Virus record (IMG/VR): IMGVR_UViG_3300045988_154953
Direction: 5' to 3' (one strand)
Source: a virus
Length of the DNA stretch: 64,000 bases
Part shown: positions 1 to 64,000 of the stretch, piece by piece
How the letters are laid out: every line of letters starts with the position of its first letter
Position numbering within the stretch: the stretch's first letter is position 1
Notes under the pieces: generated by a model
What the model was told of the DNA's origin: nothing
The model's database searches: none
Seen by the model: only the letters and a program-made list of their open reading frames with translations
Position numbers and translations under genes: made by a program

Positions 1-24
1 AATATTGTTCCGAATATCGTACTG

Positions 25-33
25 TGTTATAAT
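25..33 (+). promoter_or_regulatory. Extended -10 promoter candidate (TGTTATAAT) for ORF 85..459
   Basis: TGnTATAAT read directly about 50 nt upstream of the ATG; no convincing -35. Confidence 0.3.
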
Positions 34-84
34 ATATTATATGTTTGATCTATAATATATTTTATTGGGGGATTAAATTAAGAA

Positions 85-459
85 ATGAGAAAAAAAAATA
101 AAGAGCTTATTAGAAGATATAAATGTACAAAATGTGATTTTTCTACAATGTCTACTCATGAAGTAGCTAAGTGTAAAGTTTGTGGTGCAGAATTAAAACT
201 TATAGAAGAATATTATCACGATCCGAAAATGAGCTTAGGTGCTGTTGAAAATTCTAGAAATGTTCATTTACGGAAAGATGACAACGTGGTAATTCAGCAG
301 TCTAAGCCAACCAACACCCCTCATTGTCCAACTTGCGGATCAACTAATGTCCAGAAAATCTCCGGCATGAAGAGATGGCTTTCAGTAGGTTTATTTGGTC
401 TGGCTAGTAGTGATGTAGGAAAAACTATGGTTTGTAAGAAGTGCGGTTATAAATGGTAG
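85..459 (+). CDS. Zinc-ribbon protein (CTKC..CKVC and CPTC..CKKC pairs)
   Basis: 124-aa ORF with four CxxC motifs and a hydrophobic LSVGLFGLA segment; its 3' end is duplicated at 1487..1524. Confidence 0.6.
   Translation: MRKKNKELIRRYKCTKCDFSTMSTHEVAKCKVCGAELKLIEEYYHDPKMSLGAVENSRNVHLRKDDNVVIQQSKPTNTPHCPTCGSTNVQKISGMKRWLSVGLFGLASSDVGKTMVCKKCGYKW
421..458 (+). repeat. 38-nt direct repeat, copy 1 (3' end of ORF 85..459)
   Basis: aaaactatggtttgtaagaagtgcggttataaatggta matches 1487..1524 at 37 of 38 positions. Confidence 0.9.
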
Positions 460-609
460 AATTTATTACATGATAATTTAAACTTATGTAAATTGATTCT
501 AAATGTGCATATTGCTATTGAAATATTATTATTGAGAATAATCAATTCACGAAATAGTAATTGTTTTAATGTGCTAATAGTATCACCTGCTTTCTAGAAA
601 GGCTAAAAA

Positions 610-1362
610 ATGAAAAGTTTAAATAAAAAAGAACAACTCATATTAACAGCAAAAATAAAAGCATATTTTAAAAGCTTTAAAAAATTTATATGTTGTGATG
701 AGCTTCCAGACTTTAAAATTATTTACACGGATGGAAGAAAAGATCCCTCAATTGCATACAAAGCACAAGTTTCTTTATATGAGCGCCCAATTATATTAAA
801 GTATAATATAGCTGCAATTGATGAAAAAGATGCTGATTTTAAATATACTTTGGTACATGAATTTACTCATATGTATGATTATTTTATTCTTAATAAAATA
901 TACAATGATGATTTTTTAAAGCGGAATATATTTTTATATACAGAATGTCATGCTGTTCAAATAGAAATATTGTTTTGTTATAAAATTGTAAACACAATAT
1001 TTGATTCAGCTGATTTTATGCAAGCAGATTTATCTTATATATTAAATTTGCCATATAATAAAAACCAAACGTATACTAATATAACATTAAAATTTATGGA
1101 TAATCAAATTATTGAAAATTTCTATCATATGAAAACAGCATATATGTATTCATGTGGAGCAACTATTATTTTATCAAAACTTTTAGAAAGACCCATAAAA
1201 TTTGCAAAATTTTTAGATCCATATTCACAAGAAATGATAAAAGTACAAAATATTTTGCAAAATATAGATTATACTGGTATTCCTTCCGAAGAAGATTTAA
1301 TAGAACTTGGCAACATAAATTGTACCACGGATAATATGTTCTTGACACAGACAACTGTCTAA
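610..1362 (+). CDS. Putative HExxH zinc metallopeptidase-like protein
   Basis: 250-aa ORF; HEFTH motif in FKYTLVHEFTHMYDYF, downstream ECHAVQIE; similar motif context in ORF 11189..11878. Confidence 0.5.
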   Translation: MKSLNKKEQLILTAKIKAYFKSFKKFICCDELPDFKIIYTDGRKDPSIAYKAQVSLYERPIILKYNIAAIDEKDADFKYTLVHEFTHMYDYFILNKIYNDDFLKRNIFLYTECHAVQIEILFCYKIVNTIFDSADFMQADLSYILNLPYNKNQTYTNITLKFMDNQIIENFYHMKTAYMYSCGATIILSKLLERPIKFAKFLDPYSQEMIKVQNILQNIDYTGIPSEEDLIELGNINCTTDNMFLTQTTV

Positions 1363-1485
1363 AATGTATCAACAGCAATAACAACTGGTGCTAGAGGAGC
1401 AAATCATTTCTGGGGTCTTATAGGTGCAAGTAAAACTGTTAATCGTTGTGGTAGCTGTGGGTATACTTGGGAACCGAAGAGATAA
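1363..1485 (+). pseudogene. Zinc-ribbon C-terminal fragment, in frame directly behind the TAA of ORF 610..1362
   Basis: Translates to ...FWGLIGASKTVNRCGSCGYTWEPKR-stop, parallel to the C-terminus of ORF 85..459; no own start or RBS. Confidence 0.35.
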
Positions 1486-1486
1486 A

Positions 1487-1524
1487 AAAACTATGGTTTG
1501 TAAGAAGTGCGGTTATAAGTGGTA
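1487..1524 (+). repeat. 38-nt direct repeat, copy 2 (orphan 3' end encoding KTMVCKKCGYKW-stop)
   Basis: Near-identical to 421..458. Confidence 0.9.
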
Positions 1525-1542
1525 AAAGGAGGATATTTAATT

Positions 1543-1815
1543 ATGAACACAACTAATTTTAACATTTTCAAAGAGATGGTAGAGCTTGTTAAAACAAACG
1601 ATTTGAAATATCTTATTATGTATTCATATAATGAGATTGACAATGGCAATTATCCTTATATATATTCTTTTGTATTATCCACAGAGTTATTTACTGTTAC
1701 GTTCAAGAAAAAATTAGAGGATAATAAAGAAATACTTAAATTCCTTAGAGATAACAAATGTATTGAATTAAATTGCGATATGAAAATTGATAAGAACTCT
1801 ATTGAACTAAATTAA
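1543..1815 (+). CDS. Hypothetical protein
   Basis: ATG at 1543 preceded by AAAGGAGGA; start moved from the GTG of the ORF track. Confidence 0.55.
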   Translation: MNTTNFNIFKEMVELVKTNDLKYLIMYSYNEIDNGNYPYIYSFVLSTELFTVTFKKKLEDNKEILKFLRDNKCIELNCDMKIDKNSIELN

Positions 1816-2042
1816 AAATGTGTATCTTTAAGTAATTCAAGAATACGAATTTTTAAATCATATTCAGAAGAGTCTAATTGAGAATATATTTTAAGTGCTT
1901 CACTAATTATAAATTCGTCTGATTCAGATTCTTCTGAATGGGCAAATCTAGATAATAACTTGTGATATTTCGTATCGTTTTTAATATCTGGGAAAATATC
2001 GTTTTCTGTTAAATTGCTTGAAGTTTTAAGATTTTTATACAT
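1812..2042 (-). CDS. Hypothetical small acidic protein
   Basis: ORF with TAGAAAGCAGGTG RBS context upstream. Confidence 0.5.
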   Translation of the reverse strand: MYKNLKTSSNLTENDIFPDIKNDTKYHKLLSRFAHSEESESDEFIISEALKIYSQLDSSEYDLKIRILELLKDTHF

Positions 2043-2071
2043 ATTTACACCTGCTTTCTAATGAGAGATGA

Positions 2072-2284
2072 TTATGATTCTGTTGCTGTTAAAATTATAT
2101 TAGCAACTTGTTTAGCATTATACTCATGCATATCAAGAATAATGCTTTTAGCTAGTTCGATATTATAACATGATAAAAATTTTATTTGCTTTTCTGATAG
2201 TTCTACACCAGATGATGCAATATCAAGATATTCGTTATATTTCTTGCAAAATTTTGTGATATTTGGTAATCTGTTATTAATCAT
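2072..2284 (-). CDS. Hypothetical small protein
   Basis: ORF with TAGAAAGTAGGTG RBS context, same context as ORF 1812..2042. Confidence 0.5.
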   Translation of the reverse strand: MINNRLPNITKFCKKYNEYLDIASSGVELSEKQIKFLSCYNIELAKSIILDMHEYNAKQVANIILTATES

Positions 2285-2321
2285 TGAAAAACACCTACTT
2301 TCTAAAATGGGAGGATATGTT

Positions 2322-2795
2322 ATGAAGTTAGATTTTGATTGTGTTAGAGATATTTTGTTATATGTTGAAGAGAATTCTGGATATCAAGATAATGATTCTG
2401 ATATGCCAAGTAAACACAAAGAAATACCACATGCACGTATTATTTCAGATTCATTTTTTTCAAAATATAACAAAGAAGATGCTGTTCACACACTTGAATT
2501 AATGATAAAAGAAGGTTTATTTAACTTTGCATCAAAACCAATTTATGATTCGAATAATAATTTGGCATATGCTCGTATTATAGGTCTTACCTGGTCTGGC
2601 CATGAACTTCTTGATAATATCAGAAATGATACTACATGGAATGCTGTAAAAGAAAAGACAAAGAAAGTTGGGAAAGTATCAATAAAGGCAATGGCTAGTG
2701 CTGCAAGCGCTCTCGCAACTGCAATGCTGACAGATCCCAATGCTATACAAAACTTCATGAACGGCGCACAGAATTTTATAGGTTCAATACATTAG
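2322..2795 (+). CDS. DUF2513-like (winged-helix type) hypothetical protein
   Basis: N-terminus MKLDFDCVRDILLYVEE resembles the DUF2513 family start; GGGAGGA RBS before the ATG at 2322. Confidence 0.5.
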   Translation: MKLDFDCVRDILLYVEENSGYQDNDSDMPSKHKEIPHARIISDSFFSKYNKEDAVHTLELMIKEGLFNFASKPIYDSNNNLAYARIIGLTWSGHELLDNIRNDTTWNAVKEKTKKVGKVSIKAMASAASALATAMLTDPNAIQNFMNGAQNFIGSIH

Positions 2796-2801
2796 TGCTT
2801 A

Positions 2802-3005
2802 TCATATAAATCGGTTACATTGGGTACAATTTAATCTGTTTCCACGGAGAGGACATGTACGGCAAACCATTGGAACTGATACAGCATATACAACAGTTGA
2901 ATTTTCTTCTAAGCGTGGCTTCGAAACCAGAGGTAGAAATTCCGAAACGTCAAATTGGTTTTGTAGGTCAGATTGATTAATCGTTTTTGGTAAAATAATA
3001 TTCAT
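2802..3005 (-). CDS. Small Cys-rich protein
   Basis: Start re-set to MNIILPK (AAGAAAGG upstream); C-terminal CRTCPLRGNRLNCTQC. Confidence 0.4.
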   Translation of the reverse strand: MNIILPKTINQSDLQNQFDVSEFLPLVSKPRLEENSTVVYAVSVPMVCRTCPLRGNRLNCTQCNRFI

Positions 3006-3258
3006 TTTGTCATTACCTTTCTTAATGGATAGATATTTATGAAGAAGTATGACCACAATAACAAAATGCCTAATCAATTAGGTTTTATTGTTATATAATC
3101 TTATGCTGATTACAAGCCACGTATATCATATAGATATACTATATTTCGATATGGATGTTTATTTGGCAAGACTTCCATTTTGTCTTAAATTTTAGATTTT
3201 ACAAGCTAAAATTTCATACTTCTATAAATCTGGAAGAATAGAAGAGTGGATATAATAA

Positions 3259-3289
3259 AAGAGTGGTTAATAAATAACCACTCTTAAAC
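3259..3289 (-). terminator. Intrinsic terminator after the toxN-like gene
   Basis: 11-bp perfect stem AAGAGTGGTTA/TAACCACTCTT followed on the minus strand by TTTATTAT. Confidence 0.65.
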
Positions 3290-3356
3290 ACATGGATTCA
3301 AACATTACAATATACAATGGTCATAATGAAGAATACGTACATATTCTATCGCATGA

Positions 3357-3899
3357 TTACGGCTGAGTCAAGTCGATTATTTGTGGATTATATAATTTGG
3401 CCAATTGTTCCATATATTTAAAATCAATACATCTTTTTGAAACAGTATTATCTGGATCACTATATTTTAAATTGTAAATAAATAAAGCTTTCTCGTCTAA
3501 ATCTAATGTGTTAATTACCTTTAATTCCATATTTAATAAATTAATATATTTACTTTTAGAAGATTCTGATTCAAAATTTCTATATGTATCTATCTTACTT
3601 TTCGCAAAATTATGAGTATACTTTTTAGGAACTGGAAACATGTAATTTAAATTTACAACAGCTATTAACCTAGAAGGATTTTTAGGGTCAAACAATTTAT
3701 AAAAATCTTTTTGTTGTCTCATATGTATATGACGTTTTTGAGGATGAGATACTTGTGTAATATAATATAAATCGCCCACTTCAAAAAGGACTCCAAAGAA
3801 AGGTTTATATTTGTCAGAACCATAATCCGTTCTTGGTATTCTGCTTTCAATATTTCTTAAATAATTTAAATAATCTTCATCTACATTAATCCACTTCAT
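3357..3899 (-). CDS. Type III toxin, ToxN/AbiQ-family endoribonuclease-like
   Basis: Blocks DYLNYLRNIESRIP, KPFFGVLFEVGDLYYITQVSHPQKRH and VVNLNYMFPVP match conserved ToxN/AbiQ blocks by eye; preceded by a tandem repeat array and attenuator hairpin. Confidence 0.75.
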   Translation of the reverse strand: MKWINVDEDYLNYLRNIESRIPRTDYGSDKYKPFFGVLFEVGDLYYITQVSHPQKRHIHMRQQKDFYKLFDPKNPSRLIAVVNLNYMFPVPKKYTHNFAKSKIDTYRNFESESSKSKYINLLNMELKVINTLDLDEKALFIYNLKYSDPDNTVSKRCIDFKYMEQLAKLYNPQIIDLTQP

Positions 3900-3918
3900 C
3901 TTGCGTCTCCTAATACAA

Positions 3919-3942
3919 TAGGAGCTGTAGAAACAGCCCCTA
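3919..3942 (-). terminator. Attenuator/terminator hairpin between the repeat array and the toxin gene
   Basis: TAGGAGCTGT-agaa-ACAGCCCCTA, 9 of 10 bp, about 20 nt upstream of the toxin ATG. Confidence 0.55.
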
Positions 3943-4040
3943 TTAAAACGATTTTTTACATGCTTCGTAACATCTATTAAAACGATTTTTTACATGCTTC
4001 GTAACATCTATTAAAACGATTTGACGGTTTCGTAACCGCT
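3941..4040 (-). ncRNA. Type III antitoxin RNA candidate: 34-nt tandem repeats (2 perfect plus 1 diverged)
   Basis: tattaaaacgattttttacatgcttcgtaacatc at 3941..3974 and 3975..4008, diverged copy at 4009..4040; same strand and immediately upstream of the toxin. Confidence 0.7.
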
Positions 4041-4068
4041 AAAGTAAGAGACTAAATCTCTTATCTAT

Positions 4069-4074
4069 ATTATA
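4069..4074 (-). promoter_or_regulatory. -10 box (TATAAT) candidate driving the repeat array and toxin
   Basis: Minus-strand TGTGTATAAT read directly about 30 nt upstream of the first repeat; weak -35. Confidence 0.35.
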
Positions 4075-4149
4075 CACAAATAACATATGAATAGATACTG
4101 TTAATGTTTACAATATATTCGCTGATAATATGCATAATTTTGTGCGATT

Positions 4150-4389
4150 TTACAACACCTCTTTAACATTAATATACCTGGATAATAATTCTATTTTTTG
4201 AGTATTTACTACAAAAAATTGATTATAACCAATTATTGTAACACCAGTTATTTTATCCGTATCAATATCTCGAAGAAGGACAATATTGTCATCAATCTCA
4301 TCTCCATATGAATTTTCTGTATTGGATATATTATAATATAACACATCAAATTTTTGATCATAATCAATTTTATTTAGAGTAGATGACAT
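4150..4389 (-). CDS. DUF2283-like small protein
   Basis: Start re-set to MSSTLNK; DVLYYNIS...DDNIVLLRDIDTDKITGVTIIG resembles DUF2283; overlaps the upstream ORF by 20 nt. Confidence 0.45.
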   Translation of the reverse strand: MSSTLNKIDYDQKFDVLYYNISNTENSYGDEIDDNIVLLRDIDTDKITGVTIIGYNQFFVVNTQKIELLSRYINVKEVL

Positions 4390-4651
4390 TACTGATTTCC
4401 TCATTAATATAGCAGGCGTATCCACTTTCATTCCCATTACATTCTTGAATAATATATTCACCAGTTTTATATTGATTCGACAAAACACTAATTGCTTCTT
4501 GCATACTATTATAAATACCTAATATCTCTTTAAAACGGATAGCAATATAACAATATCCATATTTTTTAAAAAAATCATTATAATGATTTAAAAAATAATG
4601 GAAGTCGTCTATTCTGTCAGTTTGTGTATATTCTTTTGTCATAATAGGCAC
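4370..4651 (-). CDS. Small protein, DUF5678-like N-terminal half
   Basis: GAGGAGG RBS; FLNHYNDFFKKYGYCYIAIRFKEILG pattern. Confidence 0.45.
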   Translation of the reverse strand: MPIMTKEYTQTDRIDDFHYFLNHYNDFFKKYGYCYIAIRFKEILGIYNSMQEAISVLSNQYKTGEYIIQECNGNESGYACYINEEISNVIYSK

Positions 4652-4680
4652 CTCCTCATATAATCAATGTTTTCTATTTC

Positions 4681-4717
4681 CTTATCAACCTAAACAGAAG
4701 TATGAGATAAGTTCATG
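4681..4717 (-). promoter_or_regulatory. Shared upstream element, copy A (CTTATC..GATAAG inverted repeat overlapping a TTGATA -35-like box)
   Basis: cttatcaacc...agaagtatgagataagttcatg, related to 5410..5467; 30 nt upstream of the start at 4651. Confidence 0.4.
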
Positions 4718-4854
4718 TAATAATTCTGCTTTTATTATACATCGGATTTGCATTTTATTTTATTCAATACACCTTATATTTAGTATTTAACTCTTGGCTA
4801 TTATTTATACAATATGATATTATAATATTATATTATTAGAAGAGGTGTACAAAA

Positions 4855-5064
4855 TTGTTAAGATACAAAATGGATGTATTGCAGGAATTGAAAACAATAG
4901 GATTTTCGGCCTATAAATTAAGAAAAGACAAAATAATGGGTGAAGCACAGATTCAGAAAATTAGAACTGGTGAGATTGCCAGCAAGGAAACATTGAACAC
5001 ACTTTGTAAACTGCTGAATTGTCAACCCGGCGATTTAATAGAGTACGTGCCAGATAAAGAGTAG
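4855..5064 (+). CDS. XRE/Cro-type helix-turn-helix regulator
   Basis: TTG start 8 nt after GAGGTG; C-terminal LNCQPGDLIEYV parallels VQPGDIMECV of ORF 55299..55571. Confidence 0.6.
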   Translation: MLRYKMDVLQELKTIGFSAYKLRKDKIMGEAQIQKIRTGEIASKETLNTLCKLLNCQPGDLIEYVPDKE

Positions 5065-5130
5065 TAGATTGAAACGTATGTTCATCTATACTCATTACAC
5101 AATCTATGCTAAAGGAATTGAATTTATGAA

Positions 5131-5370
5131 TTAATCTCTTTTAGCCGGATCTCGACCAGTTAATTTCTCATATTCAATATCTGTAATGAGAGTGCCGTAA
5201 TTTGGCAGTATATTAATCAAATCTTTTAGTATTTCTGTGGCTTGGCTTATTGTCAAGCCTTTTTCCTTAATATAAAACAAAAGTTCATTTTGAATTTCGT
5301 AAACTCTATCTGATTCATAATAATCTACTTCACCTTGATATATAGAAGGCTTCCCATCAAATCTATACAT
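5131..5370 (-). CDS. Hypothetical small protein
   Basis: ORF with TTGAGTTAAAAGGAGAAA initiation region. Confidence 0.5.
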   Translation of the reverse strand: MYRFDGKPSIYQGEVDYYESDRVYEIQNELLFYIKEKGLTISQATEILKDLINILPNYGTLITDIEYEKLTGRDPAKRD

Positions 5371-5409
5371 ATTATTATTTCTCCTTTTAACTCAAATATT
5401 TTATCTCAT

Positions 5410-5467
5410 CTTATCAACCAGGAGATTACTGGTTCAAACAAACGTAGAAGTAGGAGATAAGTTCCTG
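5410..5467 (-). promoter_or_regulatory. Shared upstream element, copy B (with extra AACCAG..CTGGTT hairpin)
   Basis: cttatcaacc[aggagattactggttcaaacaaacgt]agaagtaggagataagttcctg; 40 nt upstream of the start at 5370. Confidence 0.4.
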
Positions 5468-5717
5468 ACTCATAAATTCATGGCTACGCTCCATGTTAGT
5501 ACCGAATGTCTATTGAATATAATATCATTTCATATATTATATTCCACCCATAGCATTACTGTGGCGGTTATTCCTTATGTATTTTATATTATATAAGGAA
5601 GCTTCCGACCTGACCATACGAATTTACACATTGTTACTATATACTATTCTGTTACCAAAATAGGAGAGTAGTGTAAAGTTTACATATTTCCCAGTTACAT
5701 GTTTATGTCATGTAAGT

Positions 5718-8700
5718 CTATTCAGACGTTATTGGGTGTTTATCATCGTGTATTTCACGACTAACATACTCTAAACCTTTGTATCCAAAGTAAATTATGT
5801 ATGTTGTCGGCATATTCAAAAAAAAGAGGGAATACATTCTATCCCTACCGACATTATTCTTTAATGATAAGTATCCAGCTATTCCACCGAGAGCAACTTT
5901 TAATATATCAACATGTTTTACAATCATATCTAATATATCAATAAATTTACCACCAGCATCAATAGCACTCTTAAGAAAATCAGACGATAATAGATCGTTT
6001 GACAGTTCTTCAAGTTTCGCCTTGGTCTGATCGATGGAATATTGGATTGATTCTTGATATTTTTCTTGTTCTCTTTGGGCTGATCCTGCACTATTTAACG
6101 CCTCTTCGTAACTTTTCTCTAAAAGTTCTGGGTTAGAAAGAGCAGCTGCTAAACTATTGCTTTGCTGTTTCCCGGCCAGGGCTTCTAAAAGACTGGCACG
6201 ATCTATATCATTCAAATCGCTCCATTTCTTACTTATGCCAAGGACTATATCATAAACGTCTTTATATGTATCTTTATCTTTCATAATATCAAAACCTGTA
6301 ATTCCTTTTACAAGAGATTGCAGTTTTGATGTTGATTTAATAAGACCGTCTGTGTCTTCCCCCATCTGGGAAAGCTCGGTTTCTGATCCACGCAAACGTG
6401 CGGAAACCACCTTCCACATATTACCTACTTTGTTGGGATCTTGTACAACAGAATTGGTTGCAGTTATAAGAGCCACCGATTTTTCAAGTGACGTATTTGC
6501 GGCATTAAATGCAGCTGCTGAACGTTGAAGGGCATCTCCAATACCTGAAGATGATATTGCTTCATTATTACTCACCTCATTGAATATATCCACAATATGT
6601 TCAGCTTGATCGGCTTCCATGTTAAAACCTTTTAATGTAGAGATAAGAGATTCATTAGCAGTATCAATATCTATATTATCTCCAACGTTTTTATAAAGTT
6701 GTGAAACTCTTGCGAGTTCTTTTGAATCTGGAATATTATATCCATTTTTGGCCCATGCTGCAGTTGCTGAAATTGTGTCAGAAATTGTACCACCAATATC
6801 TTTTGCTATATTAGCATAACTGCTAAAGTCTTTATAGATTTGAGAAGTACTAGCTTCTGAAACTTTTGCTAAATCTGTAATATCAGAGTTTAATTGAGTA
6901 ACTGTTGAAGCAGCCTCTTTAAACCAATCAAACACATCATACAAGCTCACCATACCGGCAATCTGAGAAGCAAGACCATACCATTGTTTCTCTTTGATTA
7001 CATCAATTAAACCTTTTCCAGATCTGCCAGCTTTAGTTTCATCATTCTGAATTTGTAATAATTTCTGATGAATCTCATCTAAACCTTTAGTAGAAATGCC
7101 TGATTCTAATTCACGAATTAATTCTTTTAAAGCTTCTTTGGCTGCTTTTGAATATCTAGGATTTTGTTCTAATGCCTGATTAATCTTAGCTATTTCTTTT
7201 TCAATAGAAACGCCTTTCATACCCTTAGCGGAAGAAGAAAAGTTTTGTACTTCCTGTGATGCTTTTTTGGCACTATCTTGTGCTTCTTTGAGAGTAGTTA
7301 TATCTTCTTTTGAAAGAATAGGTTTATCGCCAAGTTGTGCTTTAACTTTTTCCAATTTCTCAATAGCGGCGTTTAAATCATTTATTGCTTTTTGATAACC
7401 TTCGCTCATTTTGAAAGTATCTGAATTTTTTGTACTTTTCTTAACTTGGTTTTGATATTTCTTAATATCATCATCGATGCTTTTCATAGTAGACGCTTTA
7501 AAATTGCTAATTGCATCATTTAATTTCGCTATGGATTCCGTTGATCCGTTAGAAGCTGTTTCTAATCTTTTAATAACATCAACAAATTCACCCCAAGACG
7601 ATACAGGAATTTTCCCAAAATTCTCAGGAAGTGTAAGATGTTCAATTATTTCCTGCGCTTGTTTAAAAAGTGGAATTAATTCTTTTACTTTTTGCTCTTG
7701 ATTTTCAATTTCATTCGTCTTCTGATTTTTTCCGTAATCAGATGCTTTTAATGTATTTAGTTTACTAACAGCTGCTTCATACTCTTTAAGCGCCTTTACT
7801 GCTGTATCCCAATCATTTTTTAATTGTTTAGCTTCTGATATATTTTTAGCTGACTGCTCTTTCTGAGCCTTTTCATACGATCCAAATTCAGACTTTTTTA
7901 TTTTATAGATATCTCTAGCGGAGTAATAATCGTCTGCAGTAAATTCACTACCATCAGTTTTTTTCTTTCTAGCGACATAAATACCGTTTTGATCTTTTTC
8001 AGCAATCAAATCTCTTTGTGCTTTTAATTCTTCTGTTATATGACTTGTAACATCACCATATTTTTCTGATTTGGCAATTAAATCATTATACTGTTTAACT
8101 TGTTCCGAAATAGCCACTGCCAAGTCAGTTCCACCAAGCTTTTGCTGAGAAGGATTATTTGCTTTTAACTTTTCTTGTGCGAGACGTTGATATTCAGCAA
8201 TTAATTTCTCCAATTCAAGATATTTTTCCTCATTAGAAGAATTACGTCCTTGGTCATGTAATTTTGAAATAAGAGATTGAATTTTATTTTTTTTCTCAGA
8301 TAATTCAGATAAGTCATTTGTATTACTTACATATCTATCCTTACCTGGAATTTTTGTATATGTAGCTTCCGTTGCATCGGCTCTAATTTGATAACGATTT
8401 AATAAACGATTAGATTGCTCTATATTTTTTGCACGAGATTCTTCGGCCTTTGCTAACGCATTAGCATTTTTTACATCATCTTTCGTACCTTGCTTTAGAT
8501 AATATTCTTCAGCGGCCTTGTTCCTGGCTACTTCAATTTGTTGACCTTTTAAAAGAGTCTCGTTATTATTTCTCAGATATTGAGCCGTCTTATCAAGGAG
8601 ATTAACATATTCTTGTTGTGCATTGATTTGTGCATCAATTCCAGAAGTGGAAGCATTAGGAGATTTAGATAATATTTTCAGTTTTGTCTGTTGTAAATCT

Positions 8701-10463
8701 CTTAATTTATTTTCAGCAGATATGATCTCTTTTTCAAATCCTGCATAATCTGTAGATAAGTATTTTTGTATATCATATGTTCCTTTGTCATTCCTCTTAA
8801 AATACCAATCTTCAGTCTGACCATTATTTTTTTGAAATTTTGCAGAAAAAGAATCATCTCCAACTCTACCTTGTTGACTTAACAATTTCCATTTTTCAAT
8901 AGATTCTGTTGCATCTTTGTTAGCAGACTTAGCAAGAGACATGATGGTTTCAAAATCGTCTTTGGTGTTTTTTGCATATCCGCTGATACCAGAAGACATT
9001 CCTTCTCTTTCTGATTTTACTTTCTCGTCCGTTTTCTCAGCACTGTCAGTTACTTTCTTATTAGTATCAGAAAAAGCATTCTTATTTTCCGCGGCTTTTT
9101 TAGCACTCTTAGCAATCTGATCGAATAGAGCAGCTTCTTCTTGTAATTTAGATACAGACCCATCAACACTAGAAGCAACTTTATTGTTTGCTTCTACAAA
9201 CGACTCTTTGGCATTTGCAGCGTCTTTAGCAGACTGTTGTACTTTCTCTAAATCTGCTGATTCAGTTGATGGAGTAGAAGAGTCTTTCACGGGTGTTGAT
9301 TTCAATTTACTTAATTCGTCTTCAAGTATTTTTATTTTTTCAGTTAATTTATTTATCTCTTCTACAGAAGTAGTCACATTGAAACTATCAAATTTTGTAG
9401 ATAAATTGGTTGCAACAACTGAGAGTTCTTGAAGTTTTTCTATAATTAATTCAAGTTGTCCAACAATTTCCGTTAGATCTGTTTTGCCAAATAATCCGTC
9501 TAGTGGAGAAGCATCTTTTGAAGCGTTCATCTCGTTAAAAGCTCTGGTTACTTGAGACATAGCAGCAGAAGCTTCATTCCAGTAAGAAATATCTGTATAT
9601 TTTTTTAGTATATCTTTTCCGCCATATTGAGATTTTAATTCTTTTTGCATATTAGAAATGAACTTTCTATACGCTTGCAGTTTACTCATTGGCGTATCAA
9701 ATTGATTTATATCAAAATCAAAAAACTTGTTATTTACTACCTCTCCACCAACACCAGACATTTTAATTTCATTAAACAATCTTTGATAAGCCTGCAACGC
9801 ATTTGATATCTTAGATTGTACTTTTGCTTCCATCTCAGAATTGGAACCAAAATCAATGTTTAAATTAAGACCAATACCTTTTATACTTGATTGGAGTCCA
9901 TTAATAGCATTTTCAACCTGTTTAACTGTATTAAGCAACGGTGAGAATTCTTCTCCATCACCAACGTCAGAGAATACTTTTCTCATAGAAGATAAACTAG
10001 ATTCAATACCAGAAAATGCTGTTTGAATAGAAGATAATTTAACTGTAATATCTGTTGTGTTATCACTAGTGTTAATTAATTCTCTATTTATACTCGAAAT
10101 ATTATTACTTAGATTTGATAAAGAGTTGTCTATACTTTGAATAGAAGAAAGAAGTGACTTCGCACCAGATTCATTACCTAATGATCCAAATGCTTTTTGT
10201 AACATTTTTATACTTGATGCTGCTTCTGTTATCTCTTGATCTAACTTTTCAAATTGCTTAAAATCACCAGTACCTTTACCAAGATTATCAAGCATATTAT
10301 CAAGTTTTTTTATAGCACTATCAAGTGTTTTTGTATCAATGCCTAATTCGATTTTATGTTTTTCTTTTGTAAGTCCATCTATTTCTTTCTCAAGTCCTGA
10401 TAGCTCACTTCTTAAATCATTTATATCTAATTCAATTTTAACTTTCCAATCGGCTGATGCCAT
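5718..10463 (-). CDS. Tail tape measure protein
   Basis: 1581 aa; long coiled-coil-like repetitive N-terminal part; block AISSSGIGDALQRSAAAFNAANTSLEKSVALITATN typical of the TP901-type tape measure core. Confidence 0.85.
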   Translation of the reverse strand: MASADWKVKIELDINDLRSELSGLEKEIDGLTKEKHKIELGIDTKTLDSAIKKLDNMLDNLGKGTGDFKQFEKLDQEITEAASSIKMLQKAFGSLGNESGAKSLLSSIQSIDNSLSNLSNNISSINRELINTSDNTTDITVKLSSIQTAFSGIESSLSSMRKVFSDVGDGEEFSPLLNTVKQVENAINGLQSSIKGIGLNLNIDFGSNSEMEAKVQSKISNALQAYQRLFNEIKMSGVGGEVVNNKFFDFDINQFDTPMSKLQAYRKFISNMQKELKSQYGGKDILKKYTDISYWNEASAAMSQVTRAFNEMNASKDASPLDGLFGKTDLTEIVGQLELIIEKLQELSVVATNLSTKFDSFNVTTSVEEINKLTEKIKILEDELSKLKSTPVKDSSTPSTESADLEKVQQSAKDAANAKESFVEANNKVASSVDGSVSKLQEEAALFDQIAKSAKKAAENKNAFSDTNKKVTDSAEKTDEKVKSEREGMSSGISGYAKNTKDDFETIMSLAKSANKDATESIEKWKLLSQQGRVGDDSFSAKFQKNNGQTEDWYFKRNDKGTYDIQKYLSTDYAGFEKEIISAENKLRDLQQTKLKILSKSPNASTSGIDAQINAQQEYVNLLDKTAQYLRNNNETLLKGQQIEVARNKAAEEYYLKQGTKDDVKNANALAKAEESRAKNIEQSNRLLNRYQIRADATEATYTKIPGKDRYVSNTNDLSELSEKKNKIQSLISKLHDQGRNSSNEEKYLELEKLIAEYQRLAQEKLKANNPSQQKLGGTDLAVAISEQVKQYNDLIAKSEKYGDVTSHITEELKAQRDLIAEKDQNGIYVARKKKTDGSEFTADDYYSARDIYKIKKSEFGSYEKAQKEQSAKNISEAKQLKNDWDTAVKALKEYEAAVSKLNTLKASDYGKNQKTNEIENQEQKVKELIPLFKQAQEIIEHLTLPENFGKIPVSSWGEFVDVIKRLETASNGSTESIAKLNDAISNFKASTMKSIDDDIKKYQNQVKKSTKNSDTFKMSEGYQKAINDLNAAIEKLEKVKAQLGDKPILSKEDITTLKEAQDSAKKASQEVQNFSSSAKGMKGVSIEKEIAKINQALEQNPRYSKAAKEALKELIRELESGISTKGLDEIHQKLLQIQNDETKAGRSGKGLIDVIKEKQWYGLASQIAGMVSLYDVFDWFKEAASTVTQLNSDITDLAKVSEASTSQIYKDFSSYANIAKDIGGTISDTISATAAWAKNGYNIPDSKELARVSQLYKNVGDNIDIDTANESLISTLKGFNMEADQAEHIVDIFNEVSNNEAISSSGIGDALQRSAAAFNAANTSLEKSVALITATNSVVQDPNKVGNMWKVVSARLRGSETELSQMGEDTDGLIKSTSKLQSLVKGITGFDIMKDKDTYKDVYDIVLGISKKWSDLNDIDRASLLEALAGKQQSNSLAAALSNPELLEKSYEEALNSAGSAQREQEKYQESIQYSIDQTKAKLEELSNDLLSSDFLKSAIDAGGKFIDILDMIVKHVDILKVALGGIAGYLSLKNNVGRDRMYSLFFLNMPTTYIIYFGYKGLEYVSREIHDDKHPITSE

Positions 10464-10479
10464 AATTTAATCACCTCTC

Positions 10480-10956
10480 TTATTTTAATAATTCCATCGC
10501 TTTCTTTTTTATAATTTTTTGTGCTTTTTCATCAAAGCCGCTTTGGATATCTTTATCTACAAGAGTCTTTGGAGGAGTAGAGTTAGCCATATTCCAACTG
10601 CCATGACCATGTTCACCATTTTCAAACATAAATTCAAAAGCTGTATCTGCATATAATGGTTTCCGTTCATATGATGGATAAGGTGGTATTTCAAATCCTG
10701 GATAATCAGACATAGTAGAATTATCAACTCGCAATGTAAGAACATTATTACTTCCAGAAGTTTCTGGCGTATTTGCAATATTAAAGAAATTTGTCGTTCT
10801 TTGATATAATGACGGTGAATAACTGTTATAATAGTCAACCAAAGCTCTATCAACAGACTCTATAAATAACTCATTTATTTCTGGAGCTACTTCATTAGCA
10901 ATATTTTTTTGTAAATGATCTAATTTCTTTATAATCCCAGAAAATCCTTTTCCCAT
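10480..10956 (-). CDS. Virion/tail-associated protein (function unknown)
   Basis: Start set to the second ATG after GGAGGTGA; lies immediately upstream of the tape measure gene. Confidence 0.55.
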   Translation of the reverse strand: MGKGFSGIIKKLDHLQKNIANEVAPEINELFIESVDRALVDYYNSYSPSLYQRTTNFFNIANTPETSGSNNVLTLRVDNSTMSDYPGFEIPPYPSYERKPLYADTAFEFMFENGEHGHGSWNMANSTPPKTLVDKDIQSGFDEKAQKIIKKKAMELLK

Positions 10957-11009
10957 CCAATTCACCTCCATGTATTCTTTGTTTTATTTATATTTTTGTA
11001 TAAGAAAAA

Positions 11010-11037
11010 GCCCTATAAGCTGTGACACCTATAGAGC
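11010..11037 (-). other. Hairpin with conserved 12-nt loop (minus sense GGUGUCACAGCU), copy 1
   Basis: gCCCTATA-agctgtgacacc-TATAGaGC; same loop and flanks but a different stem at 15718..15745. Confidence 0.5.
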
Positions 11038-11188
11038 ATGTTTGATGTTTATATTGTATTGTGATATAATAGTTCCATATAATTATTTAAATTACGTCAA
11101 GAATTATATTTTAAAATTATTAGAGTTTAAATACTCTTTTTTATAAAGACTAGGAAGATACGAAATAATAACAATAGGAGATATATCT

Positions 11189-11878
11189 ATGACTAATCAA
11201 GAATTTATTGACAATCTTTCATCACAAGCAAAACACATTATTTTTGACTATGATTATAAAAATCCCCAAAGGAATAAAATCAATGTATTTGTAACAAAAA
11301 ATCGTTCACAACTTAATACTTCAATTCCTGACAGATATGTAATTGAAGTTAAACAAGAATCTGATTTTAATCAAATGGAATATGAATTTTTACATGAATT
11401 TTTTCACTGTGTACAAATAGATAGTGGTTTTCCTTATGTGCAAGCTACTTTGTCAGAATACACTAAATTAGCAGCAGCTATTTCGTCAGTTGTTTTAGAT
11501 TTAGATGTTACTGAACGGTTAAATAACGTTAATTATTTTTACAATCCAAAAGATTTAACCGAATCAATTAATACAATGAAAAAGCTTATATTAATTTCTA
11601 AGACTGATACCATTACAAATAATTTTATTTACGAAATTAATCAATATGTTTATATGTGCTGTAAAATAGCATTTATCAGATTCTTATATGATAAACCACA
11701 CGAAATAGAGCAATTGTTAAACATTTTGAAAATTAACGCTAAAGACATGTATAAGTCACAATCTATTATTTATAATTCTATAAAAAGAATAGGATATAAT
11801 ACGCCTCAGAATGTATATAAATTGTTTAAAACACTCATACGAGAATTAAAATTAGAAGGATATATCAAAATATCTTAG
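11189..11878 (+). CDS. Putative HExxH zinc metallopeptidase-like protein (moron on the opposite strand)
   Basis: 229-aa ORF; HEFFH in MEYEFLHEFFHCVQIDSGF; GGAG RBS; embedded in the minus-strand tail module. Confidence 0.5.
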   Translation: MTNQEFIDNLSSQAKHIIFDYDYKNPQRNKINVFVTKNRSQLNTSIPDRYVIEVKQESDFNQMEYEFLHEFFHCVQIDSGFPYVQATLSEYTKLAAAISSVVLDLDVTERLNNVNYFYNPKDLTESINTMKKLILISKTDTITNNFIYEINQYVYMCCKIAFIRFLYDKPHEIEQLLNILKINAKDMYKSQSIIYNSIKRIGYNTPQNVYKLFKTLIRELKLEGYIKIS

Positions 11879-12081
11879 TAAATTATATTTCCGAAACCAT
11901 ATTCTTCCTCATAAATATTCGCCCAATATACGAGTTCTTTTCCGTTGCCAGCGTTGTATGCTTGATCTATTTTTTTGGAAAGGTATTCTTCTGTATAAGA
12001 AATTCTATTGACATTGTTATTTAAAGTTTTATTACTTATAACGATTACTCCATTTTTAGTAAACCATATTACGTCATTCAT
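11875..12081 (-). CDS. Hypothetical small protein
   Basis: ORF with AGGAG RBS. Confidence 0.5.
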   Translation of the reverse strand: MNDVIWFTKNGVIVISNKTLNNNVNRISYTEEYLSKKIDQAYNAGNGKELVYWANIYEEEYGFGNIIY

Positions 12082-12095
12082 GCTAAGTCTCCTTT

Positions 12096-12422
12096 TTATC
12101 TTGCTGATAGTATTGCCACTATGATTAAATCAATTCCAATACCTATAAGACCACCTAACAGTGCTGGGCTGATTCTATACATTCCATGACCTCCCGGCAC
12201 TGTACAAAAATCAATTATCTTATTAATTATTTCCTGTCCATATTCATCTATTATAGAATAAATCACACCTATCATTCCAAACACAAAATAAAAATACGAT
12301 GTCGTTAATGTGGTTTTTACAAATGGTTGGAAAATATCTATAAATACATTGTCTATGCCAAACCATGATAGAAACCATGAAAATAATATACCACGTATAA
12401 ATCCTATAATTACTGTCATCAT
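12096..12422 (-). CDS. Small membrane protein (about 3 hydrophobic helices)
   Basis: Hydrophobic stretches IIGFIRGILFSWFLSWF, YFYFVFGMIGVIY and LLGGLIGIGIDLIIVAIL; start coupled (ATGA) to the upstream ORF. Confidence 0.5.
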   Translation of the reverse strand: MMTVIIGFIRGILFSWFLSWFGIDNVFIDIFQPFVKTTLTTSYFYFVFGMIGVIYSIIDEYGQEIINKIIDFCTVPGGHGMYRISPALLGGLIGIGIDLIIVAILSAR

Positions 12423-13063
12423 TTATTTCCTGGATCTTTCTGCAATGTAGATAATAAATTCTGAAACTTAGCTGCTATATCTGCAATATCTTCATTTGAT
12501 AAACCTTCAATTTTCTTTGTTATAGCATCAACAACTGGTGAGAGAGTAGCTTTACCTAATTTTATAAATCTATCTACCTGACAAGTGATAAATGCATGTG
12601 GTTCATATTGATTTGTCATGAGATCATTTTTCTTTAGATTCAATAGATTTTTAAATTCTGTTATTTCAGCTCTCGGGATAAGAGGTTCAACATTTTCATT
12701 ACCGACAATCAATAAATCAAATAATCCGCTCTTTACAAGCTCATCATATTCTTCAAAAAATCCTGGAGTTTCAACTTTTAAATATGTATACTGCTCAATA
12801 AATACTCTGATCAGTAACAGATATTCAGCAGATGAATTCACTTTAATATTTCCTGTTTCTTTGTCAAGCATTGTACATTTAACAATATTAGACATAAGTG
12901 CATCTTTCATTATAAATGGAACATACATATCTTTCTTTAAAATACTTGCAATAAGAGCACCTTTTGCTTGTGTGGATTTAAGGTCGTTATATTTTTTACA
13001 AAATGCTTTAATTGTATGTACCTTTTTTGATTCTGTTGTTTTAACTACTTTAATATCACTCAT
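12419..13063 (-). CDS. Hypothetical protein (tail-module position)
   Basis: 214-aa ORF with TTGAGTTAAAAGGAGAAA initiation region. Confidence 0.55.
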   Translation of the reverse strand: MSDIKVVKTTESKKVHTIKAFCKKYNDLKSTQAKGALIASILKKDMYVPFIMKDALMSNIVKCTMLDKETGNIKVNSSAEYLLLIRVFIEQYTYLKVETPGFFEEYDELVKSGLFDLLIVGNENVEPLIPRAEITEFKNLLNLKKNDLMTNQYEPHAFITCQVDRFIKLGKATLSPVVDAITKKIEGLSNEDIADIAAKFQNLLSTLQKDPGNK

Positions 13064-13121
13064 ATTATTTTCTCCTTTTAACTCAAATGTTTAAAAAATC
13101 ATATAAAATAGCCAAGTGAAT

Positions 13122-13616
13122 TTACTTAGCTACATCATCATGTATAAAAAATTCAAATTCTGTTCGGGGATTTTCTTTATCATATCCCGTTTTTAACGTG
13201 AGAGAATGTAAATGCTTTTCATCATCGTCAACAATGAATCCTGCTGCCGTGAAGCCATCAAAAACGAATTTTCCTGTCTGGTTATCAACATCGTGTCTTC
13301 TTTTTGTATTGAAAAAGACAGTTACTGTAATATCAAAATCACTTAACTGTCTACCATCTAACTTTTCTAATTTCATCCAAAACACTACAAAATCCTTCCA
13401 TTTTTGTTTTAACGCATTCATTTGAATTCGTGGAAGAATACACCATTGATTTATAGAAGGGTGGTATGGATGCTCTATTGGAATTTTCTTTGCTTTTGGA
13501 TGCATCGTAAAATAATATTTATTATATTTATCAAGCACATCCTGATCTAATGTTAATTTTAAATAATTTTCTCGTTCTTCAACTGCCATATTATTTAATA
13601 AATCCCTCCAACTCAA
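13122..13616 (-). CDS. RusA-like Holliday junction resolvase candidate
   Basis: RRHDVDNQTGKFVFDGFTAAGFIVDDDEKHL resembles the RusA D-x-DN...DD catalytic block. Confidence 0.45.
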   Translation of the reverse strand: MSWRDLLNNMAVEERENYLKLTLDQDVLDKYNKYYFTMHPKAKKIPIEHPYHPSINQWCILPRIQMNALKQKWKDFVVFWMKLEKLDGRQLSDFDITVTVFFNTKRRHDVDNQTGKFVFDGFTAAGFIVDDDEKHLHSLTLKTGYDKENPRTEFEFFIHDDVAK

Positions 13617-13983
13617 AACTTAGTTCATCTACATCATCCACATCATGATGGATATCCAAATTTCTTATGTGCATCTTACCTGGTATACCAATGGTCGCAT
13701 CTTCGCCTTTTCCAGTATTAATATTGAACATAGAACAGTTAAAAAGCACATTTGTAATTATCCAATTTTTATTATTGAATTTTCGTTGCATATCAATATT
13801 ATTATATAGGCACGAAAATCGTAATCTAGAACAATCAATGTCATCCAAATATAAATCAAATCCTTTAATATAATTTACTTTTATAATCTCTATATCATCT
13901 GTATTTTTATTCGTGAATACTAACGATATCTCTTTTATATAATTAACTTGATATGTTCCAGTCTCAATTGTAAATGTCATCAT
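13591..13983 (-). CDS. Hypothetical protein
   Basis: 130-aa ORF in an operon-like tight array. Confidence 0.5.
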   Translation of the reverse strand: MMTFTIETGTYQVNYIKEISLVFTNKNTDDIEIIKVNYIKGFDLYLDDIDCSRLRFSCLYNNIDMQRKFNNKNWIITNVLFNCSMFNINTGKGEDATIGIPGKMHIRNLDIHHDVDDVDELSFELEGFIK

Positions 13984-14008
13984 TTCCTTTTACCTCGTTT
14001 AAAATATT

Positions 14009-14461
14009 CTATTTCTCAATTAGCTTCCTATATTTTTTATATTCACGGGATAGTGCCTGCATCAAGCTAAAAATTAATGCTTCATGCGAACATAAGCGTT
14101 TCATTTTCTTTGGTTTTTTAACACATTCCATCCAGCCTTTTGATCCATTTGGTTTATATACTAACCAAACCCCTATACCATCTGGAATTTCATCTTTTAC
14201 TTTGTTATATATCTCTGCATTTAATATATAATAACCATAATCTCCCCAAAAACTTAATTTAGCAGAAGAGTGAAAATCAGCTACAGTATTCTTTATCTCA
14301 TAACAGCGCCATATACCAGTTGTCTCATACATTAATAGATCAACACGTTCTCTATGATATTTATTTACTAATTCTTTTGGTGCTGCCACTTCAAATACTA
14401 GATATCTACCTTTTGCCCACAAATGTTTATATGCAATTTTCTCGATGTCTTTGGTTGTCAT
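14009..14461 (-). CDS. PD-(D/E)xK nuclease-like protein (MmcB-like)
   Basis: Start set after GAGGT; YLVFEV...RVDLLMYE...CYEIKNTVADF fits a D..E.K nuclease core. Confidence 0.45.
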   Translation of the reverse strand: MTTKDIEKIAYKHLWAKGRYLVFEVAAPKELVNKYHRERVDLLMYETTGIWRCYEIKNTVADFHSSAKLSFWGDYGYYILNAEIYNKVKDEIPDGIGVWLVYKPNGSKGWMECVKKPKKMKRLCSHEALIFSLMQALSREYKKYRKLIEK

Positions 14462-14873
14462 TGTTACCTCGATTATGCATCTTAGTAAATTCTTCTCTAA
14501 CACTATTACATAATTTATACTGATCAGAAGAGAAGAGTAGTCTTAATTCTTTAATAGCATCTGTGAACAATTCATCGCCAGACGAATTATCCTCATCATA
14601 AAACCACTCTGTATTAGGAATTCTATATGTAGCAAATTTTTCATGCATAATAGTTTCAATTGTATATAAATATGTAGGTGGAGATACTAAGACTTTTATG
14701 ATTTCATTTCCCTGGCTATTACTTCCAGATAATGAGAGATAACGTTTATATATATCTTTAGATTTACCTATTTTTATTTTACCTGTAGAATTGAGCATGA
14801 TATATATTCTTGTTTGAGGTTCGTTTAATACTGTGAAATCTTTTAAATTTTTTCTTGTTCGTTCATCTATCAT
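14427..14873 (-). CDS. T5orf172/GIY-YIG-superfamily domain protein
   Basis: IYIMLNSTGKIKIGKSKDIYKRYLSL...HEKFATYRIPNTEWF pattern. Confidence 0.5.
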   Translation of the reverse strand: MIDERTRKNLKDFTVLNEPQTRIYIMLNSTGKIKIGKSKDIYKRYLSLSGSNSQGNEIIKVLVSPPTYLYTIETIMHEKFATYRIPNTEWFYDEDNSSGDELFTDAIKELRLLFSSDQYKLCNSVREEFTKMHNRGNNDNQRHRENCI

Positions 14874-14882
14874 TTTAAAAAC

Positions 14883-15110
14883 CTACTCCAACTCGTAATT
14901 ACACCATTTGATATAAGCTTCAGTTGTTTCGCTTCTCAAGAATATCATTACCAAAATATCATTCCCTGTTTTAGAATCGATACTTGTATAAATATCAATA
15001 GGATATATCTGATTCTTAATATATAAAAGCTGTTGCTTAGGATTTACAATTCTAACAACATCGTCAAGTATATAATCCCTGGGCTTTAAATTTGTTCTTA
15101 CTCTTAACAT
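14883..15110 (-). CDS. Hypothetical small protein
   Basis: ORF with TTGAGTTAAAAGGAGAAA initiation region. Confidence 0.5.
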   Translation of the reverse strand: MLRVRTNLKPRDYILDDVVRIVNPKQQLLYIKNQIYPIDIYTSIDSKTGNDILVMIFLRSETTEAYIKWCNYELE

Positions 15111-15221
15111 GTATTTCTCCTTTTAACTCAAAATTAAAAAAATGGGGTATAACCCGAATAGTGCGATATATACAATTATTTATATACATCAACCGAGTTA
15201 CACCCCTTTCTTAAAAAATCA

Positions 15222-15650
15222 CTATTCATTATTTTTAGCCCTACGTGTTCGTGGCTTTTTAATCTCTTTTACCTCATCTTGAATTACTTCTTCATTATTG
15301 TTATTTAATTCTGTGATATCTACAGCGTCAGCAGTATCTTCTGCTACTTCGTTCATAGCTGTTTCATCCATAGTTTTTATATCTTCCTCAACCATTATCT
15401 CATTAAAAATTTCCTGAAAATTCTTTGGTAACTTCTCAATAGGAGATAAGTCTAAACCGTTTAACACTATCTGTGCATCTTCTTTAGATATACGTCCATC
15501 TCTAAAATCATCTAATGTCATATATATATCCTTACAATTTTCACCGCAGAAAATAGCCATCCATGTTGGTTTGTTAGCATCTTCACTGCAGTGTGGACAA
15601 TAAGAATAGTGAGTTCCACATATAATACATTTACGATTTAATTTTGCCAT
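15222..15650 (-). CDS. Zinc-ribbon protein with acidic C-terminal tail
   Basis: CIICGTHYSYCPHC ... CGENC motifs. Confidence 0.55.
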   Translation of the reverse strand: MAKLNRKCIICGTHYSYCPHCSEDANKPTWMAIFCGENCKDIYMTLDDFRDGRISKEDAQIVLNGLDLSPIEKLPKNFQEIFNEIMVEEDIKTMDETAMNEVAEDTADAVDITELNNNNEEVIQDEVKEIKKPRTRRAKNNE

Positions 15651-15717
15651 GATAATTTTCCTTTCCTTATAATAATTTTCAAATATCTTGTTAAGTTGTC
15701 ATCATGACAACAAATAA

Positions 15718-15745
15718 CCCGTCAAGCTGTTACACCTGACGAGCC
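15718..15745 (-). other. Hairpin with conserved 12-nt loop (minus sense GGUGUAACAGCU), copy 2; terminator-like position
   Basis: CCCGTCA-agctgttacacc-TGACGaGCC directly downstream of ORF 15773..16594. Confidence 0.5.
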
Positions 15746-15772
15746 TAAATATGTAATTATAAATTACTTAGA

Positions 15773-16594
15773 TTATTCACCGACTACAGTTGTGTCATCA
15801 TCTTCAACATCTTCTTCTGCGAAAGCAATATAGAACAATGTCTTATCTGTTGCACACATATCAAGTAATGCCTGAGCACTAAAGTCGATTGTGTTAGATT
15901 CACCATTTGCAATTGTAAGCTCTACATCTGGTGCGATAGAAGCAGATGGTACTACGATATATGCAGCACGAAGCATCTTATCACATGGATCAACTGCAAG
16001 ACACTTAAATACGATTTCGCTTGTCTTAGAGAACTTGTCTCCGTAATTCTTAGCCATCATTGCAGTCTTAGAATCACGAGTATATTTAACTAAGTACTTA
16101 ACAATGCTACCATCATTAAATGTTGGAAGTGTTAATGTTTCAGTATCAATCTTAAACTGATGATCTTCCTGAGCTGCTGTCAGACTAAATTCCTCTGTGC
16201 TTGTTGCACCACTTGCTGTAAGACCATATACTTCCATAGTACCAGTTACAAAACCTGTAATTTTTAATGTCTTTGTACCAACAGGAACCTCTTCAATCTT
16301 AGGGAATCTAAGTGGAGCTTCCTGTGCAGCATAAAGCATATCTGTACCACTTGTTAATGCAACAACATCAGCAGAGATAAAAGCATTTGTTGCTGTGATT
16401 TCAAGTGACTTAGCGTTGTATTTACGATAAATTACACTACCCATTGCATCAGTAATCTCAACTGGATCTGCGCTTACATTAAGAGAAATGTTAGAGAGCT
16501 GAGATAACCATGCCTTAACTTTTCCTGTAGTCTTATCAGATACAGTTGCACCAACTGTTCTGTCGAAAATAATGTTATTTAATCTAAAACTCAT
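15773..16594 (-). CDS. Major tail protein candidate
   Basis: 273-aa Thr/Ala/Val/Ser-rich ORF with a strong RBS, followed by a hairpin; call is from position only. Confidence 0.4.
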   Translation of the reverse strand: MSFRLNNIIFDRTVGATVSDKTTGKVKAWLSQLSNISLNVSADPVEITDAMGSVIYRKYNAKSLEITATNAFISADVVALTSGTDMLYAAQEAPLRFPKIEEVPVGTKTLKITGFVTGTMEVYGLTASGATSTEEFSLTAAQEDHQFKIDTETLTLPTFNDGSIVKYLVKYTRDSKTAMMAKNYGDKFSKTSEIVFKCLAVDPCDKMLRAAYIVVPSASIAPDVELTIANGESNTIDFSAQALLDMCATDKTLFYIAFAEEDVEDDDTTVVGE

Positions 16595-16640
16595 ATTTTC
16601 ACCTTTGTCCTTTCATAATATTTCTTTATAAAATAAAAAG

Positions 16641-17594
16641 TTACAAGTCATCATCTTCATAGATGTCTCGTAACCAGTTTATCTTTCTATTTAATTCTTC
16701 TTCTCCAAATTTACTTGTATCCATCATGCCTGAGAAAATACTTTTAAGAAAAGCAGTACATTTTTCATATACTTGCAATCGTTTGGCACAATCCATAAAT
16801 GCAAAAATTCCAAGATTTTTCATACCTTCTAGGTCATATTTAAATCCTGGATGATTAAGTAAACCAGATACAATCGGAAGCAGTACAGAATGAGATTTCC
16901 TATCATTCTTTTCAGTTTCTCGTTTAATTTTTTCTTTCTCTTCACCTATAATCCAAAGCTTAGTTGTCTTTCCTTTTGCGAATTCTTCTTTGGGATAACG
17001 GTTAAATATCATTCTTACGTATTCACGTATATGCATATATGTTTCTTCGTCAATAAGAATATTCTGCTTTGGATCATACAAACATATTTCTTTTGTTTTG
17101 CAAGTATTCTCGATGGGCTGTTTAGCGTAGATATCTAGTTTCGTAAAATCAATTTTGCTGTATAGTTTTATTATTTTTTCTTGGCCTAATTCACGATTCT
17201 TCTCTTCAGAGAGAGAATCATCATACTCAGGGTTATTTACAAAAGTAACTTTCTTAAATAAAAAATCTACATTATCTGTATGTGTAACTAAAGCAGAGAA
17301 TAGTTTAAAGTCAGAAATTTTATTCCAATCTTCACCAGCATCCCATAACTGGACTCTACATGCAGTTGTATTTGTAATGAATGGTGAGATAGCAGCATAT
17401 ACTTCTCTATCACCCATCTCTATTATTTCGCCTATTGATGGTTGACGTATTTCGATATATTCATCATTTGGCATTTTAACTAAATGTGGTTCTCTGAAAT
17501 ACATTTTCAATTCATCAAAATCAAATTTATACTCCTTTTTCTTATGTGGTTCAGCCTTTTCCTTTTTATTTTTCTTCTTATTATCTTTAGCCAT
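16641..17594 (-). CDS. Virion-module protein, Lys-rich N-terminus
   Basis: 317-aa ORF within the contiguous head-tail gene array. Confidence 0.5.
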   Translation of the reverse strand: MAKDNKKKNKKEKAEPHKKKEYKFDFDELKMYFREPHLVKMPNDEYIEIRQPSIGEIIEMGDREVYAAISPFITNTTACRVQLWDAGEDWNKISDFKLFSALVTHTDNVDFLFKKVTFVNNPEYDDSLSEEKNRELGQEKIIKLYSKIDFTKLDIYAKQPIENTCKTKEICLYDPKQNILIDEETYMHIREYVRMIFNRYPKEEFAKGKTTKLWIIGEEKEKIKRETEKNDRKSHSVLLPIVSGLLNHPGFKYDLEGMKNLGIFAFMDCAKRLQVYEKCTAFLKSIFSGMMDTSKFGEEELNRKINWLRDIYEDDDL

Positions 17595-17597
17595 TAA

Positions 17598-18161
17598 TTA
17601 GCCTCTTCTAATTGAAGTGTTATACAATGAACCACCTTTAGCAATTGAATTTGGAGTAGTCTGTTCAAAAATAAGAGTACGACCTGCATAATATGTATCA
17701 GTTACAGTAGGTTTGTCAGAAATAAGATGTATCTGAGTCCCAAATATATTTGACCAATTAAATTCATCTACAATTAAAGCGCCAATTAAATCATGTCTTG
17801 CAATACCAGAAGATTTATCAAATATATCTTTGATGTCACATAGTACATAAAATATTACTTGACCTATTTTCGAAGTATTATTATATTTTGGTACTTCATT
17901 AAATGATGTTTCGAAACAAATATAATGCTTTGGAATTTTCTGAGTCTCAGGGAACATATAGAATGGGCGAATATTATCACCCATATAATCAGATGGACAA
18001 TCCTCATCTAATTCTGGATTATTTAGAGAATGAATTATTTTTTTATTATTGATCAATTTATTTTTGATCAATTCTTTATAGTAGATGTTGTCTTTTTCTT
18101 TTTTCTTTTTGTATTCAATTATTTCTTGAATCTCTTGATCAATATCAGCCATAGACAACAC
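17598..18161 (-). CDS. Virion-module protein
   Basis: 187-aa ORF, GGAGGTG RBS. Confidence 0.5.
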   Translation of the reverse strand: MLSMADIDQEIQEIIEYKKKKEKDNIYYKELIKNKLINNKKIIHSLNNPELDEDCPSDYMGDNIRPFYMFPETQKIPKHYICFETSFNEVPKYNNTSKIGQVIFYVLCDIKDIFDKSSGIARHDLIGALIVDEFNWSNIFGTQIHLISDKPTVTDTYYAGRTLIFEQTTPNSIAKGGSLYNTSIRRG

Positions 18162-18165
18162 CTCC

Positions 18166-19392
18166 TTATAAAGCAGTAATATCTAATATAATATTAGATT
18201 CAAGTTTACCAACAATACATTTTACTGTTAAATTCTGAGATAGATATTTTTCATCACCCAAGAATTTGAATTTACATTTAAATTTATTTTTAGTCATATA
18301 ATCAGTATCAAAAGATAGAAGAGGAGTAGATAAAATTCCAGTTTCATCATTATCCAATTTTATCTCCCATTTACATTCCATGTCATTACATTTAGATGTA
18401 ATATCTTTATCATTTCCATCTGTGATATGGGCTTCAAGAATTTTTACACTATTTAGTTTGACAAGATTATTCTTTGCCTGAATAGACAATTGATATCCAT
18501 GAAGATTTACACCTTTGACTTCATCTTTTTCTGTTGCGGTTACTGTATCCTCTAATAAATCCGCATACATGTCTCCGTAATCAGGAGCAGATGGATCTAG
18601 TTGTACATAATCATGTTCCGGTTCAAATTTATCCTGCTTAACGGTGACTTCAACCATACCTTTTGTGGCCGTATCGTTTACTTTTGTAATTATATAAGCC
18701 CATGGATTTTTTTGAAGCATAGATATAATGATTCTTGTATTATGTCGTAATGTTGAGGAAATTGGGTTCCATGGTAAAAAGAATTTTCCCTGGTCATCAT
18801 ATGATTGAAAGCGGTAATCTCTCCACACACCACTGGTGTATGAGTTCTGTGTTGCATTGATTCCCCATACTTTATGTTTGACTTTCTTAGTCCCATCTTT
18901 CTCTATCCACATAAATCTATGATTACATTTAAGAATACCAAATTTTGGAAATTGATTTGCAGGTTCCTCATAAACAACTAACCATTTATGATAAACACCT
19001 CTATCATCAGGAATGTCACAATATAGACCAACAGGAAAATGAATTCCTAACTTCTGGTAATTTGTTTCAAACCAATTTGGTTTAAAGTTCATAGAATTCC
19101 ATGCATCAGGTTCGAACATAATATGATAGTCTACGTCATCCTTTGCAAACGTTTTATACGACTTAACAATAAATTTTACCTTTATAGGTATTTTTGTTTC
19201 TGATAAAGCAGGATTATATCCATATTCTAATTCGACCTGATCATCATGATAGTAATCATAAAGATAAGCTTGTTTAGTTTGTGGATCATTATCCATCGTT
19301 TCCTGCATTACTTCATCTGCCATTATTTTTAGTTGTTGGCCAATAGTACCAACAGAAGTATATTTTCTTTGCATATCTTCAAAAGAGGGCAT
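18166..19392 (-). CDS. Virion-module protein
   Basis: 408-aa ORF, AGGAGG RBS. Confidence 0.55.
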   Translation of the reverse strand: MPSFEDMQRKYTSVGTIGQQLKIMADEVMQETMDNDPQTKQAYLYDYYHDDQVELEYGYNPALSETKIPIKVKFIVKSYKTFAKDDVDYHIMFEPDAWNSMNFKPNWFETNYQKLGIHFPVGLYCDIPDDRGVYHKWLVVYEEPANQFPKFGILKCNHRFMWIEKDGTKKVKHKVWGINATQNSYTSGVWRDYRFQSYDDQGKFFLPWNPISSTLRHNTRIIISMLQKNPWAYIITKVNDTATKGMVEVTVKQDKFEPEHDYVQLDPSAPDYGDMYADLLEDTVTATEKDEVKGVNLHGYQLSIQAKNNLVKLNSVKILEAHITDGNDKDITSKCNDMECKWEIKLDNDETGILSTPLLSFDTDYMTKNKFKCKFKFLGDEKYLSQNLTVKCIVGKLESNIILDITAL

Positions 19393-19394
19393 GG

Positions 19395-19724
19395 CTAAAC
19401 CTCCTTTATCTTTCCAATTTCAGCACCGGCTTCTAATATCAACATTTTATAATTTTCAAATTCAAAATGCTGACTATTATATTCCATTTGCGCTGATTGA
19501 AGTAAGCTCAATGCTGTTACTAATTCTGGAGGTCTTCTTAATAATTTATTCAAACCTCCAATTTTATAAAGTAAACCTTTAAAACAGGCATTTACATCTA
19601 CATATTCCAGTCCTTCAGATGTGTTAGGATCAACACATACTAAAAGAAAAAAGATACGTTTTCGTAGATACTCTTTTGTACTCTTGATTTGTTTCTTTGA
19701 AAAATATCCATATAAGTGCCGCAT
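19395..19724 (-). CDS. Virion-module protein
   Basis: 109-aa ORF, start overlaps the upstream stop. Confidence 0.5.
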   Translation of the reverse strand: MRHLYGYFSKKQIKSTKEYLRKRIFFLLVCVDPNTSEGLEYVDVNACFKGLLYKIGGLNKLLRRPPELVTALSLLQSAQMEYNSQHFEFENYKMLILEAGAEIGKIKEV

Positions 19725-20173
19725 TACTGTTCACCTATATATTCGTTGTATACATATCCATAATCTCGAATGAATTTACGTAAATTGACTTCCAGTGTTT
19801 TTACACGAGTCATGTTATTTTTATAATTATTAAGTAAAGATTTTTCTTCTTTGCCACCAAGGACGGCTGCCATATTAGTAATTTTGTCTATTTTCTGCTG
19901 TTCCCAACAAATAACCATTCCTTGAGCAAAAACATCTTTTACAAAATAATTATCTGATTCATCATCTATGGAAAGATTTAATTTAAACGTTAATTCGAGT
20001 ATATTGTCATCAAGAGTAATAGAAGAGAAGCATTTTCTAATGTATGGTGTACCAACTAAACTATGTAACCAATTCTTCATTAAATCATATGCTTCTTCTT
20101 TAGAATATTTTTTAAAAAAAGTAGGATCAGTTTGTTTAGAATAAAACTGAGAGTAAATTTCTTCGTAGGTCAT
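19724..20173 (-). CDS. Head-tail connector-type protein candidate
   Basis: 149-aa ORF downstream of the capsid gene; call is positional only. Confidence 0.4.
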   Translation of the reverse strand: MTYEEIYSQFYSKQTDPTFFKKYSKEEAYDLMKNWLHSLVGTPYIRKCFSSITLDDNILELTFKLNLSIDDESDNYFVKDVFAQGMVICWEQQKIDKITNMAAVLGGKEEKSLLNNYKNNMTRVKTLEVNLRKFIRDYGYVYNEYIGEQ

Positions 20174-20189
20174 GATACACCTCCGAAAA

Positions 20190-20768
20190 TTACTTTATAA
20201 ATAAGTCACTAAGCAGATTAAAGTCTGAACCAAAAATTGTTGATAATTCTCTTACCTTAGAAATACTGTCTAACTTACCATTAGCAATATTAGTTGATAT
20301 AAGATTCTTCATGACTTCTCTTGTTTCATTTGGAAGTTTTTCAATCTCACGTTTCATTTGACTATTTGGTAATGTGAGAATTTCCTCTAAATCTTCTCGT
20401 GTATACATTTTTCCATAAGCTTTCTTAACCGTAGGAAAATCTTCTAAGAAATCGTCATCAAGAATAATGAATCTAGGTAAGAATACGTGATCAGAACCTC
20501 TTCGAATCAAAGTAACCAAATCTCTGTAGTTGATATCACATTCTTCACCATAATCTGCAAACTCGTATAAATTGCCAGACTGAGAAGTAATATTTAATCC
20601 ACCAGAAGTTACCGATCTGCATAAAATATAATCAGAATCTGTGAATGTCTTTTTTGGCTTAACAGGTTCTTTAACGATAGGTTCTTTTACTTCAACTGCT
20701 TCAGTTTCAACACTAACTTTCGCAGGTGTTGTCGATTTCGTAATTGTTCTTCTTGTAGCTGTTGCCAT
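20190..20768 (-). CDS. Virion-module protein
   Basis: 192-aa ORF directly after the capsid gene terminator. Confidence 0.5.
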   Translation of the reverse strand: MATATRRTITKSTTPAKVSVETEAVEVKEPIVKEPVKPKKTFTDSDYILCRSVTSGGLNITSQSGNLYEFADYGEECDINYRDLVTLIRRGSDHVFLPRFIILDDDFLEDFPTVKKAYGKMYTREDLEEILTLPNSQMKREIEKLPNETREVMKNLISTNIANGKLDSISKVRELSTIFGSDFNLLSDLFIK

Positions 20769-20844
20769 TTTTTCTGTCTCCTTTTATTCACTAAAATAGG
20801 AGAGTGCTTAATAAACACCCTCCGCAATTCTTATATAAATTAAA

Positions 20845-21954
20845 TTAAGCTGTGATTTTCCACTTACCAAAATAACGACCAAGACGTGTAGCAACACCAA
20901 GTTCTCTCTGAACTTCGTATTTCATGATATCGTCAATTCTACCATTGGCTTCTCCACGCTCTGTAATTTCGTCAATTAATGTTTCACCAACATCGATCAT
21001 ATCTACAAGTTTATTATCTCCAGATGCAAATGCTAAAAGTGTGTCATCATCATATACATTCTGTCCAACTTTATTTCTTACAAATCTCTGTGGAATTTCA
21101 ACAAGCTGATAAGGGCCATAATTACCAAGACGACCCATAGTTGCTACAGCTTCTTTCTGAGAATTTGCAATCCAATCAACTTTTACAAGATTCTCAAGTT
21201 CCTGAAGGGCTGCTCTTGTACCCATTACAACTACTTCAGCATTATCGTTTGCTATAGAAACATTCTGAAGCATTTTGTTAAATTTCTTTCTTGTACTATC
21301 ATTCAGAGCACCTGTTTCAACAAATCCAGTCTGAACTGGTAACTTTTCAGGAGCAGCAAGGATTTCTGTAAGAATAAGATCCTGAATCATTATTACGAAA
21401 GCTTTTGTAATACTATCAATAAGCTTTGTCCAATCTTCATTACCAAGAATATATCTATCAATATCTGCACCTACAGCTGCACCATAAAGATCTGTTTCTA
21501 CCTTATATGTAGAACCTTCTGGCAATCTCTGCAGCATTGTATCATGATGTCTCTTACCCATTCTTGCGATAGAAAGAATAACTTCATCATGTTCCTGATA
21601 GAAGAGGTTTTCATCACCATCTTTCATATTCTTATAATTTACAAGAACGTTAAACCATTCATTTTCTTTAAGACCTGTTGATACTGTCCAGTCAGCTACT
21701 TCCTCAATTACATCAAAGAACTGACGTCCATTCTCTTCATAGGCTCTCTTACGATCTCTCTTAGAAGATTTTTCTGTAATTCCAAAAATTTTCTGTGATA
21801 CTTCCCTCAGTGTTCTTTCAGCATCTGCTTTTGAAACACCTTCTCCAAGTTCTCCTTTATAAAGATCAAACATGAGATTTTTAAGTTCATCGTAAGTCGT
21901 TCCCATTTCGGAGAAAACATTTAATGTTCTTGTACTAAAATTCATTTTTCCCAT
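20845..21954 (-). CDS. Major capsid protein candidate
   Basis: 369 aa, AGGAGG RBS, followed by GGAGAGTG..CACCCTCC hairpin plus T-run; sits between the scaffold-like gene and head-tail genes. Confidence 0.6.
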   Translation of the reverse strand: MGKMNFSTRTLNVFSEMGTTYDELKNLMFDLYKGELGEGVSKADAERTLREVSQKIFGITEKSSKRDRKRAYEENGRQFFDVIEEVADWTVSTGLKENEWFNVLVNYKNMKDGDENLFYQEHDEVILSIARMGKRHHDTMLQRLPEGSTYKVETDLYGAAVGADIDRYILGNEDWTKLIDSITKAFVIMIQDLILTEILAAPEKLPVQTGFVETGALNDSTRKKFNKMLQNVSIANDNAEVVVMGTRAALQELENLVKVDWIANSQKEAVATMGRLGNYGPYQLVEIPQRFVRNKVGQNVYDDDTLLAFASGDNKLVDMIDVGETLIDEITERGEANGRIDDIMKYEVQRELGVATRLGRYFGKWKITA

Positions 21955-21971
21955 TGTACTTTCCTCCTTTA

Positions 21972-22463
21972 TTATTCAGTGACAACTTTATGTTTCTGGC
22001 CGTTAATAGTTACTTTCTTTCCTTTTTCAGGTGTACCTTCAAAAGCATCTTCACTTAATTCATAAACATCTGTTACGTTAAGCACATAACCTCTAACTGT
22101 TTTTGTTCTTGTGGAGCTTGCTTCGTTGAAGAAATTTGAAAGTGCTTTGAATCTAGAATCATAATTCTGTTCAGCAATTACTGGGACTTCATAAATTAAA
22201 ATAGCTGGTTCATTTACGTCAACTTTCTTAACTTCTACATACCAGTTACCATCTGCAGCCTGTTCAAGAATTTCGCCCTCAAATGTGGACGGAGCAGCGG
22301 CTGTTTCATACTGATCAAAAGATACATATGCTCCTTTACCAACAACTGTACCGTTGTCTGTATCTGTTTTAATTACCATGTTAAGTGTTCTACCAACCTG
22401 ACCAGAGAGGACTTTAGTTGGAAAACAAACATGATGTTTTTCAATTGTAAATTTAATTGCCAT
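21972..22463 (-). CDS. Head-associated protein (decoration or scaffold type, unknown)
   Basis: 163-aa ORF immediately upstream of the capsid gene. Confidence 0.45.
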   Translation of the reverse strand: MAIKFTIEKHHVCFPTKVLSGQVGRTLNMVIKTDTDNGTVVGKGAYVSFDQYETAAAPSTFEGEILEQAADGNWYVEVKKVDVNEPAILIYEVPVIAEQNYDSRFKALSNFFNEASSTRTKTVRGYVLNVTDVYELSEDAFEGTPEKGKKVTINGQKHKVVTE

Positions 22464-22496
22464 GACTATTCCTCCTTAAATTTTGATAAATAAAAA

Positions 22497-22516
22497 AGAC
22501 CGCTTGAAAGCGATCT
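22497..22516 (-). terminator. Intrinsic terminator
   Basis: Minus-strand AGATCGCU-uuca-AGCGGUCU followed by TTTTTTATTT. Confidence 0.6.
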
Positions 22517-22533
22517 GAATTGTGTTTTTTTGT

Positions 22534-24240
22534 TTAATTATGTTTGAATAAATTTCCATATCTGCTTGGTGTATTATCTTTTGAAGGTGCTGCAAATATC
22601 TTTTGATTTACTACAGGTTTTTCTTCTGGTTTACCGTTAAAGGCGAACTGTCCACCACTTGTAATATAATCAGCAAATACTGACTTTAACTCTTTCTCTA
22701 AATCAGTGAGAGAGTAGTTATCCATTTCAGAAACTAATTTTGCGTATGCTTCATTCTTAAAGTTACCCTCTTCATCCTTTTCTGTAAGAACAGAGTATTT
22801 TTTATCAGAAATAATTGCTTCTTTCTGAGCATGAATCTCTGCATTTTGATACTTAGAAAGTTCTTCTTTAATAGCAGCATAATTTGAACGCATATCATTA
22901 ATTTCTGCATACTCCGAATCTGTTAAATACTCTTTATGTAATGCATAACGTTCTCCATCGAAAGCTACATTATCATTTTCTTTTGTATATTTCTGGCCAT
23001 AAATCTTATCTCCACGCCAATTCTCATACACAAAATATGTATCATATACACTACTTATATAATACCAGTCGTCATCTGTGGACTCATATGAACTTAAAAG
23101 GTTGTACAATGCATAACGAATATCATCATGAGAAATTTCAAAGGTACGTGTCATTTTTTCAAAAGTCTGTTCTTCTGGTTCATCAGAAGTCTCACCTTCC
23201 TCTGTTTCGGAAGTGCTTTCATCATCATTTGTATCATCTGTCTCACCTTCATCTCCAGAAGGTTCTGTAGAATCATCCTCAAAGGCTTCTTTAAATTTTG
23301 CCTCTAATTCTTCATCTGACAATTCTGAGTATTCAAATGTTACATCTTCAACAGATATATTATATTTCTTCAGTAACTCCTCAAATTTATTCATTTCTTC
23401 TTCATTTCCTCCTTCCTTAGATGGTATTTGTTGAGCAGAAAATTGCTCTTTATTATTGAAACAAGTAGATTCTAATTTTTCGAGTCTTTCTTGTAGTTCA
23501 ATCATTTTTGATTCATAATTAGAAAACATGCTGTTAGTTTCTGAGCTGAAATCAGATAATTTAATATTGGAACCTTGCATGCCGGGTTGAACAGAATCTC
23601 CCTGTGGTGTTTTCCCCAGAATAGTAACTCCTGAAAACCAAAAATCTTCAATATTTAAGAATTTCTGTTTCGCATCATAACTGAGTTCTCGAATTGAAAG
23701 CTCTACAGATACAAAACATTCACCTTCTCTTTCTAATATTTCGGCAGCCTTAGAATACTCTTCAAAAATATATCCATCAACTTCACAATACGTTTTCTTT
23801 TTGTCTTTATCATAGACTAATTTAGCATTGCAGCTTTCTGGTATAATACCAATAGGATATTCGTCATAAACTAGTTCGCCATCTTCATCTTCATGCATGT
23901 TGTGGCTATAAAATTCCCATTGTCCATCAGGATTCTCATCTGTTACAACTTTATGAATATAACCAAGAATTGGTCTATTACTAAATGATGGAAGAGCAGC
24001 TTCCATTGTATCCTCATCAATATTTGATCCATTTACGTTAAGATTGGTATGACATGATTGTAAATGTACCGGAAGTAATCCTTCTGTATCTTTATTATCT
24101 TTATCAAATTTGACCTGTCCATGAACTTGTACGACTAACGGTTGACCAGATTTTTCTGCGCTAAAATGTGTAGAACGTTTATATTTATTTAAATAAAAAT
24201 CATATAAATCTTCTATAAATAAAAGTTTTTTCTTTGACAT
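22534..24240 (-). CDS. Scaffolding protein candidate (possibly with an N-terminal protease-like domain)
   Basis: 568 aa; highly acidic Glu/Asp/Ser/Thr-rich centre and coiled-coil-like segments; located between portal and capsid genes. Confidence 0.45.
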   Translation of the reverse strand: MSKKKLLFIEDLYDFYLNKYKRSTHFSAEKSGQPLVVQVHGQVKFDKDNKDTEGLLPVHLQSCHTNLNVNGSNIDEDTMEAALPSFSNRPILGYIHKVVTDENPDGQWEFYSHNMHEDEDGELVYDEYPIGIIPESCNAKLVYDKDKKKTYCEVDGYIFEEYSKAAEILEREGECFVSVELSIRELSYDAKQKFLNIEDFWFSGVTILGKTPQGDSVQPGMQGSNIKLSDFSSETNSMFSNYESKMIELQERLEKLESTCFNNKEQFSAQQIPSKEGGNEEEMNKFEELLKKYNISVEDVTFEYSELSDEELEAKFKEAFEDDSTEPSGDEGETDDTNDDESTSETEEGETSDEPEEQTFEKMTRTFEISHDDIRYALYNLLSSYESTDDDWYYISSVYDTYFVYENWRGDKIYGQKYTKENDNVAFDGERYALHKEYLTDSEYAEINDMRSNYAAIKEELSKYQNAEIHAQKEAIISDKKYSVLTEKDEEGNFKNEAYAKLVSEMDNYSLTDLEKELKSVFADYITSGGQFAFNGKPEEKPVVNQKIFAAPSKDNTPSRYGNLFKHN

Positions 24241-24324
24241 TTCTTCTTATTAACCTCCTTCCTCTAAAATTTGGGTATAATAATACCCCATCTAAAAGAT
24301 GAGGTTATTAAGCAATTTATATAA

Positions 24325-24507
24325 TTAGAAACACAACTTATTTGAGTATGTAATTTTACCGGTATCAAATGATAATTTAGTATCTGTGTCATTTATAAAT
24401 GTCCAAACACCGCCACTGCAATCTACCATTTGAAATCCTAAATCTTTTAACTTATTCATTGTTTCTTTATCTGTTGTTTTAATAAATGGGAGAGTACTTT
24501 TTTTCAT
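24325..24507 (-). CDS. Hypothetical small protein
   Basis: 60-aa ORF with GAGG RBS between portal and scaffold genes. Confidence 0.45.
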   Translation of the reverse strand: MKKSTLPFIKTTDKETMNKLKDLGFQMVDCSGGVWTFINDTDTKLSFDTGKITYSNKLCF

Positions 24508-24531
24508 ATCCTTTACCTCGTTCTATATTAT

Positions 24532-26085
24532 TTATCTCCTATTTCGCGATTTGTCACCTTCTGTACTAATCTCCGTATCACTTTTGGTCGGTGCTCCGCC
24601 TTCATCTGTTGCACCACCAGATTGTGTTGATGCAGTTTGTAAAGGTGTAAATCTTTCGTTGAGATTTAATACATCTTTTTCAAGATAATTTAATGCCAAT
24701 GTATCTAATTCACTAAATCCATTTAACGAATTAATGGCCAAAGAGCTAACATACCCATAATTTAAATCTTTTTGCATTGATTCTTTAAACGCATCTTTAG
24801 TATATGCGGATACTTCGAAGAATTTAACTTTTGCTGGATTACTAACAAGATATGAAAGCATACGATTTACCCATCCTTGAACTTGTCCTAATAAACTAGA
24901 AATAGCGAGTTCTGTATCAGCGCGTGTCGCCGCTCGGAAAGCCTCAGCACCTGAAATACTGGATGAGTTGAGTATTTGCGCTCCGCCAGAAGTATTTAAT
25001 ACTTCTTTTGTTGCTTTCTGAATTTTAGTAGTATCAGATGCTTGGTCATCAGAAAATGATAATACATCTAATGGAATAGGAGTGATAACATCACCAACAT
25101 AATCAGGTAATGAATAAGATAATTTTTTATAATATTCTAATGCAGTATTTATATCAACAGCCCAATCATCTGGTATATCTGTTCCATCGATTCTTGGGAG
25201 AGTAGCAACAATCAATTTATATATTTGCTGTGCGTCTGCGACAGCTTGAATATCAGCTAAATCAAGTAAGTTAATTAAATCCAAAAACAAACCACTATAT
25301 GGTGGACATACTGTTTCCCATGACTCTAATCGGTATTTCGTACATAAAGCGTATTCATCTGGCATTTGTTGCCATTTGTTTGAGTTATCTCCACCATAAG
25401 CTGAATACATAGAAGAAAGTGGTTCACCTAAATATTCAATTAAATATTCATATTTTTTGTAATAACTCATATCCACCGCAAACGAAAAATCACCTGTAAA
25501 ATATTTACCAGTAAGCTTACAATATTCTGGTGGAAGTTGAAGTACAAATATTCCTGTTTCATCTATCCAACAACATCCATAATACACATCTTCTATAAAA
25601 TTATTAATAAATACTGACAGAAACTCATGCTGTAAATTCATTCTATCTAACCATTGTAAAGATTCATAATATGACTGTAAAATTGAATCTGGATCATTGT
25701 CTTCTGTTAAACTGAATGGTGGTACAACAGTACGTGCATTTAAATCAAACATTGTAGCATTGTACATAATTAATCTGAAATAGACTTGTGATCTGTAGAA
25801 TAAATATCTGGATAAATTTCGAAGATTATTTTCATTAGAAGAGATGTTCTGAAGATATGATATAACAGTATCTTTGTTATAAGAAGATAGTGTTGTCTGT
25901 CTGGTTGTTTTTGTTACATCTCGAATTTGTTTAAATGCTTGATTAGTTTTCTCTGAATTCTTAGCATACCATTCCTTCATTTCTGCTACAGTATGTTTGG
26001 GAGTAGATATAGAATTATTTGAGGTTGTAGAAGGTGCACTTTCTGTCACCTTTGGTTTATTCTTGCTTCCCTTTGGTCGTCCCAT
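24532..26085 (-). CDS. Portal protein candidate
   Basis: 517-aa ORF immediately downstream of the large terminase, AGGAGGTG RBS; call is positional. Confidence 0.65.
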   Translation of the reverse strand: MGRPKGSKNKPKVTESAPSTTSNNSISTPKHTVAEMKEWYAKNSEKTNQAFKQIRDVTKTTRQTTLSSYNKDTVISYLQNISSNENNLRNLSRYLFYRSQVYFRLIMYNATMFDLNARTVVPPFSLTEDNDPDSILQSYYESLQWLDRMNLQHEFLSVFINNFIEDVYYGCCWIDETGIFVLQLPPEYCKLTGKYFTGDFSFAVDMSYYKKYEYLIEYLGEPLSSMYSAYGGDNSNKWQQMPDEYALCTKYRLESWETVCPPYSGLFLDLINLLDLADIQAVADAQQIYKLIVATLPRIDGTDIPDDWAVDINTALEYYKKLSYSLPDYVGDVITPIPLDVLSFSDDQASDTTKIQKATKEVLNTSGGAQILNSSSISGAEAFRAATRADTELAISSLLGQVQGWVNRMLSYLVSNPAKVKFFEVSAYTKDAFKESMQKDLNYGYVSSLAINSLNGFSELDTLALNYLEKDVLNLNERFTPLQTASTQSGGATDEGGAPTKSDTEISTEGDKSRNRR

Positions 26086-26245
26086 GGGCGCACCTCCTTT
26101 TATTTTAAATTGTTTTGTAATTAAAAAATCATTTGTTTATTTTTACATATACTTGACTATTGACATGTATTGTGATATGATGTATATGTGAAAGTTTATG
26201 CAAATCTAGATTGAAATTGATAAAATGAGAGAATTAGATTAAGGA

Positions 26246-28294
26246 TTAGATATATGATTTACGTTTCGGTGTTCTGATTGGGAGGAGAGATGCAAGATTA
26301 GTAGAAGGTTTACGTTTTCTATTCATAATAGATTTTCTACGTTCATCCATAAGAGCTTTTGCGGCTAATGCGGCTGTATACGCACGGTCGTCATGCATTT
26401 TATTCGCTTTTTCTGGTGTTAGCTCAAAAGAATCCTTACCAGATTCTCTTTTCTTTCGAACCATATTTACAAGTTCTTCTTTTAAAGCATCTATGTTTAC
26501 TAATGCCAATTCATCTTGCCAATCTAGTTTAATCACCTTAGTTTTTACAGATTGTACATGATTTAACTCTTCATCTAATTGTCTATCAAATTCTTCTTTT
26601 GATAATTTTAATCGTTTTAATCTATTAGTGATTTTTTCTTTTTCAGAATTCAATTTCTTTTCATCCACATCAAAAACTGTCAAATTTCCTTTTCCATCAT
26701 ATGGAGCAGTGAAGCTAATTTTGTCCTGATTCATTAATTCTATTAAGGCTTCATACATTTCAGATTTATATGCAGTAGGAGATATTAGATGAACTTTATC
26801 TACTGCATTAGGAAATTTTTTTACATAGTCAGCTGAATACTCTTTATCAATTAATCCTCTGTGTGTAATTCCCGCCTTGTCTGTCCAGTCCGGCATAAGA
26901 TAATCTGCGATATTTACACCGGAACCACCACTACCTGCATCAATAAAAACACCAACAATATTCCCATATGCATCTGCACCACCATTGTAATCAAGTATAA
27001 CTTGTTTTAAATATTCAACCTGATCTGGCGTTTGCATTGGTGATTTGGTTTTCTTTCCAACATCCACTAAATTAATACAATTAACTAATCGCATTCTTTT
27101 ATCAATAGATTCATCTGGCATTATATAATCATAAATTTCCCCAACCAATATAACGCTATTATCTCTACTTCTAGCAGGATCGTAACATATAACGAAACGT
27201 TTATCTCCTGTATCATTATATAGAAGAGGTTTTCTTATTTCTTCATTACGTGTAATAACACCTCTTTTTATAATCGCATTTGCACCAGCAGAAGTAGTAA
27301 ATTGACAATAATATTCTCGTCTGGCCTTTTCAGGATTTGTCCTCATTTCTGATTGAACAGTTGAACGAGACAGAAGAGGAGCAATCAATTCGCCATGTAA
27401 AGTAGGTTTAAATGCTAATTCACAATCTATATGTAATACACAAAAATCAGGATCGCCCATAATTTGCTTCTTTGCAAAATCTCGATATAAGGCAAAAAAT
27501 TTTGTATCTGTGCTTGAAGCAGAACTTATATAAATTTTCTGATATGGCATATCTTGTGGAAAACAACGCTGTCTAATAGGGTCAATTGATTTACCACTTT
27601 CATCTTTACCTGTTTTCATACTTCTGTTAACAGCAGCAAAAGCACCATAAACATTCATCATTTCTTCCGATAAGAAACCACTTTCATCAAAAACCACTGA
27701 GCCACGGTAACCTCGTTTGGCATCTATATTAGAATTCAACGTTTGTGTCATAGCACCATTATATAAAGAATAATTAAATCCATTAGACGAATGTGAGAAA
27801 CCATCACCTGCTGCATTTTTTATCTCAATTTCATTTTTAAATACTTTGCCTGTAGAACCTGTGAAAGTATCAATGTTATCATTTGCAAGACGCTCCAAAG
27901 TAGTAAATGTTTGCTCTGCCTGTGAACCACTACCACTAGCAATATATGTCCAGTTATTGTTAAAGCACATACCTTTAGACATAATAGATAAATCGATCAC
28001 TGTTGATTTTCCCCATCCACGAGTACATACTAATAATGAATTAGGACATATCCATGTTTTTTGGACTGCTAATGTCTGGCTATCAAGAAGTTCTATATTA
28101 AACATCAAATCAATGAATCGTACTGGATTGCATTGAAAGTATTTTTGCATTTTAGCTATTTCCAGCAAAGATTCAATTTTTCTTGTAGACATAGGATAAA
28201 CAATCGGTTTTACAAAAATTCCATAATCACTATAAAAATCTTTATCATAATCTAAACTAAAATCATCATTATATGGAAGTATTATCTGACTCAT
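26246..28294 (-). CDS. terL: Terminase large subunit
   Basis: Walker A-like CTRGWGKST, Walker B-like VVFDESGF, C-terminal nuclease-like region; start re-set to MSQIILP after GAGGAGG. Confidence 0.85.
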   Translation of the reverse strand: MSQIILPYNDDFSLDYDKDFYSDYGIFVKPIVYPMSTRKIESLLEIAKMQKYFQCNPVRFIDLMFNIELLDSQTLAVQKTWICPNSLLVCTRGWGKSTVIDLSIMSKGMCFNNNWTYIASGSGSQAEQTFTTLERLANDNIDTFTGSTGKVFKNEIEIKNAAGDGFSHSSNGFNYSLYNGAMTQTLNSNIDAKRGYRGSVVFDESGFLSEEMMNVYGAFAAVNRSMKTGKDESGKSIDPIRQRCFPQDMPYQKIYISSASSTDTKFFALYRDFAKKQIMGDPDFCVLHIDCELAFKPTLHGELIAPLLSRSTVQSEMRTNPEKARREYYCQFTTSAGANAIIKRGVITRNEEIRKPLLYNDTGDKRFVICYDPARSRDNSVILVGEIYDYIMPDESIDKRMRLVNCINLVDVGKKTKSPMQTPDQVEYLKQVILDYNGGADAYGNIVGVFIDAGSGGSGVNIADYLMPDWTDKAGITHRGLIDKEYSADYVKKFPNAVDKVHLISPTAYKSEMYEALIELMNQDKISFTAPYDGKGNLTVFDVDEKKLNSEKEKITNRLKRLKLSKEEFDRQLDEELNHVQSVKTKVIKLDWQDELALVNIDALKEELVNMVRKKRESGKDSFELTPEKANKMHDDRAYTAALAAKALMDERRKSIMNRKRKPSTNLASLLPIRTPKRKSYI

Positions 28295-29579
28295 CAGAAC
28301 CAACCTCCTCAATGTTTTCATCCTCTGATTCATCGGAAAATACAGAATATAATTGTTTTAAATCCCTTAAATTAGGTTTTGTATCTATATTTTGTTCTTC
28401 GATGTAATCTTTCAAATCTATATTTTCTTGCAACAAAATACGATTTATTTCTTTATAAGAATCACGTTCTTTTCGAAGTACTTGATTATCTTGACGCATT
28501 TCAGCAACCATATCTGACCAATCAGATTCATCCAAAGCTAATTGCTTCATTATAGACGCATCACTTATTTCCTGAACTTGCTGCATGCCTCTACAAGTTG
28601 CTATATCAAATCCGTTAACACGGCCATCTCTAAGATTTAAGTCTTTTATTTTCTTAATTTTACCTGTCCAAGTGTTTTCGCCTTTCTTAGCATTTTTATT
28701 ATTTAATAAAGAAATACAACTTTCTTTGGCCAAACTTGTAATGGTACTTGTTAATTTTTGTTTACTGTCTTGGAGAGATTTGATTGTTGCAGAATTTTTA
28801 TCAAGATTTTTGTAATCGGACATTAATTGAGCAATATTATTATCAATTTTAGAAATTTGTAAGAATCCACGAACAATAGAAATAGCAGAAGCATTACGCA
28901 TCATATCATCATTTTCATCACCACCGGCATCCAATAATCCTAATAATTGAGAATACAAAAATGGTTGATCTCCGATAGATTCATGTTCAAAAGGATCGTA
29001 TCCCAACAATCGTGTAACATCTTTTTTGTTTTTTGTGTAATCGTCATATGTATCTATTCCAGCATGTTCTTCTATAATTGTTTTTGAATCTTTTTCGTCT
29101 TCGTACACAACTTTCTCTTTAAACATGTCAGAATCTTCCCATGTCATACCAATATAATTCACCATAGCAACATTTTTTATATAGGCATTCCATGGATTAT
29201 GTTTGACTTTCCCAGCAACTAAATTTTCAGATTCTTGTACACTTGAATCCCATAAACTATATAAAAATGGTTTATTTAATAACTTAAGAGCAGCGCATAC
29301 AGAATCTTTTGTTGGTTCATGTTCTTCACCATTTTTATCTACTCTAAGTGCAATTTTTCGTACACATTCCACGCAAATTGGTGTTACACCAGTTTTATTA
29401 TTTGGATCTGTACTTACATAAAATTTTCCTTTATCTTTTAATGTATCGCAACATTGACACCTTGAACTATTTTTTAATTTCTCTAAATCTGATTTTAATT
29501 TTTCGTTTTCATATTTCAGTTGAGCAGCTGTTAATTTCTTAGGTTGCTCAGATTTTGCTGTAGCCAAATTAACAGCCAC
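28269..29579 (-). CDS. Zinc-finger/coiled-coil protein upstream of terL (small terminase role possible but unsupported)
   Basis: 436-aa ORF; CQCC...CVEC motifs; exact start uncertain (GTG abuts the RBS, TTG 4 codons downstream). Confidence 0.5.
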   Translation of the reverse strand: MAVNLATAKSEQPKKLTAAQLKYENEKLKSDLEKLKNSSRCQCCDTLKDKGKFYVSTDPNNKTGVTPICVECVRKIALRVDKNGEEHEPTKDSVCAALKLLNKPFLYSLWDSSVQESENLVAGKVKHNPWNAYIKNVAMVNYIGMTWEDSDMFKEKVVYEDEKDSKTIIEEHAGIDTYDDYTKNKKDVTRLLGYDPFEHESIGDQPFLYSQLLGLLDAGGDENDDMMRNASAISIVRGFLQISKIDNNIAQLMSDYKNLDKNSATIKSLQDSKQKLTSTITSLAKESCISLLNNKNAKKGENTWTGKIKKIKDLNLRDGRVNGFDIATCRGMQQVQEISDASIMKQLALDESDWSDMVAEMRQDNQVLRKERDSYKEINRILLQENIDLKDYIEEQNIDTKPNLRDLKQLYSVFSDESEDENIEEVGSDESDNTSI

Positions 29580-29641
29580 CTCCTTTTATTTCAATTTGAA
29601 CATCTCACCACTAAAGCCATGTGATTCTTAGTTGTAAAAAA

Positions 29642-29669
29642 AAGAACTATATCATTTGATATAGTTCTT
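29642..29669 (-). terminator. Strong intrinsic terminator at the end of the tRNA/ncRNA block
   Basis: 12-bp perfect stem AAGAACTATATC-attt-GATATAGTTCTT followed on the minus strand by eight T. Confidence 0.85.
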
Positions 29670-30668
29670 TCAGCTTATTTAGTGGACTCGAACCACGCTT
29701 ATCCCCAACGCCATACTTCATATCATATATTACAATCTGGCCATACATTTTTTCAGATACAAAGTGCAAGGATTTGAACCTTGTAAATAAGCTCTGAATC
29801 GTCATCCAGAAAAGGCGATAGAGTAGTGACGACCTACTCAGGATTAAGACCGGTATGCATCCCAGTTCGAAATCTTTGGACACGGTTTATCGCATAGAAT
29901 TGGTGGTGACGAGCCACCAAGAGATACCCATGTTGTCATCATAGGGCAGTGGGTGTGTAACCCAAGTAGAATTAAAAATATATCATCCTAAAAGTACCCA
30001 ACTCAGATGATTTACGTCCTATAGTAACGCATAGTTATCTAGGAGATGTGAATCGCTTTCCGCAATTTCTCCATACTTTTTTGTTTTTCTTTTATTTGCT
30101 AACCTTCGCACAAAATCGTTGAAAATACTAAATATACGTGTATCGGCCTAGTTCTATGCTGATCATACACCCGATACTCCTTCGCTGTCCTGGTGGGGAT
30201 CGAACCCACAACATACAGATTAACAGTCTGTCGTTCTACCATTGGACTACAGGACAATAATTTTGGTAAATAAGGTTGCACAATAATATTAATATGTACA
30301 ACCTTCACTAGCTCAAATCTGGATTACTGTACGCAGCGCCCCAGGAAAAATCTCGAAGATTTTTGTTCAGTATTTTTCACAATAATCGTAATATCCAGTT
30401 ATACTAACCGCCCCATGAGGACAGTATCAGACTCGAACTGATATCTATTATTGTTATTATTAAAAACGGCCTTTCGCCAAAATAACTGCTACTCTTATAT
30501 ACTTCGTGCACATTCGCCTCTTATGATCTTTCGGGGAAACATTAGAGTAGCAGTAAAACTATATAGTAAAATTAGATCATACTATAAGTCTATATAATAA
30601 AGCCAAACATTTTACTGCCTGTTATCCTGCACATATGGCCGACAGTATGGCGTTTAGCGATCCTCCGA
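29670..30668 (-). other. ORF-free, hairpin-rich segment containing tRNA-Asn and three T-arm-like hairpins (structured RNA candidate)
   Basis: No credible CDS across about 1 kb. T-arm-like hairpins at 29682..29696, 29767..29783 and 30426..30442. 9-nt inverted repeat 29673..29681/29784..29792. 7-bp hairpin 29900..29920. 11-bp inverted repeat 30485..30495/30544..30554. Confidence 0.45.
30185..30256 (-). tRNA. tRNA-Asn (anticodon GTT)
   Basis: Hand-folded cloverleaf: 7-bp acceptor TGTCCTG/CAGGACA, anticodon stem ACAGA/TCTGT with loop CTGTTAA, T arm GTGGG-TTCGATC-CCCAC. Confidence 0.85.
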
Positions 30669-31661
30669 TTATAAATTTTTATTAATCCATTTTTGTAAAG
30701 CTTTTACAGTTTCTTTACCCATAGATCCATCCTGAGTAACATCTAAGAATTTCTGTAATGCAATAACTGATTGTTTACCAAATAAACCATCAACTGTTGT
30801 ACCAATCTTTTTTTGTAAAGCTTTTATTAATTGACTTCCAGCTTTATAGTTAGAATCTTTGAATTTCCAACTATTTGTCTTAGCAGCTGATAAATACTTT
30901 CTATTTGAAGATGGCTGATTGCTGATAATACCATCTGCTGCCGTTTTAAAAATTTTCTGTAAAGCTTTAGTGGTATCAACACCCCATGAACCATCCACAG
31001 TAATAGATTCTTTCTTTCTCGCACTTTCAGAAGATATAGAAGAGTTAATATTAAGAGATGTTTTTTTCAAAAGAGATTCATCATTCAAATAATTAACATC
31101 TACATTTCCAGATATACCTGACACTTTACCACTTTCAGAATATTGATGGATAGCATAACCTTTATTATTTGTACCGGTATAATGAGCCATCCATTCTACA
31201 TATTTTCCACATATACTTTCATCTACAAAACGTCTTTTATAATCTGGATTATAATAAACACCAGCTTTATGTCCTTTGGATTGAATATAATCACAAAATG
31301 TTTTGGTAAATTCATTGAATAATGTTTTAGTAATAGTTATTCCATTTTTCTTTGCATAATTTACAGAGTCATATTCAAAATCATAAAAGATTGGAAGAGT
31401 AATTTTATAATTTTTAATTAGATCAATACATCCTTTTGCTTCTTCTAATGCTTGCTTCTTGTTTAGAGCATAAGAAAACCAATATATTCCAACGGGAATT
31501 CCTGCTGCAATAGCACCTTTTATATTCTGTTCAAAACAGTCGTCTTTATGTACTTGTCCATATCCAGCACGAATGATTGCAAAACTAATTCCATCATTTT
31601 TAACTTTTGTCCAGTTAATCGATTTTTGATGACTGGACACATCTATCCCTTTGATTGCCAT
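30669..31661 (-). CDS. Endolysin, GH25 muramidase with C-terminal peptidoglycan-binding repeats
   Basis: MAIKGIDVSSHQKSINW...FAIIRAGYG...GIYWFSYA GH25 signature; C-terminal DG..G..T..ALQK repeats. Confidence 0.85.
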   Translation of the reverse strand: MAIKGIDVSSHQKSINWTKVKNDGISFAIIRAGYGQVHKDDCFEQNIKGAIAAGIPVGIYWFSYALNKKQALEEAKGCIDLIKNYKITLPIFYDFEYDSVNYAKKNGITITKTLFNEFTKTFCDYIQSKGHKAGVYYNPDYKRRFVDESICGKYVEWMAHYTGTNNKGYAIHQYSESGKVSGISGNVDVNYLNDESLLKKTSLNINSSISSESARKKESITVDGSWGVDTTKALQKIFKTAADGIISNQPSSNRKYLSAAKTNSWKFKDSNYKAGSQLIKALQKKIGTTVDGLFGKQSVIALQKFLDVTQDGSMGKETVKALQKWINKNL

Positions 31662-31710
31662 AATCGAATCCTTTCCGTATAATATTCTATTTAATTTTAA
31701 TAATATTCGT

Positions 31711-32337
31711 CTATGTAGTTATACCTTTTACAGCAAGTCCTAAATTAAAAGCATTTTCTTCTTTATCTGATAAACGTATAAATTTACATTTTAACTCTTT
31801 TTCAATAATTTTTTGTCTTAATTCTTGAGATTCATATGAATATCCAGAATGATCATTTTCATCATATTCAATTGCAATTTTAAGTGATGGTATGTAATAA
31901 TCAATTCTGTAATTTAATACTTTATATTGTCTAATACCAGTTATACCAAATACTAACAAAAAATCTTCTAACATATCTAAAAAATTTATTTCTTTAACAT
32001 CGTTAATAACAATAATATCTTTTTGAGGAAATAAAAAATGTATTAGCTTTTCTTTCTTCTCTTGACTACAATTGCGAGAATTATTTACCAATGCTAATAC
32101 ACCATTTTCTGTGAGAAAATTTTCTCCAGCATTATTTATTTTTCTAAATGACAATTCATTGACATCTGAATTTTTTACTTTTACTACCTGTTTTTCGGAG
32201 AAGCCTCGAATACTACTTCTTACATCTGTAATACCAAGAATTTCACCGACATGTTTTGGATTAAACAAAACCTGTCCGTTCAATTCAAAAACTTCAACAT
32301 CATTACCTTCGAACATCATTAAATTATTATTTGTCAT
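31711..32337 (-). CDS. Bro-N domain protein with C-terminal restriction-endonuclease-like (DUF559/Vsr-type) region
   Basis: MMFEGNDVEVFELNGQVLFNPKHVGEILGI (Bro-N); C-terminal RIDYYIPSLKIAIEYDENDH; start set to ATG after GGAAGGA. Confidence 0.55.
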   Translation of the reverse strand: MTNNNLMMFEGNDVEVFELNGQVLFNPKHVGEILGITDVRSSIRGFSEKQVVKVKNSDVNELSFRKINNAGENFLTENGVLALVNNSRNCSQEKKEKLIHFLFPQKDIIVINDVKEINFLDMLEDFLLVFGITGIRQYKVLNYRIDYYIPSLKIAIEYDENDHSGYSYESQELRQKIIEKELKCKFIRLSDKEENAFNLGLAVKGITT

Positions 32338-32411
32338 ATATATCCTTCCTGTCACACTAAAGTAAGTGAACCACTAAAAATAAATTGATAGTTATTTGCC
32401 GATAACTCTAC

Positions 32412-32516
32412 ATTGTTATCTTACGTGGAATGGTCACGGCAATAACCATTCCTGAAAGGATATCATATGTATAATGATAATTTAGGATGTGTAATCATCC
32501 CACGTAAAATAACAAT
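32412..32516 (-). other. About 105-nt element bounded by 17-nt inverted repeats, copy 1 (5' of the Bro-N gene)
   Basis: attgttatcttacgtgg ... ccacgtaaaataacaat (16 of 17 complementary); internal 8-bp hairpin GGAATGGT..ACCATTCC; related architecture at 37241..37335. Confidence 0.5.
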
Positions 32517-32576
32517 TTACTTATTTTATAAAAGAAGAGAGGATAGTAACTATTTAACAATCCTCTCTAAATGTTT

Positions 32577-33461
32577 TTAATTTAAAGTTTTAATATGTGT
32601 CTTATTTTCAATTAAATGTCCATCTTTATCAAGACAAATAATCATATATCCTTCTTTTTGAGAATTAATTAATTGTCCTTCGTTGTATCTCATTTTATTT
32701 GTTTCACAACAACAACCTTGTTCATATATCATTGTATTTCCGATTTTATATGAGCCTACACGATGTGTATGAGACATTATCAATGATTTAAAATTAAAAC
32801 CTTCATTCCTAAACCAATATAAAGCTTTTTCAGCAGTTTTTAATGGGCTGCTAGCAAACGCTTTTGGATGACAGAATAGAATATCTTTATATTGTGAATA
32901 CCAAGTTCCGGTATATGTAATGTCTATATCTTCAAACACATCACATAATGAAGCATATTTAATTTTAGCTCTTGTTTTTCTATCGTAATGAGTAAAACCA
33001 TCTGTAAAAATATAATCCAATGCTGTTTCTGGCATTAATTCTTGTAATTCGTTATCAAGATTTTTAGCTAAATATGCACCTAATCGTAATTCATGATTAC
33101 CATGATTTACAAGTACTTCTTTTGGCTTTATCATTTCAATCAAATCAATGATATATTGTCTCGCTTGAATCATTTCTTCGAGTGGTGAAACTCTATATAA
33201 TTTTGAAAATTTTGATAATGACATACAATCTACTAAATCACCATTTAATTGCAGCACATCAATTTTTCCACTATATTTTTCAAATACATCTAATGGTTTA
33301 GCAAATGGAACATGTAAATCAGATATAGATAAGATAGTTGTGGTTACACCATCAAATCCATTGATATAATTATCATATTCTTCATATCCAACAGCCTGTT
33401 TCCTAAGTTGATCTGGCGTAATATTCAATCCTAGCATATCTCGAATTTCTACCCAATCCAT
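32577..33461 (-). CDS. Calcineurin-like metallophosphoesterase
   Basis: SDLHVPF, GDLVD, GNHE and SHTH motifs in canonical order; start uncertain (ATG at 33461 or TTG at 33500). Confidence 0.75.
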   Translation of the reverse strand: MDWVEIRDMLGLNITPDQLRKQAVGYEEYDNYINGFDGVTTTILSISDLHVPFAKPLDVFEKYSGKIDVLQLNGDLVDCMSLSKFSKLYRVSPLEEMIQARQYIIDLIEMIKPKEVLVNHGNHELRLGAYLAKNLDNELQELMPETALDYIFTDGFTHYDRKTRAKIKYASLCDVFEDIDITYTGTWYSQYKDILFCHPKAFASSPLKTAEKALYWFRNEGFNFKSLIMSHTHRVGSYKIGNTMIYEQGCCCETNKMRYNEGQLINSQKEGYMIICLDKDGHLIENKTHIKTLN

Positions 33462-33596
33462 ATCTGTTTCTCTACGTTTCTTCGCAAGGCAGCATCTCAA
33501 TTTCCATTCGAAATCTGTTTCATTTTCTAATCTGTGTAAATCTATAATAATATTTACCTGCTTTCCTTTTATCTCTAATTTCCTAATAAAAAAATA

Positions 33597-33618
33597 GAAG
33601 AGTAGTTGCCTACTCTTC
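33597..33618 (-). terminator. Intrinsic terminator overlapping the stop of ORF 33610..33810
   Basis: 9-bp stem GAAGAGTAG-ttgc-CTACTCTTC then TATTTTTTTATT on the minus strand. Confidence 0.7.
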
Positions 33619-33810
33619 CTCGTTCACATCAATCTCAATAAGTTCTTCTTCTTTTGTTGTGGTTGAAATATCAAAGTATTTATCACCAAATGCTTTATGT
33701 AAATATTTCTCAAGTTCAACGATTTCACCATCTTCATTTACAAGTGTATCTCCTTCAAAATGAAGTGCCTTTAAGCGACTGTCTAACTTCGTAGTTTTTT
33801 TAATTTCCAT
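33610..33810 (-). CDS. Small acidic protein
   Basis: 66-aa ORF, AAAAGGAGA RBS. Confidence 0.5.
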   Translation of the reverse strand: MEIKKTTKLDSRLKALHFEGDTLVNEDGEIVELEKYLHKAFGDKYFDISTTTKEEELIEIDVNEEE

Positions 33811-33880
33811 AGATTTTATCTCCTTTTAATTCAATTTTATTTTTATCTAATTGTTTATCTTTAGAGAATTTTACACACGA

Positions 33881-34495
33881 TTAAAAAATATCATCAAGTG
33901 TATAATCTTCACCGATGATATGATCAACGCAGCCAAGCTCTTTAGCTTCATCTGCATACATATAAAATTCTCTGTCTAAATGATCATTATAAAATGCTTC
34001 TGTCATAGAAGTATATTTTAATACATGTTGTTTAGTTCTATTATCCATATTCTCGAAGAATCGAGCAATATCTTTAAATTTACCACCAGAAGATGCAGCA
34101 GATTGTTCACCATCATGCATCAAAAAAATAGTATCTTTAAAAGATATACGTTCTTTACAAGCAATATAAATATGAAATGCCATACTTGCGACTAAACCAA
34201 TTCCAACAGCCACAATAGGTGTTTTAGATTGTTCAATGCAATTTACCATTCCACCGAAGCCAATCATCATATCTCCACCTGGACTATTCAAAATTAAAGT
34301 GATCTTACGTCTTTTGGATGGATCAATATCTTTATCTTCACGATTCCATTTCATGATATATAAAATATAATTTTCAATAACACAATCATTTACTTCATCA
34401 TTAAAAATAAGTACACGATTGCTCAAATTCTCTCTAATAACTTCATCATATAAGTCATTATTTCCTGTGCCAACTAATTGCATTAAATCTGGCAT
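33881..34495 (-). CDS. clpP: ClpP-like serine protease
   Basis: LNSPGGDMMIGFG ... GLVASMAFHI ... FLMHDGE, matching the ClpP Ser/His context. Confidence 0.8.
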   Translation of the reverse strand: MPDLMQLVGTGNNDLYDEVIRENLSNRVLIFNDEVNDCVIENYILYIMKWNREDKDIDPSKRRKITLILNSPGGDMMIGFGGMVNCIEQSKTPIVAVGIGLVASMAFHIYIACKERISFKDTIFLMHDGEQSAASSGGKFKDIARFFENMDNRTKQHVLKYTSMTEAFYNDHLDREFYMYADEAKELGCVDHIIGEDYTLDDIF

Positions 34496-34539
34496 GTATT
34501 TTCTCCTTTTAATTTCTAAGCGAATAACTCACTTCATAT

Positions 34540-35778
34540 TTAATCTAATAAATCAGCCATAGCAGCTGTTTCACTACGTTCTGTTTTCTGTAATTGAACA
34601 TACCCAAACTTCTCATGTCCAGCTAATTTCTGAACAGTTGACATCAATCCATTATTCATTCTAAAGAGAGCAGAGTCAGTCTGCTTAAAATCTCCGTTAA
34701 TCCATAACGCAGAACCTTCACCAACTCTACCAATTAATAATTGAACATGTTCTTTTGTAAGATTTTCTGCCTCGCTAACATAAATAATTGTATTTTTAAT
34801 ATCTCTACCACGGATATATCCTAAGTGTTCAACTTCAATTGTTCCTGCCATCATTTGCATCTCAAGACCAGTTTCTCCACCAAGATGATCAGCTAACGGC
34901 ATAGCATAAGGCAACAGTTTTTCAAGTTTTGACCCAGGTAAAAATCCTAATTCATTGGCATCTTTTACACCAATAGCATTACGAATATAAAGGAGTTTAT
35001 CAAATTTTCCTTCATCGATTAATTTCAACGCATTGGCAATCATTAAATAGTCTTTACCACTTCCAAATTTTCCTGAAATTACTTTGATTGTCACATCTTT
35101 ATCTTGAAGCATGTTAAACGCTAATACTTGATGTGGATTTCTAGGTTTAATCTTACCCATATAATGACTATTAATAGTTTTGTATGATACAACTACATAC
35201 TCTTCTCCATTCCATTTTCTATAATCAACAACTTCACCATCGAATTTGCGGATAATTAAATACTCATTGAGAATAGAATCATAAATATTTTCTTTAGTAT
35301 GCAAATAAAAATAACTCATTTCTTCATCAGAAAGAGTTACGTCCTTATAGCCTTTATATTCATCTATATTTTTTACTAAGTTAATCTCAGTTACACTTTT
35401 GGTTGGTAAATTAAAAACGTTGCTAGAAATAAAAGAACAATTCAAATCGTCTGTACAAACAATAATAGGAGATGTGTTTTCATTATAATAAGATGCTGCT
35501 GCCAAAATAATATTATCTGGTGTTTCATCTAAATATAAATTTTCAACAATATCCTTAATAGCTTTTGTTGTAGGAACAACTGTATACAATCCAACATGTT
35601 CTTTCAACAATCTAGCAATAGCTCGTGCTTGATATTTTACTTCGCCATCTTTTCTGGCAGAAGTTTTAATATTCTCAATTTCTTCAAGTGTTTTTTGTGA
35701 TATTACAAATGGCTCTTTAAACGCTTCCTTTTGTAAAGTTAATAGAGCATTAGTATCTAGGAATAAGGTATATTCCAA
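34540..35778 (-). CDS. phoH: PhoH-like ATPase with N-terminal PIN-like domain
   Basis: FLDTNALL (PIN-like), GKFGSGKDY P-loop, IIYVSEAENLT and INGDFKQTD PhoH blocks; TTG start 8 nt after AAAGGTGG. Confidence 0.8.
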   Translation of the reverse strand: MEYTLFLDTNALLTLQKEAFKEPFVISQKTLEEIENIKTSARKDGEVKYQARAIARLLKEHVGLYTVVPTTKAIKDIVENLYLDETPDNIILAAASYYNENTSPIIVCTDDLNCSFISSNVFNLPTKSVTEINLVKNIDEYKGYKDVTLSDEEMSYFYLHTKENIYDSILNEYLIIRKFDGEVVDYRKWNGEEYVVVSYKTINSHYMGKIKPRNPHQVLAFNMLQDKDVTIKVISGKFGSGKDYLMIANALKLIDEGKFDKLLYIRNAIGVKDANELGFLPGSKLEKLLPYAMPLADHLGGETGLEMQMMAGTIEVEHLGYIRGRDIKNTIIYVSEAENLTKEHVQLLIGRVGEGSALWINGDFKQTDSALFRMNNGLMSTVQKLAGHEKFGYVQLQKTERSETAAMADLLD

Positions 35779-35796
35779 TATGAAAACCACCTTTCA

Positions 35797-36012
35797 TTAT
35801 TTTCTTCTCTTGTTTCTACGTTCAATCACATCTAATGCTTTTCTTGCATCTTCATCAGAAGAAATCTCTAATAGTGATCTCAGATTATACTCTGATTCAC
35901 AAAGATAATAGGTGGCATGTTTAGTGTGAGTCTTACTGATACCATTTTCCTTGTATCTCACACCATATTTTTCATTTAATTTTTTTGCAATTTCTTTTGA
36001 TATCTTGATCAA
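35797..36012 (-). CDS. Hypothetical small basic protein
   Basis: 71-aa ORF with GAGGAAAG RBS. Confidence 0.5.
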   Translation of the reverse strand: MIKISKEIAKKLNEKYGVRYKENGISKTHTKHATYYLCESEYNLRSLLEISSDEDARKALDVIERRNKRRK

Positions 36013-36063
36013 AAATCTTTCCTCATTTCATTTATAAATTTCTCCAGAATAGGAGATTAGAAA

Positions 36064-36135
36064 CGGCCTCAACGGGAATCGAACCCGTCTTTCCAAAGTG
36101 ACAGTCTGGCGTACTAACCAATATACTATGAAGCC
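36064..36135 (-). tRNA. tRNA-Asp (anticodon GTC)
   Basis: Hand-folded: acceptor GGCTTCA/TGAGGCC, anticodon loop CTGTCAC, T arm ACGGG-TTCGATT-CCCGT. Confidence 0.85.
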
Positions 36136-36203
36136 ATAACTGTACTTTTTATTGGAAAAGTACAAAACCAATTAATCATGCCAAAAAATAAAAACGAAAG
36201 GAT

Positions 36204-36275
36204 AGCACCACATGGGATTCGAACCCATCTCACCTGGTTGGAAGCCAAGTATACTAACCACTATACTAGTGGTGC
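36204..36275 (-). tRNA. tRNA-Gly (anticodon TCC)
   Basis: Hand-folded: acceptor GCACCAC/GTGGTGC, anticodon loop CTTCCAA, T arm ATGGG-TTCGAAT-CCCAT. Confidence 0.85.
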
Positions 36276-36415
36276 AATAACTAGTCGCTGTTTGATTTAA
36301 TAAGGATACACTGAAGATCCTAAACTATATTTGTTCACTTACTGTAGAATTAATATAACGTTTTTATTAATAATTTGATCAATGTTAAATTTGCTGTTAG
36401 CGACTAAAATAGCAA

Positions 36416-37213
36416 CTACTGATGAGCTGCGTTAGAAAGTTTCTTTACATATCTATTTTTTAACATTTCTTCGATTTGTTTATAAGTAAAATCCATACTA
36501 ATAAGACCTGTAACGATAGTTTCCACCTCTTCAACTTTTTTTAATTCAGATTCTGTAAAACTATCTCTTAAAGCGTCATTTGTTTTAACGTTTCTTTCTA
36601 ATCTAAGAGATTTTGCATCACACCCAAAAATAATGTCATAAATCATATTAGTATAATTAGGGTAAGCAAATTTTTTATTCTTACTTTCAGGAATATATCT
36701 TGAAATAGCAGATGTCATTCGTTTTCTTTCAATAATTCCAACTTCTCTTTGAATAGCCCATGATTTTCTATCAATTTCAGTCTTTTCTTCTATATTAAGA
36801 AGATAATTTCTGATTTTGGTTGCCAATAAATTACTTGTCATCAACATACCTATTCTAAGCAAAGATCGTTTAGTTAAAATGGTAAGACTTGATGCATAAG
36901 ATAGGCTAGGTTCATTTGAACCTGACCCCAATTCTTCCTTAAATTTCTTCAATTCTTGCCCTTTAAGTACAACCATACCATCTTCTTCGAATTCATCTCT
37001 ATTTCTCTTAATTAGAGTCTTCACAGTATCCATACTGCATTCATAATAATTAGCAGCTTGTTGTACAGTTACAATCATGTCATCTGTCAAATAAGGTATA
37101 ACCTTTATTTTGTCAAGAAAATCATAGGATATATTATTTAATGTTTCATTTCTTAACGTTTTACTTTCCGTATAAATTAGTTCTTTGTCATTTTGATTTT
37201 TCATATTTTTCAT
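36416..37213 (-). CDS. ORF6N/KilA-N-superfamily DNA-binding protein (antirepressor-like)
   Basis: VTVQQAANYYECSMDTVKTLIKRNRDEFEEDGMVVLKGQELKKF matches the ORF6N pattern (..RN..RF.ED....L...E). Confidence 0.55.
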   Translation of the reverse strand: MKNMKNQNDKELIYTESKTLRNETLNNISYDFLDKIKVIPYLTDDMIVTVQQAANYYECSMDTVKTLIKRNRDEFEEDGMVVLKGQELKKFKEELGSGSNEPSLSYASSLTILTKRSLLRIGMLMTSNLLATKIRNYLLNIEEKTEIDRKSWAIQREVGIIERKRMTSAISRYIPESKNKKFAYPNYTNMIYDIIFGCDAKSLRLERNVKTNDALRDSFTESELKKVEEVETIVTGLISMDFTYKQIEEMLKNRYVKKLSNAAHQ

Positions 37214-37240
37214 GAAAGAATCCTCCTTTATAAAATATTT

Positions 37241-37335
37241 ATCATTGCTTTATGTGGAGCGACTGCGGTAACAATCGTTCCATAAAAAAGTTTATTTTAT
37301 GAACTATGGGTGATCACCCCACATAAAACAATGAT
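37241..37335 (-). other. About 95-nt element bounded by 17-nt inverted repeats, copy 2 (5' of the ORF6N gene)
   Basis: atcattgctttatgtgg ... ccacataaaacaatgat (16 of 17); internal hairpins GGAGCGA..TCGTTCC and GTTCCATAAAA..TTTTATGAAC. Confidence 0.5.
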
Positions 37336-37351
37336 TTATTTTAAAAATTAA

Positions 37352-37380
37352 AAGAACCATATCATTTAGATACAGTTCTT
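37352..37380 (-). terminator. Intrinsic terminator, near-copy of the 29642..29669 hairpin
   Basis: AAGAACCATATC-attta-GATACAGTTCTT (10 of 12 bp) then TTAATTTTTAAAA on the minus strand. Confidence 0.6.
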
Positions 37381-37493
37381 TACACCATCGTTATAATCTC
37401 TTCGATATTCATCTAACCGAGAGATACCTATCACCGATTCAATTTTATAAATATTACATACCAACTAATCGCCAAATTAATTATAGCTGTAAA

Positions 37494-37567
37494 TGGGTAT
37501 AAGTGGACTTGAACCACCGACTCACGATTTAAAAGACCGTTACTCTATCCAACTGAGTTACATACCC
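37494..37567 (-). tRNA. tRNA-Lys (anticodon TTT)
   Basis: Hand-folded: acceptor GGGTATG/TATACCC, D arm ACTC..GAGT, anticodon loop CTTTTAA, T arm GGTGG-TTCAAGT-CCACT. Confidence 0.85.
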
Positions 37568-38409
37568 AAAATAAAAAATCCCATGCATTACACATGAGAC
37601 TTTCATTCCTATTAGGCTGAGATATTTGACCTAACACGTTACCATCTGCTGCCGTTGGAGACAGTTCATCACACAGCCGATTAAACTGTAGGTAACAACG
37701 ACACTGATTTTGTGAAAATCAGCAAAAATCTTACAATGAGGTATTATAGATTTCCTTTTTGCACATCGTTCCTTGCGAGATTCAAAGATTGCAGTCTTTT
37801 ACGGTTGCACATATTCGTACTTCCTTACATGTCGCTTTGCGAGCTTCATGCATGTTCATATTACAGAACAATAAGTCGTTTATTTCCTCAAAGTTGCACA
37901 CACTTTTGCTTGTTAATATAAAATTATTTGAAATTAATGCTTTTAAATCTTTATTTAATTTTTCAATCATAAGAAAGTATGTACGTATTATGGATGATGA
38001 GGTGTACATTCGACCATTCGTGACTTTTGATCACGACCCAATCATCACCATCCTGGTCACTTTGCGAGTTTCCTTTAGACTATTCCAACTATCTTTCGAT
38101 TTGAGTCAGAAATGTCCAATTAATACAGCACTTGCTCTTGCGGAGTTTGCACCATAAAACAATCTTACCGTCCACCCATTTCTGAGTTTATTTATAGTAC
38201 TTTTTACATAATACCCGACCAACCATCATCCTCAGCGGATGCCCCAAGATTTTAGGTTGGAACGTTAGTAAGTATTGGTTTTCCGTCACCCTCTTTCGAG
38301 AGGCACTTTAGCACGAACACTAAGAATGCTTTATACGTGTCACCACGCTTATTTTCAGTCTAATATAGACTCTGGAACCGAAACCGTCCCAGCCTACAAA
38401 GTAGGAGAG
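37568..38409 (-). other. About 840-nt ORF-free, G+C-richer, hairpin-rich segment between tRNA-Lys and tRNA-Met (large ncRNA candidate)
   Basis: Only short RBS-less ORFs on either strand; hairpins include 37706..37720, 38227..38241 and 38290..38303; no tRNA-type T-loops. Confidence 0.4.
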
Positions 38410-38484
38410 TAGCGAGAGTTGGATTTGAACCAACATATGACACAGAGAATGAATCTGCCGAGTTACCAAATACTCTATCTCGCA
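38410..38484 (-). tRNA. tRNA-Met (anticodon CAT; could be the Ile2 type)
   Basis: Hand-folded: D arm GAGT..ACTC, anticodon stem GCAGA/TCTGT with loop TTCATTC, T arm GTTGG-TTCAAAT-CCAAC; terminal acceptor pair mismatched, so ends are uncertain. Confidence 0.75.
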
Positions 38485-38486
38485 AA

Positions 38487-38580
38487 CGAAGAGAGCAGGA
38501 TTTGAACCTGCGGTACATAAACTTAATTTGTACGTCTGATTAGCAGTCAGATACGATAAACCAAACTCCGTCATCTCTTC
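38487..38580 (-). tRNA. tRNA-Ser (anticodon GCT), long variable arm
   Basis: Hand-folded: acceptor GAAGAGA/TCTCTTC, anticodon loop CTGCTAA, variable arm GTACA..TGTAC, T arm GCAGG-TTCAAAT-CCTGC. Confidence 0.85.
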
Positions 38581-38765
38581 TTATTTCCATAACAACACAA
38601 TCATTGTCCTGGATTTTATGTCTTCTATACTGCCCGTTTAGAGCTGTGTTTTCTATATCTCATATAGAAATGCTTAATATTACATAGTATGATGAATTAG
38701 TCATGTTGGAGGTTGAGGGATACTATATTTCTATAGTACCCCCATTATTCTTGAAAACGTATTGC

Positions 38766-39551
38766 CTATTTCTTAACTGTTTTAGCCTGCTTTAAACTAG
38801 CTGGGCCAAAACTACCATCAACTGATAATCCTTCTGCCTTTTGAAAAGCTTCAACTGCTGCTTTTGTCTTAGCTCCGAAAGATTTATCAACCTTGTCTTT
38901 GTAAACACCATACCACTGTAAAAATAATTGCAAATATTTAACCCGATCACCAGTATCACCTAACTTTAAACATCCCTTGGAAGGTAAAGTTGGAAATGTA
39001 CCATTATATGATCTCTTCTTAGAAATATTGCTTGTAATTGTCTTATTTTTGCGAATAAACCAAATACAATTAGTATCATAACGTAATGTTTCTGGACTGT
39101 AATAACCTGTACGTCCTCTAGCACCAGAATCTCTTACATATAACTTGCCATCTTTATAATCTGTAATAGCAATGAAATGACCACCTGATGTCCAGAAATT
39201 ATCTTTTCCGCCATTTTTAGTACCAACAACTAAAAAAATAGCCCACCAGTCACCAGTTGCATTTTTAATTTGATCCATAGCTTCATTCCAAATTGAACCA
39301 CCTTTATGTTCCGGTTTATAATATATTGAATTAAATCCATAATGTCGAATAGCATCTGTCATACCCGCTCGTGTTGTACCTGAAGAAGAGAAGTATCCCT
39401 GATCATATAACCAAGTGGCAGTTTTCTTTGGAGTAATGTTTGTATCTCTATTATATACAATAGAAGCTAAAGAACATGGGCCACATCCAGAAATTGGCAT
39501 AGAAACACCACATACTGTTCCCCATTGAGATTGAGTAAATGTCTTGCTCAT
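38766..39551 (-). CDS. Cysteine peptidase (C39-like/papain-fold) lysin with C-terminal peptidoglycan-binding domain
   Basis: SGCGPCSLASIVYN (Cys nucleophile context), GGHFIAITDY (His); C-terminal FGAKTKAAVEAFQKAEGLSVDGSFG PG_binding_1-like. Confidence 0.65.
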   Translation of the reverse strand: MSKTFTQSQWGTVCGVSMPISGCGPCSLASIVYNRDTNITPKKTATWLYDQGYFSSSGTTRAGMTDAIRHYGFNSIYYKPEHKGGSIWNEAMDQIKNATGDWWAIFLVVGTKNGGKDNFWTSGGHFIAITDYKDGKLYVRDSGARGRTGYYSPETLRYDTNCIWFIRKNKTITSNISKKRSYNGTFPTLPSKGCLKLGDTGDRVKYLQLFLQWYGVYKDKVDKSFGAKTKAAVEAFQKAEGLSVDGSFGPASLKQAKTVKK

Positions 39552-39593
39552 AGCTGCCTCCTTATAATAATAATAATAATATAAAATAGAAAT

Positions 39594-39623
39594 GTGGAAT
39601 TAACCTATGACAGTTAATCCCAC
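39594..39623 (-). terminator. Intrinsic terminator after the HU gene
   Basis: GTGGGATTAAC..GTTAATTCCAC (10 of 11 bp) followed by a T-rich tract on the minus strand. Confidence 0.55.
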
Positions 39624-39664
39624 TAGATGATAAACATAAAAGAATTTATTTAGAATTTTATTGA

Positions 39665-39940
39665 TTAACCTTTAATATATTCCTTAACAATAGTACCGAA
39701 CTTACACTTTGGTGCCATATGAGCTGGTACAACAACAGCTTCACCTGTCTGAGGATTTCTTGCTGTTCTTTCTGCAACTTCCTTACCACTAAGTGTTACT
39801 GAGTCAATAATCTTTACGGACTCACCATTCTTCATTGCTTCATAAACAACTGACTGAACAGCGTCTAAAACTTCTCTTGCATCCTTCTGTGTAATTTTTG
39901 CTTCTGCGGCTACTGCCTTAATAAATTCTGATTTTGTCAT
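39665..39940 (-). CDS. HU/IHF-family DNA-binding protein
   Basis: MTKSEFIKAVAAEA...ARNPQTGEAVVVPAHMAPKFK-like arm signature; start set after AAAGGAGAA. Confidence 0.85.
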   Translation of the reverse strand: MTKSEFIKAVAAEAKITQKDAREVLDAVQSVVYEAMKNGESVKIIDSVTLSGKEVAERTARNPQTGEAVVVPAHMAPKCKFGTIVKEYIKG

Positions 39941-40263
39941 TTTAAATTTTCTCCTTTTTCTCAAAATATTTTTATTGTCTCTTCATGACAGAAGAGTACT
40001 TTTACATAATAAAAAAGCCACATATAATGCCTGTGGCAAGGGCATAAAACAATATTGCAATTCCGTACTTATTCACGCATTGGAAATAGCGTGGATGGAC
40101 AACTTTTCTTCAAACAACTATTTAATCACATGTGTAATATTTTTTACCTAAAGGATTAACGTAGTGAAAAGTATTTCCCTCATACTACACACGAATTTTA
40201 ATATTAAAAAATTCCTTATTTTATATTGGATTTATTGTGATGAAATAAAATATTTACGGAAAA

Positions 40264-43044
40264 TTATTGAACTTTTTTTGAAAAATTAGACAAAAACAAA
40301 TCTTTATTCATTTTATATAGAAGTTTCAGAACATTTCTTGTATATTTCGTATATTGTTTAAACTCTTTTAAATTTACACCAACACCTGAACTCATACCTA
40401 AAGATGTTTCGATTAATCGATTAATAGTTTTTAGATTTTTTATTTTAATGGCTCTTAATTTTTCAATTATACGATCATTTTCGGCCTCAACTCTTATCAT
40501 TCTATCTTCTGAACTTTTTGTGTTATGTGTAATATCATAGATATTTTCATTATATTCTTCAGCCAATTGACGTATTTTCGTCATTTGTTTATGATTCGCA
40601 GTTCCATTTATTTTAATAAAAAATTTCTCTGTCGGAATAGTATTGGAACTAGAAATATTTTTTATTTTTTTTAAGGAATTTTGTAAATCATTCATTGGGC
40701 AAATCAAATCACTATTAATACGTAATGATAATTGATCTTTTTCTTTTTGAATTTGTTCATACGGAATCTCTTTACCATTTTTCGTATGCTTAATCTTTTT
40801 TGTATACTTCATGAATTCTGGAAAGTCTTCTTTTGTAACAATTTCCTTTTTTATAACCTCGCCATTTTCATCCTCATATTCTATGTATTTTATAACTTTG
40901 TTGTTTTTCATAGATGGAAGCTTTTTTATACGTTTTATTTCTTGAATACCATCAACTTCATATTCTCGTTTACAACCATCTATTATAATTTGAGCAATAA
41001 CTGATAAAATAACAAAATTATCGTATAACTCATTCAGTTCCTCTTCGTCTGGATTATCTTTTTGTTTCTCAGTCCAATAATATGTCATGGCCAATTGAGC
41101 AAGATTACTAGATTCGCCAATACCAATTCTGGATTTAGCAAATTTATTATCCATACGAGCATATTCTTTCAAAGTATTATTATAAGTAATACCACTTTCT
41201 TTTAACTTATTAACAATTGTTGGGAATTCTTCATATGCTTTTTTAGCATTTCGAACCATCACCGGATGATTTGTTACAAAGAAAAAATCACTATCAAAAT
41301 CACATCCGTTAGCACGATCTTGGATATCTGTATGGATACAATTTACAGCTAATATATTAGGGCTAAATTCAAAATATTTTTTCATTAAATCGCTATGATG
41401 ATTATGTAAATAACAAATGTTATTAGGACTATTGTGGGGATTTCTTATACCACATAAGTATTCGTCATCGTTAAAGCGTGTAGTATAGCATTGAATTGTT
41501 CCAGGTTCAACATTCAATGTTGGATCATTCTCCCAATTTTCGTCAACAGTATAGAGTAGTAGTGCATATGGATTTCCACAAATCGTTAAATTATCAGCGT
41601 TAACAGTTATTTTACCGGTTCTCAATTTATCCACATACGTTTTAATAATTTGTCTCTTTTCGTATCTAAACCATGTGCTATTAGCAAAATCATTGTTGTG
41701 GTCATATAAATCAGCAAGCATTTCATAATGATTTATTGTATTCTTATTTTTTCGTAAAAACTTTTCAAAATAATCATTATCAGTTTTTAATTTATTCACA
41801 TATTGAATGCTCGTATTAGCTAATTCATCAATATCTTCTTTGCTACATGGAAGAGTATTAACCATTTGATAACTCATTTGCTGTACATCATCTAATTTAC
41901 TAGGATGATCAGTTTTTACAATACCAAAAAATGACCCATCGGCATTTACTCTTTGACACCAATATTCATATGCATCTCTAGGAGTTTCACCCATCAACGA
42001 CATGAATTTCTTCCATTTAATAGCATTATCAGTTGTAATCATTTTAATATCTTTTACATAATGCCATTTACCAAACATATCTTGAATTTGATAGGTATTA
42101 TAATCATATTGGTTTTTTATACACCAATCTCTAAGAAATTTTTGAATATAAGTTTTGAAAGCACATGCTTTGAAAAAATGATTTCTTAAAAGTGCCATGC
42201 CATTAACAAATTTTGGAAGTGTAGATGCTTCAATTAACGCCATACCATCCCATAAAGTATTTTTGACTTTAATTGTATCATTATTAACAACACATTTTTT
42301 TTGAGTTTTCTCATTAACAGTATATTCTTCTGCTTGAACAATTTTGGCAGCAGTTTGAAAAAAACTATCTTGATCTTTAAGAATAAGTATATCTTCAACA
42401 GGAAGATAAAACTTTTCGACAATTGTACTTGTTGTTAATGGTGCATAAGCTGACATTTCAACAATTTTAGCATCATTTTTAGGAAGTTTCTTACCAAGTC
42501 CCATTGTCAGCCAATCGTATGCTTTTTTATACAATTTGCTATTTATAAACATTGCCTGACCAACTTTAGCTTTTGAAGAATTACGATATAACATTTTATA
42601 ATGAATTGTTTGTTCTGTTATTTTTTCATCTTTCTTTGTGTTATATTTTATAGACACACCATTTTCATAAAAATCTTCACGAATTTCATCTCTTGACTTT
42701 TTAATATAATTATCTCTATTAGACTCTATTTTAGCGTATAAATTACGGATTCTATTTTTAGATTCTTCATCAAGTTTTTCGTCATTTTCATAATCACCAA
42801 ATTGTTTATTTAAGTGTTTGATTTCCTCATCATATGTTCTTGATCCAAAATCAAAATCTAAACAAATAATATCTCTAGTGCTTTTTTTATTCCAATCATT
42901 TAGTCCATTATCTTTTATATAATCATAAAACAAACTTTTACTAAACATTGCATCTGTGTATTCATATCTATCTCTAACACCTTGATTATATCCAAATAAC
43001 GTACCAGCCTTTATATTTTTTATTTTTAATCCATATTTTGACAT
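40264..43044 (-). CDS. Two-barrel RNA polymerase-like protein (eukaryotic RdRP / YonO-type DbDxD signature)
   Basis: GIRNPHNSPNNICYL ...(33 aa)... DRANGCDFDSDFFFVTNHP parallels the RdRP signature NPCLHPGD...SGSDLDGDLYFVSWD. Confidence 0.55.
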   Translation of the reverse strand: MSKYGLKIKNIKAGTLFGYNQGVRDRYEYTDAMFSKSLFYDYIKDNGLNDWNKKSTRDIICLDFDFGSRTYDEEIKHLNKQFGDYENDEKLDEESKNRIRNLYAKIESNRDNYIKKSRDEIREDFYENGVSIKYNTKKDEKITEQTIHYKMLYRNSSKAKVGQAMFINSKLYKKAYDWLTMGLGKKLPKNDAKIVEMSAYAPLTTSTIVEKFYLPVEDILILKDQDSFFQTAAKIVQAEEYTVNEKTQKKCVVNNDTIKVKNTLWDGMALIEASTLPKFVNGMALLRNHFFKACAFKTYIQKFLRDWCIKNQYDYNTYQIQDMFGKWHYVKDIKMITTDNAIKWKKFMSLMGETPRDAYEYWCQRVNADGSFFGIVKTDHPSKLDDVQQMSYQMVNTLPCSKEDIDELANTSIQYVNKLKTDNDYFEKFLRKNKNTINHYEMLADLYDHNNDFANSTWFRYEKRQIIKTYVDKLRTGKITVNADNLTICGNPYALLLYTVDENWENDPTLNVEPGTIQCYTTRFNDDEYLCGIRNPHNSPNNICYLHNHHSDLMKKYFEFSPNILAVNCIHTDIQDRANGCDFDSDFFFVTNHPVMVRNAKKAYEEFPTIVNKLKESGITYNNTLKEYARMDNKFAKSRIGIGESSNLAQLAMTYYWTEKQKDNPDEEELNELYDNFVILSVIAQIIIDGCKREYEVDGIQEIKRIKKLPSMKNNKVIKYIEYEDENGEVIKKEIVTKEDFPEFMKYTKKIKHTKNGKEIPYEQIQKEKDQLSLRINSDLICPMNDLQNSLKKIKNISSSNTIPTEKFFIKINGTANHKQMTKIRQLAEEYNENIYDITHNTKSSEDRMIRVEAENDRIIEKLRAIKIKNLKTINRLIETSLGMSSGVGVNLKEFKQYTKYTRNVLKLLYKMNKDLFLSNFSKKVQ

Positions 43045-43059
43045 CTACCTTATCACCTT

Positions 43060-44805
43060 CTAACTCATTTGTACTTGATAACCATATATGCTATTCAATT
43101 GTCTTTTCTTCGGCTTCTTCTGTTTTTTCAACTTCTTCAATTTCTTTTGATACTCTGTTAATTCTTTTTCTAATTTTTTCTTCTCTAAATAATTACGACA
43201 GTTTTTAATCTGTATCTTTAATTTTCGAATATACTTTTTTGTATCCTCTTCAGTCGTATCAACTTCATGTTCTGATTCAGTTAATTCTGCAGCTAATCCC
43301 GTATCTACAAGTCGTTGATATTCTTCGTTTACGGTGAATGCTAATTCAGGATTGAAATCAAGATTTCTTCCATTAATATATTCATTTGTTGATTGTACCG
43401 GTATATTTACATAATTATTTAGCATCCGACTAATGTTTTCTTCAAATGAGGTAACATTTTGTTTAAATTCAACCATACTCATTTGATCCTTTTTGATTTT
43501 CGTCAATCGTTCATTATAATATTCTCTTAATTCATCAGAGAATGTTTTCATTAAATCATTCCATTGAATCAACTCTATTTCTTCTATATTAATAGACTTA
43601 ACATAGTCAATAATATCCTGAACGAATTCCAATGTAAGAATAAACGTCTCATACTTCAACGTGCTACGAAAACATCTAAACTCAATTGTTTCTGAGTGTT
43701 GTAAATTTAAAGCAACTCGTTTACCATTATTTTTGTATTTACCATATAAATCAACAATACTTGTTTCATTCTTACCATTCCCAACAAATTGACTATAGAA
43801 ATTATTTCTCCTGGCAATAACACAAATTTCATCATTAAATTTTTCAAGGATATATAAAATCTTAGAGATAGTAAGCTGCTGCATTAACTCTGTTTTACCA
43901 AGATACTTTCTATCAGCGTGTATATGTAAACCGGCACTATTTGCATCATGACCTTTGTATCCTTGTTTATCCAAATATTCAAACATCTGTTTGTAATTTA
44001 AAGTCTTATGATATTCTAAGCTGCATGGCATTGTATCTAATTCGATTTGAACTGTACTGTCACTTGTACTATAAATTAAATTCTCATCATCAGTATCCGA
44101 TCCATTCATGATTTGAATACATTTCTTTACAACACTTTCACGATTATCTTTCTCATTCTCATTCGTGTTTTCAGCAACCTCGATCTCAGCACCGAGTAGA
44201 AGAGGAGTGTCTTCAGTATCTAACTTATGATGAACATATTTCGGTTTATAATTATATGGATGAATATATTTTTTTATGTTAGAATGACCAAAACATTCGT
44301 ATAATAAATCAACATTAAAATAAGAATTATTACTAAATAATGTACCTGCACTACTAAAATAATTCTGTCTGCCAGTTATATTTCCATTATTCATATTTGG
44401 TTCTAATGAAGAACTTGGCACAACACATTCTCCTAATGGTAATCTTCTTTGTCTAATTAAACGTTGATAAACTCTATTCAAACTAGTTGTACTTAAATTG
44501 GAAAGATTATAGATTCTTATGGCACTTAAATAACTATCAAAATTACGAGGATGCTCACTTATACATCCATTTTCATCAAAAAATGTTTCATTTATATGAA
44601 AATTGTAACTTCTCCGTATAAAATTGTTAAAACTTTCTATATTGAACGAGTATACTTTATCAAGTTGATAATCATTAGTTCTAGTTACAATACGTATATT
44701 ATTACCAAGTCTTTCTGTATGTATAATTAACGCACCGTCGATAGTATAAGGATCCTGCATACTAATTATATGTCCATTAAGTTGAATATCTGGTATAAGT
44801 CTCAT
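43060..44805 (-). CDS. Amidoligase_2-like (glutamine-synthetase-fold) domain protein with Lys-rich coiled-coil tail
   Basis: LLLGAEIEV, DSTVQIELDTMP, AGLHIHAD and ALNLQHSETIEFRCFRSTL in the order expected for the amidoligase family; start set to MRLIPD after AAAGGAGAAA. Confidence 0.55.
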   Translation of the reverse strand: MRLIPDIQLNGHIISMQDPYTIDGALIIHTERLGNNIRIVTRTNDYQLDKVYSFNIESFNNFIRRSYNFHINETFFDENGCISEHPRNFDSYLSAIRIYNLSNLSTTSLNRVYQRLIRQRRLPLGECVVPSSSLEPNMNNGNITGRQNYFSSAGTLFSNNSYFNVDLLYECFGHSNIKKYIHPYNYKPKYVHHKLDTEDTPLLLGAEIEVAENTNENEKDNRESVVKKCIQIMNGSDTDDENLIYSTSDSTVQIELDTMPCSLEYHKTLNYKQMFEYLDKQGYKGHDANSAGLHIHADRKYLGKTELMQQLTISKILYILEKFNDEICVIARRNNFYSQFVGNGKNETSIVDLYGKYKNNGKRVALNLQHSETIEFRCFRSTLKYETFILTLEFVQDIIDYVKSINIEEIELIQWNDLMKTFSDELREYYNERLTKIKKDQMSMVEFKQNVTSFEENISRMLNNYVNIPVQSTNEYINGRNLDFNPELAFTVNEEYQRLVDTGLAAELTESEHEVDTTEEDTKKYIRKLKIQIKNCRNYLEKKKLEKELTEYQKKLKKLKKQKKPKKRQLNSIYGYQVQMS

Positions 44806-44816
44806 TTGTTTCTCCT

Positions 44817-45311
44817 TTAATCCCATAAATCCCAAAAGAATAAATTAAACAGTTTCATAAAAGCATTTTTATTTTGATTCATCACATTACAAATCCGTTT
44901 ATAATCATCCATAGTTCTGCAATTAAAATCATAGTCATCATCATATATATTCTTACCATATAGAACTTTTTCAACATAATCTTCATCCATCATTTGTAGA
45001 TGATAAATCATAGTATCTAAAACCATATTTGTTTGTTCACTTGTTAGAAATAAGCTATTAAAACTATATATATATTCTTCCGGCACATTAAATAAAGTAA
45101 AACGATCATTTTTGAGTCGCTTAAATATTTCTATTGTTCGTATTCGAAATATTGAATCATAATTCCACAGTTCTCTATAATCGTATCCTAACCAGGCACG
45201 CTGCCATGCATAATAAATATCTCTAAATATATTTTCGATTTTATATTTTAAACTACAATTTTTGTATTGAGTCCTATATTCTTTCAAAGAACCTTTTAAT
45301 CCTGATGACAT
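44817..45311 (-). CDS. Hypothetical protein
   Basis: 164-aa ORF, start abuts the upstream stop. Confidence 0.5.
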   Translation of the reverse strand: MSSGLKGSLKEYRTQYKNCSLKYKIENIFRDIYYAWQRAWLGYDYRELWNYDSIFRIRTIEIFKRLKNDRFTLFNVPEEYIYSFNSLFLTSEQTNMVLDTMIYHLQMMDEDYVEKVLYGKNIYDDDYDFNCRTMDDYKRICNVMNQNKNAFMKLFNLFFWDLWD

Positions 45312-45545
45312 TTACTCATCACCTAACTGAGAGACATCTTCTTTAATAGTCCAATTTCTATTAATACTTATTTCACTAGCATAAGTCATACAACCAGTAG
45401 CAGAATCATTATCTGTAATATCATGTTTACCTGATATAATATAACCATGTCTATCTTTGTCTATATTAATTATGTACTCATGACCAGATACAAATCCACA
45501 CATGGATCTTCCGGTATAAGTAGCTGTATATTTACCAATTAACAC
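45312..45545 (-). CDS. Hypothetical small protein
   Basis: 77-aa ORF, GTG start after AAAGGGGA. Confidence 0.45.
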   Translation of the reverse strand: MLIGKYTATYTGRSMCGFVSGHEYIINIDKDRHGYIISGKHDITDNDSATGCMTYASEISINRNWTIKEDVSQLGDE

Positions 45546-45913
45546 GAAAATTCGTCCCCTTTAGCTAATTTCTCATAATTTTTACCATACCAAGATTCGT
45601 CCGATGGACTATTCAAAATGCTACAGATATTTAGAATTAATCCTGGATTATCTCGACTTATTGTCACATATCTTTCATGAATACAATGATCGCAACAGCT
45701 CATAAATTCATCACGTTCTTTCCCAATAGAAGATAAGTACTTTTCGCATTCATGTTTTACAATCTTATTTAACTTTTTCCAATTCTTACAATACAAAAAA
45801 TTTAATAACTCAAAATCACATACATGCATATGATCAAGACTATCATGTTCTCTATTACGCCATAATTCAGTAAATATTTTATCTTCTTGTTTAAGTATAT
45901 CTATATCAGTCAT
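45539..45913 (-). CDS. Cys/His-rich hypothetical protein
   Basis: Start set to MTDIDIL after GGGAGTG. Confidence 0.5.
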   Translation of the reverse strand: MTDIDILKQEDKIFTELWRNREHDSLDHMHVCDFELLNFLYCKNWKKLNKIVKHECEKYLSSIGKERDEFMSCCDHCIHERYVTISRDNPGLILNICSILNSPSDESWYGKNYEKLAKGDEFSC

Positions 45914-45926
45914 AAACACTCCCGTT

Positions 45927-46091
45927 TTATTCAATTTTATACAAAATATAATTACCTTTACCACAAAATGGGCATTTAATTATTTTTCTCTCATAATAAA
46001 GAGGCTTATCATGTTTTTCGTGCACCACATCAGTATCAAGATATTGAAATAATCTATTACAACAATCGCAAATAATACTATATTTATACAT
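45927..46091 (-). CDS. Small zinc-ribbon protein
   Basis: CDCC...CPFC; start set to MYKYSII. Confidence 0.45.
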   Translation of the reverse strand: MYKYSIICDCCNRLFQYLDTDVVHEKHDKPLYYERKIIKCPFCGKGNYILYKIE

Positions 46092-46359
46092 TGTATGTCT
46101 CCACATCTTCAGCACTGATTATGTTCATCCCATATGGTAATAGTGCAAAACAACACTTTGGAAATTGTTCATTCAGACATTTACAAAATTGAACAGCTGT
46201 TTCTATATCCCATACATCAGAATCAAAACTTATAACATAACTTCCATCTTGAATGTCATTGAGAAGTGGAATATTAGCAGCCAATTCTTCAGCACATCTA
46301 TTTAATTTATCTCTATATTCATTCATTAAGTTTTTTAATGCCTCTTCTTTTAAATCCAT
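46084..46359 (-). CDS. Hypothetical small protein
   Basis: 91-aa ORF in a tightly coupled array. Confidence 0.5.
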   Translation of the reverse strand: MDLKEEALKNLMNEYRDKLNRCAEELAANIPLLNDIQDGSYVISFDSDVWDIETAVQFCKCLNEQFPKCCFALLPYGMNIISAEDVETYNV

Positions 46360-46634
46360 AATTTATCCTTCCTACAAAACTCTTCACATGTTTTATCAAA
46401 TCCATTAGTACTACAGTTATAATAATTCTTCTGACAACTCAAGCCCCAATCACCGCCACCAATCCAATATTTACAGTTAAAACAAATATCCATATCTTTT
46501 ATTAATTTATCATTTTCTAATCTACATGAGACTGTATGACCAATATTGGTTATACTACACACATTAAATTCGATTCCTTTAAGATCAACATATGTTTGTC
46601 TATACTTGCAGTCTTTACACATCATACCAATCAC
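46350..46634 (-). CDS. Cys-rich small protein
   Basis: Eleven Cys in 94 aa, including CKDC and CFNC. Confidence 0.5.
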   Translation of the reverse strand: MIGMMCKDCKYRQTYVDLKGIEFNVCSITNIGHTVSCRLENDKLIKDMDICFNCKYWIGGGDWGLSCQKNYYNCSTNGFDKTCEEFCRKDKLWI

Positions 46635-46636
46635 CT

Positions 46637-47002
46637 CTAAATAGAAGAGTACTCTTCATCATCATAAGTCCATTCATCATTATCTTCGCCTAATTCTTTT
46701 GACATCATTTCACAAAATTGTAAAATAAATTTATTTAATCCATCTGTCCAATATTCAAATAATCGTGTCCCTACACTTTCAAACTTAAATCTTTGTCCTC
46801 GTTCGTTCCATTCAAGAAAACCTATAGAAAAACAATACCTAGTAATTATCTTTTTCTTTCCTGTAAAGCCGTCTATTACTTCATAAGGATCACGATCTTT
46901 CCACTTAACTAGGTCAAATTTATATGGTTCAAAATGACCATCTAAATATGTAGGTGCTCTAAATTGAAATCCATCCCATTCATCTGTATATACTTTTACC
47001 AT
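46637..47002 (-). CDS. Hypothetical protein
   Basis: 121-aa ORF. Confidence 0.5.
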   Translation of the reverse strand: MVKVYTDEWDGFQFRAPTYLDGHFEPYKFDLVKWKDRDPYEVIDGFTGKKKIITRYCFSIGFLEWNERGQRFKFESVGTRLFEYWTDGLNKFILQFCEMMSKELGEDNDEWTYDDEEYSSI

Positions 47003-47032
47003 TTTTGCATCCTTATTTCTTTAATCATTAAA

Positions 47033-47353
47033 TTATGAATATAGTTTTAATAACTCATTTCCGGTATAATTAACAAACTGTTCCCAATTATTCATAAGTT
47101 GAGTATATATGTCTATTTTAACAGCAGCTTTCTCATCCCCGATCCATGGAGATACAATCACTTCATATTCTGCTTTACTCCAGAAATAATACATTGTAGT
47201 AGATCGTAACTTTTTTGAGAATTCGTTTCTACTAATAGTAGGAGAGAAGAGTTTGATTACTTCCTCTCTAAATCTGCCATGATCAAATACATTGGAAGTT
47301 GTAATCTTCCTGGCATTAAAGTCATAATATAATACATTCCATTTTAATTTCAT
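47033..47353 (-). CDS. Hypothetical protein
   Basis: 106-aa ORF, GAGGAA RBS. Confidence 0.5.
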   Translation of the reverse strand: MKLKWNVLYYDFNARKITTSNVFDHGRFREEVIKLFSPTISRNEFSKKLRSTTMYYFWSKAEYEVIVSPWIGDEKAAVKIDIYTQLMNNWEQFVNYTGNELLKLYS

Positions 47354-47375
47354 TATTTTGATTCCTCTTTCTTAA

Positions 47376-47771
47376 CTAAAATATTTCACAATGACAATAA
47401 TTTATAAGATATGGATAAGTATCTTTATTGTAATCAATCATCCAGTTATCATATTTTTCTTTATCAGAAAACTTATCCAATATAAGTACATCAGCTTGTA
47501 CATAATAATGCCCATCTGATGCGATTCGTTTCTCTGCAGTCCCTGGCAATACAGACCCTACAACATTACTACATACATAATCACATGTAATATCATCATT
47601 CGTATAATTAGTGAACTTGCCATTTTTATTATATACAATAGGTGTATAGTCGAATAACCCTTCTACAATGGCTTCCTCAATCATATCTTCCGTAATAGTA
47701 AATTCGTTCTGTGTTTTACCAGCATCTATTAGTATGAAATCATATATTTTTACAAATTTTATATTCTTCAT
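47376..47771 (-). CDS. Hypothetical protein
   Basis: Start set to MKNIKFV after GGTGGATTTGGG. Confidence 0.5.
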   Translation of the reverse strand: MKNIKFVKIYDFILIDAGKTQNEFTITEDMIEEAIVEGLFDYTPIVYNKNGKFTNYTNDDITCDYVCSNVVGSVLPGTAEKRIASDGHYYVQADVLILDKFSDKEKYDNWMIDYNKDTYPYLINYCHCEIF

Positions 47772-47794
47772 CCCAAATCCACCTAAAATGTATA

Positions 47795-47995
47795 TTATAA
47801 TTTTCTGCCACAAATAGGACAGTAGTTTATATTCATGACAACATCAGAATAGTACCAATCTTCACACGGTACATATAACCCAATTTCATCATCGTTATCT
47901 TTTACAATAGCTATATTCTCATCCCATTTATTCTGGAACTGTTTAATGTATTCTTTTTTCGTATTCCATATCTTTTTACATAATTCACAAGTCAT
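47795..47995 (-). CDS. Small zinc-ribbon protein
   Basis: CELC ... CPICG. Confidence 0.5.
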   Translation of the reverse strand: MTCELCKKIWNTKKEYIKQFQNKWDENIAIVKDNDDEIGLYVPCEDWYYSDVVMNINYCPICGRKL

Positions 47996-48034
47996 ACATT
48001 TAAATCCTTTATATATCTTTCATTTATGTTGACG

Positions 48035-48121
48035 ATATGGTATAATACCGGATATTCTGCATAAGAGTCATCGTATCTCTTATATTTTACACGCTAGAAC
48101 TTCCGGTATTACATACCATAT
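48035..48121 (-). other. 87-nt element bounded by 18/20-nt inverted repeats in a 300-nt intergenic gap
   Basis: atatggtataataccgga ... tccggtattacataccatat (9+9 bp with a 2-nt bulge); internal hairpin ATAAGAG..CTCTTAT. Confidence 0.45.
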
Positions 48122-48300
48122 GAAGCATCAATATTTTTACTCTTTGATGCAGAAGAGTGATAAAAATTAATAAATAAGTAGGAATATCTTGGATATTTTC
48201 CTTACGATTTTGAAAACCTTTGGTAGCATTAGATTATGTTATCTTGTCTATCTGGGAGTGAATTACTCCTGAAGTCACGATAATGCGTGAATCCCTTACT

Positions 48301-48501
48301 TCAAATACCATTATGGTTTTCTTCAATACCTCCAGATTCTTTAAATAATGGTAGAATAGGACACCATTCTGGTTTGGTTGGATATGTATCTTTCATTATT
48401 TTATTTTTATGATTACATTCACACATTAAAAATGTAGCATTATAAAAATCACATTCTTTACAATTGTTCGGCATATCTACAATCAACATTCCTTTTGACA
48501 C
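48301..48501 (-). CDS. Cys-rich small protein
   Basis: CKECDF...CECNH...CP. Confidence 0.5.
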   Translation of the reverse strand: MSKGMLIVDMPNNCKECDFYNATFLMCECNHKNKIMKDTYPTKPEWCPILPLFKESGGIEENHNGI

Positions 48502-48534
48502 AATCTTTCCTTCTTTCTATTTGTATTAATATAA

Positions 48535-48553
48535 AAATTATATTGATTAGTTT
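48535..48553 (-). promoter_or_regulatory. 19-nt conserved motif, copy a (minus sense AAACTAATCAATATAATTT)
   Basis: Identical 12-mer core AAACTAATCAAT shared with four other copies; 33 nt upstream of the start at 48501. Confidence 0.5.
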
Positions 48554-48893
48554 AAACACTTTTATTTTTAGAATCATATTCTTTCTTACATTCTTCTAGT
48601 TCTTCATTTGAATATATTACTGTGATTACATCTTTTATATTAAGTCTAATTTCATCGTATTTAGTAATTTCATTATTTATTAAATATCTCGCAATAATAT
48701 CTATTTCTTCAAGCATGTCATCAGATATATATTTGTCTGGTTTAGTAATAGGAGTGATCTTAACTGTTTTTGGCATTACTTTATCTATAATTCCAACGAA
48801 TTTACATGTCTTTGGTTTATCCTCAATTTTAACACTCTTTATATATGCAACAATATCTCCGACATGGAGATCTTGATTAACGAAATCTGTCAT
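48552..48893 (-). CDS. Hypothetical protein
   Basis: 113-aa ORF. Confidence 0.5.
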   Translation of the reverse strand: MTDFVNQDLHVGDIVAYIKSVKIEDKPKTCKFVGIIDKVMPKTVKITPITKPDKYISDDMLEEIDIIARYLINNEITKYDEIRLNIKDVITVIYSNEELEECKKEYDSKNKSV

Positions 48894-49125
48894 AAATTTT
48901 CCACATTATCCTTCTCTTTATTATTCTGGCCACATTGATTAGTAGTGTTCGTTTCTTCCGGTACGAATATTATGCATTCGTGATGCTTGAATAGTTTGCC
49001 GGCTTTTTTGCATAATTTTAGGTATTCATTTGATACTTTTTTTTATTGAATTCTTTCGGATTAACCATTGGTGGCAATCTGTTTGATTTTAATTGTTTCA
49101 TGAATTTATCCATAAGCAGTTCCTT

Positions 49126-50391
49126 TTAATCTCCATAATTTTGAGCAGCAATCCAATTTTCTAAAAGTTCTCTCATACGACTACTAGGTATGTATACTGT
49201 AATATGTTTACCATTTCTTATAGCGCTTCTCCATAAAAATTGAAGCATCTCTGATACCGCATAACCATCTTCATCAACAATCACACCATGAGATGTAAAG
49301 AATTTTTTAATGAATGGATTAAAATATTTATTAACCAAATAAGCAATGGCAGTGCGATCAGCATATTCATTTGTAGCTCTCATATTAGATGGAATGAACC
49401 CTTTTGCGTAACCATTTCCAGAAACAAGCGTTTTATAGTCTTTAAATGTTGTCCACATGTTATTATTAGATTTAGATTTCTCATAGTTTTGAGTTTCTTC
49501 ATTAAAAGCAATTAGTTTGTTATTATAAAAATTAAATGTATTATTCTTTAACTGCTTTACAAGTATATTATCTTTATTTCGTTCATACCATGTTTTAGAT
49601 AAAGCATTTGGAGAATCGCCAATCATATTTAACTTTTTATCATCAATAATATTTATAAGATTTTTGTAATTATATTTTGCTTTATATGTATGTTCTTCCT
49701 CTGTAAAACAATAATTATCTTTATTATCTCCAACTGTATATAAATACTTATATATAATACCATAATAATCATAATAATATTTTTGCATTTGAGCATTGAA
49801 CATATAAGTTAATATGTAACTTTCTCTAAAAGCATTAAATATTTTTACTGGAAACATCCAAAGCATTACCGATCCGCCATACATAGCCAGACATCCCATT
49901 TCACATAATCGTTTTTCTTCTCGAAAACGTCCCTTATAGTCATCAGCTCCATCACGCCATTCTAATAGACCCGTATTTCTATTAATATCAACAAATTTAT
50001 CTAATAAAATATCTAAATCCACTTTTTCAATTTGATATTGCTCTATAACGTCTGTGACCTCATCCATAAATAATACATAATTTTGAGAATAACATAAATC
50101 AATTACTTCGTCATCAAAATGATGGAAGAGTGCATGTGTCGTTACTATATTCTTTCCTTTATTTAATAGTTCTTTCAAATGAACAATTTTAGGAGTTTGA
50201 TTAGTATATTTAATCGGTTCTATGAATTTTTTATTTGCACATGCTTGTTTAATTCTTTCTACCTCAGTAATATATGGTGTTACATATATAATCTTTAAAT
50301 CATCAGGAGATTCTTTAATATAATTAATTGCTGCACTTGTTTTACCAGATCCCATAATACTATCTACTACATTGACAGTTATTTCATTCAT
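49126..50391 (-). CDS. P-loop NTPase, helicase-like
   Basis: Walker A MGSGKTS, Walker B-like LFMDEVTD; first gene of the minus-strand arm. Confidence 0.55.
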   Translation of the reverse strand: MNEITVNVVDSIMGSGKTSAAINYIKESPDDLKIIYVTPYITEVERIKQACANKKFIEPIKYTNQTPKIVHLKELLNKGKNIVTTHALFHHFDDEVIDLCYSQNYVLFMDEVTDVIEQYQIEKVDLDILLDKFVDINRNTGLLEWRDGADDYKGRFREEKRLCEMGCLAMYGGSVMLWMFPVKIFNAFRESYILTYMFNAQMQKYYYDYYGIIYKYLYTVGDNKDNYCFTEEEHTYKAKYNYKNLINIIDDKKLNMIGDSPNALSKTWYERNKDNILVKQLKNNTFNFYNNKLIAFNEETQNYEKSKSNNNMWTTFKDYKTLVSGNGYAKGFIPSNMRATNEYADRTAIAYLVNKYFNPFIKKFFTSHGVIVDEDGYAVSEMLQFLWRSAIRNGKHITVYIPSSRMRELLENWIAAQNYGD

Positions 50392-50873
50392 ATATTATTA
50401 CCACCTTTATTTTAAGAGATTTTTTGAATCATCTCGACATTAATGTATTTCATCTAACAAAAATCAACTTAATAGGTTTTTAATCTCAATTCCTCTTAAA
50501 TTAAAAATTTACTCCTTTATTTTCAACGTTTTTTTGATATACCCATTAAAGAGTATTAAGTATAACTCTCTTAAAATTAGAAAATCAACTTAGAAGCATC
50601 AGAAATTTCAGAAATTGAATTTTCGTTGGGCACATAATTAAGATTATCTTTTGATTATAAGTATTTTTTGAATTTTTCTCTTTGATTTTGTCATTTTTTA
50701 GATCAATTTCCTCCTTTATTTACATAGTATTTATTGTATTCTGTTTGAATAAAGTAATTTAATAAAATTCCCGGATAAAAACATTTGGAACGAAGTGACA
50801 AATTTTTTAGCCAAACAAGTATTATTTCTGAGCGTAGCGAAGAATAATGCTTGTCTTATCAAATGTCTTTCTA

Positions 50874-50892
50874 AAATTATATTGATTAGTTT
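50874..50892 (-). promoter_or_regulatory. 19-nt conserved motif, copy b
   Basis: Minus sense AAACTAATCAATATAATTT, in the control region and oriented toward the minus arm. Confidence 0.5.
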
Positions 50893-50945
50893 GAAAATTG
50901 TAAATCTATTTATATAATACTACTATTTACCTTATTTGTCAATCA

Positions 50946-50964
50946 AAATTAAATTGATTAGTTT
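50946..50964 (-). promoter_or_regulatory. 19-nt conserved motif, copy c
   Basis: Minus sense AAACTAATCAATTTAATTT, oriented toward the minus arm. Confidence 0.5.
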
Positions 50965-51785
50965 AGACGGATAAGTTGGTTTGATAAGATGTAATACATT
51001 AAAAATCCATATAAATCTCATGCAAAATTAGATATTTAAATCAATGATTGCATTAATGAAATGATAAAGATATTAAAAAATATGAGTATTCTTATGAAAT
51101 TTACTCTAATCAAAAAAATTTTTAGTATGAATATTTTTAACTGATCAAAATGAGTCGTTTAAAATTTAGATAATTATAGTAATTGGGTGGAATGATAAAG
51201 AAAATTATTTCAATTTTAGATATTTAATTTGCAAGCTGGAAGAATGAGATATTGTATAGATAATATGTAATTTTTCGATATTTAATCCGATAAATTGGTT
51301 TTTAATAGGAATTATTAAAATGTTATAGGAATTATATGAAGAATTTTGAGTCAGTGTGTAAATTGACCAGCTACAGCATTTGGATCAAAAGCAAACACAC
51401 GTTCTGGTTTTTACTACCCCCTATCCATAAAAGAACATATGTTCTATTAAAACTGGTAAAAATTATAGTTTTTCCCAATTCTAATTCAATTCAATACAAT
51501 TTGCTATATATTGTTTAATATGTTTTTGTTTTGAATACAATAGATATTAAAATTTTTAAATTACTTTTCAAATTGACTATATAAATGAAATTTTTTAGTC
51601 AATTCCTTTTTAAAATGATATATTATTTTAATTTTTCACACAATATCGTACAATTATGCATCTGGTCATATTAATTTGTTCAATTTAATCAACATTAATA
51701 ATACCAGAACACCAGATACAACATTAATCAACATGATATCTATTTATAGATAAAATGTCTATTAAAAATATTTTTAAATTTATTG

Positions 51786-51814
51786 TTGACAATCACGGAA
51801 AACCGTGATAATAT
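51786..51814 (+). promoter_or_regulatory. Sigma-70-type promoter P1 with embedded 18-bp palindromic operator
   Basis: TTGACA (51786..51791), 17-nt spacer, TAATAT (51809..51814); spacer is ATCACGGAAAACCGTGAT. Confidence 0.7.
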
Positions 51815-51903
51815 ATAGACATCCCAAACTGGATAACAATTTTATATTGCTTTTGATTGCAGTCAACAATAAATAGTAGCTAAAGAAAAATTACAAAAAG
51901 TTG

Positions 51904-51932
51904 TTGACAATCACGGAAAACCGTGATACAAT
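51904..51932 (+). promoter_or_regulatory. Sigma-70-type promoter P2 with an identical operator
   Basis: TTGACA (51904..51909), 17-nt spacer, TACAAT (51927..51932); same palindrome at 51910..51927. Confidence 0.7.
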
Positions 51933-51934
51933 CA

Positions 51935-52656
51935 AAACAAGTTAAGAACTGGTCAATAGTTCTTACGTCATTATATCACATCTGACCAGTACTTGACAAC
52001 CATTGGATAAAATCCTATCCGATGGTAGGCGGTAAGCCTCTGCCATGAAACACTGGTATACTTTCTGCTTGGTAGGTCGTAAAACATCTACCGCAATAAA
52101 GGTGTTGTTCTTTGACAACTTAATAGCCGTTTCATCTTTTTTAAGATGATAATACTTGTCTCGGTATGACAAAAGACAAGGAATTCCATGAGTAGGGATA
52201 AACGAAAATGGTACGGGAATGTTATGCTTACGGGTGTAGTATGTCTCGGACACTAGAAATAGTGGGCGTGGTGTAGCCGACAAGCTGGCCAATGCAATTC
52301 GCTGGTAATAGGTGATAGCAATTAGGGCAATGTTATACACAAAAAGTCTGCAAAATTCACGGTGGTAAATGGGCGGTTGTAGTCTTGTAATATTGCAAGC
52401 CCCGCAAAAAGTGATAAAAATAATCCGTGAAAAGTAGTAGAAACTTTTGTAAATAATAACATTGACTATCGGTGATAGGTCAATACATCTTTCTAATAGC
52501 TCTTTTTTTGAGAAGCTATGGGCGCTTAAAAACGAATAACATTAAATGTAATGTTACCGTTGACGGTTCAAAGTCCGTATGAGAAAAACAGATGACATTT
52601 TAATTTTATTTTCTGCCGATGTCCCCGGCTAGAATAGGGATAGAAAGGGGCATATT
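51935..52656 (+). other. About 720-nt ORF-poor, G+C-richer leader or ncRNA downstream of P2
   Basis: No plus-strand ORF of 60 aa or more; hairpins at 51943..51965, 52461..52484 and 52538..52555; the first CDS starts at 52657. Confidence 0.45.
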
Positions 52657-53463
52657 ATGCTGTGTAACTATATTAAGAACGTGGAGAACCAGGAAGTAAG
52701 AGCAACTTTAACAGATGCTATCACATGGGAAAAATGCGACATGCTGTTAACTCTTAATGCTGAGTCATTAGCAAAACAGGAGAAAATCCTGTCAAGCAAA
52801 GAATCCAGCGAAGAGGATAAAAAAGCCGCTCAGGCCAAAGTTGACAAGTTGACCGCTGAGAAAGATAAACTTGTCAAAGAGCAGTCGGAAGTAGCAGACG
52901 TTTATAAATCTGTTTTGGCTGCTATTGCTGGGGCTAAAAATGAATATATCTCTAACGATGAGACGGCAGCCCGCAACATTCTTAGGCTGTCAAGTTGTGA
53001 TGATAACAAGAATTTTTTCAAGCTTGCTATCATCACTTCAGAAACTTTTGAAAGTTTCTATGACGGCATGGTTCAATTGCATGATACATGCTCTGAATCC
53101 ATCGCTGACAATGGGCTTAGGACTTATTCAGATGCTGATAATAAAGTGGCATCTGAATTGATGCTTAATGTCCAGAAAACACTTAGGGGCATGTTGTCTA
53201 TCCCTGTTGAAAATGACTATACAAAAAAATGTGTAGTCAAAATCAACAAACAGGACATGAACATTATCCATGAGTGTTTTGTTAGCGGTGTTTCCGTTGA
53301 CATCACTAAGGATAAAGAGGGTAAAACTAAGTCTGTTGACGGTTTATCATTCAGATATGCCATCAACAAAAAGACAAAAAGAGACGGTACTGTTGAATAT
53401 AATGGTATCCGTTTCAAAGAAACATTAGCAAAAATTGTTTTTGCTAAACTGTTTTCAAAATAA
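52657..53463 (+). CDS. Hypothetical protein (first early-arm gene)
   Basis: 268-aa ORF, AAAGGGG RBS. Confidence 0.6.
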   Translation: MLCNYIKNVENQEVRATLTDAITWEKCDMLLTLNAESLAKQEKILSSKESSEEDKKAAQAKVDKLTAEKDKLVKEQSEVADVYKSVLAAIAGAKNEYISNDETAARNILRLSSCDDNKNFFKLAIITSETFESFYDGMVQLHDTCSESIADNGLRTYSDADNKVASELMLNVQKTLRGMLSIPVENDYTKKCVVKINKQDMNIIHECFVSGVSVDITKDKEGKTKSVDGLSFRYAINKKTKRDGTVEYNGIRFKETLAKIVFAKLFSK

Positions 53464-53495
53464 TTGCAGACTTAATTGTTAATTAAGTTTGCAAA

Positions 53496-53544
53496 GGGAT
53501 GGCTCTGGTGAGCTTTTATCATGGTTCGATTCCATGACGTCCCA
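53496..53544 (+). ncRNA. tRNA-like element lacking an anticodon arm, copy 1
   Basis: Acceptor GGGATG/CGTCCC, D-like hairpin GCTC-TGGT-GAGC, T arm CATGG-TTCGATT-CCATG, discriminator A; 33 nt after a stop codon. Confidence 0.5.
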
Positions 53545-53580
53545 TTTCTATAAATCCGCACCTATGAAAGGGGTATTTTT

Positions 53581-53790
53581 ATGACTAGATATTACGGTAG
53601 TTATGCAGATATTATTCTTCTTGAGGCTGAACTTACAGAGGTCAATAATCAAATTGACGCTATGTATGACTTTTGGAACGAAAACAGCGTTCCTGAGTCT
53701 CTGGTGGCTCGTGCTGAGTCTCTTGAGAAAGAACTGGAAACTTTAAAACGCACACGTACTCGTGGTGGACTTGTGTGCCGGTGCTATTAA
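53581..53790 (+). CDS. Hypothetical small protein
   Basis: 69-aa ORF, AAAGGGG RBS. Confidence 0.5.
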   Translation: MTRYYGSYADIILLEAELTEVNNQIDAMYDFWNENSVPESLVARAESLEKELETLKRTRTRGGLVCRCY

Positions 53791-53822
53791 GCGGAAAGTC
53801 TGTAGAAAGAGAGGGAAACGAG

Positions 53823-54059
53823 ATGAATTACGTCCAGATTCAAAAAATGCTTCAGGACATCAAAACCGATTATATTGTAAAGGGTCGGCCTTGGAAAGAT
53901 GATGAATATGTCATCATTGACATATTAATGCATGTATATCTCAAACACGCTGACATTGACCATGAAGAGATTAAATGGCTTTTTGTCAACTATCTGGAAA
54001 CGGGTGAACTGAATTTTCCGGCAGCTATAAAAATGGCACGACAACGGAAGTATGCATAA
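53823..54059 (+). CDS. Hypothetical small protein
   Basis: Start set to MNYVQIQ after GAGAGGGAAA. Confidence 0.5.
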   Translation: MNYVQIQKMLQDIKTDYIVKGRPWKDDEYVIIDILMHVYLKHADIDHEEIKWLFVNYLETGELNFPAAIKMARQRKYA

Positions 54060-54063
54060 TGTA

Positions 54064-54108
54064 AGGACGGCTGGTGCTGTAATATGAGTTCGATTCTCAT
54101 ACGTCTGT
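54064..54108 (+). ncRNA. tRNA-like element lacking an anticodon arm, copy 2
   Basis: Acceptor GGACG/CGTCT, GC-TGGT-GC, T arm ATGAG-TTCGATT-CTCAT; four of five T-stem pairs differ from copy 1 but stay complementary; 5 nt after a stop codon. Confidence 0.5.
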
Positions 54109-54175
54109 TTTGGAACTGTAAATGCAAACTAAAAATATTACGCACCTATGCGTAAAATAGGGGATTGGAGTAAAT

Positions 54176-54355
54176 ATGAAAACAAAATTTTCTGAACTTA
54201 CAAGAGAATTGGGAAAATTGTACCCAATAGAATATGATTATTGTAGTACGGAATCATTGTATTCCCGTGCTTTAAATGACGGAAAAATTACGAGAGGTAT
54301 ATTTAATGCCGCAAAAAAATATTATGATATCATGTGGGATTATGTAGGTGATTAA
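54176..54355 (+). CDS. Hypothetical small protein (59 aa, below the ORF-track cutoff)
   Basis: ATG after GGGGATTGGAG; hand translation MKTKFSELTRELGKLYPIEYDY... Confidence 0.45.
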   Translation: MKTKFSELTRELGKLYPIEYDYCSTESLYSRALNDGKITRGIFNAAKKYYDIMWDYVGD

Positions 54356-54403
54356 TTCACCTACATAGGCAAACTGCAAATATAAAAGGAAAGAGAGGAA
54401 AAT

Positions 54404-54580
54404 ATGAAAATATTAGTAACTATAATTAAAACAGTCTTATTAATTTTCGCCCTGCTCATTGGTTGGGTATTCATGACGTGTGATGTCATGGCCGGTGGTC
54501 TTTGGATCATCTTATGTATAACATCATACGGCGCTGTATACGGTATAGTTGAAGAATACAGAGAAAATAAAGCAAAATAG
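54404..54580 (+). CDS. Small membrane protein (58 aa, below the ORF-track cutoff)
   Basis: ATG after AAGAGAGGAAA; two hydrophobic helices in MKILVTIIKTVLLIFALLIGWVF...GGLWIILCITSYGAVYGI. Confidence 0.45.
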   Translation: MKILVTIIKTVLLIFALLIGWVFMTCDVMAGGLWIILCITSYGAVYGIVEEYRENKAK

Positions 54581-54595
54581 AGAGGGGATATATTT

Positions 54596-54802
54596 ATGAA
54601 AAAATATTACATTAGATTGTTTTATAGTAACACCTGTTCACCAAAAACAAGGAAAGTCTCTAAATTCTTTTTTAAAAGAGAATTTAGAGATAGATTAAAA
54701 ACTGTCAGAAGCTATTATGATAGCGGATGGCAGCGAATGGATATCTCAGCTTTGAAAAAAGCGGAAAATGTGTCTGCTTTATTTATCTATAAAGCAGACT
54801 AA
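54596..54802 (+). CDS. Hypothetical small basic protein
   Basis: 68-aa ORF, GAGGGG RBS. Confidence 0.5.
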   Translation: MKKYYIRLFYSNTCSPKTRKVSKFFFKREFRDRLKTVRSYYDSGWQRMDISALKKAENVSALFIYKAD

Positions 54803-54815
54803 CGGGGGTATTATT

Positions 54816-55232
54816 ATGACAAAAAATAGATTATTTACAGCAGTTAATACGGAAATTATTCATGGTAGAATTTTCTTAATGAATTCTACAATTTTAGAAT
54901 TAGATAACCATGTTGTATTTGTATGTACAAATGGATTTAAAGTAAATAAACAGGGAGAATATAAGCTCCTTGCATGGTTGCCAGGTAATAGAAAATGGGT
55001 GTCTGTTTATGCCAATAATAAATTTACAGATGCCATGTATAGATGTTATAGACAAACACGGAAAAGCGGGAAAAGCAAAATGTCTGCTTCAAATGTTCAA
55101 AACATGATGAAGCATGACAGAGTGCATAAACACGGTTCCGGCGGTTCCCGAATTTTCAACGGAAGTATAACCGACTATGAGACACGGAAACGGCCTTTGC
55201 ATGACTTCAATAGAGGCTATAATTTTACTTGA
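54816..55232 (+). CDS. Hypothetical protein
   Basis: Start set to MTKNRLF after GGGGG. Confidence 0.5.
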   Translation: MTKNRLFTAVNTEIIHGRIFLMNSTILELDNHVVFVCTNGFKVNKQGEYKLLAWLPGNRKWVSVYANNKFTDAMYRCYRQTRKSGKSKMSASNVQNMMKHDRVHKHGSGGSRIFNGSITDYETRKRPLHDFNRGYNFT

Positions 55233-55298
55233 AAAATCATTGCAAATCACATGTATGTGTGATAGAATTGAGGTGAGAAATGGAGGAATAATATTAAT

Positions 55299-55571
55299 AT
55301 GATTGTATATTATAAATTAGCAAGTCTCTTAAAAGAGAGAAATATGAATTGGAAAGATTTATCAGCTGCCGGTATTGGAATAAATGCTCCACAAAGTTTT
55401 TCACAAAATAAATCCATGAATACAACAAATATAGACAAAGTATGTATGTATCTTGGTGTGCAGCCTGGCGATATTATGGAATGCGTTGATGAAAAAGATA
55501 TAGAAAAAGCAAAACTTGAAGCTCAAATGGCAGAACTTCAAAAAAAATTAGACGCACTCAAAAACAATTAA
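55299..55571 (+). CDS. XRE/Cro-type helix-turn-helix regulator with coiled-coil tail
   Basis: LASLLKERNMNWKDLSAAGIG...IDKVCMYLGVQPGDIMECV; paralogous motif in ORF 4855..5064. Confidence 0.6.
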   Translation: MIVYYKLASLLKERNMNWKDLSAAGIGINAPQSFSQNKSMNTTNIDKVCMYLGVQPGDIMECVDEKDIEKAKLEAQMAELQKKLDALKNN

Positions 55572-55689
55572 ACACACTAAACCATTTTCGTGATGTCGGG
55601 AAAATGGTAATTAAGCACCCAAACGCGTTTTACAACGTAAACGCAAAGTAAAGCGAATGGGTGCTATTTTTATTGAAGAGGACATGAGA

Positions 55690-55866
55690 ATGAAATTTGA
55701 TAATTATTTAAAAGAACAGTTACAAGATCCTGAATTTAAGAAAGAATGGGACGGTACACAGGAAGAGTATGCAGCCATTAACGATAAAATAAAGGCAAAC
55801 GCATTAAATTATAATAATCCATCTGTATCAGAAAGATATATCCGAGACAACAAAAATCATTCTTGA
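55690..55866 (+). CDS. Small protein sharing its N-terminal motif with the HigA-like antitoxin (no HTH)
   Basis: MKFDNYLKEQLQDPEFKKEWD versus EIEKRRQNDPDFRKAWDES in ORF 56274..56570. Confidence 0.45.
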   Translation: MKFDNYLKEQLQDPEFKKEWDGTQEEYAAINDKIKANALNYNNPSVSERYIRDNKNHS

Positions 55867-55923
55867 CAAAAACAACATATATGATGTATTATGTAAGTAC
55901 AAAAGAGAAAGAGAGGAAATTAC

Positions 55924-56262
55924 ATGATACTACACCCTTATAAATCAAATTCTGGACGGGATTTAATTTTTGAATATTTAGATTCTCTGCCAAACAACGA
56001 ACGTATTGATGGCTTGTCAGTTATAGAACATATGGAAAACGGAGAATTTGATAAAATCAATTTCAAACGATGGCAAAAGAAAGTATATGAAGTATATTTT
56101 CAAAAGCATAACCGTATATTTTATGTAACAGTAGATAAAGCTAATATATATTTGCTTCACGCTTGCCGAAAACAGAAAAATAAAACAGAAAAGCAAGATG
56201 CAGATATTGTCAAAAAGCGAGCAAAAGAACTAGGCAAAGAATTAAATAAAACATTTATTTAG
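55924..56262 (+). CDS. RelE/HigB-superfamily toxin (phage Gp49-like family)
   Basis: SGRDLIFEYLDSLP...KVYEVYFQKHNRIFYVTVDKANIYLLHACRKQKNKTEKQDADIVKKRAKE fits the Gp49-like pattern; followed by an HTH partner 12 nt downstream. Confidence 0.65.
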   Translation: MILHPYKSNSGRDLIFEYLDSLPNNERIDGLSVIEHMENGEFDKINFKRWQKKVYEVYFQKHNRIFYVTVDKANIYLLHACRKQKNKTEKQDADIVKKRAKELGKELNKTFI

Positions 56263-56273
56263 GAGGTGTTTGT

Positions 56274-56570
56274 ATGCCATTTGGAACAGTAAATGTTAAG
56301 GAAGAAATTGAAAAGAGAAGGCAAAATGATCCTGATTTCAGAAAGGCATGGGATGAATCCCGTGCCGAGTATGAATTAATTGGAGAAATGATAAGTCTTC
56401 GAAAAAAAGAAAATATAACCCAAAAACAATTAGCTGCAATTACTGGAAATAAACAGCAGACTATTTCCAGAATTGAGCGAAAAGAGAGTGTCCCTACAAT
56501 TCGGATGTTTACGAAAATACTTGACGCATTAGGTTATGAATTGAGGATTGTAAAAAAGGGAAGTATGTAG
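56274..56570 (+). CDS. HigA-like XRE-HTH antitoxin
   Basis: ITQKQLAAITGNKQQTISRIERKESVPTIRMFTKILDALGYEL helix-turn-helix; AGGAGGTG RBS. Confidence 0.65.
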   Translation: MPFGTVNVKEEIEKRRQNDPDFRKAWDESRAEYELIGEMISLRKKENITQKQLAAITGNKQQTISRIERKESVPTIRMFTKILDALGYELRIVKKGSM

Positions 56571-56599
56571 AAATTTAAAAGTGTAGTATCTTTAAATAG

Positions 56600-56632
56600 C
56601 ACCTATTATTTTTTTTAATAGGTGTTATTTTT
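56600..56632 (+). terminator. Intrinsic terminator
   Basis: 9-bp stem CACCTATTA/TAATAGGTG followed by TTATTTTT. Confidence 0.7.
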
Positions 56633-56731
56633 GTGGAAAAAATTAGAGTAATCAGAATAGCTAGAATAAAAAAGCAAACACAATACATCATGCAAATGAA
56701 ACACACGTTTCAAACAGAAAGTGAGGATATT

Positions 56732-57022
56732 ATGAAAAATTTATTATTTGCAGTAATTTCAACATTCATCATAGGATTTGTTTCCGGTTGTGCATACGGA
56801 AATCAGACTAGTGCAGACAATCTTTATCCGATCAGCACAAAAGTTGTCAGTATTGACTATACAACAGATAAAGTGACCGTTGAACAGGCCAACGGAACCA
56901 TGTGGAGTTTCTATGGTTGCGATGACTGGGAACTTGATGACATTTGTAATATGATAATGGATACTTGCGGAACACCAGAAGTCTATGATGACGTAATAGT
57001 TGATTGTAGATATTCAATGTGA
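56732..57022 (+). CDS. Lipoprotein candidate
   Basis: Start set after GTGAGGA; signal peptide MKNLLFAVISTFIIGFVSGC with lipobox-like VSGC. Confidence 0.55.
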   Translation: MKNLLFAVISTFIIGFVSGCAYGNQTSADNLYPISTKVVSIDYTTDKVTVEQANGTMWSFYGCDDWELDDICNMIMDTCGTPEVYDDVIVDCRYSM

Positions 57023-57029
57023 TAGAATT

Positions 57030-57048
57030 AAACTAATCAATTTAATTT
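57030..57048 (+). promoter_or_regulatory. 19-nt conserved motif, copy d
   Basis: AAACTAATCAATTTAATTT, 32 nt upstream of the start at 57081. Confidence 0.5.
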
Positions 57049-57080
57049 TGCCACACCATAAAAGAAAAGGAGATAGAAAA

Positions 57081-57347
57081 ATGAAAGAAGAAGTTTACGA
57101 AGAGATTGAAGAAATTTCAGATAGGGAAATTTCAGATAGTGATATGTTTTTATTTATTGCTAAAATTGCGTTGTTACTCAGTGCAGTTATTATTGGTGCG
57201 ATTGCATATGGAATCACATATTGTGATTTTACACCAATTGTAATCATGGGATTCTTTGTTTTCCCAGTATTTCTTGGTGGTGTGAAATTAGTTTGGGAGT
57301 ATATAAAAGTAAATCTTTTTGAAGACGGGAAGGAACAACCAAACTAA
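57081..57347 (+). CDS. Small membrane protein (acidic N-terminus, two hydrophobic helices)
   Basis: Start set after AAAGGAGA; FLFIAKIALLLSAVIIGAIAYGI and IVIMGFFVFPVFLGGV. Confidence 0.55.
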   Translation: MKEEVYEEIEEISDREISDSDMFLFIAKIALLLSAVIIGAIAYGITYCDFTPIVIMGFFVFPVFLGGVKLVWEYIKVNLFEDGKEQPN

Positions 57348-57359
57348 TCAATATAATTT
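57341..57359 (+). promoter_or_regulatory. 19-nt conserved motif, copy e
   Basis: AAACTAATCAATATAATTT overlapping the stop codon of ORF 57081..57347; 81 nt upstream of the start at 57441. Confidence 0.5.
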
Positions 57360-57440
57360 AAAGAAAGTACATAGGGCATAAACAAAAGTTTGTGCCTCTT
57401 GTAGTGTCTTTAAATTGCACAAAAGAAAGGAGATTTTAAC

Positions 57441-57872
57441 ATGAAATATGAAATTTTGTTCGAGAAAGGTAAATATGCCTTAATTCTCAGAGGTGAAAGC
57501 ATGTCAGAGTATGCAGTTGTGAAAGATTTGGACAATGCAAACAGAGAATGGAATCACACGGTAGGTTACTGTGGATTTGGTTCTAAATGGGGTCATTCAC
57601 AGGTAGATGCGTTATGTACCTGTCTGGAAATATTCAGATATTTTACAGAGCCAGATTATATTTCTCGTAATCGAATTATTGAGTTGGCAACACGATTCAA
57701 AGACAGTTTAGTCACTGCTGATCCAGAGGCAGCGGTTGAATGCTTCGATGAAGATTGTGATTTAACCGAAGAAGAGAAAGAATTTTTCGGTATTGATTAT
57801 GATGAAATTCTTAACGCAAACGAAGATGACGAAGATGAGTTGTATATTGATGAAGATGAGTGGGAGGAATAA
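57441..57872 (+). CDS. Hypothetical protein, acidic C-terminus
   Basis: 143-aa ORF, AAAGGAGA RBS. Confidence 0.55.
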   Translation: MKYEILFEKGKYALILRGESMSEYAVVKDLDNANREWNHTVGYCGFGSKWGHSQVDALCTCLEIFRYFTEPDYISRNRIIELATRFKDSLVTADPEAAVECFDEDCDLTEEEKEFFGIDYDEILNANEDDEDELYIDEDEWEE

Positions 57873-57877
57873 AGCAA

Positions 57878-58153
57878 ATGAAAGAAATTGAATGTTCAGA
57901 CAGAACATTCGCAAATGAATGTCAGGCAGGTAGTACGATTTATAATATCAACGAATTGTTTTCTGCATTGGATGATTTAAAGGAAAAATTCACATATGAA
58001 AAAGCTGCAAGAGTATATGAATTGGCTGAAAATGCAAAGAGCAATTGGAATTTTGTAAAAAGTGAAATTGCAGAAATTAATGATAATTCACGAGTATACA
58101 AAGCATTAGATGACTTCAAAAATAGAGTGAAAAGTGGGGAAGATAGTATTTAG
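57878..58153 (+). CDS. Hypothetical small protein
   Basis: Start set after GGGAGGAA. Confidence 0.5.
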   Translation: MKEIECSDRTFANECQAGSTIYNINELFSALDDLKEKFTYEKAARVYELAENAKSNWNFVKSEIAEINDNSRVYKALDDFKNRVKSGEDSI

Positions 58154-58189
58154 AAATACGTGTTTCATTTGAAGATTGGAGGAATCGAC

Positions 58190-58393
58190 ATGAAAAAATA
58201 TTATAGTATTGAAGACGCAATAAACAATGTATCAAGAAAATTGCATCTCAATTTAAAAGATGCAAATAAGATGGATGAGAAAGAACTAGAAGAAGCCGAG
58301 GTCGTGTTAAAGGATTATGTTGAATTTGTAGAACATTCTGAATATGCTCAATTAGTTCCTAAAATAAAAGGGACAAACAAACTTATACTTTGA
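58190..58393 (+). CDS. Hypothetical small protein
   Basis: Start set after TGGAGGAA. Confidence 0.5.
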   Translation: MKKYYSIEDAINNVSRKLHLNLKDANKMDEKELEEAEVVLKDYVEFVEHSEYAQLVPKIKGTNKLIL

Positions 58394-58460
58394 AACTAAG
58401 GTTTCCTAAGAGAAAAGTGGTTTGTATATTGGGAATAAAGTATATTAAGGAGAAATGATT

Positions 58461-58610
58461 ATGTGGACGCCTTGTGATGACCAGATTGCAGAGTATAACG
58501 AAGAAACAGGAAAAATGGAATTACATTACCACTGTCCATATGCAGATGCATATACAGGCTATGAGTGCGAAATGTGCAGAGTATGTTGTGGTCTTGGTGT
58601 AGACGAATGA
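58461..58610 (+). CDS. Cys-rich micro-protein (49 aa, below the ORF-track cutoff)
   Basis: ATG after AAGGAGAAA; MWTPCDD...HYHCPY...CEMCRVCCG. Confidence 0.4.
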   Translation: MWTPCDDQIAEYNEETGKMELHYHCPYADAYTGYECEMCRVCCGLGVDE

Positions 58611-58726
58611 TTTACTCAGATTTTTGCAGAATATCTGTTAAACAAAATTGAACGCAAATCAAAGGCAGCTGGAGAATAAAAACCTAACTATCTGTTTTAT
58701 TACAAGAAAGTAAGGAGGGAAATACC

Positions 58727-58933
58727 ATGAATGACTGGATTAAGAAAATGAATGAGATGTTTGAGGAGAACGCATATACAAACGCAGGACGCGTTACGGT
58801 ATACTACTGCGAGAACGCAAAATGTATTCTTGTCAGTGTATGCAACAATACGTCTATTATCAAAGATATTGATAGATTAAATGATTTTGGCTTGATGATG
58901 GAATGTATTGTAGCAGTGAAAAATCTTTATTAG
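58727..58933 (+). CDS. Hypothetical small protein
   Basis: 68-aa ORF, TAAGGAGGG RBS. Confidence 0.5.
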   Translation: MNDWIKKMNEMFEENAYTNAGRVTVYYCENAKCILVSVCNNTSIIKDIDRLNDFGLMMECIVAVKNLY

Positions 58934-58943
58934 CCCTATTATA

Positions 58944-58983
58944 AGGCAGTTGGGAGAATAAATACCTAGCTGCCTATTTTATT
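58944..58983 (+). terminator. Intrinsic terminator (diverged copy of the same intergenic unit at about 58663..58710)
   Basis: AGGCAGTTGGG..CCTAGCTGCCT stem (11 bp including 2 G-T) followed by ATTTTATT. Confidence 0.55.
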
Positions 58984-59000
58984 ACAAGGAGAAATACAAA

Positions 59001-59276
59001 ATGTTGAAGGTAAATGACAAAGTAAAAGTGCATATGTATGACACATGTAGCAGAGAAATTAAGACACGGAACTATGGAACTATATTCATAGTTCGTGAGG
59101 AAAACGGAAAGATTGGTATTGATTGGAATACAGATAAATCTCCAACAACTTGTAATGGTGAAGTATTTACACCATTTGAAACATTTTCGTATAGTGTCAT
59201 TTTCGAGAATGTAGAGAATGGAAAGAAATATTATTGGAGCAACGCAAACAACAAAATTGTAGAAATGGAGGACTGA
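59001..59276 (+). CDS. Hypothetical small protein
   Basis: 91-aa ORF, AAGGAGAAA RBS. Confidence 0.5.
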   Translation: MLKVNDKVKVHMYDTCSREIKTRNYGTIFIVREENGKIGIDWNTDKSPTTCNGEVFTPFETFSYSVIFENVENGKKYYWSNANNKIVEMED

Positions 59277-59278
59277 CT

Positions 59279-59548
59279 ATGAGTGCATGGTTATATGATC
59301 CTGAAAAGGATTCACGGAATGGAAAAGAGTTTACATATAATTTGCCTATACATGAGAATGATATGTTATTCAATGGATTTACTTATAGAGAAATAATGGA
59401 TTTAGTGATTGCAAATTGTGGTCACGATGTAACGGAAGCACAATTTGACAAAGAGTTAAGTGATTTTCTTGATATGCGAATTGAAGAGATGAAAGAGAAT
59501 TTAATGCTGTGTAAGGCAAATATGCTGAAAGAAATTAGAAAGGTGTGA
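59279..59548 (+). CDS. Hypothetical small protein
   Basis: Start set to MSAWLYD after TGGAGGA. Confidence 0.5.
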   Translation: MSAWLYDPEKDSRNGKEFTYNLPIHENDMLFNGFTYREIMDLVIANCGHDVTEAQFDKELSDFLDMRIEEMKENLMLCKANMLKEIRKV

Positions 59549-59553
59549 TGAAT

Positions 59554-61272
59554 ATGAGCAGCTTGAAAAAATTTGTAGGTGATTATGCCTATTCTTATAT
59601 TAAAAATATTGCAGTTGACCAGGATAAATTAAGACATGCATTAGTAACTCCACAGAACGCAAGGAATGTGTTTTCTGAATTGGACGAGTTTCAGATAAAG
59701 TCCATCTGTGCTGAAATAAGTACAAATGATACCTTTGGAACAATAAGGGAAACTACGCAGGAAGAAATCATTGAAGATTTTAAGAAAGCTGGATATGACA
59801 CTGTAATTTTTGATGACGAAGAGAAAATAGCAGAATGCAAAAAGTATTATGCAGCAGGAGAAGTAATTTGCACTTATAATAATCTTTCTGGTCGTATGAG
59901 TCAGTATCATATGTTGGTTGCAATTAAGAAAGATATTGATAAAATACAGAGAAGTAAAACACCAAAAAGGGAAGATGAATATGGTACATCTATTCTTAAT
60001 ATTCAGATAGCAAAAAACGGAAGCCATATGTCTATTAAAAATCGCTATAATCACACCGTAAGCGAATGCGATAGTACACTTAATAATAATCTGGATTTGT
60101 TAGTTCCTGGATTACAGGCAAAGGTGCTTGGATATTATAACATAGCTTCTCTTAATAAGAATAAAACCTATTATAGAAACATTGCTAAAATAAACGGAGT
60201 TTATCTAAAATATGTCACAGAAGTTGAAAATGTGTATTTTGGCAACTTTGTTCTTGATAGTAAAAACGGAGTAAGATTTGCAGACAACGGAAGATATTAT
60301 GTGAATACTGATCGTGATAATCTTTGTGTTCTTGATTTTCATGCTAAAAAAGTAATCAAACTTTTTAATGATAGAAATCAAATTAGTAAGGGAACTTTAC
60401 TGACAAGGGCAATGAAAGAGAATTTGCTGCATAGTGGCAATAAAGAGCATATAAATGAACTTAATATTGTTTTTGATAATGCTTTGAAAGAACTATTGCA
60501 GTGCAGAAGAAAGGCATTACAATTCCTTGCTTGTTGTTATGGTTACGATTTTCAAAAGCCATTCAAGGTAACTGGATTACTTGGAAAGTTTACAGCTAAG
60601 AGCATTGAAAAAATAACAGGAAACAATAGTGGAATATTATTAGTCTGCAAAGGAACGGAAGTTCTTTGTGTTGAATTAAACACAGGGAAGTTTAATGTAG
60701 ATGTAGAACAAGCATATTCATATTCGATTGATTATTATTATGCAAAATATGATTTTGAAGCGGACAGAAAAAGTGGAAAACTTGGAGTATTCATTATTCA
60801 ACAGAGTAATGAATATAAAAGAAAAGTGAAAAGAACTTCTACTTATTCTTATTCTTACCTTTATAGTTGTAGCAGTAATGAAATATTTGATAAAAGTGGA
60901 TGCAACTTAACAGAAACAAGAGAAGAATTACGCTGTCGTCTTCGCAAATACAAAGCAGATAAGCGGAAAAGAGAAGTTGATTCGATTAGTTATGCAGCAG
61001 ATCTGAAAGAAATTAAGGAAATGTTTCAGACATTAAAAGAAAAGCTTGTTGTTAAGTTAAGCGAGGCAAAAACTAGCGAAGATTATAAAAATATTGAGAA
61101 CATATTTGATTATCGTTTTACATGGATGGTGAGGAATATAGAGAATTTTGAAACAAAGGTTACGCAAAATAATTTCCGTAACATAGAAGAAGCAACTTAT
61201 AGTATTAAAAGTTTAAAGGAACAAATTGAAGTGAAAATAAGAAAGATAAACGGGAAAGAGGAGGAATATTGA
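59554..61272 (+). CDS. Large early-arm protein of unknown function
   Basis: About 573-aa ORF, AAAGGTG RBS; no motif recognised by eye. Confidence 0.6.
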   Translation: MSSLKKFVGDYAYSYIKNIAVDQDKLRHALVTPQNARNVFSELDEFQIKSICAEISTNDTFGTIRETTQEEIIEDFKKAGYDTVIFDDEEKIAECKKYYAAGEVICTYNNLSGRMSQYHMLVAIKKDIDKIQRSKTPKREDEYGTSILNIQIAKNGSHMSIKNRYNHTVSECDSTLNNNLDLLVPGLQAKVLGYYNIASLNKNKTYYRNIAKINGVYLKYVTEVENVYFGNFVLDSKNGVRFADNGRYYVNTDRDNLCVLDFHAKKVIKLFNDRNQISKGTLLTRAMKENLLHSGNKEHINELNIVFDNALKELLQCRRKALQFLACCYGYDFQKPFKVTGLLGKFTAKSIEKITGNNSGILLVCKGTEVLCVELNTGKFNVDVEQAYSYSIDYYYAKYDFEADRKSGKLGVFIIQQSNEYKRKVKRTSTYSYSYLYSCSSNEIFDKSGCNLTETREELRCRLRKYKADKRKREVDSISYAADLKEIKEMFQTLKEKLVVKLSEAKTSEDYKNIENIFDYRFTWMVRNIENFETKVTQNNFRNIEEATYSIKSLKEQIEVKIRKINGKEEEY

Positions 61273-61273
61273 T

Positions 61274-61471
61274 ATGCTGAAAATTGAAATTAAAACAGAT
61301 GGTGCAGCATTTTGTGATCCTTGTGATGGAAATGAAAGCGAATATTGGGAGGCTGTCGAGTTAAAACGTATACTTGAAGACATTTGCGTTAAGTTGGAAG
61401 ACGGAGTAACAAGTGGTAGTTGCATTGACATCAATGGAAATAAAACAGGTGAATGGAGCCTGGAAATGTGA
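61274..61471 (+). CDS. Hypothetical small acidic protein
   Basis: 65-aa ORF, GAGGAGGAA RBS. Confidence 0.5.
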   Translation: MLKIEIKTDGAAFCDPCDGNESEYWEAVELKRILEDICVKLEDGVTSGSCIDINGNKTGEWSLEM

Positions 61472-61544
61472 GGTGATAGATTGTATGATTAACAGTTGTA
61501 AATCATAATTATCTAAGGTAAAATAAATACAGGAGGTATGAATT

Positions 61545-61790
61545 ATGACAGATATTGAAGTATTGATGAAAGATGGTTGTACAAAGGCAGAAGCCGAAAA
61601 TCATCTGAAAAAAGGTACTCAGGTTATTGATGATCTTGAAGAACATTTTGAAGACTATATGACAGAATGGTGTATTGATGAGGATGAGAAAGATAAGTAC
61701 AGACAGATGATTGAGACAAAGGAACCGATTGTAAATTGGGGTATTGTCCAGACGGAAAATAATACATATTATATTGCATATGTATTATAA
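61545..61790 (+). CDS. Hypothetical small acidic protein
   Basis: 81-aa ORF, AGGAGG RBS. Confidence 0.5.
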   Translation: MTDIEVLMKDGCTKAEAENHLKKGTQVIDDLEEHFEDYMTEWCIDEDEKDKYRQMIETKEPIVNWGIVQTENNTYYIAYVL

Positions 61791-61813
61791 TCATAATTTA
61801 ATATACCAGACAT

Positions 61814-61847
61814 AAGCAGATATCAATTGTGATATCTGCTTTTTTTA
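61814..61847 (+). terminator. Strong intrinsic terminator
   Basis: 12-bp perfect stem AAGCAGATATCA-attg-TGATATCTGCTT followed by TTTTTTATT. Confidence 0.8.
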
Positions 61848-61864
61848 TTGAAAGGAGGATGTGT

Positions 61865-61942
61865 ATGGTGATTTACGCAACAGATGGAATTGTAACACAA
61901 AAAAGCGAAATTAAAACCGAATATACAGCGGCGAGAGGCTGA
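61865..61942 (+). CDS. Micro-ORF (25 aa)
   Basis: ATG after AAAGGAGGA; coding status uncertain. Confidence 0.3.
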   Translation: MVIYATDGIVTQKSEIKTEYTAARG

Positions 61943-61949
61943 GGGAATC

Positions 61950-62039
61950 ATGATAGAAATGTTCGCAGATGATTACCTTGGCCTTAGTTATTATCTGGAA
62001 GATGATGATGGAAACGAAATATTAGCACTTGAACAGTAA
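61950..62039 (+). CDS. Micro-ORF (29 aa, acidic)
   Basis: ATG after GAGGGAA; coding status uncertain. Confidence 0.3.
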   Translation: MIEMFADDYLGLSYYLEDDDGNEILALEQ

Positions 62040-62069
62040 ATAAAAAGAGATATAAAGGAGATATTTATT

Positions 62070-63008
62070 ATGAAGAACATCGTGAAAATGAACAATACAA
62101 CAGCAGCTACAAACAACAACGCAAAAATGTATGATTTAGTTATGAACTCAACTAAACAGGTTGGATCAAAAGTATACGCATATATTCCAACGGAATTATT
62201 ATTTGTAGATCCAGAATTTCAGAGAGATTCTAATTCTGCTAAATTCCAGAGGAAAGTAAAAATTCTTAAAGAAAAATGGGATATTAACAAAATGGATGCA
62301 TTAAGAGTCGTACCTCATCCAGAAGAATATAAATTTTCTATTATTGACGGAAGTCATCGCGATGAAGTAGCTATCGAACTTGGAATACCTGGTCTTGAAT
62401 GTGAGATTGTTTTTGGATTACCAGATGACCCAGAAAAAAGGCGTGTTGAAGAAGCAAAATTATTCTCAACACAGGATAATGAGAAAGACGTATTAACTCC
62501 TGTTGAGAAACATAAGGCATATGTATTGTGTGGAGTAAGAGAAAATTGTATTTTAGATAAATTAGTTAGAAAATACAATATTCCAATTAAAAAGAATCCT
62601 TCCCATGGTCGTGTACCAGTCGGAGCACTCGCTGGGTTTACAAAATCATTGTATATTATTAAGAAAGATGGAGAATCCATGATGGATGATATTTTTTATA
62701 TTCTCTGTGAAAGTAGATGGAATATTGCATCCAAAGGATTAGGTGCATTAACTATTACATCTGTTTATCATGTACTTTCATATCATCCTGATTATAGAAA
62801 TGAAATTAAAACAGTAATGATTGATTACTTTAAAGAGATTGAACCAGAAAACTTTTTTGCAGAAGCTTCAGTTAAGTATTCAAAGCGAACATTAACACAG
62901 AGCGAAAGACTTACGGTATATCTTGAAGATGTTGTTTGTGAGCATTTAGATATTGAAAGAAGCACAAGTACAAAGAAAATTCTTAGTAAGTCAAAAATTT
63001 CAGCATAA
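62070..63008 (+). CDS. ParB N-terminal-domain (ParB/Srx nuclease-like) protein
   Basis: LLFVDPEFQRD and IIDGSHRDEVAIELG (DGxHR) motifs. Confidence 0.6.
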   Translation: MKNIVKMNNTTAATNNNAKMYDLVMNSTKQVGSKVYAYIPTELLFVDPEFQRDSNSAKFQRKVKILKEKWDINKMDALRVVPHPEEYKFSIIDGSHRDEVAIELGIPGLECEIVFGLPDDPEKRRVEEAKLFSTQDNEKDVLTPVEKHKAYVLCGVRENCILDKLVRKYNIPIKKNPSHGRVPVGALAGFTKSLYIIKKDGESMMDDIFYILCESRWNIASKGLGALTITSVYHVLSYHPDYRNEIKTVMIDYFKEIEPENFFAEASVKYSKRTLTQSERLTVYLEDVVCEHLDIERSTSTKKILSKSKISA

Positions 63009-63163
63009 ACCGAAACTTAAAATAGCATTGTAAAAATGCCACTGAGAGAAATCTTAGTGGCATAACTAAGCATCAAATACATGGGAACTATAGGTTCCCC
63101 TCCTTTCTTAAAATTGGTGTTTAGTTATGTCATTAAGACATAAAGTGAAAGGAGAAATTTAAA

Positions 63164-63340
63164 ATGACACTTGGAGAATTATTAGAGATGTTAAGCGAAA
63201 ACAAAAATGTAAATGTATGGCTGAATGGTCAGTTGGTAGCCAGATATGATGGCAGAGATTCTATCTCGGAACATTTCAATCATCATTTTGTTGATCGTAT
63301 TGATTGTTACGTTAATGAATTTCACATTTACATCATCTAA
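63164..63340 (+). CDS. Hypothetical small protein (58 aa, below the ORF-track cutoff)
   Basis: ATG after AAAGGAGAAA; hand translation MTLGELLEMLSENKNVNVWLNGQ... Confidence 0.45.
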   Translation: MTLGELLEMLSENKNVNVWLNGQLVARYDGRDSISEHFNHHFVDRIDCYVNEFHIYII

Positions 63341-63358
63341 GCGAAAGGAGAATTTATC

Positions 63359-64000
63359 ATGAAAAAGATTACAAGAGAAATGGTTGTCAACGAACTTAAC
63401 AACAGAGGCTACAACACAAAAGAACAAAAAGTAAATAAAAATAGCGTTGAATTTAACGCAATTACGATTGAAATGGATGGAAACATTTCACCTTTGATCT
63501 ATCCAGACGAACGAATTGAGGCTGCAAACAATAACGAAATCACATTTGATGATGTTGTAAATGGAATTATTGAATTGTATGAAAATGTAAAATCTAAAAA
63601 TATAGGTTTTAAGAAATTTTCTAATAAAGATTTTATTCTTGAAAATATTTACATTGGTTTACAGAAAAAGAGTAATAAAGACATTGTAAAAATCCCTAAT
63701 GAGTTTGATATTGAAGCATATCTATTTATTCGGATAACTGATACGGATGATAATTTATGTACAGTAATGGTAAAGCCTGGATTACTTCGTGAAGCATCTA
63801 TTGATAAAAATGAAGCATGGGATAGAGCAAGAAAGAATACTTTTGCTGAAACAGAAATTATTCCTATGGTAAAGTATATGTGCGAATTAACTGGTATGAA
63901 ATATACTAATGAGACAGAAGAGATGTTTGCAATGAATCCACCTGTTTATATTCTTACTAACAAAAGTAAATATAGAGGTGCATCAGCATTTCTCAATAAG
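63359..64000 (+). CDS. Hypothetical protein, 3'-truncated by the window end
   Basis: ATG after AAAGGAGAA; hand translation is open for 214 codons to position 64000. Confidence 0.55.
   Translation, partial: MKKITREMVVNELNNRGYNTKEQKVNKNSVEFNAITIEMDGNISPLIYPDERIEAANNNEITFDDVVNGIIELYENVKSKNIGFKKFSNKDFILENIYIGLQKKSNKDIVKIPNEFDIEAYLFIRITDTDDNLCTVMVKPGLLREASIDKNEAWDRARKNTFAETEIIPMVKYMCELTGMKYTNETEEMFAMNPPVYILTNKSKYRGASAFLNK

Follow-up and report, generated by a model that had tools for sequence, protein, structure and literature searches.

A probably functional toxIN-family type III toxin–antitoxin cassette in a large Firmicutes gut phage

The window, a 64,000-nt stretch of viral DNA, carries on its minus strand a locus that is very probably (roughly 85%) a functional type III toxin–antitoxin cassette of the toxIN family, built as a self-contained moron with its own promoter and terminator and borne by a large phage of gut Firmicutes. 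Type III systems are generally described as defences that bacteria or plasmids use against phages. Membership in toxIN is supported by a profile HMM, the predicted fold, an architecture conserved in all related loci and covariation within the repeats; all four agree with the earlier note, in which a complete type III locus of toxIN/AbiQ type, its elements in canonical order, had been recognised. The toxin belongs to the ToxN family, the architecture of the locus is kept in its relatives, and the repeat units pair as pseudoknots by covariation; processing, neutralisation, stoichiometry and trigger would follow ToxIN_Pa, ToxIN_Bt, ToxIN_Ec and AbiQ, from which they are carried over by analogy.

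The toxin gene (3357..3899, minus strand; ATG start, 180 aa) matched Pfam PF13958 (ToxN_toxin; cut-off 25 bits) over profile positions 1-159 of 159 with E 2.7e-42 and 145 bits, and the AbiQ model of PADLOC with E 3e-21; its homologues are labelled 'type III toxin-antitoxin system ToxN/AbiQ family toxin' by NCBI. The AF2 model of the protein (pLDDT 91.2, pTM 0.85) was compared with PDB by Foldseek, and the best four matches were ToxN_Pa (2xd0), ToxN_Bt (4ato), ToxN_Ec (7d8o) and AbiQ (4glk), TM 0.69-0.82, E 5e-9 to 1.5e-7; the phage ToxN is thereby predicted to share the ToxN/AbiQ fold, a Kid/MazF-like beta core with helical additions. A profile HMM search and a structure prediction were among the checks that the earlier note had proposed, and both came out in its favour; the three ToxN/AbiQ blocks that it had picked out all align with those of ToxN_Pa, ToxN_Ec and ToxN_Bt. 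CptN (4rmo) was a distant fold match (TM 0.50/0.57, E 1.5e-3), far below the four ToxN/AbiQ structures, and the Pfam search of the toxin gave ToxN_toxin only, with neither cptIN nor tenpIN membership indicated.

The catalytic residues of ToxN are Lys33, Thr52 (Ser51 in AbiQ), Ser53 and Lys55 (PMC8860590; PMC5086642), Ser51 of AbiQ being essential (PMC5086642). In the profile alignment Lys32 of the phage ToxN falls on Lys33, and its Ser51 on Thr52 and on Ser51 of AbiQ from Lactococcus lactis (4GLK); both residues are invariant across 33 ToxN homologues. The two remaining positions differ from ToxIN_Pa and ToxIN_Ec: His52 is found in place of Ser53 and Gln54 in place of the catalytic Lys55, with Lys55 and Arg56 adjacent, and with such a non-canonical active site the activity or specificity of the enzyme may differ.

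The putative promoter (−10 region 4069..4078, minus strand; assigned by sequence and conservation) consists of TGTG followed by TATAAT at 4074..4069, where direct reading finds the box that had been reported at 4069..4074. Its −35 element is weak (TATCTA at ~4097..4092), and for this reason the consensus promoter scan of the window did not call it; in related loci the −10 block TGTGTATAATATAG is kept, 33-38 nt ahead of unit 1. Promoter and inter-genic hairpin were both assigned from conservation across loci, not from consensus scans. At the predicted transcript start sits a 5' leader hairpin, AAGAGAU-UUA-GUCUCUU (4046..4062, minus strand; 7 bp, -5.6 kcal/mol), which may have a role such as stabilisation of the 5' end; most related loci have a hairpin at the matching leader position, with a different stem sequence.

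Between the repeats and toxN lies a hairpin of 13 bp, two of them G-U, with a UUCU loop (3916..3945, minus strand; -18.5 kcal/mol, z -6.1), which is presumed to be a leaky rho-independent terminator; the 5' arm of the hairpin shares bases with the last UAAUAG linker. It was not called by the terminator scan, and its T-run is weak in the window; equivalent inter-genic hairpins and T-runs, the stems differing, were found in all related loci except L034. An imperfect hairpin at 3919..3942 with the toxin ATG ~20 nt beyond it had been described before; the structure is better than was stated (3945..3916), and the ATG lies 17 nt after its stem, preceded at 7 nt by the Shine-Dalgarno sequence AGGAG (3907..3911, minus strand; AGGAGA in related loci). 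The cassette is closed by a strong intrinsic terminator (3259..3285, minus strand) with an 11-bp stem and then TTTTATTAT (-16.4 kcal/mol, z -5.5), which was called by the scan. This terminator (3285..3259) and the 5' hairpin (4062..4046) are absent from the earlier note; all the elements that the note does list were located, each at its given position or a few bases away.

Tandem Repeats Finder gave a period of 34 with 2.4 copies and 100% identity at 3940..4022, and with a diverged first copy included the array reaches 4040; in register it covers 4040..3942 (31+34+34 nt). ToxI-like unit 1 (4010..4040, minus strand) is the diverged one, with 31 nt, stem 1 CGG/CCG, stem 2 ACGA/TCGT and a short loop (UCAAA) between stems 1b and 2b; unit 2 (3976..4009, minus strand; 34 nt) reads AGAUGUUACGAAGCAUGUAAAAAAUCGUUUUAAU, with stem 1 AUG/CAU and stem 2 ACGA/UCGU, and unit 3 (3942..3975, minus strand; 34 nt) has the same sequence. 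The unit motif occurs three times in the 64-kb window, always within the array (expected from 100 shuffles, 0.00). Two perfect and one diverged 34-nt repeats had been claimed for 3941..4040; the array stands, with the length of its diverged unit corrected to 31 nt.

Folding of each unit as an H-type pseudoknot is supported by covariation over 29 distinct units: 94.8% of cells are paired (17-55% in slid controls), double changes occur in 5 of the 8 pairs, and a score of 0.373 was obtained against 0.154 in shuffles, none of 500 shuffles being as high. Variant units swap ACGA/UCGU for ACAG/CUGU, AUAG/CUAU, ACGG/CCGU, ACAA/UUGU or AUGA/UCAU, the downstream partner changing in step every time. A pseudoknot had earlier been proposed to be sought by folding one repeat; the MFE fold of a single unit was no better than shuffles (z -0.06), which is uninformative since ViennaRNA does not handle pseudoknots; covariation took its place as the test. 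An MFE fold of the whole leader, in which neighbouring units are paired together, was dropped, as it conflicts with the compensatory pattern in heterogeneous arrays. In the register test the downstream partner was Watson-Crick in 80 of 80 cases and the upstream partner in 38 of 80, with 19 further wobble pairs; the alternative register, in which the A tract would be the tail and the stem-1 loop would pair with the upstream UCGU, was rejected on these figures (38/80 vs 80/80). An Rfam scan of 3000..4700 (E up to 10) gave chance-level matches only, none of them on the repeats; no curated family model recognises the ToxI-like RNA.

The A-rich tract noted earlier in each repeat is present (GUAAAAAAUCG), but it is the loop joining stem 1b and stem 2b, inside the pseudoknot, and not a single-stranded tail, which makes the UUAAUAG linker the likely processing site; the most likely cut, as predicted from the sequence, would be UUA|AUAG. 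In the L027 clade a TTGACA-17-TATACT promoter has transcription begin inside the linker that precedes unit 1 (TTAAT|AG), and the resulting 5' tail AUAG+AGG mirrors AUCC+AGGU of ToxI_Pa. The A tract contains AAAAU, which resembles the ToxN_Pa site AA|AU, and cleavage may occur there instead.

For the ToxI comparison, the P. atrosepticum-type, lactococcal and C. botulinum loci served as calibrators, their sequences being taken from plasmid records. ToxIN of Pectobacterium atrosepticum pECA1039 (2XD0/2XDD) and E. coli ToxIN (7D8O) have toxins of the same Pfam family as the phage toxin and share with the phage locus the gene order (promoter, tandem repeats, hairpin, toxin), the order of RNA elements (1a-2a-1b-loop-2b-tail, H-type pseudoknot) and the putative 5' tail AU-NN before stem 1a. 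The phage ToxN model was superimposed at TM 0.75/0.82 on ToxN_Pa and at 0.72/0.79 on E. coli ToxN (7D8O); amino-acid identity is only ~17-28%. Differences were found in the array (3 units of 31-34 nt vs at least 5.5 units of 36 nt), in the tail (7 nt, UUAAUAG, vs ~12 nt), in the carrier (phage here, plasmid there) and in the A-rich run, which in ToxI_Pa and antiQ stands in the 3' tail with the cut site and in the phage RNA in the stem 1b/2b loop.

ToxIN_Bt (Bacillus thuringiensis pAW63, 4ATO) is, as the phage locus, of Firmicutes origin, and its 34-nt repeat in 2.9 copies (PMC7781912) is set against 31+34+34 nt in the phage; the profile aligns the phage ToxN with ToxN_Bt over the full length (Foldseek TM 0.69/0.73, ~20% identity). 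ToxN_Bt cuts A|AAAA in the repeat tail (PMC5086642), whereas the A run of the phage RNA is inside the pseudoknot. AbiQ is ~19-28% identical to the phage ToxN; antiQ, with ~3 repeats of 35-36 nt and a terminator, has a similar layout, but its unit sequences are unrelated and the cut site A|AAA lies in its tail, AUCAAAAAAGC.

All toxN homologues fetched, whether from viral loci, bacterial chromosomes or the Clostridium perfringens plasmid pZ1323HCP0016-5 (NZ_CP148656.1), have the same array as the phage locus in front of them, and the repeat RNA consensus AGAGGUU(A/G)CGAAGCCUACCAAAAUCGU(A/U)UUAAU is common to phage, plasmid and Lachnospiraceae. The plasmid ToxN (51.5% identity to the phage ToxN) and chromosomal Lachnospiraceae ToxN (P0013, P0016, P0106; 68-74%) belong to the same clade. 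Units 2 and 3 of the window are identical at 34 of 34 positions to unit 3 of a chromosomal toxIN array in a Lachnospiraceae-type context (L066, L068), the ToxN of which is 74% identical. These relatives occupy a small plasmid, a defence island or a solitary chromosomal insertion, and the phage copy the tail-gene region; in the literature searched no experimental study of the C. perfringens plasmid or Lachnospiraceae copies was found. The genome-contig search with a single protein gave 3 loci, and chromosomal contexts were obtained by exact-protein look-ups. A zinc-ribbon gene was rejected as an obligatory third component, being missing from ~2/3 of locus types.

At least 26 IMG/VR viral loci carry the clade with full architecture (toxin identity 47-78%). 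Blower (2012) described toxIN on a plasmid prophage of C. botulinum, the converting phage D-1873 (PMC3401426), which together with the viral tenpN loci (PMC12283969) provides precedents for type III systems on phage genomes, and AbiQ is among the systems enriched in gut phages in a 2024 survey (bioRxiv 10.1101/2024.10.26.620412). In the literature searched toxIN on a prophage is described once, and viral tenpN loci are poorly delimited. The presence of toxIN on a phage is upheld, but in view of the IMG/VR loci and the precedents it is less unusual than the earlier note implied. The toxin of a 208-kb C. botulinum plasmid, related to the D-1873 copy, is 28.6% identical, with a different repeat family; tenpIN has a toxin of another family, and its viral repeats could not be delimited (PMC12283969), whereas the phage toxIN array is clear-cut. 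Antitoxin-only arrays of the same RNA family were found in viral contigs (L037, L039, L043/L045, L054, L061), some with their own promoter and terminator and with toxN absent from the locus examined, and some beside an anti-repressor, a virion protein or a PHROG shared with the window ORF 22534..24240. The window locus is not such an antitoxin-only decoy: an intact toxN follows its array.

Terminase, portal, tape measure and endolysins identify the window as phage DNA, in line with the earlier attribution of the locus to a phage. The cassette stands directly after the tape-measure gene, in a mosaic region; when the window was compared by blastn with L005, a 97%-related phage contig of 207 kb, the two shared a 1.46-kb mobile cassette, a small DUF2283-like ORF plus toxIN (3245..4702, minus strand), at 94% identity, with both flanks not alignable. 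A common cassette between diverged flanks supports the accessory island suggested before, and the predicted promoter and terminator of its own, the place behind the tape-measure gene and the flanks differing in L005 are consistent with a phage moron. No GenBank phage was matched by blastn with the locus or by megablast with 20 kb of the window, so that the phage is unrepresented among deposited phages; tblastn of ToxN against GenBank phages gave only the Clostridioides 'phage' pCD1602_4, 25.6% identity. No integrase, repressor pair or replication module was present among the ~50 window ORFs scanned.

In the proposed mechanism a constitutive promoter (-10 at 4074..4069) would give a leader RNA with the 5' hairpin and three ~34-nt units, each of which would fold alone, stem 1 with 3 bp and stem 2 with 4-5 bp formed by the stem-1 loop (U)ACGA and the downstream UCGU(A), with the A-rich tract as connecting loop. 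The 13-bp hairpin (3945..3916) would halt most transcripts, leaving antitoxin RNA in excess of toxN mRNA. ToxN would act as an endoribonuclease on the precursor in the single-stranded linker UUAAUAG, most likely at UUA|AUAG, and would keep hold of the processed pseudoknots within an RNA-protein assembly that is closed and inactive. On a drop of cassette transcription, as in shut-off by a superinfecting phage, the labile antitoxin RNA would decay, and the freed ToxN would cleave cellular and viral RNAs, aborting the infection. The least certain part is the role for the phage, which may be to shield a lysogen or an infected cell from competing phages; the superinfection exclusion, inter-phage competition and addiction suggested in the earlier note are candidate roles. 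The same clade also occurs beside Abi_2 and R-M genes in a defence island of a bacterium, and this was counted for a defence role; with no integrase among the scanned ORFs, defence of a lysogen is conjecture.

The main benefit might alternatively be counter-defence, which is possible though rather doubtful: toxIN, or toxI at least, would give the phage immunity to abortive infection by host toxIN, over-produced ToxI RNA neutralising the chromosomal ToxN that is released on infection, and the linked toxN would be a passenger or an RNA processor. The identity of units 2 and 3 to a chromosomal unit, next to a ToxN 74% identical, points this way, as do the antitoxin-only arrays in viral contigs, some in clear phage context, and the precedent of the PhiTE pseudo-ToxI (discussed in PMC3594212); but toxN is intact with all family-invariant residues, and a pure decoy would not need it. 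A non-functional hitch-hiker, acquired recently from a host and of no use to the phage, is very improbable. The region is mosaic and recombination-prone, and decay does happen, as in one viral contig (L040) with a frameshifted toxN and a single repeat; against this, ORF, units and hairpins are all intact here, a second phage contig preserves the cassette at 94-97% identity, and full architecture is retained in the viral loci across the whole range of toxin identity given above.

An addiction or maintenance module, which would kill segregants and thereby stabilise the phage, either as a prophage or as an extrachromosomal phage-plasmid, is an unlikely reading of the main benefit. Plasmid retention is promoted by ToxIN_Bt on pAW63 (PMC4615649), and, besides the IMG/VR contigs, toxIN is known among deposited phages and phage-like records from large plasmid-like elements, namely C. 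botulinum phage D-1873 (PMC3401426), the 208-kb C. botulinum plasmid and pCD1602_4. The window itself has a ParB-like protein (62070..63008) and a second, type II-like toxin of the Gp49/HigB family (55924..56262), and in the related contig a PemK toxin adjoins toxIN. The ParB-like match is weak (E 8e-9, PHROG), however, and beyond it no replication or partition system and no integrase were identified; the cassette lies in the tail-gene region like a classic moron, away from maintenance genes, and the clade is also found as a lone insertion in a chromosome, a setting in which addiction has no bearing.

The phage toxIN is a real yet fairly ordinary addition to a known family: a known system is extended to a new carrier and habitat, and current understanding is not overturned. 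A well-defined toxIN clade circulates among large phages of the gut, chromosomes of Lachnospiraceae type and a clostridial plasmid, and the window locus retains the whole set intact, from promoter and 5' hairpin to pseudoknot units and terminator. With the A tract inside a pseudoknot supported by covariation, the cut site of the toxin may differ from those of known ToxN enzymes. A more far-reaching picture is tentative: gut Firmicutes phages and their hosts would fight with one ToxI RNA family, the phage of the window, with its host-identical unit, being immune to abortive infection by host toxIN and imposing its own ToxN on competitors, the antitoxin-only arrays of other phages (of which one is joined to a second repeat family) acting as stand-alone decoys, and this ToxN clade (Ser-His...Gln, A tract in the pseudoknot) cutting at a new site, UUA|AUAG. 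The phage-borne defence could double as immunity to the host's own toxIN, and the natural antitoxin-only phage arrays are candidate anti-ToxIN decoys.

The toxIN locus was read on the minus strand of 3200..4300 in RNA sense. Taken directly from the sequence were the promoter region TGTGTATAAT, with TATAAT at 4074..4069, and a small 5' hairpin, AAGAGAUUUAGUCUCUU (4062..4046). These were followed by repeat unit 1, AGCGGUUACGAAACCGUCAAAUCGUUUUAAU (31 nt, 4040..4010; a diverged first copy, added by the repeat search), and by the tandem units 2 and 3, both AGAUGUUACGAAGCAUGUAAAAAAUCGUUUUAAU (4009..3976 and 3975..3942). The inter-genic hairpin UAAUAGGGGCUGU-UUCU-ACAGCUCCUAUUG (3945..3916; 13 bp, −18.5 kcal/mol, z −6.1 by folding), the Shine–Dalgarno sequence AGGAG (3911..3907) and the called toxin ORF (180 aa; ATG at 3899, end at 3357) completed the cassette; a strong terminator after the toxin gene was found at 3285..3259 (minus strand; terminator scan and folding). 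Tandem Repeats Finder gave period 34, 2.4 copies and 100% identity for the array; the unit motif occurred three times in the 64-kb window, each time in this array (0.00 expected from shuffles). The TATAAT box, tandem repeats, hairpin and toxin ORF of the earlier note were all present on this strand, the hairpin being stronger than had been supposed there.

The 180-aa ORF was matched end to end by Pfam ToxN_toxin (E 2.7e-42, 145 bits; cut-off 25) and by the PADLOC AbiQ model (3e-21). A PDB sequence search found ToxN_Ec, ToxN_Pa and ToxN_Bt; AbiQ was added when a 33-sequence profile was used as query. The AlphaFold2 model built on the 33-sequence alignment (mean pLDDT 91.2) had as best structural matches exactly the four solved ToxN/AbiQ toxins (TM 0.69–0.82), so that the predicted structure agreed with the proposed family. 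As candidates for the nearest fold, CptN was far behind these four structures and MazF was at noise level. The profile alignment placed Lys32 and Ser51, both invariant in the clade, opposite catalytic Lys33 and Thr52; AbiQ uses Ser51, and of its residues only this one abolished activity when mutated (PMC5086642). At the remaining active-site positions Ser53 was replaced by His52 and Lys55 by Gln54, with Lys/Arg adjacent; because of these two differences, catalytic detail or specificity may be particular to the clade. Except for these two of four catalytic residues, every feature of toxIN membership that can be tested on sequence was found, and to the same extent the type III, toxIN/AbiQ-type assignment of the earlier note was borne out.

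For the covariation analysis of the repeat RNA, 29 distinct units were aligned without ambiguity. Stem 1 (3 bp) was found as AGG/CCU, AUG/CAU, CGG/CCG, UGG/CCA, GGG/CCC and AAG/CUU; in stem 2 (4–5 bp) the stem-1 loop (U)ACGA pairs with downstream UCGU(A). In the resulting pseudoknot 94.8% of cells were paired, with both-side changes in five of the eight pairs; covariation score 0.373, vs 0.154 in shuffles (0/500 as high); with slid partners, pairing fell to 17–55%. Many arrays were heterogeneous, with a middle unit carrying ACAG/CUGU, AUAG/CUAU or ACGG/CCGU as stem 2; ACAA/UUGU or AUGA/UCAU were found in orphan arrays. The compensating strand was always downstream of the A tract, within its own unit: for 20 informative units, 80/80 pairs with the downstream partner were Watson–Crick. 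Pairing with the upstream neighbour was rejected (38 Watson–Crick and 19 wobble of 80, same units). An ACAG/CUGU middle unit between ACGA/UCGU flanks was observed in relative loci L007, L008, L009, L010, L011 and L012 and in the chromosomal loci L066 and L068; this alternation is kept across toxins of 68–78% identity and is absent from the window array. It may guard against mispairing of neighbouring units during folding.

The order of elements, 1a-2a-1b-loop-2b-tail, is that of ToxI (PMC3401426; PMC5086642). Three plasmid records served as calibrators for the A-tract position: P. atrosepticum-type ToxI, AGGU..CGC..ACCU-UAAGU-GCG-GGACGAAAAUCC; lactococcal antiQ-type, GGUG..CUC..CACC-AUCAAGU-GAGA-AUCAAAAAAGC; and a C. 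botulinum array with the same element order. All three have the A-rich cut site in an 11–12-nt tail after stem 2b, whereas in the window family the A run is the loop that connects 1b to 2b, with UUAAUAG alone as tail. The A-rich tract of the earlier note is present in the units as a loop and not as the tail; this corrects the note's emphasis and leaves its overall call standing. The A tract, whose AAAAU resembles AA|AU, might instead be cut. Single-stranded overhangs are what ToxN recognises and cuts (PMC8860590); in the L027 clade the promoter (TTGACA-17-TATACT) puts the transcript start within TTAAT|AG, the linker that precedes unit 1; and a cut at UUA|AUAG would give the 5' tail AUAG+AGG, a close parallel to AUCC+AGGU of ToxI_Pa. 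For these reasons the UUAAUAG linker is predicted, at slightly better than even odds, to be the processing site. The A tract would then plausibly be a structural loop making A-minor or triplex contacts, by analogy with those proposed for TenpI (PMC12283969).

Relatives of the toxin were collected from IMG/VR (4 close loci, then 26 with the profile query), species-representative genomes, exact-protein look-ups and PLSDB plasmids. The leader ahead of toxN was alike in every relative: −10 box, two or three units of 31–35 nt, G+C hairpin with T-run and Shine–Dalgarno sequence; the 5' hairpin was a usual, not constant, part. Inter-genic hairpins kept their position and varied in stem (GGAGCUG.., GGAGCC.., GGAGCAAG.., AGAGAUAG.., GGUCGCAU..), which is the pattern of a conserved terminator. 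The toxin clade (68–74% identity) also turned up on bacterial chromosomes, both as a solitary insertion flanked by glycolysis genes and within a defence island alongside Abi_2, R-M genes and an RT of retron-like or group II type. A 51.5%-identical toxin, together with RNA of the window's family, was carried by a small C. perfringens plasmid. In L040 (1194-1459, minus strand) a decayed copy was observed, a single unit followed by toxN broken into three reading frames; a phage-borne toxIN can therefore lose its toxin by frameshift while the RNA unit stays.

The window (31% G+C) is phage DNA, with ORFs for tape-measure protein (5718..10463), portal (24532..26085) and large terminase (26246..28333), GH25 and second endolysins and a ParB-like protein; no DNA match was found among GenBank phages, and no integrase or repressor module within the 64 kb. 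A 97%-identical toxin was found on a 207-kb human-gut metagenome contig (L005), in common synteny (YomU-like tail tube, tape measure, small ORFs, toxN). The tape-measure region was 97% identical down to window 6927, where similarity was lost; a 1,461-bp block (4702..3245; small DUF2283-like ORF, toxIN and terminator) was 94% identical, and similarity was lost again beyond. Downstream of toxIN, L005 has a PemK toxin gene where the window has other genes. Since the block sits between diverged flanks, the cassette is judged from this comparison to be a moron; it lies on the strand of the late genes, in a mosaic accessory region of the tail-gene area, in agreement with the accessory island proposed earlier.

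Further observations concern the surroundings. The 97% DNA identity of the tape-measure genes (window 5718..6927, L005 7529..9199) is followed by no alignment over the C-terminal ~400 codons, which places a recombination break point within the gene, beside the accessory region. The shared block contains small overlapping minus-strand ORFs (4150..4488 and 4370..4651; phrog_36767, weak DUF2283 match), one of which has a homologue immediately preceding toxIN in L012. A zinc-ribbon small protein (window 85..459, plus; L010 6115-6432, L015 4151-4672, L027 3616-4125 and L066 9140-9517, all minus) has the split C-terminus CPxCGSxxIKKI...G..G......GK...C..CG..W and no Pfam family above cut-off. Its gene, single-copy in the window, is usually convergent, 0.1–3 kb downstream of toxIN, in several distinct phage clades and a solitary chromosomal cassette; linkage is frequent, not obligatory. 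Downstream of toxN, window 2802..3077 (minus) and L010 5465-5930 share a Cys-rich small ORF (..CPLRxNRLNCxQCNRF); 2855..2980 (plus), on the opposite strand, is what is left of the C-terminus of a protein that has 147 aa in L010. Either strand may be the coding one, and the window copy looks truncated. A PIN-domain and PhoH fusion (34540..35790, minus; PF13638 + PF02562) is a potential RNase or NTPase accessory gene, and a Gp49/HigB-family (RelE-like) toxin domain (55924..56262, plus; PF05973, E 9.7e-14) makes it probable that the phage has a second TA module, of type II.

Arrays of the RNA family with no accompanying toxin gene were also found in viral contigs, some with a promoter and terminator of their own. 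L037 (5364-5393, minus) and L039 (1324-1413, plus) each have a TTGACA/TATAAT promoter, 5' hairpin and terminator; L043/L045 (about 4700-4870, minus) adjoins, in L043, anti-repressor, Holliday-junction resolvase and virion protein genes; L061 (425-490, plus) adjoins a homologue of window ORF 22534..24240 (phrog_3313). All have 2–3 units, every unit carrying a compensating stem 2 of its own, and toxN was not detectable by tblastn in these loci. They are candidate phage decoys against the window's ToxN clade, apparently natural equivalents of pseudo-ToxI, the decoy of PhiTE. In L054 (330-519, plus) ~1.9 units of the 34-nt family run straight into 3.2 copies of a 38-nt repeat unrelated to them, UAAAAUCAGGUGUUCCACCACCAGAAGUGUGAGGCUG; the 5.3-kb locus has no toxin gene, and the composite array may act as a decoy with several antitoxins.

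By homology with ToxIN_Pa, ToxIN_Bt, ToxIN_Ec and AbiQ, the cassette would be transcribed constitutively and most transcripts stopped at the hairpin; the precursor would be trimmed by ToxN into single pseudoknots, which would hold ToxN in an inactive cyclic complex. On loss of transcription the RNA would decay and the RNase would be freed. Of three possible roles for the phage, exclusion or abortive infection against competing phages, in a lysogen or infected cell, is ranked first; both the architecture as a moron and the homologues in a defence island are in keeping with it. Immunity of the phage to its host's own toxIN is ranked second; a window unit is identical to a chromosomal unit, and antitoxin-only arrays occur in other phages. 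Maintenance of a prophage or phage-plasmid is ranked third, with ToxIN_Bt (PMC4615649) and a C. botulinum plasmid prophage (PMC3401426) as precedents and the ParB-like protein and second, Gp49/HigB-like toxin in the window. The three roles are not mutually exclusive.

Blower et al. (2012) listed toxIN from Lachnospiraceae, Ruminococcus, Roseburia and Eubacterium, and also from C. botulinum phage D-1873 (PMC3401426). Nadig et al. (2025), who found viral tenpN, state that no other type III system had been reported in phages (PMC12283969); a 2024 preprint counts AbiQ as one of the systems that are enriched in the genomes of gut phages (10.1101/2024.10.26.620412). Given these precedents, the locus is a further member of the toxIN family and no surprise to a specialist; what it adds is a model of the RNA with good support, and documentation of the family's spread among large gut phages.

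What the first reader, a model, noticed from the sequence alone, without database searches (positions are those of the whole stretch)
29670..30668. About 1-kb ORF-free structured segment with tRNA-Asn and three orphan T-arm-like hairpins
Only one canonical tRNA (Asn, 30185..30256) lies between the strong terminator at 29642..29669 and the endolysin gene. The region also carries three hairpins with perfect T-loop-like sequence in minus sense:
- GTGG-TTCGAGT-CCAC at 29682..29696;
- CAAGG-TTCAAAT-CCTTG at 29767..29783;
- ATCAG-TTCGAGT-CTGAT at 30426..30442.
I could not extend any of these into a cloverleaf. A 9-nt inverted repeat (29673..29681 with 29784..29792) encloses the first two in a 120-nt unit. 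Other stems are at 29900..29920 (7 bp) and 30485..30495/30544..30554 (11 bp). The options are non-canonical or intron-containing tRNAs, decayed tRNA genes, or a large structured ncRNA. Large ornate RNAs of the ROOL/GOLLD type are known to sit next to tRNAs in phages of Firmicutes.
Basis: partly seen in the sequence, partly recalled or inferred. Interest (0 to 1): 0.62.

Follow-up and report, generated by a model that had tools for sequence, protein, structure and literature searches.

The report
Mosaic small-RNA island in gut phage
The 1-kb gene-free stretch is not one giant RNA or a set of broken tRNAs. It is a string of separate small folded RNAs, including a real tRNA, a rearranged tRNA look-alike, and a copy of a small RNA that in gut bacteria sits beside an abortive-infection toxin gene, so the phage may use it against that defence.

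Summary
The stretch has no credible ORF, is G+C-enriched, and holds one canonical tRNA-Asn. It carries three T-arm hairpins on the minus strand where about 0.05 are expected, plus the stated inverted repeat and stems.

It is not a ROOL/GOLLD-type RNA and holds no intron-bearing tRNAs: the Rfam, tRNA, YrlA and ARAGORN intron searches were all negative. Relatives show a mosaic whose parts recombine independently:
- **Module 1:** a 57-nt two-helix hairpin with strong covariation.
- **T-arm at 30425-30443:** part of a 76-nt stem-closed, circularly permuted tRNA-like domain. The order is variable loop, T arm, closed acceptor hairpin, D arm, as in YrlA Y RNAs. One other lineage keeps it through compensatory changes.
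- **Module 2:** a covarying 69-nt RNA fused to that domain. In Lachnospiraceae it is a stand-alone sRNA gene directly downstream of AbiD/Abi_2 genes. The phage copies have no such gene, so it is a candidate antitoxin-RNA mimic.
- **tRNA-Asn**, followed by a conserved structured core of about 150 nt.
- **Unit h:** a lineage-specific 122-nt stem-closed unit with the other two T-arm hairpins. It is unusually complementary to module 1.

All functions are inferred. This scan has noted antitoxin-RNA mimics in other phages before.

The parts
30602..30666 (-). Module 1. A conserved GGAGGAUC leader is followed by a 57-nt two-helix hairpin (outer helix GCUAAAC/GUUUGGC, inner helix ACUGUC/GGCAGU). The conserved unpaired motifs are AACGCCAU and GUGCAGGAUAA. 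It starts 3 nt after the endolysin stop codon.
   Evidence: Eleven distinct homologues come from viral and metagenome contigs. All 143 cells (100%) form standard pairs and 6 of 13 pairs change on both sides. None of 500 shuffles reaches this, and slid controls fall to 42% or less. There is no Rfam hit.
30455..30590 (-). Region B. It holds an AU-rich hairpin (30557-30590), a long branched hairpin closed by the 11-14-bp stem (30485-30554), and a small hairpin GGC-GAAAG-GCC (30468-30478). The small hairpin's 5' side reads GGCGAAAG (30471-30478), which fits the YrlA motif GNCGAAN0-1G.
   Evidence: Fold z-score is -2.6. The region is 87% conserved in L107, with the compensatory change GGC/GCC to GAC/GUC in the small hairpin. 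The motif definition is from Chen et al. 2014, PMC4201824. Its match here could be chance, at about 2% by my estimate.
30379..30454 (-). 76-nt stem-closed, circularly permuted tRNA-like domain.
   Evidence: It is read directly from the sequence. L115:5434-5512 keeps it, with changes on both sides in the closing stem (UA to AU, CG to GC) and in the T stem (UA to CG, CG to AU), and one mismatch. A T arm followed by a closed acceptor hairpin was found nowhere else in 1.05 Mb of held sequence. Model R2 finds only the window, L117 and L115. The cloverleaf model lies 4.7 kcal/mol above the MFE.
30304..30372 (-). Module 2, a 69-nt RNA: GAAC, then hairpin AAAAAUC-loop-GAUUUUU, then a 4-5-bp helix enclosing a tetraloop hairpin, then the conserved tail AGAUUUGAGCU. 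It is a homologue of an sRNA gene that lies just downstream of AbiD/Abi_2 genes in Lachnospiraceae.
   Evidence: Model R1 scores it at 84.2 bits. Sixteen members are 97.1% paired, with 6 pairs changed on both sides; no shuffle of 500 reaches the observed percentage paired or covariation score, and 1 of 500 reaches the count of such pairs. In the bacterial copies a sigma-70-type promoter ends about 10 nt upstream and a strong terminator follows. An intact Abi_2 gene (Pfam E 1e-18 to 4e-22; PADLOC AbiD E about 1e-21) lies 50-80 nt upstream on the same strand in L093, L094 and L096. L084 has one cut by the locus end, and L097 has a deleted remnant. No Abi_2 gene is found in the phage loci or in this genome. 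No Rfam family matches the window copy or lies within 1.5 kb of the bacterial copies.
30272..30305 (-). Terminator-like hairpin AAGGUUGUAC...GUGCAACCUU with a weak U tail, between module 2 and tRNA-Asn.
   Evidence: Inverted repeat I16. In L117 both arms differ (30278-30281 and 30296-30299) and the loop is 4 nt shorter, while the rest of the region is nearly identical. I did not check pair by pair that the changes compensate.
30185..30256 (-). Canonical tRNA-Asn (anticodon GUU).
   Evidence: ARAGORN and Rfam RF00005 at 68.2 bits. It is conserved in L117, L108 and L107.
29794..30184 (-). Region g, non-coding RNA downstream of tRNA-Asn. Its 3' part (29815-29964) is a conserved structured core.
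   Evidence: Identity is 87% to L108 over 30259-29807 and 90% to L107 over 29970-29784, while the flanks diverge. RNAalifold predicts 40 pairs. Two change on both sides (UA to CG; AU to GC in two sequences) and several change on one side. There is no Rfam hit and no other homologue.
29672..29793 (-). Unit h. A 10-bp closing stem AGCUUAUUUA/UAAAUAAGCU encloses T-arm-like hairpin 2 (29767-29783), a long hairpin ACUUUGUAUC...GAUAUGAAGU, a D-loop-like stretch CGU-UGGGGAUAA-GCG, and T-arm-like hairpin 1 (29682-29696). The last abuts the 3' strand of the closing stem, as a T arm abuts the acceptor stem in tRNA.
   Evidence: Inverted repeat I14 and the fold. The acceptor-type pairing is 7 of 7 Watson-Crick at a total length of 118 nt. 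Only one chance case longer than 89 nt occurred in 711 kb of related loci. The unit is present only in the window and L117, where it is identical. It is absent from L107 and L108. The tRNA, YrlA and R2 models do not see it. Three collinear segments are antisense to module 1, with a duplex energy of -42.1 kcal/mol against a genome background of mean -16.3, sd 4.2 and minimum -31.2 over 1525 windows.
29633..29670 (-). Intrinsic terminator that ends the non-coding block. A 13-14-bp stem GAAAGAACUAUAUCA/UGAUAUAGUUCUUU is followed by U8. The RBS and start of the 436-aa ORF follow about 55 nt downstream.
   Evidence: I2, 100% complementary.

Best explanation
The segment is a phage island of small RNA genes read on the minus strand, downstream of the endolysin gene and ended by the terminator at about 29640. 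It is a string of separately folding, separately exchangeable RNAs rather than one molecule.

In 5'-3' order it holds module 1; a branched hairpin region; a 76-nt permuted tRNA mimic fused to module 2; a hairpin; tRNA-Asn; a conserved structured core of about 150 nt; and a species-specific stem-closed unit with two T-loop hairpins.

**Shown:**
- Modules 1 and 2, the tRNA mimic and the core are conserved in other phages in different combinations, and their helices covary.
- Module 2 is homologous to an sRNA gene that lies directly downstream of AbiD/Abi_2 abortive-infection genes in Lachnospiraceae.
- The phages carry the RNA without the protein gene.

**Inferred:**
- Module 2 acts as a decoy copy of the toxin's partner RNA and keeps an AbiD/F-type toxin inactive during infection. 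The models are RCd22/AbiFr with AbiF, and pseudo-ToxI of phage PhiTE.
- The tRNA mimic fused 6 nt upstream gives that RNA a tRNA-like handle, recognised by tRNA-binding enzymes or by the phage's own Ro-like protein, for stability, processing or delivery.
- The T-arm hairpins of the terminal unit are likewise tRNA mimicry, or else a leftover of it.
For: **Mosaic structure.** The 1-kb block is not conserved as a unit in 33 loci found through the neighbouring ORF. The slot next to that ORF holds different tRNAs in different relatives. Closer relatives keep different subsets:
- L117 keeps everything (97.6% identity).
- L108 keeps module 1, tRNA-Asn and region g, with tRNA-Trp in place of unit h.
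- L107 keeps module 1, region B and the conserved core (the 3' part of region g), with no unit h.
- L115 keeps module 1, the tRNA mimic and module 2.

**Covariation.**
- Module 1 is 100% paired, with 6 pairs changed on both sides.
- Module 2 is 97% paired, with 6 such pairs.
- The tRNA mimic has 4 such pairs between its two lineages.
- The core has 2.

**Link to AbiD/Abi_2.** Five of six copies outside phage islands abut an AbiD/Abi_2 gene or its remnant. The bacterial copies have their own promoter and terminator. No Abi_2 gene lies in this phage or in the phage loci.

**Related islands** carry other toxin-linked or orphan RNAs: the abiF motif in L039 (38.5 bits), drum RNA directly 5' of module 2, and a sub-threshold GOLLD.

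**Precedent.** The AbiF toxin is neutralised by direct binding of the ncRNA RCd22 (bioRxiv 10.1101/2025.04.15.648962).

**tRNA mimic.** Its order of arms matches YrlA (Chen et al. 2014, PMC4201824).
Against: - No transcript data. The promoter scan finds nothing above chance.
- No experiment links module 2 to the AbiD-like protein. The association rests on six loci, and the RNA lies downstream of the gene, unlike abiF/RCd22, which lie upstream.
- One bacterial copy (L098) has no Abi_2 neighbour.
- Module 2 was found in only 1 of 151 sampled genomes of that bacterial family, and that one was the seed genome itself.
- The tRNA mimic is known from only two lineages, and its cloverleaf is 4.7-5.6 kcal/mol above the MFE.
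- Unit h has no comparative support at all.
- Module 1, region B and the core have no functional lead.
Confidence: 0.6

Rival explanations
1. The whole segment is one large ornate RNA of about 1 kb (ROOL/GOLLD-like or a new class). Long-range pairing between its 5' end (module 1) and its 3' end (unit h) closes it.
For: G+C is raised across the block. The global MFE pairs the two ends. The module 1 / unit h duplex of -42.1 kcal/mol lies far outside the genome background. A tRNA is embedded.
Against: No Rfam family matches at E<=10. L107 and L108 keep module 1 but lack unit h and have no other partner for it. The interior is replaced piecemeal in relatives. Module 1 has its own covarying local fold, which competes with the long-range duplex. 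Module 2 is a stand-alone gene elsewhere. An internal terminator-like hairpin is present in both this phage and L117 although both of its arms differ between them.
Confidence: 0.08
2. The T-arm hairpins, above all the two in unit h, are debris of tRNA genes. On this view they are fragments left by recombination in a fast-changing tRNA slot and have no function of their own.
For: The slot next to the 436-aa ORF holds canonical tRNAs (Thr, Asn, Gln, Trp, suppressor CTA) in relatives. Unit h is confined to one species. L107 has the 5' arm of h followed directly by a terminator, which suggests an insertion or deletion event. Unit h contains inverted copies of pieces of module 1, which template switching could produce. 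The acceptor-like stem is AU-rich.
Against: Both T hairpins and the 10-bp closing stem of unit h are perfect. The T arm abuts the closing stem exactly as in tRNA. Such long T-arm-plus-acceptor units are essentially absent from 711 kb of related loci. For the third hairpin this rival fails: it sits in a domain kept by compensatory changes and has every tRNA-core nucleotide.
Confidence: 0.2
3. The 76-nt tRNA mimic, with the GGCGAAAG hairpin upstream, is a true Y RNA of the YrlA type. It would work as the RNA partner of the phage's Ro60-like protein rather than as a handle for module 2.
For: The order of arms (variable loop, T, acceptor-like stem-loop, D, closed by a stem) is that of YrlA, and a GNCGAAN0-1G motif lies 17 nt upstream. 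The genome encodes a 517-aa DUF2828 + DUF7788/vWA protein at 173632-175185, next to a cluster of tRNA-shaped RNAs. Earlier notes of this scan read that protein as Ro60-like.
Against: Rfam YrlA (RF02553) gives no hit here, even at E<=10 within this one genome. Pfam TROVE finds nothing in the genome. The candidate protein gene is about 130 kb away, whereas YrlA genes lie within 4 kb of Ro60 on the same strand. L115 keeps the domain but has no GNCGAA motif upstream. L107 keeps the motif hairpin but not the domain. The RNAs beside the Ro-like gene carry a different tag, a helix plus ACAGCAA, which is absent here.
Confidence: 0.15
4. The hairpins belong to unusual decoding tRNAs (intron-containing or armless) that standard tools miss.
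For: Relaxed ARAGORN settings give weak calls that overlap two of the hairpins: 'tRNA-Ile(aat)' at window 30417-30491 and 'tRNA-Arg(tct)' with a 93-nt intron at 29758-29936.
Against: Those settings produce 30-81 calls genome-wide, most of them inside genes. Default intron mode finds nothing here. The Rfam tRNA model has no hit at E<=10. None of the units has an anticodon stem-loop, and no Rfam family of any kind, group I introns included, matched at E<=10.
Confidence: 0.02

Closest known systems
YrlA-type bacterial and phage Y RNAs (Chen et al. 2014, RNA 20:1715, PMC4201824; Rfam RF02553)
   Same: Both have a tRNA-like module in permuted order, with a T stem-loop, then a closed acceptor-like stem-loop, then a D stem-loop, all closed by a helix. 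The tRNA-core nucleotides are conserved, including the 15:48 pair. A GNCGAAN0-1G-type motif lies upstream. Such RNAs occur in phages.
   Different: The Rfam model does not match. No TROVE protein is detectable by Pfam, and the only Ro-like candidate gene is about 130 kb away instead of within 4 kb. The upstream motif is not kept in the second lineage. The domain is embedded in a longer non-coding block and is fused to another conserved RNA (module 2) rather than forming the middle of a free Y RNA.
RNA antitoxins of AbiF/AbiD (Abi_2) systems: the abiF motif (Rfam RF03085) and RCd22 of C. difficile (bioRxiv 10.1101/2025.04.15.648962). The phage decoy precedent is pseudo-ToxI of phage PhiTE (Blower et al. 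2012, cited from my own knowledge).
   Same: In both cases a small structured RNA is encoded right beside an Abi_2-family gene in bacteria, and phages carry copies of the RNA without the toxin gene. A relative's island carries a bona fide abiF motif.
   Different: Module 2 has a different sequence and fold from the abiF motif, and no Rfam family matches it. It lies downstream of the gene with its own promoter and terminator, not in the 5' leader. Neither binding nor neutralisation has been tested, and the AbiD-like protein has not been shown to be toxic.
drum RNA (Rfam RF02958; Weinberg et al. 2017, PMC5737381)
   Same: It lives in the same kind of island. In four viral contigs drum ends 1-6 nt before module 2. 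Like module 2, it is reported to be linked to a nearby protein gene and to be followed by a terminator.
   Different: There is no drum RNA in this window (no hit at E<=10). Here the permuted tRNA mimic occupies the place of drum in front of module 2.
GOLLD and ROOL large ornate RNAs
   Same: The context is shared: phages of Firmicutes, next to tRNAs, gene-free and G+C-enriched.
   Different: Neither model matches at any threshold tried. The segment is not conserved as one unit, and its pieces are small (57-150 nt) and independently mobile.
tRNA-like processing signals (t-elements of plant mitochondria; mascRNA-type 3' modules)
   Same: Unit h ends with a T arm stacked on a helix formed with a distal 5' strand, directly before a terminator. 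This is the geometry that RNase P and RNase Z read.
   Different: The helix is 10 bp rather than 7. A second T-loop hairpin replaces the D arm, and a 56-nt hairpin replaces the anticodon arm. No cleavage data exist.

Membership tests
tRNA (decoding; Rfam RF00005) | Cloverleaf with an anticodon stem-loop, recognised by ARAGORN or the Rfam covariance model | tested here: not met
   Only tRNA-Asn 30185-30256 qualifies. There is no hit at the three orphan hairpins at E<=10. ARAGORN intron mode at its default threshold adds nothing in this region.
GOLLD / ROOL large ornate RNAs | Match to the family covariance model (RF02032, RF03087) | tested here: not met
   cmscan of 29500-30800 against all 4227 Rfam families at E<=10 lists neither family. 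The gathering-threshold scan of the window lists only tRNAs.
GOLLD / ROOL large ornate RNAs | Conserved as one long multi-domain unit across relatives | tested here: not met
   Relatives keep different subsets of the parts and replace the rest.
YrlA Y RNA (RF02553) | tRNA-like module with T, acceptor-like and D stem-loops in that order, closed by a helix | tested here: met
   Window 30379-30454. L115 keeps it through changes on both sides of four pairs. The feature definition is from PMC4201824.
YrlA Y RNA (RF02553) | GNCGAAN0-1G motif near the 5' end | tested here: inconclusive
   GGCGAAAG lies at 30471-30478, and L107 has GACGAAAG. The motif is absent upstream of the L115 domain and could arise by chance.
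YrlA Y RNA (RF02553) | Match to the Rfam covariance model | tested here: not met
   No match at this place at E<=10 in the whole genome. The best hits (19 bits or less) lie in the distant tRNA-like cluster.
YrlA Y RNA (RF02553) | Encoded within about 4 kb of a Ro60/TROVE gene on the same strand | tested here: not met
   Pfam TROVE finds nothing in the genome. The only candidate, a DUF2828 + DUF7788/vWA protein, lies at genome 173632-175185, about 130 kb away.
YrlA Y RNA (RF02553) | Bound by Ro60/Rsr; modified by TruB and DusA | not testable with these tools
   This needs immunoprecipitation and modification mapping.
RNA antitoxin of an Abi_2 (AbiD/F) toxin, type III-like | Conserved structured RNA encoded directly beside an Abi_2-family gene | tested here: met
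   Module 2 homologues lie 50-80 nt downstream of intact AbiD/Abi_2 genes on the same strand in L093, L094 and L096. L084 has a copy of the gene cut by the locus end, L097 has a remnant, and L098 has none.
RNA antitoxin of an Abi_2 (AbiD/F) toxin, type III-like | Match to the abiF RNA motif (RF03085) | tested here: not met
   There is no abiF hit in the window or around the bacterial module 2 copies. The motif is present only in the island of relative L039.
RNA antitoxin of an Abi_2 (AbiD/F) toxin, type III-like | The RNA binds the toxin and neutralises it | not testable with these tools
   This needs co-expression toxicity assays and binding assays.
drum RNA (RF02958) | Match to the covariance model | tested here: not met
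   There is no hit in the window at E<=10. Strong hits (55-71 bits) occur in related islands.

The most novel reading that the evidence does not exclude
The permuted tRNA mimic and module 2 form one composite phage RNA of about 150 nt. Its 3' half would imitate the partner sRNA of a host AbiD/F-type toxin and switch that defence off. Its 5' half would be a closed tRNA look-alike that recruits tRNA-handling proteins, or the phage's Ro-like protein, to stabilise, process or deliver the decoy. Module 2 would then define an undescribed class of Abi-linked RNA, encoded downstream of the toxin gene. Islands of this kind would be exchangeable RNA counter-defence kits (module 1, drum, abiF motif, GOLLD, tRNA mimics).
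Probability: 0.3. Interest if true: 0.75.

Novelty: new variant of a known kind. Interest (0 to 1): 0.55.

Why it matters
If the reading is right, uncultured gut phages of Lachnospiraceae carry cassettes of small RNAs that copy the RNA partners of bacterial abortive-infection toxins. That would add a second, structurally different RNA to the AbiD/F family beside the abiF motif, one placed after the gene rather than before it.

It also shows a YrlA-style permuted tRNA mimic outside a Ro60 locus and fused to another functional RNA. This widens the settings in which tRNA mimicry is used.

In practice, it yields four RNA motifs that matched no Rfam family (module 1, module 2, the T / acceptor / D domain, and the 150-nt core). 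It also yields a directly testable toxin-RNA pair. Finally, it cautions that gene-free, G+C-rich blocks next to phage tRNAs are not always single giant RNAs.

Tried and rejected
- **Rfam.** The scan at gathering threshold and at E<=10 found nothing but tRNA-Asn.
- **BLAST against deposited phages.** Only the tRNA matched.
- **Relatives found through the endolysin.** They were too distant (50% identity or less) to help.
- **Exact-pattern scans of IMG/VR.** Patterns for unit h, the 29900-29920 hairpin and the tRNA-mimic core gave no match.
- **nhmmer.** Regions B and g and unit h found nothing in any held locus or in the rest of the genome.
- **ARAGORN relaxed, intron, tmRNA and mitochondrial modes.** These gave many obviously spurious calls. 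Among them was a 'tRNA-Leu with 1184-nt intron' at window 52268-53544 that encloses an ORF. I rejected it.
- **Small ORFs.** None of those in the region has a PHROG match.
- **Drum-like RNA in front of module 2.** The drum consensus bears no resemblance.
- **Pairing of the module 2 tail AGAUUUGAGCU with the T arm of the mimic.** L115 does not keep it, and the bacterial copies lack the mimic, so I rejected it.
- **Conservation of the module 1 / unit h duplex.** It is absent in L086, L039, L089, L107, L108 and L115.
- **Family-wide survey with model R1.** It hit 1 of 151 genomes, which was the seed genome itself, so it gave no new contexts.
- **PDB sequence search with the AbiD-like protein.** No hit.
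Full report
**Setting.** The window is part of a 193-kb IMG/VR virus record (G000:C1:9199-73198, minus). All genes around the finding lie on the window's minus strand. A GH25 endolysin (30669-31661) lies upstream, and a 436-aa ORF of unknown family (28269-29579) lies downstream. Module 2 of the region also occurs in Lachnospiraceae genomes, so the host is probably a member of that family. That is an inference.

**Check of the observation.**
- The stretch 29670-30668 has only 30-78-aa ORFs, none with a PHROG match.
- ARAGORN and Rfam find one tRNA, Asn(GTT), at 30185-30256.
- A first-order Markov model of the window gives about 6 such hairpins per 64 kb on both strands, or 0.047 per kb per strand. 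Three orphans in one kilobase therefore have a Poisson probability of about 2e-5.
- The inverted repeat is 10 bp, and the other stems are present.
- G+C rises to 0.40-0.445 against about 0.30 in the flanking genes.

**Not a known RNA, and not one RNA.**
- cmscan of 29500-30800 against all Rfam families at E<=10 gives nothing credible beyond the tRNA.
- The tRNA model and the YrlA model, run over the whole genome at E<=10, give no hit at any of the three hairpins.
- Thirty-three loci found through the 436-aa ORF share no similarity with the block except the tRNA and one 72-nt piece.
- In those loci the slot just upstream of the ORF holds varying canonical tRNAs: Thr, Asn, Gln, or a CTA suppressor.

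A metagenome scan seeded on module 1 then gave four informative relatives:

| Relative | What it keeps |
|---|---|
| L117 | Everything; 97.6% identical over all 1121 nt |
| L108 | Module 1, then about 665 nt of unrelated sequence, then tRNA-Asn and region g at 87%, then a terminator and tRNA-Trp where the window has unit h |
| L107 | Module 1 and region B at 87%, and the core of region g at 90%; it ends with AGAGCUUAUUUA followed directly by a terminator |
| L115 | Module 1, then the T-arm domain and module 2 at 80% |

The block is thus a mosaic of independently exchangeable parts. That speaks against a single large ornate RNA.

**Module 1 (30602-30666).**
- It is a 57-nt hairpin of two helices with conserved unpaired motifs (AACGCCAU and GUGCAGGAUAA), preceded by GGAGGAUC.
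- In eleven distinct homologues every cell is paired and 6 of 13 pairs change on both sides. No shuffle of 500 reaches this.
- In the L083/L086 group it lies about 450 nt upstream of a drum RNA that directly precedes module 2. The order module 1, variable middle, module 2, tRNA is therefore syntenic with the window.
- Its function is unknown.

**The third T-arm hairpin is part of a permuted tRNA mimic (30379-30454).** Read 5' to 3', the domain runs as follows:
- closing-stem strand ACAAUAAU
- four-base variable loop
- T arm AUCAG-UUCGAGU-CUGAU
- closed acceptor-like hairpin of 8 bp, ACUGUCCU-CAU-GGGGCGGU
- UA
- D arm with loop AACUGGAUA
- G
- closing-stem strand AUUAUUGU

The domain is 76 nt long and carries U8, A14, A15 with U48, G18 G19, A21, G53-C61 and U54 U55 C56 A58.

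L115 keeps the domain. It has changes on both sides at two pairs of the closing stem and two pairs of the T stem, one mismatch, and a 10-bp closing stem. A descriptor search for a T arm followed by a closed acceptor hairpin found no other good case in 1.05 Mb. A covariance model of the domain finds only the window, L117 and L115.

The order of arms is that of YrlA Y RNAs (Chen et al. 2014, PMC4201824). A GNCGAAN0-1G-type motif (GGCGAAAG) lies 17 nt upstream, in a small hairpin that covaries in L107.

Membership in YrlA is not supported, however:
- The Rfam model does not match.
- Pfam TROVE finds nothing in the genome.
- The only Ro-like candidate, a DUF2828 + DUF7788/vWA protein, is about 130 kb away.
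- L115 lacks the upstream motif.

Chen et al. warn that two adjacent tRNAs can imitate this pattern. Here the two acceptor strands pair with each other over 8 bp and a covarying stem closes the domain, so that artefact does not apply.

**Module 2 (30304-30372).** It starts 6 nt after the mimic. It consists of GAAC, an invariant A/U hairpin, a 4-5-bp helix enclosing a tetraloop hairpin, and the tail AGAUUUGAGCU.
- Pattern scans found copies in twelve viral contigs (of several lineages), and in six bacterial records, one of which (L095, Aureispira) is a chance match to the hairpin alone.
- Sixteen members are 97.1% paired, with six pairs changed on both sides. No shuffle of 500 reaches the observed percentage paired or covariation score, 1 of 500 reaches the count of such pairs, and slid controls stay below 60%.
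- In the bacterial genomes the RNA is a free-standing gene. A TTGACA-17-TAnAAT promoter ends about 10 nt before GAAC, and a strong terminator follows the tail.
- In L093, L094 and L096 it lies 50-80 nt downstream, on the same strand, of an intact 325-333-aa gene. That gene matches Pfam Abi_2 (E 1e-18 to 4e-22) and PADLOC AbiD (E about 1e-21). L084 has the same gene cut by the locus end, L097 has an internally deleted remnant, and L098 has none.
- No known Rfam RNA, the abiF motif included, lies within 1.5 kb of these copies.
- The phage copies and this phage genome have no Abi_2 gene.

Abi_2/AbiF toxins are held in check by a directly binding ncRNA (RCd22; bioRxiv 10.1101/2025.04.15.648962). 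Phage PhiTE escapes ToxIN with a pseudo-ToxI RNA (my own knowledge). The most likely role of module 2 in the phage is therefore as a decoy copy of the toxin's partner RNA. This is inference.

Related islands add support. They carry a bona fide abiF motif (L039) and drum RNA. Weinberg et al. report that drum is linked to a nearby protein gene (PMC5737381). Earlier notes of this scan, which I did not test, read drum as an RNA-antidote candidate.

**tRNA-Asn and region g.** The hairpin 30272-30305 differs from L117 on both arms. Downstream of the tRNA, 29815-29964 is nearly invariant in L107 and L108 while the flanks diverge. It folds into three hairpins and a three-way junction, with two compensatory pairs. 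It matches nothing known.

**Unit h (29672-29793), with the other two T-arm hairpins.**
- A perfect 10-bp stem closes a junction that carries hairpin 2, a long hairpin, a D-loop-like stretch and hairpin 1.
- Hairpin 1 abuts the 3' strand exactly as a T arm abuts the acceptor stem.
- Such long T-arm-plus-acceptor units are essentially absent from 711 kb of related loci.
- This genome has four more at 175-176 kb. The Rfam tRNA model scores two of those four full-length, at 51.8 and 43 bits. Those carry a helix+ACAGCAA tag that unit h lacks.
- Unit h exists only in the window and in L117, where it is identical. There is therefore no comparative test of it.
- No model (tRNA, YrlA or my own R2) recognises it.

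An unexpected feature is that three collinear segments of unit h are antisense to the conserved unpaired parts of module 1, which lies 926 nt upstream: AUCCUUGCAC, GUAUGGCC and AGUAUGGCGUU. The duplex energy is -42.1 kcal/mol. Across 1525 same-strand genome windows the mean is -16.3, the sd 4.2 and the minimum -31.2. Relatives that lack unit h have no such partner.

Unit h may be a tRNA-like end module, a partner or sponge of module 1, or a recent rearrangement product built from inverted copies. I cannot decide between these.

**Verdict.** The best account is a phage small-RNA island made of exchangeable modules. Two of them are tRNA mimics, and one is a homologue of an AbiD-linked bacterial sRNA. 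The structures are well supported for four modules.

This scan had already noted phage antitoxin-RNA mimics and mosaic RNA loci on other DNA, and tRNA-shaped RNAs elsewhere in this genome. The present region extends that theme with new motifs. I rate it a new variant of a known kind, of moderate interest.

Noticed in passing
L091 (G000:C1:174800-178000), genome minus strand 175376-177424: A second cluster holds ten T-arm hairpins. Four units have perfect 7-bp acceptor stems but are 114-126 nt long; three of these have canonical D and T arms and one (the 117-nt unit) an atypical D arm. Each carries a 35-50-nt insert with a hairpin plus U[UAG]ACAGCAA. The Rfam tRNA model scores two of them full-length, at 51.8 and 43 bits. 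A 517-aa DUF2828 + DUF7788/vWA protein is encoded just downstream. Earlier notes of this scan read these as partner RNAs of a Ro60-like protein.
   Followed up: partly
window 53496-53545 and 54060-54110, plus strand: Two tRNA-like elements have acceptor, D-like and T arms but no anticodon arm (for example GGGAUG-GCUCUGGUGAGC-UUUUA-UCAUGGUUCGAUUCCAUGA-CGUCCC). ARAGORN does not call them. An earlier follow-up in this scan has already treated them.
   Followed up: partly
L017 6001-7275 and L031 6001-7215: The homologues of the 436-aa ORF in these relatives carry 7 and 12 in-frame TAG codons. A tRNA with anticodon CTA sits directly upstream. These relatives are therefore TAG-recoded, whereas the window's genes are open under table 11.
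   Followed up: partly
L107 about 1795-1875 and L108 about 2160-2240 (opposite strand to the island RNAs): A conserved 26-aa hydrophobic ORF (MNNKLDVVMIGLEVLQVVIAIVKMKY) with a strong RBS lies inside the stretch that replaces region B, the mimic and module 2 in these relatives. It looks like a type I toxin-like peptide.
   Followed up: no
L107 1545-1590; L108 about 2380-2425 (minus); L080 7665-7735: Another shared motif, AUAUCUAGGUUGUAAGAAUUAUAUUCUAGUUUGAGGAUAU-like with the core YAGGUUGUAAGRAU, recurs in several islands. In the L080 group it lies directly upstream of module 2. It is not present in the window.
   Followed up: no
L039 1305-1341; L104 11528-11961; L086 571-682: The RNA islands of related phages carry an abiF RNA motif (38.5 bits, above the gathering score), a sub-threshold GOLLD (88.6 bits, E 7e-22) and drum RNAs (55-71 bits).
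   Followed up: partly
L086 875-945 and L115 5632-5705: A tRNA-like unit of about 68 nt lies downstream of module 2. It has acceptor GUCAUUA/UGAUGGC, D arm GUAU-AAGUGGAUA-GUAC and T arm UUGG-UUCGAAU-CCAA, but no proper anticodon arm. ARAGORN does not call it.
   Followed up: no
L098 7409-7924 (minus): The one bacterial module 2 copy without an Abi_2 neighbour lies convergent to a DUF2399/JetD_C-like (Wadjet-related) gene. That is another defence context.
   Followed up: no

Follow-up and report, generated by a model that had tools for sequence, protein, structure and literature searches.

Features of the locus

The window, a stretch of 64,000 nucleotides of viral DNA, has a GC content of about 30%, and related contigs are mostly 90-180 kb long. 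We found a minus-strand ORF with an ATG start, encoding 926 aa, at exactly the position where it was first described (Table 1). The stop codon of the upstream gene lies 15 nt before its start, where a ribosome-binding region (AAGG/GGTGA) is present. The segment quoted in the preliminary description, YLCGIRNPHNSPNNICYLHNHH...NILAVNCIHTDIQDRANGCDFDSDFFFVTNHP, corresponds to residues 529-594, and DFDSD occupies residues 582-586. The next gene downstream encodes an HU-type protein, which is 37% identical to YonN of phage SPbeta (E 2e-17) and is followed by a terminator-like hairpin (39594-39623). Beyond it lie a tRNA-GOLLD module and the late packaging and structural genes.

Table 1. Coordinates of the polymerase gene, its predicted catalytic residues and the neighboring features in the window
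Feature	Position	Strand	Basis or remark
Predicted YonO-family single-subunit two-barrel RNA polymerase gene, 926 aa	40264..43044	-	ORF, PHROG, hhalign, AF2, Foldseek
Putative barrel-1 (beta-like) catalytic residues D266, R287, K292 (D...R-x4-K)	42169..42249	-	translation, alignment
RNPHNSP, putative barrel-2 residues R534 and P536	41425..41445	-	translation, alignment
DFDSD, putative DxDxD Mg-binding aspartate triad D582, D584, D586	41287..41301	-	translation, alignment
Conserved structured element, un-annotated, ~190 nt	40011..40198	-	starts 66 nt past polymerase stop
HU-type DNA-binding protein gene, yonN counterpart, next downstream of polymerase	39665..39940	-	phrog_379, E 6.6e-26
tRNA-Ser, tRNA-Met, GOLLD-like RNA, tRNA-Lys, co-oriented, downstream of polymerase	37493..38580	-	ARAGORN/Rfam
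Late packaging/structural genes collinear with SPbeta yonG, yonF (terminase), yonE (portal), yonD	22534..29579	-	tblastn, PHROGs
19-mer AAACTAATCAATWTAATTT, copies 1 to 3	48535-48553, 50874-50892, 50946-50964	-	exact matches
19-mer AAACTAATCAATWTAATTT, copies 4 and 5	57030-57048, 57341-57359	+	exact matches

The 926-aa protein is assigned to the YonO family

The profile phrog_8308 matches residues 87-922 of the window protein (E 2.8e-90). Since SPbeta YonO itself matches this profile over its full length (1220 bits), phrog_8308 represents the family of YonO. In direct comparison, BLASTP aligned the window protein with YonO over 471 residues (E 5e-6, ~21% identity), and hhalign of the family profile against YonO gave a probability of 98.8% (E 1.2e-16, 511 columns). 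This alignment places DFDSD on the catalytic DNDGD of YonO, RNPHNSP on RSPHLFR, and the barrel-1 residues on the YonO segments 'TDG' and 'VRLPWVK'; DFDSD also aligns to DFDGD in the protein of the Enterocloster phage PMBT24. A 3D>3N mutant of the DNDGD triad in YonO was shown to be catalytically dead (PMC5467207).

Two-barrel RNA polymerases (RNAPs) are defined by eight invariant active-site residues: Asp, Arg/Lys and Lys in barrel 1, and Arg-x-Pro and Asp-x-Asp-x-Asp in barrel 2 (PMC2919709). The window protein has all eight (D266, R287, K292, R534, P536, D582, D584, D586), spaced in a near-identical way to those of QDE-1, where the equivalents are D709/R738/K743 in barrel 1 and R962/P964/D1007/D1009/D1011 in barrel 2 (PMC2919709). 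R534 and P536 also correspond to R446 and P448 of Rpb1. In a diverse alignment of 126 cluster representatives, 27-77% identical to the query, seven of these residues are conserved in 126/126 sequences and D582 in 125/126, so the aspartate triad singled out in the preliminary description is retained among diverged relatives. A bare DxDxD is weak evidence, as it occurs in 27% of shuffles of the 926-aa protein. The full pattern D-(15..35)-R-x4-K ... R-x-P-(35..55)-DxDxD was found in only 0.18% of the shuffles and is not explained by chance; its eight residues are those conserved in 125-126 of the 126 representatives.

Neither the single protein nor a 46-sequence profile found anything meaningful in Pfam, NCBIfam or PDB sequences; the only matches, weak and coiled-coil-like, were to haemagglutinin HA2 (E about 0.06) and were rejected as chance. 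In Pfam, the RdRP family PF05183 did not match the query even at E <= 10, nor any of 46 relatives at E <= 0.1. No Pfam RNAP domain was detected in the window protein, including RNA_pol_Rpb1/Rpb2, and T7-like RNA_pol (PF00940) was found neither in Pfam nor, as a structure, among the Foldseek matches. Primases and right-hand polymerase families were likewise absent from the Pfam and Foldseek matches. Since YonO itself has no Pfam, NCBIfam or PDB-sequence match, the negatives of the sequence searches carry no weight. The protein had been proposed to carry an RdRP/YonO-type signature. Its YonO side holds, with PHROG 8308 and hhalign tying the protein to that family, while the likeness to eukaryotic RdRPs is confined to the level of the fold. 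Profiles and alignments thus support the assignment of the 926-aa protein to the YonO family of two-barrel RNAPs, as a new member of an enzyme type that was already known.

We also found that, at 50% identity, the YonO family forms at least 1,476 clusters, and that it is present in at least 544 viral contigs. A listing from 2010 contained roughly 50 proteins of the family (PMC2919709), and an SPbeta study describes YonO as 'observed only with SPbeta' (10.1101/2021.11.22.469490). Published accounts greatly understate the size of the family. Among minimal, single-chain relatives of the universal multisubunit RNA polymerases, YonO alone has been studied, and the window extends this type of enzyme to an abundant group of large phages from the human gut.

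The structure model matches two-barrel RNA polymerases

The AlphaFold (AF2) model of the 926-aa protein, built from an 85-sequence alignment, reached a pLDDT of 94.0 and a pTM of 0.90, compared with a pLDDT of 52.8 when 18 close homologs alone were used. The best 21 PDB matches found by Foldseek were all RDR2 or QDE-1 (E 8e-13 to 3e-8), with alignments of about 850-1070 columns, TM 0.36-0.46 and about 10% identity. The next match was gp66 of the crAss-like phage phi14:2 (E 5.5e-4, TM 0.27), so that all 22 significant PDB matches are two-barrel RNAPs. Rpb1-type matches were weak or marginal (E about 0.08), and the best viral structure match had a TM of 0.74 (E 2.5e-50). The model supports an overall fold in which two double-psi beta-barrel (DPBB) domains would form the active site. 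Profiles, residue conservation and the model thus agree with the earlier proposal of a single-subunit, non-T7-like RNAP with two double-psi barrels and DFDSD as the metal-binding loop. The family, which has no solved structure, now has a deep alignment and a model of high confidence.

The polymerase gene heads an SPbeta-like late region

The polymerase and HU genes of the window are followed by those for YonG, terminase, portal and YonD, an order collinear with the late region of SPbeta, where yonO adjoins the HU-type gene yonN. tblastn of SPbeta proteins located YonG at 29103-29462 (E 1.6e-14) and YonD at 22957-23175 (E 7e-7), and terminase and portal were identified by PHROG matches. A YonV homolog (43% identity) is also encoded in the window, and YonJ/YonG/YonV Pfam domains surround the polymerase genes of relatives. 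A histone-like gene lies about 0.9 kb past the polymerase gene of PMBT24, and a Bac_DNA_binding gene follows the polymerase gene in three related loci (L003-L005). In two distant members (L089, L092), the polymerase gene is located directly upstream of structural genes in the same orientation. The genomic position of the polymerase gene in the window is as in SPbeta, PMBT24 and these two loci. We consider the phage a distant SPbeta-like siphophage of gut Firmicutes.

The tRNA module encloses a GOLLD-like RNA (37569-38408, with the Rfam match at 37614-38053 and a fold z of -6.0). The match to GOLLD (RF02032) spans the full model with 89.8 bits (E 1.4e-23), which is below the gathering score of 150, and the RNA is best called divergent GOLLD-like. 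The same arrangement with GOLLD above the gathering score was found in L005 (188.6 bits) and L088 (172.6 bits), and nhmmer ties the window copy to 18 of the listed related viral loci. A co-oriented tRNA and GOLLD/ROOL module follows the polymerase gene in 40/75 related viral loci. The linkage is not universal: six diverse metagenomic loci lack it, three of which are too short to judge. We infer that the module is a probable early part of the unit transcribed by the polymerase.

Template and target genes

YonO, a DNA-dependent RNAP, reads the late operon of SPbeta, and it does so from a single start site that lies downstream of yonN (PMC5467207). From the biochemistry and genetics of YonO, the window protein would be expected to use a DNA template, to be specific for late genes and to be processive, and the late genes in Table 1 are its expected targets. 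Most likely, the protein transcribes late genes from DNA; template preference and target genes are extrapolated here across only about 21% identity to YonO.

The homology to YonO, the conserved catalytic residues, the two-barrel model fold and the synteny were all observed in this study, and together with the YonO precedent they lead us to consider the protein a YonO-family two-barrel RNAP, DNA-templated and serving the late genes of an SPbeta-like phage, with a probability of roughly 85%. A different function, in which the protein would be an RNA-dependent RNA polymerase that copies or amplifies phage RNAs such as the adjacent ornate RNAs, is very unlikely. Such a role would fit the best structural matches, the cellular RdRPs RDR2 and QDE-1, whose RNA-dependent activity counts against a DNA template; QDE-1 has RNA- as well as DNA-templated activity (PMC9508822). 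It would also fit the large structured RNA genes that often adjoin the polymerase gene, and the annotation 'RNA-dependent RNA polymerase' carried by PMBT24 and metagenomic relatives. However, YonO, the sole characterized member of the family and the closest by far in sequence, is DNA-dependent and needed for late-gene transcription (PMC5467207). In addition, the Pfam RdRP family is unmatched in the query and in 46/46 relatives, and the fixed place of the gene at the head of the late module suits a transcriptase. The database labels look like automatic transfers from fold or profile similarity, and the PMBT24 paper is silent on the protein. The 'RNA-dependent' label of the relatives is probably wrong, and the present family assignment would set right this widespread automatic annotation.

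A conserved element downstream of the polymerase gene

The un-annotated element past the polymerase gene begins with a conserved box (AAATTCGTGTGTAGTATGAGGG, box A) with the core TATGAGGG at 40177-40184, continues as a multi-helix RNA and ends in a hairpin (40017-40037) followed by T6 (40011-40016). Box A is located 46-98 nt past the polymerase stop in 28/30 non-redundant related loci. A PWM built without the window has one match in the 64 kb (24.5 bits) and no other above 12 bits, and TATG(G)AGGG is unique in the window. In the alignment, 97.1% of cells are paired, and 17 pairs are changed on both sides, compared with 10.6 +/- 1.8 in shuffles (0/500). Rfam has no match for the element.

The core TATGAGGG is also present, at AF020713 60434-60441 (L002 10442-10435), in the 244-bp SPbeta P_YonO amplicon that contains the mapped YonO start site. 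The start site (B. subtilis 168 coordinate 2225998) is bracketed only to this amplicon, because the primer has no exact match in the representative genomes. SPbeta shares only the 8-nt core and not the extended box A. Box A is not supported as a universal YonO promoter, since the exact box does not follow the gene in L086, L087, L088 and PMBT24 and the extended PWM misses the SPbeta site; the PWM match in SPbeta (L002 23926) is merely a ribosome-binding site. A small ORF starting in the box (ATG GAG GGA...) was rejected: conservation of its peptide does not extend across the two sequence classes, an upstream ribosome-binding site is absent, and base-pair covariation accounts for the conservation.

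We infer that the element may supply the promoter and leader of the late transcription unit, and it is a better promoter candidate than the 19-mer. We give an even chance to a reading without promoter function, in which it would belong to the 3'-UTR or terminator of the polymerase mRNA or would be a separate small RNA produced by the host polymerase. Its conservation would be accounted for by RNA structure with compensatory changes, it closes with a terminator-like hairpin, and the extended box is not common to SPbeta or the distant relatives. However, the GTWATAT box, unpaired and immediately 5' of helix 1, ranks among the best-conserved parts, and a sigma-A -10 on the box could not yield a transcript containing that helix. 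Several relatives have a terminator-like hairpin, read by eye, between the polymerase stop and the box, and the presence of the core in the SPbeta amplicon with the mapped start likewise favors a promoter. Two intrinsic-terminator-like hairpins between the candidate promoter and the late genes (40017-40037 plus T6, and 39594-39623) count against it.

The promoter identity for the window polymerase is thus offered as a hypothesis only. In its general form, YonO-type polymerases would start at a box of GTWATAT followed by G(G)AGGG, directly past their own gene, and first transcribe the leader, the tRNA island and GOLLD/ROOL, which we regard as possible but doubtful. If true, it would yield a promoter consensus, the first one for any RNAP of the single-subunit two-barrel kind, and identify the enzyme making GOLLD/ROOL RNAs, whose expression and role still await an explanation.

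The 19-nt repeat lies in the early/middle region

The 19-nt motif noted in the preliminary description is real, with five exact copies of AAACTAATCAATWTAATTT in the window; 0/100 shuffles reach five copies even with 3 mismatches allowed. The polymerase had been offered as a rationale for the motif, a link that is not supported here. All five copies fall between 48.5 and 57.4 kb, in the early/middle region, on either side of the divergence point; three lie upstream of the polymerase gene itself, and none precedes the late genes. The copies are intergenic and sense-oriented, without conserved flanks, and the sequence is not palindromic. Their placement relative to sigma-A-like hexamers is variable: the 19-mer provides the -10 at 50876-50904, lies just upstream of the -35 at 50942, and lies just past the -10 at 57028. 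Such hexamers are not enriched over shuffles in the AT-rich DNA of the window. The 19-mer was not found in relatives.

The 19-mer is probably a regulator or early-promoter element that controls, among others, the operon with the polymerase gene, and probably not the polymerase's own promoter. That it is recognized by the window polymerase is unlikely. A promoter function would suit a motif that is contiguous, perfectly conserved, intergenic, oriented along transcription and without a conserved -35 region, and that is private to the window phage, as is often seen with single-subunit RNAP promoters; in addition, no sigma factor was found among 27 early/middle ORFs. However, this does not agree with the early/middle location, with the varying placement relative to good sigma-A-like promoters, or with the single start site that YonO uses downstream of yonN (PMC5467207). 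The analogous SPbeta private repeat, SPBRE, was shown experimentally to serve the master repressor MrpR as its operator, and it is found in the yonP promoter directly upstream of yonO (PMC10516654).

With this direct SPbeta precedent, we lean towards an SPBRE-like operator or early-promoter element, through which a phage regulator and host sigma-A would control early/middle operons including that of the polymerase. The location and orientation of the copies suit such an element, they overlap or adjoin 11-of-12 sigma-A-like promoters heading the leftward unit, and HTH/Cro-type regulators are encoded nearby. On the other hand, the lack of a palindrome and the frequency of sigma-A-like hexamers, which is not above shuffles, speak against it. 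A search of the window, which is part of a genome, found neither a sigma factor nor a MrpR/YopR homolog (tblastn for the latter).

A second repeat, TTTGAGTTAAAAGGAGAAA, has 3 exact matches among the late genes. At 13069-13087, the copy that was checked, it takes in the ribosome-binding site and stops about 5 nt short of the ATG at 13063, and this position ruled it out as a promoter with a useful leader.

Proposed course of transcription

We propose that a single, catalytically intact polypeptide of ~107 kDa would form one active site from two double-psi beta-barrels, with barrel 1 supplying D266, R287 and K292, and barrel 2 supplying R534, P536 and the Mg triad D582/D584/D586. Host sigma-A polymerase would read the leftward early/middle operon, including the polymerase gene, from near 50.9 kb. 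The new enzyme would then start on DNA just past its own gene, with 40177-40198 as the best candidate site. It would processively read the co-oriented HU gene, a lysin gene and the tRNA-GOLLD-tRNA module, and then the genes for packaging, head, tail and lysis, which span roughly 35 kb. The enzyme had been suggested to allow host-independent transcription, which is overstated because the polymerase gene itself must first be read by the host polymerase; to judge from SPbeta, the enzyme is needed for the late genes only.

Comparison with known RNA polymerases

YonO of SPbeta (Forrest et al. 2017, PMC5467207; PHROG 8308) belongs to the same family over nearly the whole length. It is likewise a single chain with both barrels and keeps the triad, R-x-P and the barrel-1 D/R/K, and in SPbeta an HU-type gene also comes next and the polymerase gene heads a collinear late module. 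The two proteins differ in length (839 aa in YonO, 926 aa in the window), the N-terminal ~140 residues being variable, are about 21% identical, and their phages differ in host (Bacillus for SPbeta, a gut Firmicute for the window phage). The polymerase gene is followed by tRNA-GOLLD-tRNA in the window, whereas SPbeta has a different untranslated region of ~1.2 kb with the DUF3800-VIII motif.

The eukaryotic RdRPs QDE-1 and RDR2 (PF05183) are the best structural matches and have the same eight active-site residues. They differ in that no sequence-profile or PDB-sequence match connects them with the window protein, which is phage-encoded and, by homology to YonO, putatively DNA-templated. The multisubunit RNAP beta'/beta subunits (bacterial, archaeal, Pol II and the split ones of jumbo phages) follow the same catalytic core logic, one barrel carrying DxDxD and R-x-P and the other an Asp together with basic residues (PMC2919709), but their fold matches are marginal and the window protein has both barrels in one chain. 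Lack of most domains of the multisubunit enzymes, trigger loop and flap/SBHM among them, is a defining trait of YonO-like RNAPs. T7/N4-type RNAPs are also single-subunit phage enzymes that take over part of the transcription program; their right-hand fold is unrelated, and they matched the window protein here neither in sequence nor in structure. gp66 of phi14:2 (PDB 6VR4) is also a phage two-barrel RNAP, with a DFDxD motif. It forms one domain of a protein of ~2,200 residues that is packaged in the virion and transcribes the early genes, whereas the window protein is a free-standing enzyme of 926 aa whose gene heads the late genes.

A YonO-family RNA polymerase gene

We found that the open reading frame described preliminarily as a polymerase gene stands as placed (Table), encoding 926 aa from an ATG start on the minus strand, with a ribosome-binding region 5' of the start and the stop codon of a 591-aa upstream gene 15 nt away. 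This upstream gene (43060-44835, minus strand) belongs to phrog_16683 (unknown function) and weakly matches Amidoligase_2 (PF12224, E 4.9e-5, 23.7 bits; cut-off 22).

The catalytic segment quoted in the preliminary description was recovered at residues 529-594. A lone DxDxD is weak evidence, being present in 27% of shuffles of the protein, whereas only 0.18% had the complete pattern D..R-x4-K ... R-x-P-(35..55)-DxDxD. Neither the protein nor YonO itself, the single-chain RNA polymerase of SPbeta, matched Pfam, NCBIfam or PDB sequences, so these negatives are expected. The protein did match PHROG 8308, labelled 'unknown function' (E 2.8e-90, residues 87-922). Because YonO (from SPbeta record AF020713) matches the same PHROG over its full length (1220 bits), phrog_8308 is the YonO family. 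BLASTP aligned the protein directly with YonO (E 5e-6, 21% identity over 471 residues), and a profile of 46 diverged relatives matched YonO with 98.8% probability (E 1.2e-16, 511 columns), placing RNPHNSP opposite RSPHLFR and DFDSD opposite DNDGD, the triad of aspartates that cannot be replaced (3D>3N) without loss of catalysis (PMC5467207).

Across 126 aligned representatives (27-77% identical to the query), D266, R287, K292, R534, P536, D584 and D586 were each present in 126/126 and D582 in 125/126. Conservation of DFDSD in homologs, on which the preliminary assignment depended, thus extends to 125-126 of 126 for the triad. These eight residues are exactly the set listed as invariant in all two-barrel RNA polymerases by Ruprich-Robert and Thuriaux (QDE-1 D709, R738, K743, R962, P964, D1007, D1009, D1011; PMC2919709), with spacing close to that of QDE-1. 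The protein belongs to the YonO family and the two-barrel superfamily; it falls outside Pfam RdRP by sequence, and it is not T7-like.

The family comprises more than 2,700 proteins in a word-indexed search and at least 1,476 clusters at 50% identity in an exhaustive search, and relatives turned up on at least 544 IMG/VR contigs. One member, from Enterocloster phage PMBT24 (99.9%, E 6.6e-33, DFDGD aligned), is annotated 'RNA-dependent RNA polymerase' and receives no discussion in the PMBT24 paper. Since YonO-like genes were reported earlier in a few phages (PMC2919709, PMC7824862), the protein is a further member of a known enzyme type. The value of the present analysis lies in the size of the family and its spread in gut phages, the correction of the 'RdRP' label of relatives, a high-confidence predicted model, and two testable leads: the promoter/leader element and the GOLLD/ROOL linkage.

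Features of the window
Feature	Position	Strand	Remark
Polymerase gene	40264-43044	-	
RNPHNSP	41425-41445	-	translation of the polymerase gene
DFDSD	41287-41301	-	translation of the polymerase gene
Structured element	40011-40198	-	box A, multi-helix structure, terminal hairpin
Box A, AAATTCGTGTGTAGTATGAGGG	40177-40198	-	opening of the element
Terminator-like hairpin and T6	40011-40037		end of the element
GOLLD-like RNA	37569-38408 (Rfam match 37614-38053)	-	between tRNA-Met and tRNA-Lys
19-mer AAACTAATCAATWTAATTT	48535, 50874, 50946	-	exact copies
19-mer AAACTAATCAATWTAATTT	57030, 57341	+	exact copies
Late-region 19-mer TTTGAGTTAAAAGGAGAAA	5378-5396, 13069-13087, 15114-15132	-	exact, three copies
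Weaker TTTGAGTTAAAAGGAGAAA copy	33817-33835		

Predicted structure

AlphaFold gave a model with pLDDT 94.0 and pTM 0.90 from 85 diverse sequences; 18 close homologs had given a pLDDT of just 52.8. Plant RDR2 and fungal QDE-1 accounted for all of the best 21 Foldseek matches in the PDB (E 8e-13 to 3e-8, probability 1.00, TM 0.36-0.46); the virion RNA polymerase of crAss-like phage phi14:2 came next (E 5.5e-4), and then weak matches only, to the largest subunits of multisubunit polymerases (E about 0.08). Primases, right-hand polymerases and other folds were absent from the matches. In a viral structure library, the top match was a metagenomic phage protein (E 2.5e-50, TM 0.74) labelled 'RNA dependent RNA polymerase'. 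The predicted model therefore agrees with the double-psi barrels and non-T7-like character proposed preliminarily, and the nearest families are YonO, RDR2 and QDE-1 rather than an unrelated one such as primase.

Genome context and late transcription

The window is tailed-phage DNA that encodes a tape measure protein, terminase, portal and endolysin; its gene order is collinear with that of the late region in SPbeta. Upstream of the polymerase gene is a YonV homolog (43% identity). Downstream come first an HU-type gene, whose product is 37% identical to SPbeta YonN, and farther on homologs of YonG, terminase, portal and YonD. Contigs of relatives carry the Pfam domains YonV_C, YonJ_N/CC, YonG_N and YpsA. 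In two distant members the co-oriented polymerase gene lies immediately 5' of tail genes (L089) or of terminase-portal-capsid genes (L092).

In SPbeta, 37 late genes need YonO, which initiates one long operon 3' of yonN (PMC5467207). The best-supported scheme is that host polymerase would supply the enzyme from an early/middle leftward operon, and that the enzyme would initiate immediately 3' of its own gene and read through across the late genes; homology and synteny are observed here, and we infer template, timing and processivity.

Candidate promoter and operator elements

The five copies of AAACTAATCAATWTAATTT counted preliminarily were confirmed and are exact. They are all intergenic and oriented along local transcription, with unconserved flanks. 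Their position relative to sigma-A-like hexamers varies: one copy provides the -10 of TTTACA-17-TATAAT, another lies immediately 5' of TTGACA-17-TATTAT, and another immediately 3' of a -10. The preliminary description had offered the polymerase as a rationale for this 19-mer. That link was not supported, and we consider a role as the polymerase's promoter improbable: the copies are confined to the early/middle region, either side of the divergence point, and three lie upstream of the polymerase gene. The 19-mer was not found in relatives. A private repeat is known from SPbeta as well: SPBRE, likewise intergenic, serves as operator for the master repressor MrpR, and its sites include the promoter of yonP, which adjoins yonO on the upstream side (PMC10516654). 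On location, varying hexamer relation, absence from relatives and this precedent, we therefore rate an operator or early-promoter element (probability about 0.55) above a promoter of this polymerase.

We hypothesize that the conserved element after the polymerase gene is a better promoter candidate than the 19-mer. It starts 46-98 nt past the polymerase stop codon in 28 of 30 non-redundant related loci, opening with GTWATATG(G)AGGG (box A). A weight matrix of the box built without the window picked out one site (24.5 bits) across the 64 kb, with no second site scoring above 12, and TATG(G)AGGG occurs once in the window. In the window and relatives (L006-L085) the element spans about 140-190 nt, in two sequence classes of the same architecture; helix 1 begins at a G-run right behind the TAT of the box. 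For the window's class, RNAalifold gave 41 pairs with 97.1% of cells paired; two-sided pair changes numbered 17, whereas shuffles gave 10.6 +/- 1.8 (0/500) and slid partners 1-4; these counts come from six sequences only and from a structure derived from the same alignment. The architecture of the second class agrees. No Rfam family matched the element.

The box may mark the polymerase start site, a doubtful but possible hypothesis. The SPbeta primer-extension and sequencing-ladder primers enclose a 244-bp amplicon, within which the mapped YonO start must fall. TATGAGGG occurs only twice in 50 kb, and one of these sites falls inside the amplicon, roughly 85-110 nt 5' of the extension primer. 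However, what is common to SPbeta is an 8-nt core only, three more distant relatives have no box 3' of the polymerase gene, and in PMBT24 the box lies solely between terminase and portal.

GTGTGGCAATTA, then 9-10 nt, then TATGAGGG occur together in both PMBT24 (L001 12924-12956, plus strand), between terminase and portal, and SPbeta (L002 38753, minus strand), antisense inside yoqJ, phages of different host genera. The shared arrangement may represent another form of YonO-type promoter or be coincidental.

tRNAs and ornate RNAs downstream

Downstream of the polymerase gene, the minus strand carries six tRNA genes. Between tRNA-Met and tRNA-Lys lies a gap of 840 nt (fold z = -6.0) that matched the whole model of GOLLD, an 'ornate' giant structured RNA (89.8 bits, E 1.4e-23), under the gathering score of 150; by this match it is a divergent GOLLD-like RNA. 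Among related loci, GOLLD exceeds the gathering score in the same tRNA-GOLLD-tRNA place in L005 (188.6 bits) and, with a polymerase only 26% identical, in L088 (172.6 bits); L086 (polymerase 46% identical) has ROOL instead (271.5 bits). Among 75 related viral loci, many of them near-duplicates, 69 carry co-oriented tRNAs downstream, 52 a co-oriented HU gene, and 40 a GOLLD-like RNA starting 0.44-1.7 kb past the polymerase gene. Not every locus shows the linkage: six diverse loci, three of them too short to judge, had no tRNA, GOLLD or ROOL.

GOLLD and ROOL are phage-borne and lie near tRNA islands, and GOLLD increases during lysis (PMC12286853). This location and timing fit, without proving, transcription by this late polymerase. 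That it initiates at the box after its own gene, with leader, tRNA island and GOLLD/ROOL as first late products, we regard as rather unlikely. A literature search found no mention of YonO together with GOLLD.

Unlike the window, SPbeta has in place of the GOLLD module a long untranslated region that contains a DUF3800-VIII motif (L002 9410-9475, minus strand, yonN-yonK gap; 47.5 bits, gathering score 40.2). The motif probably belongs to the 'unannotated non-coding RNA' described 3' of the YonO start site (PMC5467207).

L086 (MT837385) also contains a RAGATH-18 RNA (10421-10481) and a group I intron (5276-5525, 77.2 bits, above gathering score). Because the intron sits where the tblastn polymerase match ends (query residue 684), the YonO-like gene is apparently split by a self-splicing intron. 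The early region of L005 has a near-threshold type-P1 twister ribozyme (2422-2490, minus strand; 58.9 bits, gathering score 67.2).

Other elements of the window

Two near-consensus sigma-A promoters (51783-51821 and 51901-51939, plus strand; TTGACA, 17 nt, TAATAT or TACAAT) share the palindrome ATCACGGAAAACCGTGAT as spacer, probably an operator at a divergent control region. A ToxN toxin gene (3357-3899, minus strand; PF13958, E 2.7e-42) adjoins three exact 34-nt tandem repeats CTATTAAAACGATTTTTTACATGCTTCGTAACAT (3940-4041), which resemble an array of ToxI-type antitoxin RNA; together they would be a phage-carried type III toxin-antitoxin (abortive infection) module. The three exact copies of TTTGAGTTAAAAGGAGAAA compare with 0.09 expected even at 3 mismatches. 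This 19-mer contains a ribosome-binding site, the copy at 13069-13087 stopping 5 nt short of the ATG at 13063, and may be a translational-control or RNA-processing site.
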